From positions 12,152,001 through 12,216,000 of the forward strand of contig CM060733.1 in the NCBI GenBank assembly GCA_030704615.1: a stretch of 64,000 nucleotides of DNA, read 5' to 3'. Source of the DNA: Takakia lepidozioides (taxonomy: Eukaryota > Plantae > Bryophyta). The notes beneath the pieces are model-generated. The model saw only the letters and a list, made by a program, of their open reading frames with translations, did not search any database and was not told the origin of the DNA. Positions 1 to 64,000 of the stretch are shown piece by piece. A program made the position numbers and the translations under genes. Within the stretch, counting starts at the first letter, position 1; every line of letters starts with the position of its first letter.

Positions 1-199
1 CAAGTTACTGTCGTTGTGGCAGCAGGAAAGTATCCAAAAACAGATAACAGAGATGAGGAGAATCTTGGGAATGAACACTTTTCCGACCCCAGTCAATGGT
101 GGGACAATGGACACAAAAAGGTGAATCTCTGTTGGACTACAGAGAGAAGCAGATGCAATTCAGAATTGGGGTGTCAGGTGCTAGAAGTCTCCATGGGTC

Positions 200-1175
200 A
201 TGAAACAAGGTAAGAACAATGTGGTGAGGGCACCTTCTTCTTCGACCTCTTTCAGCCTGTTTTGTCCTCTCATCAGATTCGACCCTGAGATGTGGGTCCA
301 GATTCATCCAAGAGGGTCGGATTTCAAGCTCCAGATCACCTATGATTCCATATGGAAGGATAGCTACAAGAAACCTGCATGGGTAGATGGTCAACTGGAA
401 GCCGCAACAACAGGAGCAGCCGTACAATTAATAATGTCAGGCATTGCTAATGAAGGCACCTTCTTCAAAACATTTCACCCTGTTTTTCCCTCTTCTCACA
501 ATCGGCCCTAAATTTTCATGTTGAATTCTGCAAGGTAGCTGGTTGAGTGAACCTTTGATAGTTTGGAGTGACTTTGACATGATACTACTGCCAATATAAC
601 AACAGTGAAGTATCCATAAATAGGTAACAGAGACGAGGAGAGGTTGTGAAATGAATACTTTTCTGACCCCAGTCAATGGTGGGACAATGGAGACAAAAGG
701 TGAATGCCTATTGGATTACAGAGAGTAGCAGATGCAATTGAGGATATGAACTAGAGCGACATGTTGAGTTGGGTGTTTCCTAGAACAAATCTAGGCTGTC
801 ATTGTCAGCTGATAGCAACAAGGCAGGGATATATGTATGATTTGTGCAGAGGCATGGATAGCTGAAGGAGCATGGATAGTGTGTGGGTGGACAGATTCAT
901 CCAAGAGGGCCGACTTCAAGCTCCAGATGACCTATGATTCCATGTGTATCAAATAGCTACAATAAACCTGCATGGGTAGATGGTCAACTAAAGGCAACAG
1001 CTGCAGTGGCGCAGTTGATAGAATCAGGCACCTCAACCATGACCACAACTTCTGGAAGAGGATCAAGAGAGGGAGTCCACAATGCCTTTTCTGGCACTTC
1101 TGGGCATGTGAAGATCTTTTGTGCGGCAGTCAGCCTGACAGACTCCAAACCAATGGGGCATTTCAGCAGATTCAG
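200..1175 (+). repeat. Duplicated 5' module of the PPR locus (two direct copies, ~200-540 and ~760-1175)
   Basis: Peptide-like block WVQIHPRGxDFKLQITYDSxWxxSYKKPAWVDGQLxA occurs twice here and four more times, inverted, in 15.2-18.3 kb. Confidence 0.75.
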
Positions 1176-1177
1176 AT

Positions 1178-2266
1178 ACGTATGTCTGTCTCTTGCTTAA
1201 GTGCATCAAGATGGAAGGTCTAGAAGCTGGAAAGCAGGTGCACACTCACATTATCCAAAGTGGATTCACACCAAATGTTTTTCTACTCAACACCCTTGTC
1301 AACATGTATGTTAAGTGCGGGAGCATCGTGGATGCTCACCAAGTGTTCAACAAAATGCCTCAACGATCTTTGATCACTTGATAATGTTGGCAGGATTTAC
1401 CAAGCATGGGTGTGGTAGGAATGCTTTGGAGACCTATGAGCAAATGTTGCGCGAAGGGGTGAAGCCTGACCGCATAACGTTGGTTTGCATTTGTAATGTG
1501 TGTGCAAGCCTGGCAGCCCTGGATGCAAAGGGAGTGTTTGACAGTATGGCTGAGCGAGATGTGGTGTCGTGGAGTGCGATGATTGCAGGAGATGCACAAC
1601 AATGGGCGGGATGGAGGCTTTGGAGACCTATGAGCAATTGATGTGCCGCATAACGTTTGTTTGCATTTACAATGCGTGTGCAAGCCTGGCAGCCTTGGAA
1701 AGGTGCAAAGAGGTCCATGGTGACATCGTCAAAGCTGGATTTTTCATCTTGAACACTGCCCTGCTGGACATGTATGTGTGAGTGCATCGAGGATGCAAAG
1801 GGAGTGTTGAACAGTATGGCTGAATGAAATGTGGTGTCGTGGAGTGCGATGATTGCAGGATATGCACAGCAGGGGCGTGGGATGGAGGCTTTGGAGACCT
1901 ATGAGCAAATGATGGGGGAAGGTTGAAGCCCGACCACATCACGTTTGTGTGCGTTTGCAATGCGTGTGCAAGCCTGGCAGCCCTGTAAAAGGGCAAAGAG
2001 GTGCATGGTTGCATCGCCAAAGCTGGAATTGTACCAGATGTGATTCTGAAGTACAATACCCTCGTGGACATGTATGCCAACCAAATTTGCATTGTGATCA
2101 TGATTACTGTTGTGGAATATCATTAATCAGTGCATTGCGTACTGGATGAGGCAGTGGATCTGATTAATAAGATGCCAATCAATCCAGATGTTGTGGTGTG
2201 AAAAGCCTTGCTTGGTGCCTGCAGAATCCATGGCAATGTGGAGATGGCTGAACGTGCGGCAACATC
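1178..2266 (+). pseudogene. PLS-class PPR protein pseudogene, P/L/S motifs and start of E domain
   Basis: GKQVHTHIIQSGFTPNVFLLNTLVNMYVKCGSIVDAHQVFNKM; AERDVVSWSAMIAG; GVKPDRITLVCICNVCASL; LLGACRIHGNVEMAERAA; multiple stops, frameshifts and deletions. Confidence 0.92.
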
Positions 2267-3113
2267 CACTACAACAGATCGCGGTAGTTATGACTGCCAA
2301 ACCGTGGTAGTCATGGTTTTCATGATTTTGACCATGACTGCACCATGTTTTTATATGAAATTGACCTCCCGCAGTCGTTCATACGACTGTAGTCATATGA
2401 ACGACTATCTAAATAGTCGTCTGTATGACTACATGGCTCCGGAATGGGCGGAAGGCTGGTCAACGGCAATTGACCAGATTTAGCTCACTATTCATAGTCA
2501 TTTCCATGACTACAGTGTACATGGATGAGATTACATAGTCATGATGACTACTGGGGATTTTGTAATTTGGTGTGTATAATACAATTAAAACACCATATGA
2601 TCATATGAATGACTAATAGGTGTATTGGTTAACAGGTAGTGAACTATAACTCTTATAGTAAAGAGGTTGCAGGTTCAAACTCCTCTAAGTACAATCAAAT
2701 GGATAAGATGGTCCTAGGGTTAGTAGGTGAGCTAGGGATAGCACGTGGTACCCTAGATGGATTGCCACGTGGTTTTTTCATTATTATAAAATGCATTATG
2801 CCACGTGGCACAATGCGGTGCGACGCAGCATTTGACATATGTTTTTATTTTTTTAGTTTTTTAATTTAATTTAATTTTTTAAATCAATTGCACCTCGCCA
2901 CATGGCGCAGCAGCGGCGGCTGCAGTATGGTATATATGACTGCAGTGAGAGATATCACTTGGTTCATATGACTGTAGTCATCCGGACCGTACCATCCTGT
3001 ACTCATTGTATTGACTTGGTTTGCATGACTTACAGTCATAGAAGTCATATGTACCGTTTATGACTGCAGAATAATCATATATACAGTCATAAATACCGCG
3101 ATCTGTTGTAGTG
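2267..3113. mobile_element. Non-autonomous CACTA (En/Spm) DNA transposon, 847 bp
   Basis: Perfect 20-bp TIRs CACTACAACAGATCGCGGTA (2267-2286) / TACCGCGATCTGTTGTAGTG (3094-3113); 3-bp TSD ATC (2264-2266, 3114-3116); many ATGACT/AGTCAT subterminal repeats. Confidence 0.95.
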
Positions 3114-3234
3114 ATCTATCCTCAAGTGGGATGAACATGATGCCGCGACTTATGTGTTGTTATGTCAAACATCTATGCTGCAGCTGGCAGGTGGGATGAT
3201 ATTGCAAAAGTAAGAAGAATGATGAAGGTCAGAG
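3114..3234 (+). pseudogene. PPR E-domain segment between the two CACTA insertions
   Basis: Reads ILKWDEHDAATYVLL(frameshift)SNIYAAAGRWDDIAKVRRMMKVR, the canonical E2 motif. Confidence 0.9.
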
Positions 3235-3899
3235 CACTACAATACAAGCTGGGCTTTTCGACTTTGTATTTGACTCATTTTTGAGTCGTTTGCAACATTT
3301 TTACTCCCAGCCTCCATAGTCGAACATGCGTGACAAAGGTCAAGTCGTTTCAGTCAAGCAGTCGAATCCAGATGCCAGGTTCTGACAGTGAAATGTGACA
3401 GTAAAATCTAGGGGATGACGTGTAGGCAGCACAGTATGACGTGGATGCGACGTGGCTGTCATGGTTTTAGTCATGGTTATCTAGATTACCTACTTCTAGT
3501 TAACTACGACATTTTAGATATTTATATTTATATTTTGTGTGTTGGGACTTCATTTGGTCTCACATGTCAAGTGAGGTGTCGAGCCTCACTTGAGACATGG
3601 AGATAGGTTTTCCCCTTGTGAGTGTTGAGGAGGCTCATCTTCTTGTAGTTGAGCCTCCATGAGCTTCTCTCACCTCCATAGCTCTAGGTATTGAGAGGGA
3701 GTGTGTTGAGGGCTTTGTAGGGTGGATTCCTTTAGCAAAGGTGCCATTGGCTTGACTTAGTTTATGTGATAGAGTGGATTTCACTTGGAATGACTAGGGC
3801 TTGTTCTTCATGTGATTGCTTCATGCTTTGAGAGCTTTCATTGTCTTCTACTTCTCTCATTTCTCATCTCTTATCACTATAAGAAGATCACTTTATGCT

Positions 3900-5010
3900 T
3901 GTGAGTGCGGAGTGTAAGGATTAGTTTTGCACTTGTATTTTAAAGAGGTTGAGAGCTAGGAGAATTTAGCTCTTGTATCACAAGGCTTGCAAGGGGTTGC
4001 AAGGAAAGGTGCTTGAGTATTACATGCACCAAGGAGTTGGAGAGCTTGAGAAGAAAGCTCTTGAGTAACAAGATTTTGCAAGGATTGTAAGGAGGAAGTC
4101 TTGTGTGTGTGGAAGCATGGATTCTAGGGTTTGAGAATCCTTTGTATGCATTATGGAATCGATGGTGTGCGCCATGGCTTGTGGAGAGTGACTAAAGGCT
4201 TGTTAGTGCTCATTTCACTATCAAGCTAGGGTTAAGCAAGTTCAAAGTGTGGATGTTGTGGAAGAGAAGCCAAGGAGCTATATATGTTTGGGCTTGAAGA
4301 CAACAAGGGCAAGCACTTGGAGAGCACTAAGAAGCTCAAGAGGTTTTGAAAGGGAGCATGTGAAGAAATCTTCCAATCATGGTGGTGTGGAGCCAAGCTT
4401 AGGGTGCCATTGGAAGGGCTTGGAGAACACGTGGTGGGAAATCCTTGAAAGGAAATCATCATTCAATGTATGCATAGCTTCACCCTAACTATGTAATGTG
4501 ACAAGAGGGGGAGGCAATACTTGGCTATTCATGCTCTTGGTAGTGCGAGCTTTGTGGTGGATAGTTGACCAAGCAAGTGGTGCATGTGTGGAGCATGCTC
4601 GCTTGAGTTTGTAAGTTCAAGTTTGAGAAGGGGAGCTCTTGAACTAGCAAGAGGTGAAGGCCTTTGAGATCCATTTGTGTGTGAAGTGGAGAGGTGTTGA
4701 TTCATGTTATGATGAAGGAGAGCAACACATAGGCCAAGAGGTCATGAAACATGCATTCAAATGACCACGGGGAGCACATGGATGATGGATTGGTGCAAGA
4801 CCCCAAATGAGGCATATGGCGTGAGAGTGGGATCCAAGGCGGATTGCTTGGGAGCATTATTGTAAGTGACAAGCATTGCTCCTACACATTGAGATAATTT
4901 GTGTTGATTTGGAGCAATTGTCAAGTGATGAGGAGACAAATGCATGATTGCTCGGCATTGGAGATATGGTAGTTTGCAATCAAATCCCAAGGACTAGAAG
5001 GGGGATTGAT
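3900..5010 (+). mobile_element. Highly degenerate Ty1/Copia-like RT/RNaseH remnant
   Basis: Faint motif echo GKHLESTKKLKRF*KG (~4308-4355) resembling copia 'HWxAxKRILRYLKG'; PPT-like AGAAGGGGGA followed by TG near 4996-5008. Confidence 0.35.
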
Positions 5011-5184
5011 TTGGTGGACAATGACTTGCAAGTTGAGTTGGACCACTCTTGGTTGCACATTGGGGTGGAAGAGAGTAAGAAGATGTCTCTTATGACCACC
5101 TAGAGACCATATTTTTGCTTGAGTAGAAGCATAGAAGTCAAGGACTTGCATTCTAGCTCTTCATTACAAACCCTAGTAGTGTAT

Positions 5185-5550
5185 GCTCAGACTATACCTC
5201 TGTTAGTATACCAAACAGGAGCTTGTCCCTTTGACTATACCTCTGTTGAGGTATCACCATATGTGAACCCTAATGTGAGACTATACCTCTGTTAGTATAC
5301 CAAACAGGAGCTTGTCCATTTTACTATACCTCTATTGAGGTATCACCATATGTGAACCCTAATCAGCTCAGACTATACCTCTGTTAGTATACCAAACAGG
5401 AGCTTGTCCCTTTTACTATACCTCTGTTGAGGTATCACCATATGTGGACCCTAATCAGCTCAGACTATACCTCTGTAAAGGTATCATCAACATAAGGGAC
5501 CCTAGCAACCTCAAGTATATCTCTGTTAAGGTATCAACAGTGTAAGGACT
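5185..5550. repeat. Tandem repeat, ~92-bp unit x ~4 with internal ACTATACCTCTGTT dimer, probably within an LTR
   Basis: Units begin at ~5185, ~5277, 5366 and 5458 with near-identical sequence. Confidence 0.9.
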
Positions 5551-6297
5551 TAGTGAAATTTAAGGGCCTTTAGAGGATTGTTTGGAAGATATTTGAGGGC
5601 CCTTGGAAGAGTATTTGGAGGATCTTTGGGGTCCTTGGAGGAGTGTTTGGAGGATCTTTGGGGTCCTTGGAGGACCCTTCGAGGAGCTTTGGTGGACAAT
5701 GTTGAAGAGCTCTTGAAGGATTGATTGAGGGATATTGAAGGATACTTGCCACGGCCATACAAGCGAGTGGATAGAGACAGGAGGGAGAGTAGTGGGATGA
5801 GAGCATTCTGGGGTTAGGAATTGCTTTAGTTTCTCTTCTCCATAGTCTTTCACCCTCTCTGTAGGCCAAAACCTTTCCGTAGGTGGAGGCAAGAGTCAGT
5901 CCGGGTTTGGGCTGGGGTGTCCTTGCAGGAGCGACACTGTGGAGTGTTTTTGGTGTGGGGGAGTTGTTGTCTTGATTTTCTTGTGTTTGGATCCCCTCCA
6001 CACCTGCATGCTTGAGTGTGCACCATGTTAGCTTTGTGTGGGCGCTTGTTTTCATAGGAGGTTGGTCCGGATTTGATCACCGGCCAATCCTAGAGTATGC
6101 TGTCGGTGGTGAGGCTGGAGTGATGACCAGCAAGACCACCAGTGTTTCTTCTATGGTGAGGTTGGGTTGATGACCAGCAGACCATAGGAGTGCTTGCGGT
6201 GGATGCAGGTGCAGGTACAGGTCTACGTTAGAAACCTATTATTCCTGCTTGAACCAGTAGCCGCAACAGGTTCTTTACCCGGTTACCTTGTACAAAG

Positions 6298-6316
6298 TGG
6301 GGATTAGAGACAGGTT
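6298..6316 (+). promoter_or_regulatory. Degenerate primer-binding site (tRNA-iMet type) following a putative 5' LTR end (..GTACA at 6294)
   Basis: TGGGGATTAGAGACAGGTT versus plant consensus TGGTATCAGAGCCAGGTT; lies 3 nt after CA and ~200 nt before the gag ATG. Confidence 0.6.
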
Positions 6317-6510
6317 GACAACCGGTTGGGTTGTGAGTTTTCATCACGGAGGTGCCACCAGCTGCTGAGGGGAGTGCCAACAAGCACCAGCGATACTAGT
6401 GGGTACACAAGACAAGGTGTGCGGTTTAGGCCACTTTCACCTTCAGTGTCTTCTGAGGAAGGTTCGACTCGGAGTAAGGAGGATTCTCGCCGAGGGTGCA
6501 AGTCATTTCC

Positions 6511-7750
6511 ATGCCATTGTTGTGGGACACGATGGAGGAGATGTATGGAGCTACCAAGGGGCCACGTAGGTATTCTGGAGCTATGGGCACCATCGAGCTT
6601 GATGACTTTATACAAGAGTTTGACAGTTGGTGTGATTTGCAGCAAATGCGCAATCCACAACTGTTTACGCCCTTTATGGCGTGGAAGGGGCTATTCCAGC
6701 ACCTTGAGGGGCCGCCCATGGATGATTACCATGAATTTAGGCGGGGACATGCGGTGGAGATTGAGGAGTGGCGAGAGTATTGGTCACCTAACTATGTCTC
6801 AATCACTAGAGGCACAAGGGCAGCGGTGACACCAGCAGCTACACAAACATCTCCAACTACAAGCACTAGTAGTGGAACAAGTAGTGCCGACACTTCTGAA
6901 GGTGGTACCAGTTCAAAAGGTGCTACTACTCCTCCTGCCACAATTACAACACATGTGCCTAGATTCAACCCGGTGGTGGAGTTCTTCTAGGAGTTGCGGA
7001 GGAACTACCAAGGTGTACGGACAAAGAAGCTGCGAAGTTTGCAAGACTTCCAGCGCAAATCCAATGAGAGCTTGCGAGAGGCCTACACTCGTATGAGGCG
7101 CTTGATAAGTGTGACCCAACGGGTTACTGAAGCTCAGGCAGTCCAGTTCTGGTATGGAATTTTGGACAAGGAGCTCAAGAGAAGGGTGCGGGATGCAACC
7201 CTGTTACAAGCGGCCCAACCCACATTAGCGGATGTGTTTCTGCTGGCTGAGCGGATTGAGCTCAACATGGTGGAGGAGCGAGTTGTTACCATTGAATTTG
7301 GCAAGGACATGTCTGCACGAGGTGCAGCTGCCAGCCAACAGGTACAAGGGACTGCCCAACAGCGTGGTCAGGGGGGCAAGGTTGCCCAACCCAAGTTCCA
7401 TGGAGCTTACAGGGGACCTCAGGTGCAGAGGCCCGTGGCATCTTTTGCATGCCAACAGCAACCAGGGGTGTTGGACATGTAGAGGACCCCATGTCAAGAG
7501 AGATTGCCCAGAGAGTGGCAGAAGGCCGGCACAAGCACAGCCTGCACAGTTGCAGTGTGGGCATTGTGGCAAGTATGGTCATGGAGATGCCCAGTGTTAT
7601 GACTTGCACCCTAAGTTGCGCCCAGGCCAGTTCCAAGGGAACAATGGTGGCCGGGGGCAAGGTGGACCAGCCCAGAGAGGACGAGGTGGTCGGGCACGAG
7701 GTGCAGGCCAAGGGCAAGCTCAACATGGCCAAGGACGCGGAGGTAGGGGG
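6511..7750 (+). pseudogene. gag: Gag with capsid-like region and two zinc knuckles
   Basis: LRSLQDFQRKSNESLREAYTRMRRL (major-homology-like); CWTCRGPHVKRDC (~7469) and CGHCGKYGHGDAQC (~7556); Gly/Arg-rich tail; stop at 6988 and frameshifts. Confidence 0.85.
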
Positions 7751-8459
7751 TGTTGACCAAGACATGGCCAACCGGCTTCAACAGCTAGAGCAGAGGCTCG
7801 CTGCCATGGCTACAACTCAGGTGGTACCGGCTCCCAGGCGGGATGGTCCACCTCCTGCTCTTGAGAGAGGAGATATGGGAGGCATGGGATTCATGTGCGG
7901 AGTAGCACTACCACTAGTGCAGGTGGAGTCTGCTGCAGCCGTGACTTGAGGAGCAGTACGAGTTCCTGAGCCACGAAGTGCAGAGGTGGAATTGGATCCA
8001 TAGCGTAGGGAGGCAAGCCGTCAGGCGAGGCTTCCTCAGTCATTCACATTGGCGGAGACAGTGTCGACGCCATCCATGGCACCTAGTTCTCGCCCGACTG
8101 TTACCAAGGCGGAGGTTACTATGCCATTGGGGAGAGCTACACGTGCAGCACTGACACCTGCTACCAAGGCTAGTGCAGCCGGTGTGTTATTGGGGGCAGC
8201 CACCTCTGTGTGTCAAGCCCCACTGTTCTCGGCAACCATGATTGCGACACCGGGGGTAAGACCAGCTGCAGTGTTCAGACTAGCAGCAACACTCTGCGAG
8301 AGTGGGGAGGTCACTTCATCTTCTGCGGAGTTACTGGAAGGTGTAGTGGCAGAGGGATCCTCGGATTTGAGGGTCAAGACTGCCACGGCTGCGCCATGGC
8401 AAGCTGCAGTTGCCAGGTTGATGGAGCTGCCAGCTAGGCCAGCCTTTGAGCGCGCCATG

Positions 8460-8870
8460 GTGACACCTGGAGTTGTCTTGTTAGACAACCAAGGAGGCAT
8501 TTTCACTTTGAGTGGACTGGCAGGCAAGAAGTACCGGCCACTGCGGGTCTTGTTAGACTCAGGAGCTCAGCCACTGATGTTGGGCAGAACTGCTATTGCA
8601 GGTTTGGGCCTCATGGAGGCGGATATGGAGCCTTGTCATTTCCAGATACAAACATCTCTGGGAGGATCAGAGCAGGCTCGGGGCATGACACGGTGTGAGT
8701 TGGCCATTGGACTATAACCAGATCATCCTGTAGATGGCTCAGTGATGCGAGCCAAGGCCATTGTGATAGACGCGGTCTCTTACGATGTCCTTGTTGGTGG
8801 GGCAGTGTTATATCCCATGGGCTTCACCCTGGACTTTTGGGAGGAGTCAGCATCCTACAGGCCTGGATGG
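8460..8870 (+). pseudogene. Retropepsin aspartic protease
   Basis: VLLDSGAQ (catalytic Asp codon at 8556) and downstream YDVLVGG motif; in-frame TAA at 8715. Confidence 0.85.
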
Positions 8871-9260
8871 CAGTCAGGGGATGGTCGTCGTGCACAGCTC
8901 CCTGTGACATTCATTGGGGGTATTGCGGCTGCCCAGCGGGGCAAGATGCCAACACTAGCCGCCTTTACAGCTGCAGTTAGTTGGCCTGGAGAGTTGTTGG
9001 AAGGCAATGCCCATGCAGAGGATGTGCCACCTCCAGCAGAGCAGGATGACATGCATGGTACGACGGAGTTGCCTGCCATGGTTGCTCACACTCCATTATG
9101 GGGTACGAGCAAGGATTTGCAGCAGGCTGCTGATAGACGGGTACAACAAGCCTAGGTAGAGGCCTTCGTACCGTCAGGAGAAGAGGAGAGTGCGGTAATT
9201 GCACCAGGACCACCTCAGTTGTCGCCATTGGACACCACACCTCTTGTGTGGCAGTGCCCG

Positions 9261-10216
9261 GATGAAGGCATATGCCTTCTGGACTTGTTTGGCGGGATCA
9301 GCACTGGATTGGCTGCAGTACTGCAGCCAGGTGTACGAGTTCGACGTTACCTATATGTGGAGAGGGATGAGACTGCATGACACATCTCACTGCGCCATGT
9401 TGCTCAGTTGGTACAGCAGTACCCTGATTTGTTGCCAGTGTCTGCAGTTCGTGGATACCAACAAGCCTTGCCAGCAGACATTTCGTTGCTGGGGGCGCAG
9501 GATTTGGAGTGGGTTGGCTCCATTGATCTGGTAGTGGCAGGTTGGCCCTGCCAAGGGCATTCATCAGCCGGGCATGGCAATGGATTGCGAGACTCGAGGA
9601 CGGGTCTGTTTTGGGAGATGGTGCGGATTTTGCGCCACTTGCAGCTTCATCAAGCTGTATCTCCAGCATACATCTTGGAGAATGTGCCACTGATGGGTGA
9701 TTCTCGGGCCAGGGTGATGGCCAGTGTGCATCAAGTCCGGTCGTGGCTTGGGTCAGCAGTGTTGCTGGATGCAGTTGCATTGGGGTCATGGGCTCATCGT
9801 CCACGGCTATGGTGGACTAACTTGATGCCACCCGCACTGCTCAAGCGTGCATTTGATGGGGTGCAGCGGCCAGCACACCTCACAGTGGATAGCATTTTGG
9901 ACACAGGGAGGCAGTCTCAACGTGTGAGACACGATGACCGTTCGCTTTGGCAGTGGTCAACAGGGTGGGTCAACCACGAGCAGCATTACCTACACTGCTC
10001 AGCTTCCCAGGATCCCATGCTTTTCGGGATAGTGGACCTGGCCTCTTGTGGGATAGCCAGTTGCAACAATTAGTGGAGCCCAATGCTGACGAGCGTGAAC
10101 GGGCGATGGGTTTTACCACAGGTACCATGGCGGTGCCATCTCTTTCTGAGGCATCACGTCGTCAGGTGTTGGGGCAAGCAATGGATCTCAATTGCTTGAC
10201 CTGGATTATCAGCTTG
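9261..10216 (+). pseudogene. C5-cytosine DNA methyltransferase domain (DNMT3-like motif pattern) inside the pol polyprotein
   Basis: Motif I LDLFGGISTG (9279), II YLYVERD, IV DLVVAGWPCQGHS (Cys 9549-9551), VI YILENV (Glu 9678), VIII AHRPRLWWTN, IX ERERAMGF, X RRQVLGQAMDL (10157); stop TGA 9378, frameshift ~9945. Confidence 0.93.
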
Positions 10217-10644
10217 GCTATGGCTGAGCAGCGCAGAGTACGGAGTACACTTCCCTTCATGGTCTCCCTACCTACCGAGACGGTACAGGCAGCGAGTGGG
10301 GGCAAGCAGGTGAGGACCACGAGGTGCAGGCCGCATCCATGGCACACGTGGGAGGTGCTTGAGGTTCAGAAGGAGTTGGCAGCCAAGGCGGCGGTGATGG
10401 ATCAGGTTGGGGATTTTTCTCGGATTGAGGAGGTCCTCAAGGATGGGATGATGGGGCAGGATGAGACATTGTCACTGACAGAGGAGGCAGTGGTCACTAC
10501 TCAAGAGGTTGCAGCATAGCAACCACGGGACGCGTCTTCTACCTCTAAGCTTGCTGGACTCAAGGTTGCAGTCACGGAGGACAACTGGGAGCCTGATGTT
10601 GGACCTATAGTCACCGGAGAGAGAGACGACGTATACGGCGGTTC

Positions 10645-12020
10645 TTGAGGGCTTACAGGAACTGCTTTGCCCTCAGTTTGAAGGACTTAGGAGCACTGAA
10701 GGGTCAAGAGATTCGCATTGAATTGGCTACTGACACGCCAATCTTTCGGAGACCCTATAGATACAGTGACATGGAGAGGTCCTTGATTCAGATGAGAACT
10801 CAGGACCTCTGGGAGGCTGGTTTGGTGGAGCTATCTGGGGGAGAGTATGCTTCAGCCACAGTGATGCCAGCCAAGAAGGATGTCTTTGGCAATTGGACGG
10901 AGAGACGTATGTGCGGTGATTACCGGCCTGTAAATCGTCAGACCAAGTCCGATAGGTATGCCATGCCAACACCAGAGGAGATCTTTGATGCCATTGGGCA
11001 TGCCAAGGTCTTTAGCACGTTGGATTTACGATCCGGATATCACCAGTTGCCGATCAAGGAGGCGGATAAGCAAAAGACGGCATTCTGGGGGATCAATGAG
11101 CACGGGAAGGATTGCCTATACCAGTGGCGGATCTTACCATTTGGGCTTAAGAACGCTCCGGCAGAGTTTCAGAGAGTCATGGACAGGATTCTAGCAGGGG
11201 TGGAGTTTGCTCGGTGCTACATAGATGACATCATCATCTTTAGTGCTACGGTGGAAGAGCATGAGAGACACCTTCAGGGGGTATTTGAGCGCTTGAGGGC
11301 GCACGGATTGAAGTTACATCCGGGAAAGTGCAAGTTTTTCCACAACCAGATTGAGTATCTGGGTCACATGATATATCCTGGAGGATTGGGGGTACAGCAG
11401 ACTAAGGTAGAGTCCATGGCACAGGTTCCACGCCCCACGAATGTGAGCCGAGCTCGAACTTTCATTTGGTTAGCAAACTATTATAGACGGTTTGTTAAGG
11501 GATTTAGTGCCATTGCAAAGGCTCTAACCAAGCTGACCAAGGTGGACCAGGAGTGGCAGTGGGAAGATGAGCAAGAACAAGCTTTTCAAGAGCTCAAGGC
11601 GAGGTTGACCTCGGCGCCCATCTTGAGACGACCTATCAGGGGGCGTCCTTTTCAGCTGCATACAGATTGGAGCATGCTGGGGCTTGGAGCGGTGCTCACA
11701 CAGGTGGATGATGAGGGAAGAGAGTTCGTAGTGGCTTATGCTAGCCGCTCGAACAACGTTGCAGAGTCTAAGTATAGCTCATATGAAGGAGAATGCTTAG
11801 CTGCAGTGTAGGCCATGACACACTTCAGGTGCTATCTATACGGCAATCTCTTCACCCTTGTCACGGATCACCAACCACTCAAGTGGTTGATGGAGTCAGA
11901 CAAGCTTACGGGGAAGCTTGCACGGTGGGTACTCATCCTTCAAGAGTATGACTTTCAGGTGGTGCATCGACCGGGTTTGGTCAATCGCAATGCAGATGGG
12001 TTGAGTCGCAATCCATGCAC
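10645..12020 (+). pseudogene. pol: Reverse transcriptase and RNase H (Ty3/Gypsy)
   Basis: RMCGDYRPVN, LDLRSGYHQL, LPFGLKNAPAEFQR, YIDD (11218-11229), LHTDWS, YSSYEGECLA, TDHQPL, NADGLSR; stop TAG 11809. Confidence 0.96.
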
Positions 12021-12369
12021 GAGCCAGCAGGACGACACTGAGCTCGGTGGCATGGTGAGACGGACGAGGAGATGGTGCCCGGATGGCATGCATCTGCATT
12101 TCTGTGTATCTTGGCAGCGGAAGGCCAGTTTGGACTTGCAACAGGGATGACTATAGATCAAGTGTCTGAGGACCCTGAGGCCAGCAATGAGCAAGGTGGC
12201 GCCAAAGATATACATGAGGATTCAGTTGTGTTGGACTACCTCCGCACTGGAGATACTGCAGCCGTTGTGACTGCCAAGGAGAGGGATCGGATCCTACAAC
12301 GAGCCAAGAGGTTCAAGTGGGAGGGGACACACCTGCTCCGAGTGTGGGAGGATGGTCGAGTGAGGATTG

Positions 12370-13500
12370 TGCCTCACCCAACACAGCGGGCACGGTTAGT
12401 GCGGCATGCCCATGAGGAGTTGGGGCATTTTGGGGTGCGACGCACTCATAGTCTACTGCAGGGGCAGTATTGGTGGCGTGGTATGCACACAGAGGTGCAA
12501 CAATTTGTGGCTAGGTGCATGGTGTTTGACAGGGTGCGTGCTTCATTCAACGCCCCTACTCCACAATTGCACCCTCTTCTGATCATGGGATTGGGCTACA
12601 GGTGGAGTCTTGACTTCGCAGGGCCGTTGCCACTGACCATGCGCCACAACAAGTACGTGTTGGTGATGGTGGAGCACTTCTCCAAGTGGATTGAATTGGT
12701 TCCATTGCCTGATAAGGCTGGTGAGGGAGCTGCGTATGCATTCTTGGATTGTGTGCTTAGCCGATTCGGTGCTCCAGCTGAGGTACTCACGGACCAAGGG
12801 AGAGCGTTCTTGGGGGAGTTTTAGGCTTTGTGTGACAAGGCATTGATAGACCACCGCACCACTTCTCGGGATCATCCTGAGGCCGATGGCTTGACAGAGA
12901 GAGTTGTTCAGACAGTAAAGAGGGGTTTGCGCAAGTATGGCTTGCAGAAGGGACACCTAGGAGATTGGGACCTTCAGTTACCCTGGTTAGCCATGGGCTA
13001 CAGGTTCAGCAAGCAAGCATCACTTGCCTCCTTCTCACCATACTTTCTTCTCTTTGGCCGAGAGCCGGATTTGCCTACATCCATTCGCAGAGAAGCTGCT
13101 ACAGTTCTTAACCTTGACGATCTGGACGTGTGGGCACGTGCATGTGAGCAGCGTGCAGAGTTGTTCAAGAAAGTCATGCCTATGGCTTTCGAGAACCTTG
13201 CCATTGCACAACATCGTGATACGTTGAGGTATGTTACCATACGTGGTGGGGGCTATCGTCCTGGGGTTCGGAGATTCAACCCTGGTGACTATGTTTATCT
13301 GCAGCAGACTGCTCCTACGACCTTGGATGTGACTGCAGGACGTACTATTTTGAGGGTTCGAGAGGTGTTGCCCTCAGAAGTCCTGATCTTGGAGGGTCGG
13401 GATGGCATGATTTGGAAGGACCATGTGCGTAATTGCGCGCCATGTCACCTTCCAAATGTTGATGGAAGGGTTGACCCAAACCTGGCAGTGGTACCTGCAA
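12370..13500 (+). pseudogene. Integrase (HHCC zinc region, DDE core, C-terminal extension)
   Basis: HEELGHFG..YWW..RCMVF; WSLDFAGPL; LTDQG; HPEADGLTERVVQTVK; SPYFLLFGREP; stop TAG 12822. Confidence 0.93.
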
Positions 13501-13508
13501 GTTTGAGG

Positions 13509-13652
13509 TGCATGTTGTGTGGGTCTGCTAGAGGGGCAGCCACCATGCTGGTGTGTGATCAATGCTCTAGAGGTTGGCATATGGGATGCTTGACTCCACC
13601 TCTTGAGATGGTTCCTGATGGGGATTGGTTATGTCCGCATTGCATTGGATAG
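13509..13652 (+). pseudogene. PHD finger (C4HC3) at integrase C-terminus
   Basis: CMLCGSARGAATMLVCDQCSRGWHMGCLTPPLEMVPDGDWLCPHC followed by stop 13650-13652. Confidence 0.93.
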
Positions 13653-13898
13653 TGGGAGTGGATACAACCATGGAAGGCTAACAAGAAATGCAAGGCCAAG
13701 CTACTAGGAGACCAACACACGAGATCCTGACTCAAGTTCACAGATTGCAAGACGACAACTAACGATGGGGTTGCTCTTGTACCCGGCCTCTTGGTCTATA
13801 GAGTTTGAGTACAATAGGGACAGTGATAGAGGACTTAGTACGGCTGTGGCTATTACATCTTGTAGCTATCTGGAGTTAGAGGGACCTAACCACCAGCT

Positions 13899-13994
13899 AG
13901 GGGGGCGATTGTGGTATAGCTTTCTAGGATTGTGTGCTTAGATTGTGTGGTGGACAGCGATGTATGTTGTGGCACGATGCTTAGGTGCACGACA
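13899..13994 (+). promoter_or_regulatory. Polypurine tract and start of 3' LTR (TG at 13910)
   Basis: AGGGGGGCGA-T-TGTGG; same junction in the second copy at 62624-62639. Confidence 0.7.
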
Positions 13995-14689
13995 TGGCTA
14001 TGATGTGGCTATGACGTGTAGTAAAATGGTTTAACTGAATTATAAGGTGGATGCATGACGTGTAGTGAGTGGCTCAAGGGCAGAGTGACGTGGATACATG
14101 ACGTGTAGTAAAGTGGTTTAACTGAAGTGGAACATATTGACTACGTTCTATGATGTTTAGTATACAGTTTGACTGTAAATCAGTGACAGTGAGTTTGCTT
14201 GACTTTGTATAGTATAATATTCTAATGTGAAGCAGTAAAAGAGGACACATTTTAGTAAATATGTTTCACGGGGGTATATATACATATAAATATAAAAATA
14301 CATGTATATTGTATATTTATATATACAATATATATATATGAATTGGGAGGTTTTTATTTAATATTTGGTTTTTTTTGTTTATTACTGTTATTTCGTTTTT
14401 TTCATTTACTTTTAGTTTATATCTGTACGTATGTGAATTAGTGGATATTGTATTTAATTTTTTTGATTCGTTGCACTGCATTGAAAATATATTACAAATA
14501 CAACAAAACATAGAATACAAATACAGGTCGGAACCAAAAACATTTGGATGGCTCAAAACTGGTTTATATCAAGAGTGTTTTGCTAAACAAGTTTTGGCCA
14601 TATTCTACAAATGACCAACATGAGGGCCATGTTGCCATATCCATAGATCACTGCCCAACTGAAGTCATTGAGTAATGATAATCTGCTGT

Positions 14690-17600
14690 GCAGCTAGGTC
14701 CAGCACTATCGTGGATGACACCACATCTCGTTCAGCCATAGTGTTGAAAACTCCCTTCGCATCCTTAATGCACCCACATTTGGCATACATGTCCACTAGG
14801 GCAGTGTTCAGAATGACATCTCGTACAAATCCAACTTTGACGATGTCACCATGGACCTCTTTCCCCTTTTCCAGAGCTCCTAGCCTTGCACATGCATGGC
14901 AAACACAAACAAATGTGATGTGGTTGGGTTTCACCCTTCGCGCAGCAGTTGCTCATAGGTTTCCAAAGCACTCCTACCACACCCATCCTTGGTAAATCCT
15001 GCCAACATTATATTCCACGTGATCAAGATCGTTGAGGCACTCTGTGGAAAACCTGGTGAGCATCCATGATGCTCCCACACTTAACATACATGTTGACAAG
15101 GGTGTTGAGTAGAAAAATATTTGGCGTTAATCCACTTTGGATAATGTGAGTGTGCACCTGTTTCAGCTTCCAGACCTTTTCATCTTCATGCACTTAAGCA
15201 AGAGACAGACAGACGTATCTGAATCTGCTGAAATGCCTTGTTGGTTTAAAGTTGTAGAGCCTCTGTCAATCTGCCTGCCTCACAAAGCATCTTCACATGC
15301 CCAGTAGAAGAAGCATTGTGGACTCCCTCTCTTGATCCTCTTTCAGAAGCTGTGGTCATGGTTGAGGTGCTTGATTTTATCAACTGTGCCGCTGCAGCTA
15401 CTACCTTTACTTGACCATCTACCCATGCAGCAGGTTTCTTGTAGCTATTGATCCACATGGAATCATAGGTAATCTGGAGCTTGAAATCCAGCCCTCTTGG
15501 ATGAATCTGGACCCACACTCTATCCCTGCCCCTTCAACTATCCATACCTCTGCACAAATCATGCATACATCCTTGCCTTGCTGCTCGCAGCTGACAATGA
15601 CAACCTATAATTGTTCCAGCAAACACCCCAACCCTACTTATCACACTAGTTCAAAGTCACTCCAAACCACCACAGATCCACCCAATGAGCTAACTTACAG
15701 AATTCAATATGCATCTCAGGGCCAAGTCTGATGAGGGGGCAAAACAGGCTGCAACAGGTCAAAGAAGAAGGTGCCCTCACCACATTGTCCTTGACCCATG
15801 GAGGATTTGACCGAGCATCAACCCAAAATGACCTCTTGTGTGTGATGTTTGTGTCTGTAGTCAGGAAATGTTGGATTGGTCTGTGAGAACCACCACGGTG
15901 CAGCTGAGCAGGCAGAGATTGAAACACGGCCTACTAAGACCAAGCTGACTCTCCCAAGAACCTTGTAAACATCAGGAAGAACACCAAATCATGGTACTAA
16001 CAGGAGCCAAGAGCCCACCTTTGCAGGATGGACAAACTTCTTCACATCGTACATTAAGAAAAGCCACACCTTGTGATTGCGGTTGTCCCACCATCGTGAA
16101 GAATCTTTATAAAACTCACGCCAGCTCACATCATGAACGAGCTAACTTGCAGAATTCTACATGAAATTTAGGGACGACTCTGATAACATGGCAAAACAGG
16201 GTGAAATGTATTGAAGAAGGTGTCTTCATTAGCAGCGAATTGTTCTATCAATAGGGCTGCTGCCGCTTCTATTTCCAGGATGACATCCGGTACAATTCCA
16301 GCTTTGACAATGTCACTATGGACCTCTTCCCTCTTTTCCAGAGCTCCCAGGCTTGCACACGCATTGCAAACACAAACAAACGCGATGTGGTTGGGCTTCA
16401 CCCCTTCACGCAACATTTGCTCATAGGTCTCCTAAGCATTCCTACCACACCTACGCTTGGTAAATCCTGCCAACATAATATTCCACGTGGTGTTGAGTAG
16501 AAAAACACTTGGTGTGAATCCACTTTGGATAATGTGAGTGTGCACCTGTTTTCCAGCTTCCAGACCATCCATCTTGATGCACTTAAGCAACAAACAGACA
16601 TATCTGAATCTGCTGAAATGCCTCCTTGGTTTAGAGCCTCTGTCAGTTTGCCTGCCGCACAAAGTATCTTCACATGCCCAGAAGTGCTAGAAGAGGCATT
16701 GTGGACTCCCTCTCTTGATCCTCTAATTTCAACGGTTGTGGTTATGGTTGAGGTGCCTGATTTTATCAACTGTACTGCCACTGCAGCTGCTGCCTTTAGT
16801 TGACCATCTACACATGCAGGTTTATTGTAGCTACTGATCCACCTGAAATCAAGGTAATCTGGAGCTTGAAGTCCAGCCCTCTTGGATGAATCTGGACCAC
16901 ACTTTATCCCCGCTCCTTCATCTATCCATGCCTCTGCACAAATGATGCATACATCCTTGCCTTGTAGCTGATAATGACAGCCTAGATTTGTTCTAGGAAA
17001 CACCCAACTCAGCTTATTACACTAGTTCCTATACTGAATTGCGTCTGCTACTCTCCTGTAATCTAACAAGCATTATCATTTTTGCCTGGTGTCCCACCAT
17101 TGACTGGGGTCAGAAAAGTATTCATTCCACAGCTTCTTCTCATCTCTGTTATGTATTTTTGGATACTTTCCTGTTGTCACAGTGGCAGTATCATGTCAAA
17201 GTCACTCCAAACTACATTCACTCAACCAGCTAAATGTTTTGAAAATGAAGCGACCGCCTATGCTGGCGGTCGCTTATTTTTTTTATTTTTATTTTTAATG
17301 AAGTGACCGCCTATGTTGGCGGTCGCTTATTTATTTTAAATGTTTTGAAAATGAAGTGACCGCAGAATTCAACATGGAAATTCAGGGCTGATTCTGATAA
17401 GAGGGAAAAACAGGGTGAATGTGAAGAAGGTGCCTTGATTACCAGTGCCTAATTTTATCAGTTGTGCCGCTGCTGCTGCGGCATGACAGTTGACCGTCTA
17501 CCCATGCAGGTTTCTTGTAGCTATTGATCTACAGGAAATCATAAGTAATCTTGTGCTTGAAATCTGGCCCTTTTGGATGAATCTAGACCTAGTCTCTATC

Positions 17601-18520
17601 CCTGCTCCTTCAGCTATCTCTGCCTCTGCACAAATCATGCACACATCAGGGGAGCTAATGACAGGGGAGGAGGGCATGGCAATTCGAACCAGGGTAGGGA
17701 AGCTCAAATATTGTGCTCATGAGGATATGGCAGAGGGTGGATCCTCAACTAAAAATTTGCTGGCCTTTGTGGAGGATCTCAACTCTCAGATTGTGCAGAC
17801 CAAGACTTTGCAGGAAGAATGATTGATTGTTGACACTGTCTCTTGCATGCCCTAAGATCTGAAAATCAAGTTGAAAAAGAAACCACGTGACTCTGTTCAA
17901 CCCATCTGCTGAAGGCCTTAAGAGACATTTAGGGCCAGTTCTGATAAGAGGAAAAAACAGGGTGAAATGTGTTGAAGAAGGTGCCTTGAGTAGCAGTACC
18001 TGAATTTTATCAATTGTGCCGCCGCTGCTGCTGTTGCGGCTTCCAGTTGACCATCTACGCATGCAGGTTTCTTGTAGGTATCATTCCACAAGGATTCATA
18101 GGTAATCTGGAGCTTGAAATCCGGCCCTCTTGGATGAAACTGGACCCACACTCTATCCCTGCTCCTTCGGCTATCCATACCTCTGCACAAATCATGCATA
18201 GTACCTCCTAGCAGCTGACAATGATAGCATAGATTTGTTCCAGCAAACACCCTAACCCTACTTCTCCCACTAGTTCCTATGCTGACTTGCGCTTCCAACA
18301 GGCATTCACCTTTTTGCACCAACGTCGAGCTAACTTGCAGAATTCAACCTGAAAATTTAGGGATGACTCTGAATCCTGATAACAGGGAAAACAGGCTGAA
18401 ATGTGTTGAAGAAGGTGCTCATATGTCTGCAAAGCCTCCATCCCGCGCCAGCTGTGCATATCCTGCAATCATCGCACTCCACGACACCACATCTCGTTCA
18501 GCCATACTGTTCAACACTCC
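14690..18520 (-). pseudogene. Mosaic of inverted PPR-locus fragments (5' module x4 plus PLS motifs) with short unrelated fillers
   Basis: Minus-strand ORFs KPNHITFVCVCHACARLGALEKGKEVHGDIVKVG, YVCLLLKCIKMDGLEAGKQVHTHIIQSG and AERDVVSWSAMIAGYAQ closely match 1-2100. Confidence 0.88.
17232..17363. repeat. Short tandem repeat containing hairpin AAGCGACCGCC-N6-GGCGGTCGCTT
   Basis: About 2.5 copies of a ~50-bp AT-flanked palindromic unit. Confidence 0.75.
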
Positions 18521-18879
18521 TTGCTGTCTCCGCTCTAAAGCTCCCATATAGCACACGTTGTGACAATGGCCGACACAACAAGAGCAAACATACAGGTCGA
18601 TCCCACAAACAGTACACTCACTGCGGGGCACTTCTCTCTCTCTATTCTCTCCTCCCCCCGCCCACCTGCTCTCTCATGTGCACACGGCAAGATACTAGTA
18701 TTTTAGAAACCGCTTATCCTGGTTCGTGAACCTTAAGAAAACACAGATGGTGGCACAAAGACAAACAAACGCTAAGTCCCTAAGCGCTCTTGAACCACGC
18801 CGACCCAAAAAACACAGAGTCCCAGCCAGGCTACACACTGCGACCTAGCAACCCTAAACTTGAACCAAGTGCATTATCA

Positions 18880-19140
18880 TCCGTTCATACATTCATACAA
18901 TAGTTGCCAGCAAGGCGTTTTCTTTATCGTTCGTTCATACGTTCATCCAGTGCACAAAAATTATATTTTATACGTTCATCCAATAGCTGCCAGCAAGGCG
19001 TTTGTTTATCACTCGTTCAGGTAATTCAGTTGTTTTCTTACATTAACCTTTCATACGTTCATCCAATAGCTGCCAGCAAGGCGTTTGTTTATCATTCGTT
19101 CATATAATTAAGTTGTTTTGTTTCACTAACCTTAACCAGC
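18880..19140. repeat. Subterminal tandem repeats of the large CACTA right arm
   Basis: TTCATACGTTCATCCAATAGCTGCCAGCAAGGCGTTTGTTTATC-like unit x3. Confidence 0.7.
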
Positions 19141-19455
19141 ACACGATTAGTTTACTATTAATGTGCTGGGTCAGTGAAAAAATAATAATTATTTTTACTT
19201 CTTATTATCCACATATATATTGCTATATAATTTATATATTGTGATTACAGGTGCCATTGTTTAACTGGTTGTCTCAGTCAGCTCATTTTAGGTAGTCAAA
19301 GTCTCTCACCACAGTCAAAATTTTCGCGGTTGTCTAGCACCTCGAATATTTTAATATAAATTTTGACTGCAAAATGGTTGGAACAATCGAAAGTGACAAC
19401 ACTCAACGCCAGCGTCAAACTAAATCGTCGAAATTACATAGGGTGTGTTGTAGTG

Positions 19456-19805
19456 GAGGGGTTAGAAAGGAGCCAGATGACAAGTTGCATCCTAGAATTA
19501 AGGAGATCCATGCTGAGCTGAGAAGATTATCTGAGCAGATGAAGGAGGCGGGGTATGTGTCTGACACACGTTTTTTATTGCATGATGTGGAGGACAGAAA
19601 TTTTCTCTTTGCCACCAGAGTGAGAAGCTGGCCATTGGTTTTGGGCTGATCAGCACGACTAATCAAGAATCTTTGAGTGTGTGGAGACTGCCACACCTCC
19701 ACCAAATTCATGTCAAAGAATGTTGCCCGAGCAATTGTTGGATGGGACGCTAACTACTTCCACCACTTTGAAGATGTGATTTGTTCTTGTGGTGATTAGT
19801 GGTGA
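19456..19805 (+). pseudogene. E+/DYW deaminase domain of the split PPR gene
   Basis: GVRKEP..DKLHPRIKEIHAELRRLSEQMKEAGYVSDTRFLLHDVE; QSEKLAIGFGLIST (HxE His altered); VCGDCH; FHHFEDVICSCGD*W*. Confidence 0.93.
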
Positions 19806-20611
19806 AATGATGTTTTCTTGGAAAGATGCTAGTGTCTTGCTTCATTCATTGATCTTTGTAGCTACTCAGACCATCCACCATTTCCTGAGAGTACTGACCA
19901 TCATGTACTGTTGAGTGCAAGATGCAAGTGTTTTGCTTCATTCATTGATTTGTGTAGCTACTCAGACCATCCACCATTTCCTGATAGTGGGGTCTACCCG
20001 GCATAGGTGGGAAGTCAGCTCACAATTGCACTTGACTGCAGGGGTGATTTTTGATTGATTCTGGTGATAGTGGATGGAAATCAGAGTGCTTTCCTAATTC
20101 TGGGTTTGGGTGGTGGAGCTTCTCCAAAGCTTGAAGATGGAAGTGAATACGAATTTTAATGAGCTTGATGAGAGGGGCAGCCCTGTGCACAAGTTTGTTC
20201 AGCATCTTAAATTTGGACATGTTTGTTTGTTTCTCGTGGTGTGGCTTTGGATGGAGCCTTGACGAACTTGCATGAATATTGTCAAAAGCTATCCTTAAAA
20301 CACCAAGATCCAATCCCATGGTGGATGCGTGAAAGTTCATATAGTGAATGTAAGGGTATTTGGGTATTTTGTTATTGATTGATGCGGCTTGTGAAAATTG
20401 AACATTGAAATGCAGATCCGCCATTTTTCTTCCAGAAAAAAACAAAACACGGGATCCCTACACCGTGGGGATGACCCACCCCTTTTTTGTGAATTTTTTT
20501 ACGTAGTTCTCATAATTCGTCGCTAGTAGTGCGGAGCAACGCGAAGCCCTAGTGGTTATTTCTCCTATCAAGAGTTGGTTCTATAACGATTTTTTCAAAT
20601 CAAAATCTGAC

Positions 20612-20848
20612 CAACAGTAGCTCAGTTCTCAGTTGGATAGTGCACTGAGTGCCACCTAGATGATTCTGGGGTCAAATGTTGCTACTTGATGGGTGTGGTA
20701 TGTTTTTCTCCCCCTGCCTTTGGGCGGCGTCCCATGCGAAAGCCTTCACGGCGAGGTTACTCTGAAAGAGGTTATTTTTTCCTCTCACTATAATTAAAGG
20801 GCCTGATTTGTGAGCTGTCGCTCCAGGTATTTCCTGTAAAAAAAAATT
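20612..20848 (+). mobile_element. tRNA-derived SINE-like element
   Basis: A-box-like TAGCTCAGTT, B-box-like GGGTCAAAT, A-rich tail; body repeated at ~41360-41550. Confidence 0.6.
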
Positions 20849-21298
20849 AGAAGTCTGAACAACTTGTAAAATGTTTAAACATAGAGACTAAATAGATGTA
20901 CATACGTACATACTACATACATCTAATATCTACCATAGAGTTGGTTGATGTACATTTATAATAAATTAAAATACCTATATTTTAATTGTCCAAAATATAG
21001 ATACTAAGAGACAAAAATCCAACATTAAGAAATTTGACATTTCATTAGCTATTACTAATCAGATTTATAACATACATATATATCGTCGTTGAGAAAAAGG
21101 GCTACGGGATCAACCAGTTACATCCACCAACTGGTGTCACAAAAGTGTCTACCCTTCTCTTGGGGTCAAGAGACACCATAATTTACACTTCCTTTGGGAG
21201 ACATCATATTTTTATTTTTTCCACTGATGTGACTACTTATTTTATTTAATTTGATTAAAAGGGCTGAGTCGGTCCCGTTTCTTTTTACAATATATATA

Positions 21299-21497
21299 CC
21301 ATAGTACCTTGGCAATTTCGACACAAATTATAGCATTTCAAAGATTGTTGAAAATTTTAGAAATTAATTTTGTGAAATTAAATAACTTCGTGGATGATAA
21401 TAACGCATCTTTGGGAATATTCTATATGTTGAAATGAAATTCTCAAAATAAAATAAATATTCGATAGATAATTGTTGAACTTGCCAAGGTACTATGG
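21299..21497. mobile_element. MITE (Tc1/mariner-type, TA target)
   Basis: TIRs CCATAGTACCTTGGCAA / TTGCCAAGGTACTATGG inserted in a (TA)n run. Confidence 0.85.
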
Positions 21498-22071
21498 TAT
21501 ATATATATTATTTTAATTGCTTATCTTTATTCTAAAGAGGAGATACACTAGCTCCTGTTGGCGTTATATATATACACATATATATATATATATAAAAAGA
21601 GGAGACTAAGCATCAGTGTCTAAAACGGCTAAACCGCTACCCCTGTTGTGCCTTCCCAGGTGTCACCTCCTCTCCTTTCCCTTGAAATACTTCCATAATG
21701 TGCCTTCTCCAGGTAACACCTCCCTCAAGTAACATCTCTATTATTGAATAACTTACATGAATGAATTTTTAGGTTTATTATGGATTAGAGTATATTCCAT
21801 TATTCACAAAGAGGAGCCATCGCAACTTGCCGCTTGTTTACGTTACCTATACTCTGTATTGGAGGTATTATGTAGTGGAGGTACATGAGAGTCTTGAGAG
21901 TAAAAAGGGTTAAAGTTGAGTACATGTGTGTATATATGTCGGTGATGTGGAATCGGAGCAAGACGAGAAGAAACAAGAGGGAGGAAGAGATGTGGGAAGC
22001 AGCAAGTGTCGCTGCCGTCTGAACACACACAAGAGGATTGCTGCGCACGGCCAGCAGGCCAGCTCTAAAGC

Positions 22072-24480
22072 ATGGCTTGGCAACCCATCCAGCCCCAGGT
22101 TTGTACTTCCAGGCCCAGGTCATTTCTGCATCTAAGGCAGGTCCAGGGTTGCGTCTAGGGTTGGTGCTTTGGTGCTTACGGCCTTTGGCACCTTAACCAA
22201 GGGTTGGTGGTATGATTGCAGGGATCTGCTGGAGGAGGGTATAACGAGTTTGGAGTGCAGCCAGGTATGCAGAGGCCACCAGTAGGAGGCCCTCCAAACC
22301 CGTTGAATGACGTGCTCTATGGCGCTGTGGGTGATTATGGGCAGAGGTTCTTTGGCACCAGTAGGCAATATGTTCAAAGCAATGTATGCTTGCTCCTCCC
22401 TCTCCTTCCTTGGCCTTGATTCCAGTTTATTTATAGAAAATCAGTTGCACAGTTGAGCTATGGTTTGTACAGCTAGACACTCTTCAGAATGTAAGCTGCG
22501 TTTGCAGTTTTCCGTTCGAGATTTAATTTGTTCATTTAAATTTCAGCATTAGACATCCTGTTAGGTATGGATGCATGAGAGGAGGGTATACAAATGTAGT
22601 TATATCCTTAATCAAAACATTGAGTAGTTGTGTTTTGAGGTATCAATTTGGGTGTCTGAGCATTCCAATTATCAATGTTTCTATTGTCTAACCTATTTTC
22701 TGAGGTTCTTAATGTCATCCAAGGAATTGAGTTGCTTATGGAAAGTGGGTAACAGGTGAGCAAGTATTTCGCAACTCATGATGTTCAGTACTACTTCCAA
22801 GTGAATGACCAATATGTGAAGAACAAGCTGAAAGTGGTGCTCTTCCCATTCCTTCATAAGGTCCAGCCTCCGTGCTCTGAACCTCCTCATCTCTGCATTG
22901 CGCAAGAAAGTTAGTTGATATCAATAAATCTATTGCATGGATGTCATGTATGGTTTGGACACTGAAATTGACAACTTGAAGCCGGGATAAGATGGCCGCT
23001 TTGATTTACTTTACTTTTCTAGTACGTCAGCGTCTGGTGGTGATGACCTGCCCACTAGCCGATATAATTCTCCCCCAAACCACCTTCAGAGTCTACGGTG
23101 AGTCCATCTACCAATGCGACTGACTTTGGACCCATGTAGATAGATGTACCCCATTACGAGCTATCCTCCGATGTGAGTCGTCCGTGCAAGTTCAGTATGG
23201 AGGGATGCAAGTTTCATCAATTGGGTAGGCACTAGATTGTCGTAGGAACCCTGGAGATCATCGTGGTATCCATCTGGACCCAGGGCCCAACATATGGCTC
23301 ATGTGAATTTTATGTGTGATCTGTAACTTGGCTGGGACAGCATCCACAAGGCAAGTTGCATGAAACCTATCCAACTGAACTGGTGAGCCAAGAGCTTTAT
23401 TTCCATCTCCCCTGGTTCGCTATTTCTCCCTTTACTGCATAATCTCTCCATCTGGCTGCTGAGTCCTCAGAACTATGGTGCTTCTAGGCTCACAAGAACT
23501 TGCAACCGGGGTGGTAAGTAGCAGGCCAAGGGTTTAATCCACATGGTCCAAGGAATGCAATGTTGTTGTCTTATGTGTGCTAGTGGTTACTGGCATAAAT
23601 GTTGCATTGGTGAAGTACAATTAAACAGGCAGCCATCTTCTCCCAGTTCTCACCTGATTTTATCTGCATATACAACTGTTGGGTATTGAAGTGATAGTTG
23701 GGTGGGAGAGGTCCTCAGGGCCATTGGACGCGGATAGCAGAGCAGGTGGCGGGGGGCCTGAGATACAAGCCACCGCGCCATGATATCAATGCGCCCGACC
23801 TCTACGTCCCTCTCATGGCTTTTGCTACCTATGTTGTCCTCTGTGGTCTTGCCCTGGGTATTACTGGCAAGTAAGTCCTTTTCTTACCTGTTTTTCTTTT
23901 GGAAGGATTATGTTTCTAGTAGGGTATTGTAGGCAACTCCACTGTAACCCTTGTGAAGTATTCAGTGGCCCATTCGAACAGCCAAAGAGTAACGTTAGAA
24001 ATTTTGTCGGTAAAAATGGGAAACAATTAGCGGTGTTGGCATCGTGCATCATGCAAGCTTAATGAAAAGTATTGTGGTGATATGGAATGGCACTGTGACA
24101 GATTCACTCCCGATGTGATGAGCGGACAGTTCACAAAAGCGTTGATTGGGTGGACGGCGGAGACTGTGCTGCTGAAATCCATGCTGTTTGCTTTGCACAG
24201 TGGAGATGCACCGACCTTGGATGTGGTAGCCTATGGGGGTTATGCATTTATCGGAGTGTGTGTCTCACTAATGGCCCGCATGCTATCGGATTATGCCTAC
24301 TACGTTGTTTGGCCATGCACCGCCGTGTGTATGGGTACGTTTCTGGTGAAGACCATGAAGAGATTATTGTTTGCCGAGGCAAGGAGTTATGATAGAGATT
24401 CCACCAGGCATCACTACGTTCTCCTTCTCATGGCAGTGGTTCAGTTTCCTCTGTTCTACTGGCTGGTACGTGTTAGGTAG
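22072..24480 (+). CDS. YIF1: YIF1 family ER-Golgi membrane trafficking protein, ~5 exons (22072-22098, 22222-22383, 22757-22860, 23719-23871, 24102-24480)
   Basis: [25 protein letters not shown]; [21 protein letters not shown]; [13 protein letters not shown]; GT-AG introns; first exon tentative. Confidence 0.9.
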
Positions 24481-25820
24481 GAGATCAGCCATGTGTATAG
24501 TAGGATGATCAGATCAGCCATGTTAGCTCTCTTTGCTCCACCCGTTAATTCTAGAGGAAAATATGAGTTGTCAATAGGGAGTCACCCAAGTTCGGATCGT
24601 CAATTGCCACATTGCCTAGTACTAAGCAGGAAAACGCAGCCCTAGCTTATCCTTGTAGGGCAATCACCTCCTCCCCTAGACGGGGAGCTCTATGAGGGAT
24701 GGTAAAATGACAATGGGTGTTGGAATATGCCTCTTCATCTGTTGCTAACTTTTTTGGGCCCAGAGTGTTCCTTCGCCTGCCCTGCTGGTTTATTAGAGGC
24801 CAGAGAGATATTCTTGTCGGGTTACAGCTCCCCCGTATGAAAAGCTGTATTCTTAAAGCAAACGTTTCACTTTTTGAGCATAAGGAAATAGCACATCATG
24901 TCAACTGTGTCACAGAGTGTCAAACACTGGCCAATGGAGGAGCTTTGATAAGCATTGTCGTTCAACTTCTTCCCACAGAAAACCCTGTTTAGAGGACCAT
25001 GGGAATGTTGGAAGTTAGAATTGGGTACCACATATTATATGCCTTCTTGGATTTGAAGCTCCTGCCTTGCTGAAGATTACACCGGCTCCAACTGTTTGTG
25101 GCCTCACAAAGCTGGGTGCCTGAGGGTGTGCAAAGTCTGCAGGCAACAACAAATGATCTTGTTCCACTGTCACTTGGCTGTTCATAAGTGGAGCATGCAG
25201 CTGATAAATGTAGGAGGCACTGGACCGATCAACTCTTGTACCAGTTGGATCCGCTATGGTTAGCTTAGGAACACAAAAACCAACCAGTTATGTCCATGAG
25301 CACTGGAACCTGAGGAGAGGGCAGTCTTGCCCATAAGCTATCAAGGGGTACTATTTTGTGGAGTGGGACCAGGATGGTGAGCTTGGGCCAGCCTTATTCT
25401 GTCCCAACTTGCACAGACAGCAGTAGACCAGTTACCTGACTACATAGTCCATTTGGAGCTCCATATCTCTGGTCTATGACCACGCAGCTCCGAGTGTGAC
25501 AACATAATGGTCGCCTTGGGAATGAGTGATCAAAGGTCTGGCGCCATGGAAACCTTCTTGATTGAACTGTGCATTTGTCCGACTTTCGTTGGCCGTTCTG
25601 TACTGTAATTGCAGACGGCCGTTTAACTCTTTACTCATCTGCATTTACAGTCATGGGTGGCATATACAGACTTGAAGTAAAGATTTATTTCAGGCTGAGG
25701 CATCGGTTATCGTGATGATCATGAAGACAAACTTGTTCACAGTTTCACGCCTTTTCTCAAAACTGATGTGCCCGAGGCTTCATCACCTGCAAATTAACTA
25801 CCTAGGACGCCTGACAATGA

Positions 25821-28800
25821 TCAGGGGAATTCTGTCGGAGTGTCCCTTCGCATTGGAGCGCGGTTCTTGCTAAAGTCGAAGTCGGAGGGCACATACTGGA
25901 AGGAGACGGCCTCAGGGTTATAATCAGGACACTCCACAAACTGCACAAGACGACAAGTTCTTAGGAGAGCAGCTCCATTTGTAGTGGTGTGGCTTCTCAA
26001 AGCTCAGGTAGAGAGACGGCGAAGGAATGAAATTATTTTTCTTGTTAACATGAATATGTGGGTCTTCAAGTACTAAAGCATGCGAGTAAAACAACACAAT
26101 AAGTACAACACAGCCTGAGATTTACAGCAGGATAAGGAATCTAAGTAGCATGATGTATTTAAATCTACGCCTCGAGGTAGTGCGAATCCAGGCAAAAGTA
26201 ACCAACGAAGGACAAGCAAATAGTCAGAACCTGAAGGAAAAGGTTGAGAATGCGTTGACGAAGGCCTAGGAGAGACTTGGCAGGCCGGCCCCGGTACATG
26301 AGGTCTGCTTCCCTCTCAATAAGCAGCAATATCTCGCGGGTAAGAGGGCTGTTAAACACTTGCACTGTCCACTTCACGTAGCCCAGCACGCCCATTCTCT
26401 CATCCATGGATTCTACCTCCTCCGCAAGTGCTTTGTACAGCTGATTTTAAGACGTGCACAGGGACCATCATGAGTCTGAATGGAAATTTGTAAGCATTAA
26501 CTTGAACTGACGTAGCTAGCTCAACTGCCAATCTAAGAGCTTCAATCCAAGACTGCTGCATTCCTTTCGATTCGCTCCTCTGTTGCCTACGCATCTTGTC
26601 CAACGTTACCTCGCGTCTGTATCTACTTCTGCCACTTTGTGCCTCAGACTCAACAAGACAGTTGGACCCCAAGTTCTATTTGCACTGAGGAAGACCATTG
26701 TATAGAAGTGTAGCTTCACTATCACCAATTGTTTAATTTTTTTAAATTTTGCAGACAGTGCTGGGAAAACAAAGAGGGACTGTAACCCTAAGGTGTCTGT
26801 TCAAAACCCAGTGATGAAATTGTTTTGCAAACCATCTTATCATCAGGTCCCACGTAAATGAAAGCTGTAACCCCTCTGTTACGAGTTCCTTACAGGGGTT
26901 GTCTGTTTATACTAACTTTAGTAGATTAAGATTCCCCGACTCCTGCAGAAGAGGGATCACATGTATGCAGGCCTACTCGAAAAGTTAAGAAGCTGTTGGG
27001 GTCATTGGTCGACGGGATCCTTACATGGTCTAAATCAGAGGCACGAGCTGTGGCAGGCGTCCGAACATGCACAATGTGGCCATTGGTCATCTCCCAAATT
27101 TTGGGGGCCCCCATCCTCACCATGCTCTTCCCAATTCGATCCTTGCGATTTTCTTTGGCTGCTTTGCTCCGCAACTTGTCAATCGCCTGCAGCAGCCTTA
27201 GCTCCTGCTCTTGTCACATAAAACAGGGAGGCGCCTTAGAACCTCAGAAGCGAAATGATAAGTACTTATAGAGAGGGTTCCCAAGCAGCCCAAAAGGCAA
27301 AACCTTTCCAACCGGAGGCCCAATACTAACTTTGGAGAGGGACAGAAGTGGTAAGAGAGCTTGCAAACGTGAGTCGGGCTGAATTGTTTTGAGGGTCCAT
27401 AATCGCACTGTCGGTACATGACATTCATGATCTATGTGGTTCTTATTAGTGAGGTGAACGCGACCCTCTAGTTTGCATGCAACTTGTAGGCTCCCATAGT
27501 CTAACCAAGTTAAAATCTTGAACGTTCGGATTGACCTCAATGCAGATTGTATAATTTAGCACATGCACACAGTGCAGACACATGTTGACCAAGTTAAAAT
27601 CTCCTTTCTACCAGAAAACTAAATCTTGCTCAACCATTTCAATAGGATCGTATGTACAAGTGCAGATTATCTCTGGCACCCCACCCTTCTTTTTCGAGCT
27701 TTGAATCTACAGGTGTGAAAATTGTGAACTCATCTTTCACATGCAATATGATCTCAATATACGATATCTGGGATACCATTTATTCACCTTCATCAAAAGC
27801 TCTTTGACAACACTCCTGCGGTCGGGGCCCACGGCCCCACTACTAGTTATCTTCTTGAGCTCCTGGCCACCACATTTTCCACATGCCTGTCAACTTGATG
27901 TCCACTTAAAGAGGTCAGTTGGTCAAAATATACGACAAACAATTGAACTTAATAGAACTTAGTTTGAACAGCTCGATGTAAGTTTCTTCAAGATAAATAT
28001 TACCATCTTTAACTGCTGCAGATTGGGATGAAGGATAATTAAAAATACCCCTAGAGAATGGAATTCGTCTTTTATACTTGAGTGAGATGCTGTTTAGAGA
28101 GGGGAGGGACCTTTCACTACACATGACGTTCTCCTTAAAAAAGAGCTTACATATTTTTGAATAGCCCTGAGACATGAACAGACGCACAGAAAGAAGCGAG
28201 CTCAGATCTCAAAAGTATAGTTAAGCTTTCGCGATTCTAGAAGACAGTAGAGTTCAATTCATAAGTAAATGTGGGAAACCTGTAAACGCCAATGCTCAAG
28301 CTCCTGGTAGAGAATCTCAAAGTCTGCCCCGGTACGTGGATTTATACGTCGTTCTATCTCCCAGCGTAAGGTCTTGTCAGCTTCCTCCTTTTTCTTCCTG
28401 TCCTGCTCAGTCCAAAACTGCAGACACAGATGCACACCGAAAGAGCTGGTTGACAAACACGTCATTTGTGTGGCTTCACATGATTTGTAAGATCTTTGTC
28501 CCGAAGAGACAATCTACAGATGTACGTAAATTAGAATCTTACAAGATCTACACTAATCTAAAGTTCATGCATTCTTTCTTAGCGGCACATCTGCAGACGG
28601 CTCTTCACCTTACAGAATCTCTTGATGTCGAATGACTGCATGTTGAGGGCCCCACATTTTTCTTGTATCGTACTTTATTTTGTCCCATAAGCTCTTTGAG
28701 CCTCCCCGTGGACGTCATGAAGTTTTTCTCTCTCTTTCTTTCTTCTAACTCGGAAGCAAGAAACCAATAAACAAGAAATCAAAGCTCGAACAAGTAAAGA

Positions 28801-30295
28801 GATCCGGAACGGATCTGTAACAGGGCAATTCAGTTGATTTCTGACCCTTATCTTGCAGATCTGGAGATCTTCAACCTGCTTGAACATCAGTCTTTTGCTA
28901 CATACTGGCCAGACACGTTGACCACTCCATTATACAAACATGTACTCAAAGAACCAGTGAGAATAGAACGATGTGATTCAACTTGGACCACATTTCTTTG
29001 AAATGCTGCCTAATGCAAGACACCCCTAGAAGTTGCACCATTTATGTTGCTTATGACTACGTCGACAGGTCTAGTATTTCTGAAGTCAGCTGACTGATAA
29101 GCTGCGAGTCACCGGAACTCCGTTGAAAGTCCAAGCAGAATGAGAACAGATTTTTGCACCATTTGAAAAGTTGAAGTCAGAGGCTGCAATACAAACCTCC
29201 TTCTTCTCTCTTGCGTATTGCCTGATCCGTTCAGCAGTACGTTGGGCAATCTCCCGACGCGTGTACCTTTGAATGACGATGGCTGCCCTTCTGCGCTCTT
29301 CCGCCCATTGGTCTGAGTCCTTGTAAGGGCCTGGGATCCGGTAATAACCAAAGCTGTTGTCGATCACCACTCCATTCATGTCCAACGCTACAAAAGTCTC
29401 GTTCTTGTCCATGTGTGTGAAGCCCTCCCTTATTGTCTGCTTGTTCTGGTTCTTCATTTCTGATTTCTGTGTTTCACGTGTGATCATCAATGGCCACACC
29501 TTCGGTGGTCTTGGCGGCCATGGAATACTCGTCTGGGCGGTAGCGTTCAAGTACCTCGTTCCTACACAAGTTTATTTTTCCCTTGAATTCGCAGGATCTG
29601 TGGGTCCACATATGGAAGGAGGATGGAAATGAATTGTACAAGTTTCACAACGGCCGCATCCTGGTAACTTTCGAAGAAAAATTTCTGGACAATGTTCTGT
29701 TGGACATATCTCTGTGCAGGCAGTCAATCTATAGCAGTGGTGTCCGTGATGGACTCGAAGCTTGAAAAGCATATACATGTATGATCACCAGAGAGATTCG
29801 AGGGGAAAGAGATACAGAGCTAGAAAAGAGATGGACGGAAATGAAAAAAAAAAAACAATTTACTGTATACGACGTCTGGACAGAAGAAGCCCAAAGCACT
29901 TACGAGACAATCTTGAGGACTTACAAGACACGAAACAATCTAGCAGCATAGTACGAGAACTGTATGTACAGCGGATTACCATATCTTACGTCCCGATAGC
30001 CCCCACGATACGGCAGCGCTTTCTCTTCCGTACGGTCAACATACACTGTCAACAGTCTGGACATCTCGCCTTCTCTCTCCACATTGATCAGCATACCTTC
30101 AGCAGTCCCTGAAGCCTCACCTTTCTGGTGGACACTGACGTCAATCACAATAGGATCAGGAGACATTGGGCGCATGTCCAAAGTCAGTGGCACACGAGTT
30201 GCTGATGGAGAGCCTGGTGAAGCTGTTGATGATGAGGGTACAGATGAGGCTGTCGATGGTCCAGCTTCAAGACTTGCAGGTTTCTGGTCTGCCAT
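25821..30295 (-). CDS. IQUB: IQUB-like ciliary radial-spoke-associated protein, multi-exon
   Basis: PYRGGYRD..YLNATAQT; ITRETQ; IQ motif AAIVIQRYTR; ERRINPRTGADFEILYQELEHWRLQ; LRQRILNLFLQFVECPDYNPEA. Confidence 0.85.
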
Positions 30296-32371
30296 TTTAG
30301 TGGATTCTCCCGTATTCGGATACTCTAGATATTCACTTGAGATCAATGTTAAATGTCGTGCACCCTTTTAATTCTATATTGTGTCGTTCAGGACAAATGT
30401 GTTCCTCTCATTTGCAGTCCCCATCAATTGACCGAAAGGTCACAGTCCTCGAGGGGTCAACTGGTCATTCTGGACATCTCCATTTTAGAAGTCACATGTC
30501 TGATCATGAAGTAGCTGAGTTAAATTCAAAATTTTGGATCTGTCTTTTCAGCTCACCACTTCTGGAACTCCATCAAAAATTGTCCAGAATGATCTGTCGA
30601 GCGCATGTATTGTTCTTCAGGCGCATTTGCAGTGGTCTGACCTTTAAGCAAGCGACATATTTTTCTGAGCCATCCATGATGATAATTCTGTTCTCCGGCA
30701 AGCAAAAACGCCAACTGTGCTGGGGTTAGCCAAACAGGTGGTCGACATCATGAGATACACCGTCCCTGAACTAAGTCCAGGCACCATCAGCAGATCATGA
30801 AACATAAAGGTGCCAGAGCTCTAGGACTTTTCTCGATCCAAGTTTCAAGAGTCGTAGCACTCGTTATTTTGTTTAGAGTGCTTCTAGAAAGTTATAAAAT
30901 GTAATTGAAGAGAGAAGGAGACTGTAGCCTCTACCTCAACCTCTACCTAGCCTCTACCTCTACCTCCGATGCTGGTCTTCTATGCTAAGGTGCTGAGGTA
31001 CTGTCGAGGTTGGGCTATTCTTTAGGGCATTGCAACCAAGGTGTTGGACCAGGACAGTTGAGATAGTAGATGCTGTTTCATGAATGCAAACAACAATGTC
31101 CCCAGCTCACAGATCATAATCTTGATGCAGATCAACCAATTTGAACAAAGCAAATTATATCTACCTGGCCAAGATTTGTGAAAAGGAGATCGAGATCTAC
31201 AGCCAATAACTAGCCATTTCCCGTTTGTACAGTACTAAAGCATCAACTTTTGATTGTACAATAGTCAATTGACAAGGACGTGAACAACCTCTCCATAGAA
31301 GACCTCAAATGTACTACAGGTGCCTGCAGATCACAAGACAAACTTAAGCCTTCAGGATTCCTTGATTAATAAAACGACCGTGGCGCAGACCGAACCCGAT
31401 CCGGAGGATCATCTCCAGGGAACGAATCGATCAGAATTTCCACCATCTAGGAATTGAGTCCTTCATGTGAAAATAATCCTTTTCAAGAACTATAAGACTC
31501 AAATCCTCCCTGTAATGACTTCGAATCTTGATTATGATATCAAACAACATCGACAAATGCCATGTAAAACGACAAAGGATTTTGCAATCTTTGAGGGACG
31601 TTAAATCCATACCTTATGTATGTATTGAAATTTATGTCTCACCACAACATCTCCAGCACCACAACATCAACGGATCGGATTGGGGAAGCACTGCAGTATT
31701 CCTTCTCAAACCTAAGTTACCCTCTCTAAGAAATTCATCGATGAGCATTGCCGATGATGCCACGAGCCAACTCCATGCCTTGCCACGGCATCCTGTGCAC
31801 AATGCCAATGTTACAAACTGCTTTATTCCTTGATCTACACAAACCTCAAGTCACAACCTTGAGACGACAGTCAACACATTCTCAAAAACAGAGGCACCAG
31901 AATATACTTGCTGGCCACAATTCTCGAAATTCCATTCTGGAGGCTGAGAGAAGGAGAGACGAAATGAAGGTGTTGGTGCAGAAATGCTTGGCAGAGAGAG
32001 TGGTCCCCGCAGGCATTTTTCATACCTGTAAATCAGGAAGACGGGGATCATTTAACCCACTCCAAAGCGTGGAGCACACTCGGTAAAAACCAGACTAAAC
32101 CGCTCTCTGTTACCCTACCTGCTAAAACTTCCCCTGCACCACCATTTGGCTGTCTGGTTTGGCGACATTTGTGCAGGAGTATAGTTGTTACCATTGTTCG
32201 CATAAATTGTGTAGTTGGGTAGAAACACTTTCATGGTGCACCAAGTTGGATAAAATGTAATAACTTTCTGTACTTTTAACCTATGAAGTCATGTAATACC
32301 TTTCATAGAGGATAAAGTCTTAATGTCCAGTGAATTTACAGAGCCCATTTAAGGGCCCGTGGACAGGTTGA

Positions 32372-32436
32372 AGGATTGAACCCAGGATCACTTCGGTTAT
32401 GCACAGGCAAGGCACAAATATCCAACCACTGGGCTA
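32372..32436 (-). mobile_element. tRNA-like SINE head
   Basis: Reverse complement GTAGCCCAGTGG...GGGTTCAATCC (A and B boxes), no cloverleaf. Confidence 0.5.
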
Positions 32437-33823
32437 CCTGCTCAAGTGCAGAAAGGAAGTTTAAAATTTGTTTGAAAAAAAAAGAAAAAAATCACCATTG
32501 AAAAGTGGGGAGAGTCTGCCCAATACACCACAGCCTGGAGGACACAACAAGTTACAGAAACAAACATGGTTTCAGAAGTAGCCACATTGTCAGTAAACTA
32601 AGTTAGTAACCTCTGATGGGTAACAGATGGGGAATGCTGTCTGAAGATGTGATGGTTGCAAATGTAATGATGCTTTGAGCTTTAGACATGCTGTCACAGC
32701 GCAAGTCCCTTCCCATTGCAAACACAACTTATTCAATATATGCAAACAATTGGGATTGCAAACACATGCATCCGTTCCACATGGATTCCACTGCATTCTT
32801 CTAAAGAATCCAAAACTAATAACTGCGACCACTCTGGGGTTGTTCACATGCTTTTAACAGGTAAAAGGAGATGCCTGAAGTATGCAAACCATATTCTGTG
32901 TGCACGGTGGATATCTGGCTGTGTAAAGCTCATTTCCTTTGCTAGACTTTGTGGCGATGGGATTTGGGGGATCTCACAATTCGAATCCAATCACTCTTTA
33001 CTGGATGTCATATACAGCACGCTCAATCAACTCAGGACATAGTTACACTTGTTCGGGAGTGGGGAGAGCCTGCAGAGGACCCTGAGTTAGGGGGGAACAG
33101 GTTGATTGGGCAATTCCCTTACCCACCCTTATCGCCTTTGACTGGATTCTATTTTGTTGCAAATCCTTGCACCACCAAGATGTCAAATGAAGACACATGG
33201 ATACAATGAGAACTAAGTGCAAAGGATGACCTCCATTCAATGAACTCAATATTTCACTGCCAAATGGAATTTAGAACCCCCTAACATGTTGCAATATTAC
33301 CAAGTACTTTTTTTTTCCTCACAAGGGAACCCTGGGGGCCACAGCTCACAATTTGGGCCGACGCAGATCAATCCTCAATCCATGGAAAAGAAGATAGAAC
33401 TACCATATTACAAGGAGAAGGGCATCTCAATCTCCAATGTATCATGTGCAAGTCTAGGATTCCTTGTGAAGCTAAGTCTATAATTGCTAGGCTGCATTCA
33501 ATTAACTGAAAATTTACAATCTGTCGAAGTTTTGATGCACCACACCTCCATAGCTCAGAAACGCAACAGTGGGGGAGAGGTTCCTTAGGAACTTCCGAAC
33601 ACACACGAGGCGTTCAAAGCAAGGTGTCAAAAGAGACCTATTGGGTCAAGAGACATACTCTCCACAAAGTTAAGTAACAGGCAGGGCAACTTGTAGCGCA
33701 GCAACACATGCGATCCCCCCCTAAACTGAGGTTTTCTTATAGATATGTATGTACAGTAAAACTTTATGCACGGGGTACTCGAAGTAAAAGCAAGTTGACC
33801 TTCCCAGACCTTTTCCAGCACTC

Positions 33824-36800
33824 TCATTTGAGAGCTTTGAGGATGATGCAGCATGATGTCCACACTGCCATGGAGGCTGCTCGAATCACAACAGGATTCT
33901 TGTAGATCCTGCCCCATAAGACATGGACCAAGCAACATTGATCTGTAAATCCCATAAAAATACAACTACCGATCATCAAATTCAAGTCCTTATGACCACC
34001 TCACAAATTGAAGTTAGTCAAGAGCTATTTTTCTACTATCCATCTGCCGTTGAGTTTGTGATTGACAAGGACAATGGTAATTGGTACATCGTATGCTCAG
34101 AAAGTATACTTGACAAGGTCCTAGATACAATTTCCTTGTGAGAAAAATTGGCATGCCATTAAATCATCACAGAAATGCATTTAAAAGTCAGCCCGAGATC
34201 CTGGAGTTCCAAACTTGGTAGATGGTAAGGAATCTCACCCCACTGCAGTGGCACCCCACGACGCAGTAGTGTAGATGAATTTCCCAGTTTTCCACATATT
34301 CTGGAACCTGCCCTTCTTCTCAACCTTGGCGAAAGCTTGTGTCATTGCTGCTTCCATAACACCCACACACCCTTGTCAACTCACAACATGGTTTACTTAT
34401 CACAGTTCACCAGGGACTACACATATACATGCAGTGCACTGCGGTTAACCACATGGACAACTCCTGTGTGCCCTACCTGTGGTGCACCTATGGTGGTAGT
34501 CACCTATCAAGCACGGTCTGCTGATGAGGCACCTGAGACTATACTCCTGTTGTGCACATCCTGTCACTTGGACACCGCTGTGGTACTGAGCCCAGGTCTA
34601 GTGTTCACCTAGGCTCAATATATGCCACGCAGTGTAGGGCATCCTAGCAGAGTGGGCCAGCCATAAAGGCAAACATTTGCGTGGTGCACTGCAAGCATTG
34701 AGGATGTGAATATGAATCTAGGTAAGATCGACACCTTGACTATTTTCCTGTGAATATTGGCTAAGACATCACCCCTTAGGCCAAGTTCCCCAGAACAGCC
34801 CAAAACTACCATATTTCTTCAGCATAGCCCAGAAAAATCCAGCATGAGAAGCCTAGCATTGCTTCAAAACGTTGAAGAGAGAGAAAGAGTGACAGAAAGA
34901 AAGAGAAAGCTCCCAGTGCAAGCAGAACTTGATGCACAGATGGGAAGGAGAAAATTGAAACAAGTTGGATGCAACACAAGAATAAGAAAGGCTTCACATT
35001 GCAACCTACCTTTTTCCAGCTCCTGTGGACTCAAGTTCTGTCAATGCAACAAGAGAACAAACACAGCCTAGCATTTGTTAGCACCACAACAGTTGATAGG
35101 ACATGCACCTCAGACAAGTGAAAAGGGCTTGAAATACAATCAGGATAAAGAACTCAATTCGAAACTGGGTAGTGCACCAAGACTTTGGGTGACAATCTAT
35201 AGAAAATAGCGACTGCTACATCGTACCATAGTACAGTTGAAGTCAGGAAAACAGTGCAACACCATAACAAAAACCTACATTACTTCTGAGCTGCTTTGCC
35301 TCCAGATGGTATCATGGCCTTTCTTACACCACAATCTACTTGTAGTTGTTGGGTAAAGAAGGTGGAAAAAGGGAGGCAGAAGGAACATTGTTTCATGAGC
35401 TGCAATTCCTTGGAGTCGCAGGACACACTGGAGCCCGCAATCAAAACAAAAGCTTTGACAACCTTTGTGCAGGACTGCTAGCTCTCTCACAATCATTGGT
35501 GTCCCTTTTCCAGCCTCCACTCAAGTACACTATTGCCCAAACACAAGCGACATTATATAGGACCAGGGTAGAATGGAGGGAGACACAGCCGGATTCATTC
35601 ACAGTCCCCTGTGAAAGTTGGCTATAATGTGCCCTTCAGGACGTAGTCCCACAGGAAGGGGGTTCTTGGGTTTTGGTCCAACAGGGAATGAGACAAAAAA
35701 CCAACTTGCCTTAGAGCTTATGAACTGAAGTCCAATTACCGAGGATTGAGAGTTGTTTGATATGCAGGCTCTTGTACTCTCTACCTCTTACTAGAGAGTA
35801 TGAAGTCCATTCAGCAGAAATTTGCAGCTCCCAACTGACAGTTCATTTGGAATAGGCATAGCTCCTCAAAGGCTGTTGCCATATCCGGAAAATAGTCCCA
35901 AACATATGTGTAACATCAAATTGAGATTGTGTGAGAGAGGATTTCAGATGTGCTAGAAAACTGTACAAAAATTCTCGGGTTGTCTAACTTTGGACCTCAA
36001 TGTCCAAATCTACTGAAGCAGGTCCAAACCCGAAAACAACATTGACTGGAGCAAGCGAAATGAAAAAGAAATGTTTTGCAACAAGAATCAAAGTTGTACC
36101 TTTGCCTGGGGCACTGCGGAGATGTAGTGGGCTATGTAATTTGCAATGCTATCCACAATATCCTCCTGGTTGACCAAAACATAGCCATCAGAGTCCCACG
36201 CATCGTGGACCTCAGTGGGCTCCCCCCAGACCACATTGTTTTCCGAAAGCCATAGCCACCAGTTGGGGTCATGCACATCAGCCTTTACAAACATGTCCTC
36301 TGTATTAACACCATATCCACACTGAGGTATAAGAACTCCAGCATACCCAACTTACTGTTGAAAAAGGTCATTTTATAGCAAAGGCTGTTGTGATACTGTT
36401 GAGCCATTCCGACTCCACAGAGAGAATTCCTTTCAAGGTGGCAGAGATTATAACAGACAACAAAACCTCCAGAAAATAAGTGGCAAAGCATTAACCTTCT
36501 TTTGTCATCGTTTCACCCAATGCTTTCTCATCGGCAAGCGCTGGAAGTGTCCTTAGCTTTTCAATGAATGCAGGAGATGCCACTCTCTTCCTCACTTGTT
36601 CAAACAACTGTCACACCCCATACCCACGAGTTAGTATGGAACCTTGGGTGCACTACCCATTCCAAAAGCTCGGACCTGCCCACCTTCTCCAGAAGGCTTT
36701 GGCCCATTCCATCAGCATGTAAAGGCCAGGAATGATGGTACACCATGGACAGGCAGCTCCGACGCTAGAAAGTGCCAACTGAGAGCTTCCAAAATAGGTC

Positions 36801-37490
36801 AGGACAATCCTCGCCCCAGGGCACCTCCGAGCCAAAAAAGTCTATGCGAGTGTCCGCTTGTGAGATGGGGCCTATTGAGTCCTAGAGCATTCACCTTGAA
36901 ATTCTGAAGATGGCTTTGCACATTAACTATTTTGATTTAGGCTTAACATATTCTTGCTTCTTCATCTGGATTCTTAGAACCGCATAAAGCTATGTGAACC
37001 CCCTGAACAGTCATGAAAGGTGAAGACTTAAAGAGCCTACGCTAGACTATGGGGAAGAAAAAAGGTGAGACTCCAAACTCCGCACCATGCGGCAACTGGC
37101 CTTCTATAACTGAGCAGAATCCGCCCGCAAGGCACTCCAGCCCAAAATCTAAGAAACGATTAGTCTGACAATCTACCACTTGAAACTAGCACACGGATAG
37201 TACATAAACCATACTAAAACACTTACATCCGTGAAGCACTCAGCAGGAAGATCCCCCTTCTGCGTACTCTGATTTTTCAAACGCAGGAATGTTTGCTCAT
37301 ACATAGCTATGGTGGCTCGCAACCGCATATTTTCCTTTCGCTGCAGATCCAATTCTCCTTCAGCCTCGACGCACTCCAATCTCTTTGCTTTACGGCCAAA
37401 GTACTCATGACGCAATTCTAAAGCTCCCATTGCAAATTCTGCCATCTCTCCCACGGCCACCGCCATCTCCACCCCATGAGCCCCCACCAT
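33824..37490 (-). CDS. Conserved plant protein of unknown function (N-terminal coiled coil, C-terminal hydrophobic helix), multi-exon
   Basis: Exons MVGAHGVEMAV..ECFTD; LFEQVRKRVASPAFIEKL; DPNWWLW..DGYVLVNQEDIVDSIANYIA..PQAK; MWKTGKFIYTTASWGATAVG (34239-34347); IYKNPVVIRAA..ILKALK*. Confidence 0.8.
34388..34612 (+). other. Intronic antisense ORF with TFIIS/RPB9/RPA12/RPC11-type C-terminal zinc ribbon
   Basis: CPTC-x9-QARSADE-x8-CTSC at 34469-34564. Confidence 0.6.
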
Positions 37491-37887
37491 CGGTGTGCCT
37501 TTCCAAGTCCGAGCCTCTTATCTCTCAGGCACCTTTGAATTAGTATCCCTTTCTCTACACCACCGTTGTCATTCTTTCACGAACCCAACCCCTCTCCTAC
37601 CGTCCTCTCGATCATCCACCTCGTCTGCTCCCCAACAACTTCCGCCCTCCCCCACCGTCCCCCCCCCTTCTCTCTCTCTGAGGGTTTTAGGGATAGGGTT
37701 CCCTGCAGACCCTTCAGCAAAGGTTCCCTCGACGAGGGGTCGCACCACAGAACGGCGAACATCGACCCTAAAAGAAAAAGTAAGTACGACGCCTCCCCAA
37801 GGGGGCGTAACTAATGGTGTCACTTCGCCACAAGGGTAACTGCCTTCCAGCTGGAACGTGGACACCTTCATGACACACCAAACCGTG

Positions 37888-37943
37888 GTTTGAACCCACA
37901 ACCACATCCAACGTGGTATGTGCGCATTACCACTGGGCTACAT
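37888..37943 (-). mobile_element. tRNA-like SINE head
   Basis: Reverse complement GTAGCCCAGTGGTAA...GGGTTCAAAC. Confidence 0.5.
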
Positions 37944-38241
37944 GCTGGTTGTCTCGACCCTCAATATGCGTGCCCGTTAAGTTCCTTCCTTCCTTGGCTG
38001 GCTCTCACAATTTTTATTTTTTTCTAATTTGAAAGGTCAGGCCCTTTAAATCGTATTAATAAAGGAAGGTGCCTTCGAAAAAATAACCAAGGCTGGATGC
38101 CATAAGGCGCAAGCGATGGGGTAAGTAACACAGGAACCACTCACCGGGCGTTAAGTACTACCAGAAATTTTGTAGTGTATTTGGACGTCTACTTATACAG
38201 GTGAATATTCGAGGCACGTCCCGATAGGGCGTTACGTACTA

Positions 38242-39800
38242 TGGAGCGCGGCCGCTACGGGCCGTAGCGGCCGCGCTCCAGTGCGCTACAGGACGTAATG
38301 CCACTGTCGCTAAGGATGGAGCAGGTCATAAAGTGACCTGCTGAGTAGGTCTTTCAGCCCTGTCACATCATAAAGGACACACAAAGGACACAAAATACGA
38401 GATGAAAAGAAGGACACATGCTACGGGCAATAGCAGGCCTCCTCGTACGCAATCAAAACCTGCCACGTCAGCATGATGCGTACGGCAGGGCATTACGTGC
38501 TAGAAAGCGCGCACGTGGTGCCGGTTATGGCTCACGTGCCCGCTCCCTGGCGTAAAAAGCTGGTTGTGGACTATTCTCGCCGCTACCCGGCGCAATCTGA
38601 TTGGGGTGGATACATAATCGGCCACCCAGCCGATTCCGCATACCTTGAGGCTTGGGTGACCAATTCGGCCTGATAATTAGTCTTAAAAAGTGGCAGAATA
38701 CTCCACACCTGATTTTTACGTTTTTTTGAACATCCCGCGACAGGCTGTCTAGGGCATTACGCTTTCTGCCCTGCAACAAGATGGACCACTTGAATGATGA
38801 CGCGTCAGCGAAGAATGATGATGTCAACTAAAACAATTTCTGACAATTTCTGTCTGTGCTTTACGTATAGGTAAAGCACCTGGGCTGGGTGGTTCCCAGG
38901 TTTTCGCCCCCTGTAAACTCGGGCTGTAACCACCGAGCCCAGGTGCTTTACCCTATGTAAAGAATTTTGGATCCCCCCTCTTTATCTTTATCATCTTTCC
39001 AGCACGGTGTCCAGTCAGAAAAGATGCCGGAAAGAAATCAGAAGGAAGGGGGAAGGAGTCGAAAAGAAGAGAGAAAGAAGGGAGGGGTAAGAGGAGTGCG
39101 TTCCAGGAGCGTAACGCACGCTGACAGCCTGGCGAGTGCGTTCCACTCGTGAACGTCCCTGCACGTAATCCTAGAGTGGTGTTCACAAGTATAAGGCCCC
39201 GCAAAATACAAAGGAATTCTTCCCAAAATTCTTTAGGGCGCATTCCCTTGCGTAAAGGAATTTTGGGGACAGATTCTGCGAGGCCCCGATTGGCTGCAGG
39301 CCATAATGAGCCAATAAAAGTCCATCTGCCGATTAGGAACGCAGAATGCGCCAGCGAAGAGGAGCGTCAATCTTTTGCTTCCTAATTTGCCTCAAAAAAG
39401 GCAGAATCTGCCCCCAAAATCCCTTAAGGTGAGGCATTATCCCGCGGGGCTTCCAGTACCTCGCCCCTGTATTCCTCAGGCTCGTATTACAGGGCCTCGA
39501 TACTAGAGCCCCGGGATAATGCCTCACCCTGCATAAAGCCCAATGAAATCAACGGCTAGATGAGCCTTTACACGTTTTCCCCCTGTTCGGCTGGATTTCC
39601 CTTATACGTTTTCCCCGCGTTGCAGGGATCTTACGTGTAAGCTCCCACCCACGGGGAGCTCACGTGTGACGCCCTAATACGCCTGATTCTGCTCTACAAC
39701 CCGCCCCATAAAGCTGTAGGGATTTACGCTGGGTAAAGTCCCTGGACCGAGGGCATTACTGATTTGAGGGCACCTACTACCGCCCCAGTAGGTATTATGG
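38242..39800. other. CpG-rich cluster of inverted repeats/hairpins, unclassified
   Basis: Perfect 19+1+19 palindrome 38242-38280; 24/25-bp stem 38870-38894/38928-38952; stem ~39222-39267; 17-bp perfect stem 39428-39444/39512-39528; several smaller stems. Confidence 0.75.
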
Positions 39801-40439
39801 TGACTCTTCACCCCCAAGGATTACTGGCTTCCTCTAGGAAGATGGACACCTTACCGGCCAGGATTTAGGTGGACGCCTTTCGAGGAGGGATTTCCCGCCA
39901 ATGAGGATGGAACCAGTGTTGGACTGGTATATAGGTCTTGGGCGGGTATCAACTAGGGTAAGGGTAATGGTATGAAGGATCAGGCGGGTACCTACAAGGG
40001 CAAAACCCTGCAATACCCTGGTGGGGTGGGATACATGGACTTCTAAAACCCTGGCGCAGAACATGTAGTCGGGTCTTCTTCCTCGTGCTACCACTCCAAT
40101 ACCATGCATGCGTCAGTTGAGGGACAGGATGCAGGGGTAGGGTCTAGGGTAGTTTGAGGTTAGGGATACTAACTACATATAGCGTTTTCAAGAGGGCACT
40201 TCAATGAGTATGAGTTAGAGGATGCTAATATGTTTGAAGAGGAGTACTTAGATGAAATGCAATTTGTTAGTTTCTGCTCTTAAAAAGTGATAGAGAAGAG
40301 TTAGGGACCATTTGGGATATTTTTCAATGTTGAAATGGGCCATTTGAATAGTTGAAATCTTAATATGATTTAAAGGGCCTCCGTCCATTTTTTATTTTTA
40401 TTTTTATTTATTTTTAAGAGTTAGAAAGAATTGCACTAG

Positions 40440-40666
40440 TGTAGCCCGTACCAGCCGTGGCACATACCAGGCTGGTATGACTTTTCAAAGTTTGTTTAAT
40501 ACCATACCAGTCAGATTTTCACTTTGATACCATACCATATACCATACCAGGCTATTAAATTTACACATCATTTGATACCAGTACCATACTGGTTTCAATA
40601 ATTCAACTGTACCCCAATACCTTTACCCTAGTGGTATCAAAAACCATGATACCAGTCCAACACTGG
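40440..40666. mobile_element. hAT-like terminal remnant
   Basis: Dense ATACCA/TGGTAT subterminal repeats ending in CAACACTG (reverse complement CAGTGTTG, a typical hAT end). Confidence 0.45.
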
Positions 40667-41359
40667 ATGGAACCATACGCCCCCTAAGGTTTCTCCTCTC
40701 CTAGAGTGGAAGGCACCGAACGTCACGGACGGAAGGGTCCTGCTCTTGTGAGCTGCCCGATCAAGGAAATCTCAGCCATCAAATCCTTGCTGTTTCCTTA
40801 GCAGGGTGACGGCCTTCCTAAAGCTCGGGGCCCAGGCACTCTGGCTACCACTTCGTGCCAGGCCCCTCATTTCAGGATGCCTATCCAAGCCTTCAACGTT
40901 TCTGCCTAAGCGATTCGAAATTCAGATGCGCAGGGACCTTGGAGTCATGGTTCTTGCGGTGCCTCCAATTAATGACCCTATCTTTTGGATCCCTAGGAGA
41001 AAGCCAGTGGTTGGAAGATTCCCCAGTCCAGAGAATGTCTAGATGACCAACAGACTTTGTCTCCTTCGCCTTTGCACAATATTTCAAGATGAGCCCATTC
41101 TGCATCAATCACATAGATACCACTCAGTTTTCTATCCAACTAGCTACCTACTGGTGGAGTTTAATTTGATTCAACTTCTCAAACTGGGCATTTGTCTTTT
41201 GAAAATTTCAATTTCAATTATTTTTTCTAAATGCGTCCCTCTCCAGTCTCAGCTAGAAGAAAAAATAACCAATATGGTTTTGTTTGTTTTTTAAAAGGAA
41301 AAGGGGATGGAAGATGAAAGCCCTTAACTTTATAATGAAGGGGTCAAAGGCACAGTTAT

Positions 41360-41550
41360 GTTCTTCTCCCCCTTCCCTTGGGCAGTGTCATGCAAAAGCC
41401 TTCAAGGCGAGGTTACTGTGAAAGAGGTTATTTTCTCCTCTCACTATAATTAAGGGGGAGAGAAAATTTAAAAAAAAAATTAAGGGGGCTCATTTGTGAG
41501 CTGGCGCTCCCAGGTGTTTCCCTTGAAAAATAATAATAATAATAATAAAA
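41360..41550 (+). mobile_element. 5'-truncated copy of the SINE-like element at 20612
   Basis: Shares AAAGCCTTCA.GGCGAGGTTACT.TGAAAGAGGTTATTTT..CCTCTCACTATAATTAA and ATTTGTGAGCTG.CGCTCC, ends in (AAT)n. Confidence 0.65.
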
Positions 41551-42140
41551 GCATAGAATTGGTTTCGAAGGTAGATGTATTAAATAATCTCTTCCATGAG
41601 ATGGTTGAGGAGACATGATGTGATTACTCGTCTCCGTGAAGTTGTCATGTTTACATCTCTACAAATACATAACGCCTAAAGCCCTAAAGGGAAGGACTCG
41701 TATTATTCAGATGCATCGTTCTAAATCTGCTCAACAATTTGGGGCTGATTTCGATCAGAGCTAACTGGCTCTTTCCTAAAACTTGGTCAAGCTTTCTGGG
41801 TAGGCTGATCACCTAACAAGAGAGCTCAACAGCAACAAAAGATTTTCAACTATGGTTGAACTTGCAGAGATGATTGCACCTCTGAAGATTTTGTGGATAT
41901 TATGCAACCTGGTTACCTGCAAACAAAGGAATGTGGGGTTTCATTGTTTGCTGGTAGAAGGCTTATTGGAATCAATGAAACTTTAAATCACATCTTGTTT
42001 CTTTTGACCCAGCAGACTGAACATCCTCGGAATGCCAACTCAAGTTGACCACAAGACTGCAAATTTGTAGAACCTTAATAAATGGTGTGTGCATGTGAAG
42101 TCTCTTACAGTCTACAGTTATGTTTCATATAGAGGTTGTC

Positions 42141-45100
42141 TTAACAAAGAGAGTCTGTGGACAGGGTCAAGACATGGCAGTCCAACGTCCTCAGATTCAC
42201 CTGCACTCAGAATCAAAGGTGGACCCATTAGTGCCAAGGTTATTAGGTTTTCAAAGGGGTACACAAAAAGAAGTAGCGGGCTGCACCATTCGCGATGAAG
42301 AGTGTCCTAGATACAGCTCCCCTATATTAAGACTTCATAGGCCAGTGATTCTAATCGGAGGTGCAACCGCCTCTAACTCCTCATGCCATCACCACTGAAC
42401 CAGAGACATGATATGTAATGATCTTCTTCCATGCAGTGGGAAAAAGATGACAGAATTCTGAAGAGCATGAGTTGCAGCACTTCCATCTCAACCTCAAAGA
42501 CGTGTAAATAAGAAGGCTAATCTCAGAGAACTTTCCTACCTTTATGTCATTAGTGGTAGCTTATAAGCCATTTTTTTACGCAATCAAAACACTCTTCTGT
42601 TCTCACAAAACTCGGAATGGACTGAATAGACAGAGCTTGAAAGGGTTCAATTGAAGGTTTGATGTGTCTTCCCCTTTACTGCTTCATCAGATTGCCCCGA
42701 AGTACCAATGCCAGACCACCAAAAGCTTTAACCACCAGTGAATGACATGCCCCTTTCTAGAACATATCCATTAAATGCCCTACAGTAACTGTAGCCAAGG
42801 GAGAGCATACCAAAACGGCGGTGGCTGTCTCATGAAAGCGAGGAATGCAAATGAGTCGAACTTGCTGTCCAGAGGGACCTGGAAACCCACCTCAACCTCC
42901 ATCACTCCAGAGCTATAGCATCACAATATGATTGAAAGACATTCTGGAATTACTTTGTCAATTTATTTCACTTTTCTTCTCCTTGCTTGCAGGAGAGAAA
43001 ATGGTTGGGGCCAATGGAATACCAACTACAAGGAGATCTCACTTAGGACAATAAATGAGCTTCACCTTTTAGTAATCGTGATGCATAACTTGGCTGGTTG
43101 CCACAAAAGTAGATGTGGGGACACGTCTCCACAATGAATGGGTCTCTGTCCGTGAATGGATAACAGCCTGCCCAACAGTTGCATTCCATTCCAAATTAGC
43201 TTGCTTCATACAAAAGCTATAATCACCAATCCAGATTGTTCTAGGCATCTAACAGTAACTAGATTGGCCGGCCCAACTGTAGATTTCTCTGTGCCCAAAT
43301 GTAACACGTCAAAAAATACAACAGGGTTGTAAGACAAATGACAGTAGAAGACTCAGATAAAGAGATAAAAGCAGAAAGAAGAGACACAGATGGACAGACG
43401 GAGATAGAGAACCTAGAGTGTCAGGGGCTGTGGGTGCCAGATGGCGCCACAGGAGAGTCCTCTCCATGAAGTCGATGCGTTCTTCTGCCTCCGAGTATTT
43501 GTCCAGATCCTCAATGTTTTGACCCGATGTGCCCAGGAACCTGCTCTTAATATCATCCATGAACCATATTGATAACACATACTGATCATTCATAAGTAGA
43601 GCACCCTCACATGTTCAGCAAATGAATAACAATATGGAACTTCAGGAGACTCGGATGACAAGAAACATCTTCCTTTGCATACAAGACAGATTCCCTAGGC
43701 CAAGGTAACCTCAACATGGAAGAGCTCATGTACCTGACACAAGAAGGACAGAACTTACCCAACTCCATCGAGCTCAAATTGGTGAGGGTTGGTAGCTGAA
43801 ATAAATGTACTATATGACGTGGCCCCAGGAAACAGGCATCTATGAAGAGGCTGTTCAACAAGCATACCCACAAATTAAGTGTCAAAAAAAGCCTGCCAGA
43901 AACGAGGTAGGGAAATGGCATACTGTGAATGATGCTCAGTTTGACATGCATCCCAACATATCAAGGGTTTGTCCTTCCCCACACTCCCAATTCCTCACTT
44001 GTTGTACGGATTTGTTTAAGTGTGGTAGGTTGGGGTAGGACAGATGAGAGTGGTGAACACAGTCACTGAACACAGCCTACACTGACTGCTTCTAAAGGTG
44101 ATCTAGACTTGTTACCTGCTGAGGGAGGGAGAAGTTGGCAGGGTCATTGGGGCCGGGCATAATATCGACTGGCATAGCTGCTGCAAGCTGGTGTGACATG
44201 CCCCAAAGAATTCCAGAATTAGGCATTCTAAGGTAATACATAATCATTTGGTAACCCAAATGGAAGTCCTCTGTTACCCCTCTGCAGACACTGGTCAATC
44301 CAAGAACTTAGGAGCCCTTATGCATTTCTTTTTCCTCTCTACAAGGGAATAATAACAAAGGGTTCAACTGCAGGATAAAGTGAAAAGAGGAGAGTCAGCA
44401 CCTGCGTAAGAGCAAGATCTAGTTCTTTGATGGGTTCCACAAGCTTGCCTTGCTCCTTGGCTGACAGAGACTGCTGGTCAGGCCAGTGCACCAATTTAGA
44501 GTGCCTCTTAGGCATGAGACATGAACAGCAATGTGGAGGGTTGACCTTCTGGGCTGGGAAGAGCTATGAGAAGTCCAACAATATGATAGAAGAATTGAAC
44601 TCCAAGGGTTGCCAGGGTGTAAGCATCAGACCTTAAGGACTGTTAGTCCCAATCAAAATGTACTATTGATCATGAGAAGTTCAGTTTCTAAAATGTACCT
44701 CCGGAGCAAACAAAGGCTGAGATTCTACAGGGTCAGTGTTTGTTTCCACCTGCAGCAGACAGTTCTACAACATCTGCTAGATTATGGTTGGCAGAGGATA
44801 TATCCTTAGCTTGGTGCAGCAGACTTGAAGTCACTAAGGAAAGCAACAAGATCCAAGTTTCAAAAACAACTGTACCTGGCCACCAGCCATAGTGGGGTGC
44901 AAATCAACTGAGTCTCCAGCAATCACAACCCGGACTATATGTGCACTCAGGCTTTGCTCCTGCAAGTTTGAGTCTGTCAAAGACATTTAAATGAAATGCC
45001 TCCAGGGGTTTAACTCTACAGTCATAAAGTGCTCTCTTGCTCCTTGATAACTCAGGAAGAGAGACAAGAGAAGATCAGACAGCTTATGGCATAAGACAAA

Positions 45101-48100
45101 AAACAAAATAAGGAAGCAATAGAAAACCAGGTCTAAGTCACCACACAAAGCTCAAGCACCTCATGCAGCGAGAAAAAGAAAAAAAGGGAAAATTGTCCAC
45201 AGGAAAGAGCTCAAGGGACAAATTGAATAATGAGAGACAGGGAAGAGGAAAACATAATTATTATGTTCATGGAGGCCCAAAGACCCAAGGGACAGACCAA
45301 AACAAACCAACAGAAGTACTAACCAGAAAGGGGTGAGAGAGCGAGTATATACTAATAAAACATTGCAGCCTCAAGATTTTGAAAATTGGTGAAGAGACGT
45401 GCAGGGGTGGAGAGAGAGCATGCACTCATAAGACTTTGTTTACCATTGTGGCCATAGACCCTGTGCCCCATTTGGACGGAAACGGAAGGAATAGACACTA
45501 CCTTCGTGAGGGGCTCACTCCAGTAGTGGGACTTCCCTGGATATAAACAACTAATTCGGGCTTTCCAGATATCCTCTAGAAAGCCCTTCACACAACTGCT
45601 GTGTGTGAGCAGCCCAAAAGTTAGACCAGGACCAGAGCTTTAGGGTCAGCCTCGAGATTTTGAAAGCTGGTCAACAGAGGTGCAGGAACCATGTTCTTGA
45701 TATTCCTGAAGAGGGTCACTCTCTGGTGAGAATACCAAGGACAATGTATCAGAAAATGGATATTGTCTTCAAGTTGCCCGCACATCGGGCAATTACAAGC
45801 TCCTTTCCCTCTCTGCATCTGTTTTTTGTTCAAAGCTAGGCTCAGCATCCTGCGTTTAGTGCCGAGGTAGGTAGGCCCTTCAGATCGTCCTTAAGGTCCT
45901 TGCCCATGTCACAGACTGGAAACAAGTTCAGGGAGGTTTTATGCCTAACCTCATATTCATCAGACAGTCTTTACTTGCTTGCAAGAAACAGCATCGATTA
46001 TCTTAGGTCTCTGGTATTAGACATGCAATTCAACTGACCCCACCATCTGACCTTGAATTCATCGCGTCTAGAGCTTAAGGGAGGTATGCCAAACTGGCCT
46101 CGAACAGCCACATTCGCTGCTATAGAACATGCTGACATGCTTTCTTTGAGCACCCTGACCTGAAGGGATTCTAGAGACTTGGCATGGTTGGAATTGTTGA
46201 CCCACACACAGATGTGTACTCCAAGGCAGGCCTAATCACGTTGCAAAGCATTGTCCTTTTAACTTCAGTATTAATCCTTCTGCAGTGGAAAAATGTAGTG
46301 AGGAGAATGAATGTACTCAAACACACAGAGAGTGAGGGAGAGAGAGAGACCTGCTCTTCCCCAAGGTGTCCAGTCAAGTAATCCAAGAGAAGCTCTAGTT
46401 CAAGAGGATTTGTCCCAGGCCCTCCAATCCTCAGCCCCGACACAAAAGCGACAAACTTATCTTCTTCTGCTATCAACAAAATAAGCAAACCTCAATATGT
46501 CACAACTCGGCTCTATTGTGATGAACTTCACAATTCTAGCATTTTATTTCAAGTCACACTGCACTCAAGCAACTAAGCAAGAGAAAAAAATTGCACATGC
46601 ATGCATTCAATCATGACCTGACCTGACTTAAGAGAAGGCTGGATAGTTTGTGATGGCAACCCAGACTCCAAGATCTCCTGTACGAAAAACTCTCCGTCCT
46701 TCACTTCCTGGCCACAGACAGCCACCACCACCCCTGTGGCCACCATTGTCAAGATTGTGATGTGTAGATGCAGTTGTGCACTGGTTTTGCAAGGGTTGAG
46801 TATCCAGAGCAAAGCATCACAACGCAGCCGAAGTCGTGCACTTTGCTGCTAATATACCAAGTATATTGTAACTTCCAACATCACATACAATGGACAATGC
46901 AATGAAAGCAAAAAGTATTTATCCCTCTGCAAGAGAGAGAGAGAGAGAGAGAATGTACTCAGCCTTGTGGCCTTAGACCCCACGCCCAGTTTGGATGGAA
47001 ATATAGGGAATAGGCACCTTTGTGAGGGGCTCACTCCAGTAGTGTGACTTCCCTTCACATAAACAATTAGTTCAGGCTTTCCAGAGATCCTCAAGAAAGC
47101 CCTTCAAACAAGCATCAATCTACTGTGTGAGCAGCCCAAAAGTTAGACCACAACAGGGCCAGAGCTTTAGGCTCAGCCTTGAGATTCTAAAAGGTGGTGA
47201 ACAGAGATGGAGGAACTGTCATTCTCTGGTGATAATACCCTGGGCAATGTATCAGAAAATGGATACTCTGTTCACGTTGCCTGCACATCGGGCAAATACA
47301 ATCTCCTTTTCCTCTCTGCATCTGTATTTTGTTCAAAGGTAGGCTCCCCGGCCTGAGTTTAAACTTCAGGAGAGAGGGAGAGAGAGAGTCTTCCATGAAA
47401 ACTGTAATTCTAATAAAACCAACAAACCTTTCTGTAAATCTGCCATCTACTAACCCGTTATGCATGCAAGCCATGTGCCCCCTTACCAGTGACATACGAA
47501 GAAGGAGATATCGCATCTCCAATCAACTTGACACGGCCGCTGTCATCTTCCAGGATCACATAGTCGTCATTACGTGTGAACTTACTAGGAGTTTCTAGAG
47601 GCAATACAGATCGCTGCAAAGATCAATAGCACAACAATTCTCATAAACAAGAAGATGATACTGAAATGATGGTATATGAAGTCGGCAGACATTAAAGACC
47701 AGTGAGTCTATGTGAAATCAAACGTCCAACAAATCATTTCAATGCTCAGTTGGTCATAGCTAAAATGTCCTGGCATTGGCCCCCACCAGAAATATCAACT
47801 TGCACCTCAGATATTACGGGTAAAGGCAACATTTGGAAGAAGGGCTTAAGCATTGGGACCTCTTTTGAATATTCATCAAGAACTGAAGGCTTCAGCTGCA
47901 TGTGCTTGTAAAGTGTACCCACTACAATACATGCCGTACCTTCCTTCAAGTCCAGAATTTTGCAATCTGTCGGCAAAAGGCACCGAATCAGGGACCAAAT
48001 ATATTTTTGGGCATCATATCACTAGTTTTAAAAGCATCTCGCATATTCCAACTTCCAACTTATAGATCAAGAGGGTTCCTGAACATCTCCATTCAAGAAC

Positions 48101-49328
48101 ATGATATTCAATTCTGAAAAGGGTAGTGGGCTTTTCACTCCATGACCGTGGCTTCATTTTCCAGGAAAACTTGTTTCTTCTAACTCCATGTGACACGTGA
48201 CAATCTGGTCACTACATCCAGACAACTACATCCTCCGCCTCAAGCTGGTGAGATTTTAGAAGTGTTTGTTGCACAACTCAGAACCGCTGCTGAAAAGTAA
48301 GATATTGCATCCAGACACTTGTTCGACAAAAGATGAACCATAGCAGCTGCTAACCTGGAAGAGACGGCCACTGACTCTTTGCGAGGGGCAATAAAAACTG
48401 GCGGATGGTGAAAAGGCGAAAGAAATAAAGCTGACTGTACTGTTGGCCCTTGTATCTCTGCATACTCAAGCCAAATCTTTCATCCTGTTCAGACCCACCA
48501 TTCCAAGTCAGTTTAAAAGTTCTCATGGTTGGGTTGTGACACTGGCACCTAGTTGCTGTAGAGTTTTGGGGAACAAAAAAGCCTGGTCATAATGTAAGTG
48601 ATTGCTGACGTGTACACGTCCTAAGAGAATGAGGTAGCCCTAGTGAAAAAATTCTTGGCTCATCCTTCTTCGACACGTGAATTATTAGGACATCAATTCA
48701 CAGCACGTACATATGGAGGTGAAATGATTTATCTCAGAAAACGATGCACACCCTCAGCGATTCTGAACAGACAAGGAAGCTGAGAGACAAGATTGCTACT
48801 AGTTTCTTTCACTCTGATGCTCAAATTGAGAAAATTTATGGGGAGCATATCGGTAGCAAAGCTGTACATACTCTTTAACGGTCTAGACATGCACATTTGT
48901 CACTTGCAAACAGGAAATCAACGAGAATTCTGTATGTTTGAGCGCATGTGCGCGTATTTGTAGGCTTGTGTGCGTGTAGAAAGAGAGAAACACACAAGCA
49001 AAAAGAATTATTAGTTCCCGGAAGGCCTAGAGCGAGCGAGAGACATCCCTTCAACTATGCTGCCTTTGCTTTGTGGCGATAAACCGCAAGAGAAACATGA
49101 ACTCTGACTCAATCTAACGGACCTCAAAAGAGCACCAAAGTATGTAAAGCGGGGAAGCTGGTTCCACTGAAAGAACGAATTCAAAAACAATGCAGGAAAA
49201 AAAGCTTAGACCAAGGAAATACCTTCTGCGGCTGAACCTCTGAGCATAGAAGGTTAAAAAAAGCTTACATGAGAGACATATTCAGCGTGCTTTCGAGGCA
49301 GAACCCCGTGCTCCACCTCCATATCCAT
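42141..49328 (-). CDS. POLD2: DNA polymerase delta small (B) subunit, multi-exon
   Basis: [14 protein letters not shown]; [24 protein letters not shown]; FVAFVSGL; [18 protein letters not shown]; [12 protein letters not shown]; [12 protein letters not shown]; [10 protein letters not shown]; [13 protein letters not shown]. Confidence 0.95.
45365..46290 (-). mobile_element. 5'-truncated non-LTR (LINE) retrotransposon remnant in POLD2 intron
   Basis: VIRPALEY; [25 protein letters not shown]; C-terminal [24 protein letters not shown]. Confidence 0.75.
46955..47350 (-). mobile_element. Second, shorter copy of the same LINE 3' end
   Basis: [22 protein letters not shown] plus nucleotide match to 45450-45840. 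Confidence 0.75.
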
Positions 49329-50577
49329 AAAGCGTCAGGACGAGACAAGAAAGAACGGGGCAGACTTGTGATGTCTAGCAGCCTATGAACCTTCACAAAT
49401 GTGTACATCTGGGATCTTGTACTACAGCCACAGCATTGCCAACAACATAGGGGCATCAGACATTCCACACAAAATCCCACACCAAAACCCTCGCATCGCA
49501 AAACCTCGCGAAACACAAAACGATTGAATCTTGTGAAGAGATTCGATGGCGGGAACCTGACGAGTACCTACGCAGTTCTTTTTTTTTTTTTTTGCAGAAA
49601 AGGGGAAGTAGCCCTTGAGATATATATATATTTTAATTAAGATTATTGAAGGGAAAATAGTTCTTTTTGTGTTTTTAATAATTATTAATATTTGTTATTT
49701 ATTGTAATTGGTCAGCAACCGCCCTATTGCCCTTGCTGCAGCAACCAAGGGACTTGTTTGCTGTGTGAGAAAGGAATTCACACACCTAAGTTACATTGTA
49801 GCCAACCAGCCTCAAGCCGTCACAAGTGAAAAAATGAGATATTGCACAAACCTCATACAGGAATAATGATGAGGGAGAAAAACCGGAGAGGCCATACTTC
49901 TCAGAATTTTAAAATAGCTGTAATCAGGACGCACAATGCATTGCTTGACCGCCAACCAGTGTTGCCAAAATCTAGACCACATTTGAAGCTAACCACACTC
50001 AACTTTGAGTCTCTCCAAAAAGTGCAGGGAAAAACTTTCTGTCATTGCCGCTAGGAAGTTCCAGCACTGTTAGATACACGTGCTCCAGGTTGCTACAGAA
50101 AAGTTCCATTGCATCACCATGGATGCATGTGACTGCCACAAATAGTTGAAAAACAGTTCCCATTCACACACGTGTCGCTGAAAGTCCTTCTCTTCACGTC
50201 TCTTTCATTTCTCTCCACCCCCTGGTCCCTCTTCTCTCTAGAACTCTTTTATGCCAAGATTCAAACCATGGTGAGCATAAACTCTGGGATAGGAGGTCAC
50301 CTAGAACTATGCCCAAGATATAGCCAATGTTCATTTGGACAGTGAATAAGCCAGTGCCAACATTGTCATATGTCTCTCAAGGAGCTAACTGCTATTTTTC
50401 GCAACAGCCCAAGATTCTGAGGTCCACCAGGGATACACTTTAGCAAAGCTCCAGAACAAAAGACATAGTAAGGAGCAAACTTGGAAGAGAAGGGTAACTT
50501 ACACTGCTATTACTAGAATTCATTGGATAGTTAAGGCAAGCCTATAAAATCCATGCTGTTCTGAAACAGTCGTTTTG

Positions 50578-52277
50578 TTATGTAGCCTTTTTTTGCCTTT
50601 CTTTTGGTCTCCAAGTGCCCTGTCGGTATTTTTCTGTATGTCGAAGAATCATCTTCCTCTGCAGTAAAACAGACCACCTTCCCCTCACCAACCTATTCTA
50701 AGAAACTAAAGCAAGAACATGAATGAATGATGAACGGAAAATTGGTGAAAATATGTGGCCCAATGCATTTTCCCATGCTGTATACTATGACTATCCCAGA
50801 AGGTCAAAGAGATCTGATCAGTTGCGGTCAAACTCTTTGATTGATTGCTGTTGGTCACACAAGGTAACAAGGGAACTCCACCACTTAATAGCCAGAAGGG
50901 ATGGATTATGCTCACAGCTCTGGACAAATGGTTGTACTGGCAACAAGTTAAGCTATATTTCCAATACATTACTGGAGCGACTGGGGGAACCGATCACTGA
51001 CTCCTAAGACACAGAAGAGAATGTACTCATGCCATCAGCAAACGGTGGCTTGCCATAGCCTTACGGCCATTGATCCTGCAGGAAACTAACCCTCCCGGAG
51101 CCTTTTGAGGGGTACGCACCCACCAGGGTTTAGCTTATCCCCGCAGCTCAGCTGCAGGTATATACTTATTTTCAATAAGGTGTACACAAGAGACAATTGT
51201 CCGCATGCAAACTCGACAGCCTGGTTATTAAGGAGAATGTTGCATTAAAAAATGGAAGTGGGGACAACTGGTGGTACACCTATGTGACAAAGAGAATGTA
51301 CTTATAAAACATTGTCTGCCGTAGCCTTGTGGCCATTGACCCCGCGCCCAGTTTGAGCAGAACACAAAGGGACAGAAACTACCTTTGTCAACGGCTGATG
51401 CCGGTAGTATGACTTACCTAGTTTTCCAGATATCCTCTAGAAATCCCTTTACACAAGCATCAATCTGCTGTGTGTGATCTGCCCAATACCAAGGCCCCTT
51501 AGGGCAATTTGCCTAGAGATGATTAGTTTGTGAACGTCAGCAAAATGTATCTGAACTGTCCTGAAAAGGTTTCTCAGGAAAAGTGAAATCAATGTACTCC
51601 ATAAGAGTCATGCCTGAGTGTGAAGCTAAACCGAACCCAGCATAGTTCATCTTGTTAGAAACACCCTTCCCAGGCAGAAGGAGAGGGAATGGAACTGAAA
51701 GAGAGCTGACCTGCTTGCAAGGGACACCTATCTCTTTAAGTTTGCTGGTTCTGGTCTGCAAGAGCGCTGGGAGTCCATCGACAGAATGAGCAACTTTGTC
51801 AGCATAATTTTCTACTCCCCGGCCGATTGCCTTCATGAAATCCTGAACTCCTATCTCTCCTGGTGCCCACCCCATCACAACATCACTAACTTACAACGTT
51901 CGTCCACCACACATGAATAAATCAAACCGTCCACTTACTTTCGGAGCGTCTTCCCCCCCCGGCCACAACTGCAAGAATCGCTTTCTTTCAGAACCCCTGT
52001 CTTTGCCAGACGCCGTCACCCCATCGCTAGGGCGCCGTCCCATTGTAACATTTCGTTCTGAATCCCCATCGCCCACAGGCAGGGTCTACAACAAACATAG
52101 AGCTTTCACTGTGAAAATGCATAACTCCGAGGGAAGCATCCCGACCAACAACTCTTGGGTGGGATTTTGAGATAAAAGAAGCGTACCGGAAGGCGCCTCT
52201 GCAGCAGAGGAAAAAGCAGAGTTGAAGAAGCGTGAGCAGACGCAGGTCGCCAGCCTTCTACTACTTCCCAACGCCAT
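50578..52277 (-). CDS. Mitochondrial IGR-motif/SAM-fold protein (mS41/Fyv4-like), 4 exons
   Basis: Transit-like MALGSSRRLATCVCSRFF; EIGVQDFMKAIGRGVENYADKV..LLQTRTSKLKEIGVPCKQ; RKMILRHTEKYRQGTWRP. Confidence 0.82.
51290..51475 (-). mobile_element. LINE 3'-end fragment in intron
   Basis: Matches 46960-47130 (GCCTTGTGGCC..GACCCC.CGCCCAGTTTG; TTTCCAGA.ATCCTC; CAAGCATCAATCT). Confidence 0.6.
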
Positions 52278-52776
52278 ACCTCCTCCCTCTCCCAGCGCTG
52301 TTCGTTGTTTGTCTCTCTTCCACACCTCACCACACCCCCTAATAAATCCCACTCCTTAATCCTACTCCCCATGCTTAAACCCTCAAGAGGCAAAAAGAAT
52401 ATACCTGGGTCCGGTATACCCTGGTGGGTAACTGCCCAAACCCTATCATACATACCAGACTGGTATCATTTTGTCTGGCTTGGGCTGGGGCTTCTCAGGA
52501 TTCCTTCAAAGCAAAAGCTTCTTGATAAAAAGAAAAATCTTTTTCACATTCCGAGGCTCCCGAGATGAGTGTGGGTTTGCCAAGGTGACATTTGAGAGAG
52601 AGAGAGAGAGATTGATTGATTGTAGGGATTAATTAGACTGCTTGCCATAGGACTGCATTCCGTATCCTAGTATTGTTTCATCAATTGTCCTTTACGACAC
52701 CAGAAAGAGGGTCACCTTGGCAAAAGCTTGCATGTGGGTGCACGGATTGTGGTCTTGAGAGTGCACCTATGCAGTG

Positions 52777-54613
52777 ATGGAGGCAATGAAAGCTGGGTGT
52801 GGTGTGGTCAGCAGTCACGCCCTCTCTGCGCGTTTATCCTCGCCCTCACTTCGGGTATTCTATGTTTTCAATCGGAGGTTGTGGAGTTCAGCATAACATC
52901 TATAGTACGGTTTAGGAGCGGATTCAGTCAGGATTTCAGGGCGAAGACTCCCACTGCTTGCATAAAAATGATGTTGTCAAACTTCGGACTTTTTTCGGAT
53001 TGTTGCTCCTTCCTCTTTTCTGAAGAAGCAAAAGTGATAGACTCAGTGGTTAAGGCGGGGAGGAAGTTCTAGAACTAATTGTGCTTACATGCGTGAAGTA
53101 CCTGCAGCTGTAGTTACTCTGGTTACAATATGTAATTGATAAAGATGATCCATTCATATACAACTGTAGGTGCAGGTCCACGCAAAAGGGGTGAGGAATT
53201 GGCGGGCACTATTAGCCCCGGTCCTAGTCGCAAAGCGCTATGCTCTTCTCGGAGCAGCATTGGAGCACTCATCTTGTGGTCGAGAAAGAAAGTATATATT
53301 GAAAGCTTCCGTGAAGTTGTACGCCTTGGGTGACAACATGCAACCTGCTTTTTCCTCCAATTCTGAAGGAGACAGTAAGGTATTCATTAATTCTTTTGTG
53401 AAAAGTCGTCAACTTTTGGCAATTTCATTGTTATGAAGGTGACTGAATCTTGTGATTTGGATCCTGGTAGGAATGCCCGAGTGGTGGTGATCTACACCAA
53501 ACCAGTGATCCTGCTTCCCAGCAAAGAGGTACACTGCAAGTGTGCATCATTAATGCTCACAGACTGTCGGCATGAATTATGACTTTTGCCTGAAGGTATG
53601 TTTCATCCGTCTTTTGAAGGTACAGGGATGTGAAAGTGGGGAACCCTGAGATGGTTGTGTTTGTACTTGGACAGGTGGGATATGGCAATGGTGGAGAGAA
53701 GGCATGGCAAAGAAGGTGGCTCAAAGAGAAGAGTAAATGTCTTTTGAGACGTCCATGTCTGTGTCTACAGTACCCTTGTACTTCATCTCTTCTTCCTCCC
53801 TCCCTGCCTATGCAGTCTATCAACAATATATCTCTAGAATTTGTTATTATTTATAATATTCTCCATGTGTTCTCAGACTGAGCACAAGGCTAGGTTGGAT
53901 TGTCTAGGGTCTGCAAGCCTATAAGAGAGCATTACACATGTAGAACTGATGAACTCCAGGTCATAACTTCACTAGGATTGGATATGCCTGCTTTTATTGC
54001 TTGAGCAGCAGATTGTAATTCCAATCTCTCCTCACATGATGGGCTACTACTTGGCAGGCTTACAAACCAGCTAACACAGTATGGACTAGCGGGAGTACTA
54101 TCATATGGGCTCCTCAACACAGTCTACTATCTCGTGGCCTTTTTATTTGTTTGGTACATGAACTAATACGGACTTTCATTGCTCTCTGTTGCAAAGGATT
54201 GTATTTGGTCTCACATCTGTTAGAAAGACCCGTGAGATTGAGTTGGGGACCAATCTACTTTCATGCACAAGGTTTAGTGGGCTTTGCTCAATATGGATGC
54301 AACATTGTAATTTCTCATGCCACGTAAAGCCTGTGGATTCTGGATTTGAACAATTTTGCAACACCTGTATTTCAACTTCACGTCTAAAAATTGTCTTGAC
54401 AGTCGGTGGTCTTGCATTTCAACTCCTGAACTATTATGATATTTTTTCCAGTTAATTCATTGGCATATTTGTCTCTACAGTGTATTTGCTAATCACTACG
54501 TTCATAAGTTAAATGGACCCCCTTATGACTTCAGGCTCATTTTTGCAGGGTTTATGGCCAGTCATAGCACAGCACATGATGAACATTCTCATCATGTTCT
54601 GTATCATGATTAG
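52777..54613 (+). CDS. Putative small spliced gene (~125 aa) of unknown function, divergent from the IGR gene
   Basis: Five phase-compatible GT-AG exons (52777-52854, ~53176-53291, ~53471-53528, ~53674-53731, 54549-54613); Ser/Arg-rich N-terminus; His-rich end; no recognised domain. Confidence 0.4.
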
Positions 54614-57371
54614 AGCGGGTAAATATTGTGACATGTCGAACTGAGTTTAAGGCTCAACTCACCCTCCTAATTGGGAAACCACAGAAAAATTGACTCTGCG
54701 TGCTATCCGAACAGGTTCTATGTAGCGCCTTCACCAGGTGGTCTTGGTTTTGCTCCAGCTGCTGAAAGGTAATTTTTTCTACATGGTGGAAATGTAGTGA
54801 TGTAGTCCACAAGTAGACTTGGGAGTCACTTTGCTTTTGTTGCTAAACTTATTGTAACATACACGAAGCTTACAGGTTTACAGTCTATATTGGTCTCCAT
54901 CTATGTGCATTTCTGTCATGTCTTCTACCCTTTGTCCCTCGTCTACCTCTGCCTCTCCCAGCCTCTATAGTGTGACATTGAGTGCATTTGCAGCCACGTG
55001 TATCACATTGGTGCTAAGGTAAAGGAGTCAAATAGCTGTGCTAGAGTTAGCATTCTGCTACATAGGAGGATGGAATTGCCAGCCGTTACATAAACATTCA
55101 ACAACCCCTAGCAGCGCCTCCTTGCTTGTGAGTTGTGAGCACCTCTGAAACAAATTTGTGCTCTGGTATAAACTGGTGGGTCGAACAGCTGGCTCCTGGA
55201 GCGTCCTCAACGGTGTGGCATAGCCAATGTTGACAAAGGAATGGGTGCATGGCTCACATGGTGGGGTGTGGTGTGTTGTTGTAAAGGCAGGTTTGTGAAA
55301 GTGTTTGCAATGGTGTGGGCGGGTAGCCAGGTCACAAAGCTGCCGCGGGCTGGTGGGTATGGCTCGATTGCTGCTCTCATCTTCGTTTATGTCTTGGAAC
55401 AGACTGCTAGTTGCTGCATCTTTGAGCGCAAATCAGAGATTTGTTTTTGTGCCTTTGAAAGCATTGAAGTGCCAAATGTTTGACTTATCAGAAGAATGCA
55501 GTGCAGGCTCTCAAAGGTCTAGTTAATATGCATGCCTGTCCTGCTGCATCAAAACAGATAAGTGATCAGTATGCGAAGTGAGCAGTTTGAGCTGTCTGTA
55601 AAATCAATTTGAATAAGTACCCGCAACTTGCTTATGTCAGTTGTGTTCGCTTCTTTCTATGGACATTTGCAGAGCATTGGCCTTAGCTCCGTTGGTGGAC
55701 AAAGGGTTGACGTTGTTCACAGTTCATTTTAATTTCAAATCACGACGCCAGGTACACTCATGTTTCCACTTGAAAGATTGTTGCAAGTCCTTCTGCCAAC
55801 CTATTCTGCGAGGGGTGTGGAGCATGTTGTGTGTATTTGGAGGGAGGGAGTGAAAGAGGGAAGGGAAAGGCAACAGGGGAGGGTATCCACGAGATTTATT
55901 GGCTTATCTTTACAGGAGGAGTTTGATCCTGTTCTACCTTTCCCTCCTTGGTTGAACTTGATGGAAAATAATGGATGAAAAAGTGACCAGGGAAGACTGA
56001 AATTTTATAAGGTGGCGTAAGTGCTTTTTTTTTTTTTAGTGTTTCAATTGATTATGGATGAAAGTAGATCTCTCTATTCATGAAAGCAGAAGCCATTCCG
56101 ACTAGCTGCTTGTTTCCTATTGCCTTGTGGCCTTGTTGGTGTATGCTCACACTAAGGCGTTGACTTTGTATAAGCTATCTGGACATCATCCTAGCTAACT
56201 GTGGAGGAACAAAATGTTTGACAATATCGTGCCTTCTGTGTCCTTTCCAGGCTTTTGGATCCATAGTGGCAGCCTGCTTTCTATTGGCCGCTCTGGTGTT
56301 TCTTGTTATTTCTACTCTCTGGGCATGAGGGCTCCTTGCAAGTCTATTATCTTCATGAAATTTTGTGCTCACAGCCTCCATGGTGTGTATCCACCATGAA
56401 GAAGCTACAGTGAATTTATGGTACGAGGATAGTGGCACTGAGGCTATTGTCCAGAGGAAGGGTTGTCTGCTGTCTGACACTCTTGAAACTTGATAGCTCA
56501 TCACGACTTCGCATCTGCAGGAGTTTTTATAGTGGTTGTTATGTATGGTTATTGCTGTATATTGTGACGGTGGTAGATGGACATGGGTGGTCCCCTAGGT
56601 TGCTGATGATGGCTACTCTGTAAGTTCATGAGGTGCAGCACCCTTACACTCACATATCAATGGTTTTGGTCACATTTACGCATGTCACTGGGGAACATGG
56701 GTGTCTTTCATTTTGGGAGCTGAATTCACTTCAACTCATCCTCCCAACCAGTTGTGAGATTGCCCTTGGCTGTGGACCAATAGCTGTATAATTTCAAGGT
56801 TCAGTCAAGAAAACCTGAGACATGGCCCTTGTCCACCTTGTACACTCATTACCGCCAGGCCACCAAAAATCACCAAAAATCACCAAATATTTCACCGGCT
56901 AATAATGAGGGGGCCAAAGGACAAATGCTTTTTCTTAGCAACAGGTATAACTCTATAAGACTTGCCTCTGCAAATTTTACAGGGAAGAAAATCAAAATGG
57001 AGCAAAATAACACTTGTAGAGGTAACATTCATCCAGATTTGACTACACTTCACAAACAAGCAAGCAACAACTGCCTCCACTAAAAAGCACATCAGAGAAC
57101 TTTGCAACTTCCATCTTCATTCAGTACTAACCGAACAGTTTTCAATGTCCTTGATTTGAATTTAGTTTATACACAAGGTACAGCTAATATGTGGGTCCAT
57201 ACTACTAGGCTTAATCCTCCAACTCTTAGATAGCTCCTTCAGGATTTTTCAATAGACCTGTACACTTGTATCAATGGGAGGAGTAGCTAATGGTAATGTA
57301 CAAAATCTCCACAAATTTGGCCAACAGGAGGAGGCACTTGCAATCTGCAACATGTTAATAGTAGAAAAATT

Positions 57372-60300
57372 TCAAATGAGGACAAAGGTAGCCACAGTGG
57401 GATCCCCATCTGCTGTTAATTGCTGGTCATACTGGGGTTCCTCCCAGCTTGTGCAATTCAAGGCAGGTGAACTAAATACATAGCCGGCCCCTGGATCTCT
57501 GTCCCGAGGACCCTTCCATGGGCCATGGAGCTTCACATACCCATCCACAAGGCCGGAAGCAACTGTGGTGTTGTAGGCAGCAGTCAAAGGTGCCATGTTA
57601 AAATCACCCGCCAATACCAGCGGCATGTCCACGTCTATTTTGTGCACCATGTCCATAGCTTGGAGCAGGATGTCAGAGCTTGTCACTCCAAAATGTGTGT
57701 TCACCAAATGCACTTTGGCACGCCCCCACTGCAGCACAGCCTGCTGAAAGCAAGCATTCTCCCCATGAGGAGATGGCAGCACCCCTGCATTGCCATGTGC
57801 TAGAAACTCTGTAGACAGCATGGCACAACCCCATGTGTCCCCCTTGGTGGCTGGTGAATACCAGCTGTACAGCTTAAGCCTCGTTGCCCAACAGTCAATC
57901 TGCTCCATCACCGTGGAAATTGACGATGTCAGAGCATTGGGATCACATGGGTGTCTGGTCATTACATTTCTTGTAACATAGTAAAAGGTGTACATAATCA
58001 CACCTAGGACTTGATGCCTGTCAAAAAACGTGGGGGAGTGCATTCGTTTATGACCTGTGCAGTTGGTCACTTCTATGAGATTTAGCTCTGGACTAGACTG
58101 CAACAACGCAAATCAACGGCATCTAAGTGAAGAGGAATATACCAGGTCCAGATTTCCATGCACGATGTGCATTGTGTCCGTCTCTTGCAGCCTGCCAGAC
58201 ATCCGAACCATTTGCATTGCACGTTATTACACCTGCCTCAAGCTCAATCTACATGGTCAAACCCTTTGTTTCACAGCAGAGGGTCCTATGTGCCCTAGAG
58301 ACCAACGCCACCTCAAAAGACTCTGCGAAAAACTGGAAAAACTTAGGGAGAAGGGACAGAATTTTCTGAGACCCAAAGATGCAGGAAACAGGAACTAGGC
58401 TAGCTGATAGCTTTACAAAAAGAATTGGAGCCTGACATAATGACATGTGGTTGTTCCGCATCAAGCATGGCAAGAATAGTATCGTAGTTAACACTGCCAG
58501 CCCTGCTGAAGCCTTGCTGTATGTTGAAGTTCAGCACCCTCAGAGATGCACTGGTGCTGTTGTTCCATGCAGGACCAGGCTGGAGGCGCATGATCATGCC
58601 AACAGCCAAAAAGATGCCAACCACTGCCATCAACACACCCAGTGTCTGTCCCCATCCACCCGAACCGTAAACCTCAATGAAAACACAGGTATTTCAAGTC
58701 TTGTTTAGGTCACAACCTCAGCCAATACTTCTTCAAAATAACCCTGAGGAAAGGTACGTCTATATGATGCATATATGAATGCCTCACACAGCTTTCACCT
58801 CTCATTATTTGCTCCAAAATCTGCATATTAGAAAGGTCCCAAGCCATTCCTTCTCTGGTAAGTGAAGGGACACACATTAACATGGAAAGAAAATGAGAGG
58901 AAAGTACCCGCCGTCCAGGGATACCACTACCCCATGTCAGTCTTGCAATCCCCAGTCTTGCACCAGATGCCCAACGCTCAATGCTGTGGAGTTCAGGACC
59001 TCTACATACTCCAAGTCCAATGCCCCCTACTGCACAGCCCAGCAATACACCTCTTGTTCCACGCACAAGATTACCACCAGGCATGAACTCATATGCAACC
59101 AACGCTGTGCTCCAGACCACCAAAAGGACATACACCAGTGCACTCAATCCTAATCCAACTCCAGGATACACTCCTACCATGTTTCGTGCCATCATGACCC
59201 ACATTGATGGCAGCATCAAAACTAGCAATGTGGCCCCTAACACAGCCCATGGCATTCGCCACATCATCAACAGGGCTCCCACCATAGCAATCAACCACAC
59301 CAGTACTCCGTGCATCCGCTTCAGCCACAGGCAGCGTGCTGCCTCTGCAGCAACCACCATGCCCAGCCCCAGCGCAACCATTGCAAGGGGTGCAGCCCAT
59401 ATCACTGAGACACCCAGCCAACGGGCCACTGTTGTAGGGGCTGTGGCAAGCCAGTGCGTCAGGAACCAGAGGCATCCAGACCCCACACTCATCTGCAATG
59501 TGCGCATGCACACGCGGGTGTTATAACGCCAGCCGCGCTGGCGGTAGACTTCCAGGTCACTTTCCGAGCCATCTGCACCAGGCTGGACCCATGGAACCTC
59601 TTCACCCTCACCCCACTGCCTGCCACTTCCCAGCTCTAGCGAGGCATCTCCCCCCTGCGGAGGTGTGCCCACAGGTTGCTGGTGTCCACCAAACCCACCT
59701 GCACCATTTATCAGATCCCGCAATCCCCCTCTGTCTGTGTTCATTTCCATCAAGTTTGGTTGCTTCTCTAGTTGGTCCTGTTTAATGGGTACCGTGACTT
59801 CCTTCAACGCACTCCCATTGCCTTCCAAACCATGAAGGCCATTCTGAATCCCCACATAGCCCCGGGTCTCATAAGCAGAGCAGCCTTGTCGCATCCTCAC
59901 AGAAAGCGGTGTCATGCCAGAACCATCATCACAGTCATCCTCAGAGCCAGAGGGCGTCTGCTCAGGGTGCCAGTCATCCAAAGGTGCCAGATCCTCTGTG
60001 AGAAGTAGCAGTGCAATCACTACACCAGGGATCAAGCCCACCAGCAGAAACCCCCACCACCTTGCCACAAGGGGGTTTGGGCCAGCATGAGCCCATCGCA
60101 GAACCTGGAATAATATTCTATAAATTGTGAGGACATCCAGAGAGAGAAAAGTAGGGAGGAGAGAGGGAGCAACATCACACTTGTCTCTGCTTAGGCAACA
60201 TATCAAAAGGCGGCATGAAAATGAGAAGCTTCAGATCACATAGTGGTTGTAGGGAATAACCATACTGACAGCAGACTCCATAAAATGTACTCTGCTGTGT

Positions 60301-61353
60301 GGGGTTGAATATCATACCCAGCACAAACATATCTAGCTAAACTGCGCACAACAGACATCTCATCAAATCCAGCGAACATATGGAAATCGACTCAATCTAC
60401 ATCATGAAGTCCCTGAAGACATACAAAATGTCAAAAAGGCATTTTTGCCACCAATTCCCACCCAATCCGAAAACTCAAAACAATCTCGTGTAGCTAAGAC
60501 ACCATCTCCACCACTGGTCCTCTCGAGTTCATGTCTGGGCATAGTCATACCAAAGACTTGACTCGCACGTTCCTCCGAATTTCCTACTGCCTATGCTCTC
60601 CACCCGCACCTAAAGTTCCTCAAAGACCTCACCTGCAAAAGCAGAACGCCTCCCACAACGCCAAATGCAGCCCTCCTCCTTCGTGCAGCGGTGGCAGCCC
60701 ACAGGCCATCATTGACATAGATCCCAAGGATGCCCGTGGCTGTTGCAGAAAATGCTAGACGAGTGAGAGCGGAAGACAGGAACTGGCCCCAGATGCCAAC
60801 CAGGCCACACAGCAGCAACAGCGCCCGCGACCACGCGTGCCCCTGCAAGTAGGACCGCAGGAAGGGGTGTGCCAGCACTAGTGCGGACGTAAACAGATAC
60901 ACCATAAACCCCGCCTCTGTTGCTATCCCTGCTTTTTCTAACTGGAACCAATACACATTGCGTACGAACTCCACCAGGGCTGTCCAGTATATCAGAGCCA
61001 CATAGGCCTCTCCCCATAGCTGCGCTGACGGCTGTAATGCTGCTACCCATTTCCATTTCCTCCATGTTCTTGTCTGCCACTTGACCCTGCATTAGGCTAC
61101 ACATGCCTTTGTTTAAGCAAGCATATCTTGCTCTCAGAGAATCACATCGACACACAAGACAATGTGCATACATAGAAACAGAAATGCGCATAAAGAGGCA
61201 CCTTGACAGAATGGGAGAGCGGGCGGGTTGCAACAAGGAAGCTGCGCGAGTCCAGGCATCATTTCCTTGCGAGCAGCAATCTGGAGTCCCATGGTGCCCA
61301 TCTCCGTCTTCGTGCAATTCCGAACCCTGCCAACCTGTATGAAGCGCAGTCAT
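57372..61353 (-). CDS. CWH43/PGAP2-interacting-protein-like multipass membrane protein with C-terminal endonuclease/exonuclease/phosphatase domain
   Basis: Many TM segments; LRVLNFNIQQGF; HVIMLQETD..HGNLDL; YSPATKGDTWGCAMLS; VHLVNTHFG; PLVLAGDFN. Confidence 0.75.
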
Positions 61354-61820
61354 CACTTCCCTGTTCCCAGATCACAAGCTCATCACTTTACGGATCAGAC
61401 AGATCGGTCCCGCGCCTGGATCATCAGCTGAGCAGCGTGGGTTGAAGCTCTGCCCGATCACTGCATTCACTGTGTGAATTCTTCGTCCTACCCGCTTCTC
61501 ACTTATGACTTGTCGCACGGACAAGCAGCAGGCTACGGGGTATATTATATACTGGTATATACTGTACCAGTATATACCAGTATGAACTAGACTACCGTAC
61601 TTACCTAGCTTATTAGGCAATAATTAATTTAAAATCAAATGCCTGATTAAATTTAGAACATTTTTGGAAAATGTGCCTAAAACTTGGAAAAAATTACGCA
61701 GAAGGGCCTAATTGCTCGAAAATTGTGAAAAAAAACCAAAATGTCCAATTATGTAGATAAAATGTCTAAATTGTATTGTTTAAAGTCCAAAAAATGGCAA
61801 AAATTGCATACAATTTAAAA

Positions 61821-62706
61821 GCTGCAGTAGTTCTTAATCTTGACGATCCGGATGTGTGGGCACGTGCATGTGGTCAGCGCGCGGAGTTGTTCAAGAAAAT
61901 CATGTCCATGGCTTTCGAGAACATTGCCATTGCACAACATCGTGATACGTTGAGGTATGCTACCATACGTGGTGGGGGCTATCGTCCTGTAGTTTGGAAA
62001 TTTTACCCTGGTGACTATGTTTATCTACAGCAGACTGCTCCAACGACCCTAGATGTGACTGCATGACGTGTTATTTTGAGGGTTCGAAAGGTATTGCCCT
62101 CAAACGTCCTGATCTTGGAGGGTCGGATGGCATGACTTGGAAGGACCATGTGCGTAATTGTGCGCCATGTCACCTTCCGAATGTCGATGGCAGGATTGAC
62201 CCAAACCTGACAGTGGTACTTGCAAGTTTGAGGTGCATGTTGTGTGGGTCTGCTAGAGGGGCAGCCATCATGATGGTGTGTGATCGATGCTCTAGAGATT
62301 GACATATGGGATGCTTGACTCTACCTCTTCAGATGGTTCCTGATGGGGATTGGTTATGTCCGCATTGCATTGGATAGTGGGAGTGGATACAACCATGGAA
62401 GGCTAACAAAAAATGCAAGGTCAAGCTACTAGGAGACCAATACACGAGATCTTCGCTCAAGTTCACAGATTGCAAGACGGCGACTAACGATGGGGCTACT
62501 CTTGTACCCGGCCTCTTGGTCTATAGAGTTTGAGTACAATAGGGACCGTGATAGAGGACTTAGTACGGCTGTGGCTATTACATCTTGTAGCTATCTAGAG
62601 TTAGAGGGACCTAACCATCAGCTAGGGGGGCGATTGTGGCAGACTACTATGTGTGGTGTGGTTTGGACAGCGATGTAGTTGTGTAGCGATACGTATGTGC
62701 ACGACA
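61821..62706 (+). mobile_element. 5'-truncated second copy of the PHD-Gypsy family (integrase C-terminus, PHD, 3' UTR, PPT, LTR start)
   Basis: Near-identical to ~13094-13914; LTR TG at 62635. Confidence 0.93.
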
Positions 62707-63149
62707 GCTGTCAAGTTAAATAAACACAGTGTGAAACTAACTAGAATAAATCTAGTTATTTGTATTTAACATTTAGAATTAGTTCAAGTGTTAAGTCAGG
62801 TGTCAAGTTTAGCTTGACACTTAAATCATCTTATCTTCACGAGCTCGTCAGTCGTGCGGCTCATCTCTCTCGAGTTGAGCCTGCACGACTGAGCTCCATC
62901 GTTGCTTAACATCTGAGTGTACTTATGGAGGGAGAGTAGGATGTTGTGAGGTGGAGTCCCCATAGCTTGGGGTGCCCCTGGCTCGACACTTATTTTAAAG
63001 AGTGATTGTGTTGTATTTCGTGTTTTTGTGTCAACAAACAGCGTGAGTTTAGTTTTCATATTATTGTGGTAGACTACTTTATTGTGCATATATGTGTGGT
63101 GTGGTTTGGACAGCGATATAGTTGTGTAGCGATACGTATGCGCACGATA

Positions 63150-64000
63150 CGGGACTTGAGGATGGGGGTTAAATCACAGTTCCACTTGTACAATGGACTG
63201 CTCCGGTACAAGCAAAAGCGCCTCTACGTGCCGAAGGGATGGATCAGAGAGATTCTCTTGAGAGAATGTCACGATGGCCCGCTTTCGGGCCACAGTGGAG
63301 CCAAACGCACCGCAACACTCTTGAAGAAAAAATATTTCTGGCCCAAACTGAGGGAGGAGGCCGAGAAGTATGTCAAGACATACACCACATACCAACAAAA
63401 CCGGAGCGAGTACAAAAAACAAGCGGGGCTGTTACAACCCTTGCCGATTCCAGATGGGTCTTGATGTGTCTCGGGAAAGTGTCTCGATGGATTTCATAAC
63501 TGCTATGCCGCTGTCAAAAGGATTCGATGCAATCATGGAGGTGGTGGATAGGTTCAGTAAAATGGGTCATTTCATTCCCACCAAAGAGACGGCAACGGCG
63601 CAGGAGACGAGGCGACTTTACTTCGCCCACGTCTTCAAGCATCATGGACTCCCGAAGGATATTGTCTCGGACCACAATCCAAAGTTTACAAGTAAATTTT
63701 GGAAGGCACTTTGGAAGAAAATGGGGACGAGGCTGAAGATGAGCACCGCCTTCCGACCTACGACGGACGGCCAAACCGAAAAAGTCAATTTTTTTGGTGA
63801 AGCAGATCTTGCGGAATTATGTGTCGGTAGACCAATCAGACTGGGTGGAGCACTTAGATGCGGCAGAGTTCTGTTATAATAACACAAAATACTCCGCAGC
63901 AAGAGTTTCCCCTTTTGTATTGGTCTATGGAAAAGCACCTCTGGTGCCGACAAGTTGGGCCGCCCAGGACATTGCGGAACCGGCAGCAGCGGCGGTGCCG
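63150..64000 (+). mobile_element. Degenerate chromovirus-like Ty3/Gypsy integrase fragment (different family), runs off the window
   Basis: HDGPLSGHSG..YFWP..AGLLQPLPIP; SVSMDFIT; VVDRFSKMGHFIP; PKDIVSD; MSTAFRPTTDGQTE. Confidence 0.88.

Follow-up and report, generated by a model that had tools for sequence, protein, structure and literature searches.

A decayed Gypsy-DNMT3 retrotransposon from a likely moss host, with a DNMT3-like domain at the end of ORF1 ahead of a conserved, predicted leaky stop

Described systems and the element in the window

Retroelement-borne DNMT3 enzymes accompanied by split repeats are already known, and the family that we describe here is a variant of the kind found in Klebsormidium. 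According to the accessible portion of de Mendoza et al. 2018 (PMC5890265), the KnitGypsy-Dnmt3 element of Klebsormidium nitens carries its DNA methyltransferase (DNMT) in the same open reading frame (ORF) as reverse transcriptase (RT), and the SymbioDIRS-Dnmt3 elements of dinoflagellates combine a retroelement-borne DNMT3 with split direct repeats. The same source reports that the Symbiodinium DIRS DNMT3s methylate CG de novo in yeast and that the Klebsormidium domain gave no methylation there, a result that its authors called inconclusive. DAM-LTRs and EpiLTRs, as presented in the available part of bioRxiv 10.64898/2026.05.21.726589, are LTR elements that also pair a DNA methyltransferase with a chromatin reader; unlike the present family, however, they involve an adenine methylase, a DNMT4-related enzyme and a chromodomain, and their authors call them distinct from "streptophytes (Gypsy-DNMT3)." In the available parts of that preprint and of PMC12344493, streptophyte Gypsy-DNMT3 elements are mentioned and land plants are not named. 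"Marchantia" does not occur in the text and three supplementary files of PMC5890265 that were searched, and the accessible portions of PMC6317226, PMC9033089, PMC11982613 and 10.1101/363937 do not describe the element. A literature search that left aside figures and most subscription papers returned no paper on land-plant copies, on the leaky stop or on the PHD finger; supplementary trees may include bryophytes.

The window (the whole stretch of DNA analyzed, 64,000 nucleotides) contains at 3457-13994 a degenerate Gypsy-DNMT3 copy belonging to an abundant Ty3/Gypsy family, in a host that is likely a moss. The copy itself is dead. Its features, together with those of a second copy in the same window, are as follows.

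3453..3456, no strand: left target-site duplication, TGGC; 4-bp duplications also occur at related loci
3457..13994, + strand: decayed Gypsy-DNMT3 element, 10,538 bp, form A-internal-B, ends TGTC...GACA
3457..3875, + strand: terminal repeat A, 5' end; 3' limit inferred from a run X6 contig and the layout of relatives
5189..5476, + strand: tandem repeat, 3 copies of ~90 nt, in the long 5' leader (repeat search)
6532..7750, + strand: gag, zinc-knuckle-like motifs; reading frame interrupted by stops and two frameshifts
8478..8900, + strand: aspartic protease, active-site Asp codon at 8556, in-frame stop at 8715; weak Pfam match, aligns with protease-bearing relatives
9258..10228, + strand: DNMT3-like C5 cytosine methyltransferase domain; stop at 9378 and frameshift near 9944 in the window copy
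10517..10525, + strand: ORF1 stop, TAG CAA CCA (CAR-YYA context), predicted leaky; consensus from PMC2754532 and PMC2194720
10520..11950, + strand: RT and RNase H; frameshift near 10618 and stop at 11809 in the window copy
12380..13200, + strand: integrase, zinc-binding and core domains; frameshift near 12040 upstream, stop at 12822
13509..13643, + strand: PHD finger, C terminus of ORF2 (PF00628, E 5.7e-11)
13899..13905, + strand: polypurine tract; the same G-run precedes repeat B in relatives
13908..13994, + strand: terminal repeat B, ends GACA (window and relatives)
13995..13998, no strand: right target-site duplication, TGGC, flanking the GACA end
61819..63149, + strand: second copy, 5'-truncated, with integrase end, PHD and B-A-B; 90.6% identity over 902 bp

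In its TG...CA ends, target duplication and polypurine tract the element shows canonical LTR Ty3/Gypsy traits, and 4-bp target duplications were present at all six related loci in which both ends were found (two of these, L035 and L038, may be one insertion). Paired direct LTRs around the coding region were not found within the window; relatives carry split repeats instead, and these are complete, as A-coding-B-A-B, in L035, L038, L045 and L047. The main window copy has one A and one B only, a shorter A-internal-B form shared with L006 and L054, and the second copy retains a 3' B-A-B. The two window copies differ in their A repeats, which show weak similarity to each other. In placing the 3' limit of A we relied on one contig from run X6, which joins a match to 3847-3875 directly with the B repeat at 13908. 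The B/A junction of the second copy is near-palindromic (62700-62713), as it is in seven related loci; it resembles a right end joined to a left end, and this look suggests a circular or tandem intermediate. By eye, the TGG start of a tRNA primer-binding site was not seen after repeat A in the window or in four relatives. The second copy lies directly upstream of the integrase sequence of another Gypsy element (63006-63879).

Traits of DIRS and Ngaro elements were not found, since the element has 4-bp duplications and encodes an rve integrase instead of a tyrosine recombinase. SymbioDIRS-Dnmt3, with its tyrosine recombinase and dinoflagellate hosts (accessible text of PMC5890265), thus differs from the window family, which has a DDE integrase, target duplications and a PHD finger. 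The likeness to KnitGypsy-Dnmt3 is closer. As far as the available text of that report goes, the two share the Gypsy domain set, an intronless, non-permuted DNMT3-like domain, A-coding-B-A-B repeats and purifying selection, and K. nitens KFL_013780020 has the same order of knuckle, protease and DNMT (36% and 46% identical to two pieces of the window). They differ in that the DNMT of KnitGypsy-Dnmt3 is described as sharing the RT ORF and that of the window family ends ORF1 before a conserved stop; moreover, the window family is abundant and lives in a land-plant host. We therefore treat it as a related variant of KnitGypsy-Dnmt3 and not as a member, its DNMT lying outside the RT ORF. New features are the occurrence in land plants, a DNMT that closes ORF1 just ahead of a conserved CAR-YYA stop, split repeats that occur together with 4-bp duplications, and the PHD finger.

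The host was placed from one gene. A YIF1 exon (24103-24477, within 24031-24480) is 72-76% identical to Sphagnum and Physcomitrium and 60% identical to Amborella among 14 hits, and it groups with mosses with a UFBoot of 100 in a tree that holds no named liverwort, hornwort or fern. Fragments encoding PPR proteins with an E+ motif flank the element; they form degenerate clusters in opposite orientations on either side of it (1-2250 and 14600-19650) and appear highly repeated in the runs. Elsewhere in the window we noted a PGAP2-interacting (CWH43-like) gene with long exons on the minus strand (57372-61091), an ORF with a TFIIS-type zinc ribbon (34229-34612) and short tandem arrays at 18876-19131 (period ~83 nt) and 19823-19988 (period ~96 nt).

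The methyltransferase domain and its family

A preliminary description of this locus, made from its letters alone, had reported six C5-methyltransferase motifs in canonical, non-permuted order and without introns. All six were located at 9279-10183 (I at 9279-9296, IV at 9540-9554, VI at 9678-9686, VIII at 9798-9815, IX at 10097-10114 and X at 10169-10183), and their order and lack of introns are as described. The Pfam check proposed in that description, run over 12 ORFs, returned PF00145 (E 5.6e-13; 49.4 bits, the cut-off being 22). Downstream of it lie RVT_1, RNase H, integrase and PHD, an arrangement that agrees with the Gypsy order PR-RT-RH-IN and with the placement of the domain between protease and RT. 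Identity as a DRM enzyme was considered and rejected, given that DRM motifs are circularly permuted and motifs I to X of the window are not.

When the relative P0004 was compared with solved structures, DNMT3A/B came first, followed by DRM, HhaI/HaeIII and DNMT2; a 40-sequence profile searched against the PDB gave E values of 6e-27 for DNMT3A, 3e-15 for DRM, 2e-10 for HhaI and ~1e-5 for DNMT2. The stop-free domain of relative L001 was modelled (pLDDT 93.6), and the model matched DNMT3A with a Foldseek E value of 1.3e-19 and a Z score of 29.0 (rmsd 2.6 over 274 residues), against a Z score of 24.6 for HhaI. The catalytic Cys, the ENV motif and the residues of motif VIII are invariant or at least 90% conserved in the 40-sequence alignment. 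Judged by these alignments and by the predicted model, the domain is closest to DNMT3 in both sequence and fold; because host DNMT3 is absent from our trees, the term "DNMT3-like" refers to similarity and fold. In one such tree, without host DNMT3, the retroelement DNMTs (K. nitens P0121 included) group together against phage enzymes with an SH-aLRT of 100. A phage or bacterial origin was also rejected: 30 viral loci match weakly, and phage methyltransferases are distant, at 28-48% over short stretches. The base composition of the element bears no mark of self-methylation, as its CG depletion (0.48) is no stronger than that of the flanking host gene (0.36).

The DNMT occupies the same place in dozens of loci from several genera. 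A homology search for longer relatives yielded 43 proteins, the top ones from Calypogeia, Marchantia and Sphagnum at 65-74% identity; a profile-free scan of 1.84 billion representatives gave 77 matches at E values up to 1e-30; and in a metagenome scan at least 56 loci were confirmed among at least 599 pattern matches. Among these close relatives are ordinary gene annotations of Marchantia polymorpha (e.g., Mp_4g09160 and Mp_8g17980). In contigs of run X1 the DNMT region is about as deep as the RT region, depth here not being a copy number, and a single 5-kb contig of run X6 covers DNMT through PHD. Related copies from public runs lack the breaks that the window copy has near 9944 and 10618. 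In comparisons between families, the DNMT gave a dN/dS of 0.08-0.12 in five of eight pairs, against a Ka/Ks limit of 0.2 for purifying selection; of the remaining pairs, one saturated pair gave <0.17, one near-saturated pair 0.27 and two decayed copies of one family 0.41. The corresponding between-family ranges were 0.04-0.17 for RT and 0.20-0.60 for the linker. Taken as sequence evidence, these values indicate that the DNMT is a fixed module of a high-copy Gypsy family and under purifying selection. The preliminary view that it is a retroelement domain and not a host gene is borne out by the depth in X1 and by its shared position in relatives; so is the proposed extension of the system into embryophytes, with YIF1 pointing to a moss as the likely host and relatives present in Marchantia, Calypogeia and Sphagnum. 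Its suggested kinship with the charophyte system of de Mendoza et al. also stands, on the domain set and repeats shared with what the accessible text of that paper describes.

The RT of the window falls in a clade (FastTree support 1.00) with Calypogeia, L001, L043, L087 and a Coleochaete transcript, and three K. nitens RTs fall outside it. Among 68 proteins with DNMT and RT in one ORF, the DNMT precedes RT in 30 (Closterium among them) and follows RNase H in 38, one of the latter from the chlorophyte Scenedesmus. The module has thus changed its place in pol, and its range extends to chlorophytes. The arrangement of these 38 proteins, among them P0052, P0054 and P0061, is a second architecture, RT-RH-DNMT-IN-PHD, to which a Tudor-like domain is added in some. 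Three Marchantia models (P0009, P0014 and P0022) also carry DNMT and RT in one protein; we read these as gene-model splices because P0009 has no linker. The sole match in prokaryotic genomes, L087, is a complete Gypsy element. The bin that holds it is a cyanobacterial one from a metagenome, and P0030, a related protein, is labelled Obscuribacterales; both prokaryotic labels likely reflect contamination, with L087 being plant or algal DNA in the bin.

The end of ORF1 and its stop

The gag region gives a weak Retrotrans_gag match (E 0.004, below the cut-off) and is 52-61% identical to the Marchantia ORF1 protein P0006. ORF1 of the window is interrupted by in-frame stops at 8715, 9153 and 9378 and by the frameshift near 9944, which puts motifs IX and X in another frame than motifs I to VIII. 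The preliminary description had assigned all of the motifs to the protease frame and had this frame run on towards RT, making the enzyme a pol domain. Motifs I to VIII do share the protease frame, with those three stops between, and motifs IX and X do not; the rest of the claim had to be given up. The frame ends at TAG 10517-10519, a stop kept in relatives, so that the DNMT closes ORF1 and lies outside the RT ORF. We consider the DNMT, on comparative sequence grounds, to be the C-terminal domain of a Gag-PR-DNMT protein, with a conserved stop between it and RT.

In the L001 family, where 58 sequences were searched, 44 of the 45 loci that cover the stop site have TAG (35) or TAA (9), some of these loci probably being one insertion assembled twice; CAG occurs at the site in none, and in almost all of them the stop is followed by CAACCC, which departs from the consensus by a single base. 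In four runs, variants at positions 10515-10525 all stay below 5%, and coverage of this bin in X1 is among the highest. On both of these grounds we rejected the decay of a CAG codon as the origin of TAG 10517. L043 and L087 have ORF1 and ORF2 open and split by a single in-frame stop (TAG CAG TTA and TAG CAA TCA, respectively), and L036 matches L043 at the stop. CAR-YYA thus follows the stop in three of four divergent lineages (the window, L036/L043 and L087), the fourth being the L001 family with its CAACCC, and ORF2 is in frame with ORF1 across the stop in all four. Within the element, CARYYA occurs at 0.3% of positions. Database ORF1 proteins of the window clade (SH-aLRT 95.2) end 59-183 residues past the domain. 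As given in the accessible parts of PMC2754532 and PMC2194720, CAR-YYA is the readthrough signal of TMV, and the former reports 32% readthrough for the TMV context in a plant reporter. Folding of seven sequences gave no support for a stimulatory RNA stem downstream of the stop: Z scores were -4.5 for L087, -2.1 for L043 and +1.3 for the window, the four remaining sequences lying between -0.15 and -0.56, and control stretches of L087 score low too (-2.8 and -3.2).

With the TMV-type (type I) readthrough signal and with the stop-separated retroelements MuLV, SIRE1, RIRE2 and Tca2, as far as the available sources describe them, the window family has in common an in-frame stop that sets the ratio of two products, and the CAR-YYA context. 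The window family differs in that its stop follows the protease and an enzyme domain, which would put the methyltransferase in the abundant product. A similar split may be wider in K. nitens than described. There, P0121 (KFL_013780020) ends just after the DNMT, and P0222 (KFL_013780010) comprises RT-RH-IN; their gene numbers are consecutive, and each lies on a 7,497-bp contig. Four further relatives end at the same place past the DNMT. An element annotated in this way, as two genes split after the DNMT, suggests that some copies may depart from the published account of one ORF.

Possible roles of the enzyme and of the PHD finger

The preliminary description mentioned neither the PHD finger nor the split repeats nor the 4-bp target duplication. 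The best PDB matches of the PHD finger are CHD4, PHF12, KDM5B (PHD1), KDM5A, ATXR5, DPF3, PHF21A, BAZ2, UHRF1 and AIRE. Most PHD fingers among these matches read H3 tails that are unmethylated at K4. The motif is present in 10 of the 14 loci that reach the polypurine tract.

The anatomy of the element, its conservation and the selection on it are established; on readthrough, catalysis, packaging and target we infer the following. We lean, with modest confidence, to a reading in which the DNMT ends Gag-PR-DNMT and is made at Gag level, and RT-RNase H-integrase-PHD arises by readthrough of the leaky stop, with the window holding a decayed copy from a likely moss. Gag-PR-DNMT would be the main product, and a rarer readthrough product would add RT-RH-IN-PHD. 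Because most ribosomes would halt after the DNMT, each particle should receive DNMT and Gag in a ratio of about one to one, with RT far scarcer. Inside the particle the DNMT would be freed by the protease and could methylate newly reverse-transcribed DNA before integration. Given its resemblance to readers of H3 unmethylated at K4, the integrase-borne PHD finger would steer insertion away from active promoters and to H3K4-unmethylated chromatin, and the new copy would arrive already marked like resident methylated host chromatin. Because sister lineages fuse the DNMT with RT or place it after RNase H, the module does not depend on expression at Gag level. A broader reading, which we put forward tentatively and hold to be possible without favoring it, is that of an ancient green-lineage clade, abundant in mosses and liverworts including Marchantia, that would combine a leaky-stop, Gag-level DNMT3, premethylation of cDNA, PHD-guided insertion and split-repeat replication. 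The element would then carry a writer-plus-reader pair spread over two ORFs, parallel to the catalytic and ADD domains of DNMT3.

It might be supposed, from the broken state of the window copy and its distant phage relatives, that this copy picked up, in a single event, a fragment of a host or bacterial methyltransferase that has no role. The preliminary description had allowed for such an event; relatives keep the DNMT, with dN/dS at 0.08-0.12, and its constant position in dozens of loci from several genera refutes the idea, to which we give practically no credence. ORF2 could also be produced from the same anatomy by termination-reinitiation, from a separate transcript or by splicing, with the DNMT still made along with Gag. 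Past the stop, an AUG comes at codon 3 in the L001 family and at codon 5 in L036, so reinitiation is allowed in these lineages; one Coleochaete transcript is annotated with ORF2 alone, and Candida Tca2 expresses pol independently of gag translation (PMC2194720, accessible part). However, ORF2 of L043 and L087 offers no in-frame AUG before codon 117, which lies inside RT, and the frame is kept across the stop in four lineages and CAR-YYA in three despite nearly saturated synonymous sites. We regard expression of ORF2 by these routes as rather unlikely, and readthrough as the preferred explanation.

Where the enzyme acts, and on what, can also be viewed differently. It is conceivable, if improbable in our judgement, that the DNMT works in the nucleus, methylating integrated copies or the insertion site as self-restraint or local chromatin control, and that it may add to host methylation. 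Synthesis at Gag level would supply a large excess of enzyme, the element appears to encode a histone-reading PHD finger as well, and de Mendoza et al. raise both host benefit and accidental genome methylation in the accessible text of PMC5890265. Against this, the DNMT itself lacks a chromatin-targeting domain, and the PHD finger is encoded by the other ORF. Furthermore, fusion to Gag directs a protein to particles, as general retroelement biology has it. That the domain is kept for nucleic-acid binding or RNA modification and not for C5 methylation of DNA seems to us less plausible still, even though the Klebsormidium domain was negative in yeast and, in the same accessible text, RNA methylation is suggested for LINE-borne enzymes; the catalytic residues are conserved over divergent families, and sequence and fold are far nearer to DNMT3 than to DNMT2. 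Methylation of new cDNA in the particle by a Gag-level DNMT remains our preferred, conditional reading.

The role of transposon-borne cytosine methyltransferases has been an unsettled question since 2018, the known hosts being difficult experimental organisms. Marchantia polymorpha is a genetic model in which the Mpmet mutant derepresses transposons, and since close relatives of the element are annotated in this species, the question of their role is directly testable. For bryophyte genomics, counts of DNA methyltransferase genes include Gypsy-DNMT3 elements, and LTR finders that require paired LTRs would miss such elements. The conserved stop, for its part, is a candidate for natural readthrough in a plant retroelement, and it changes the model of the system: the enzyme would be abundant and not limited to the level of RT.
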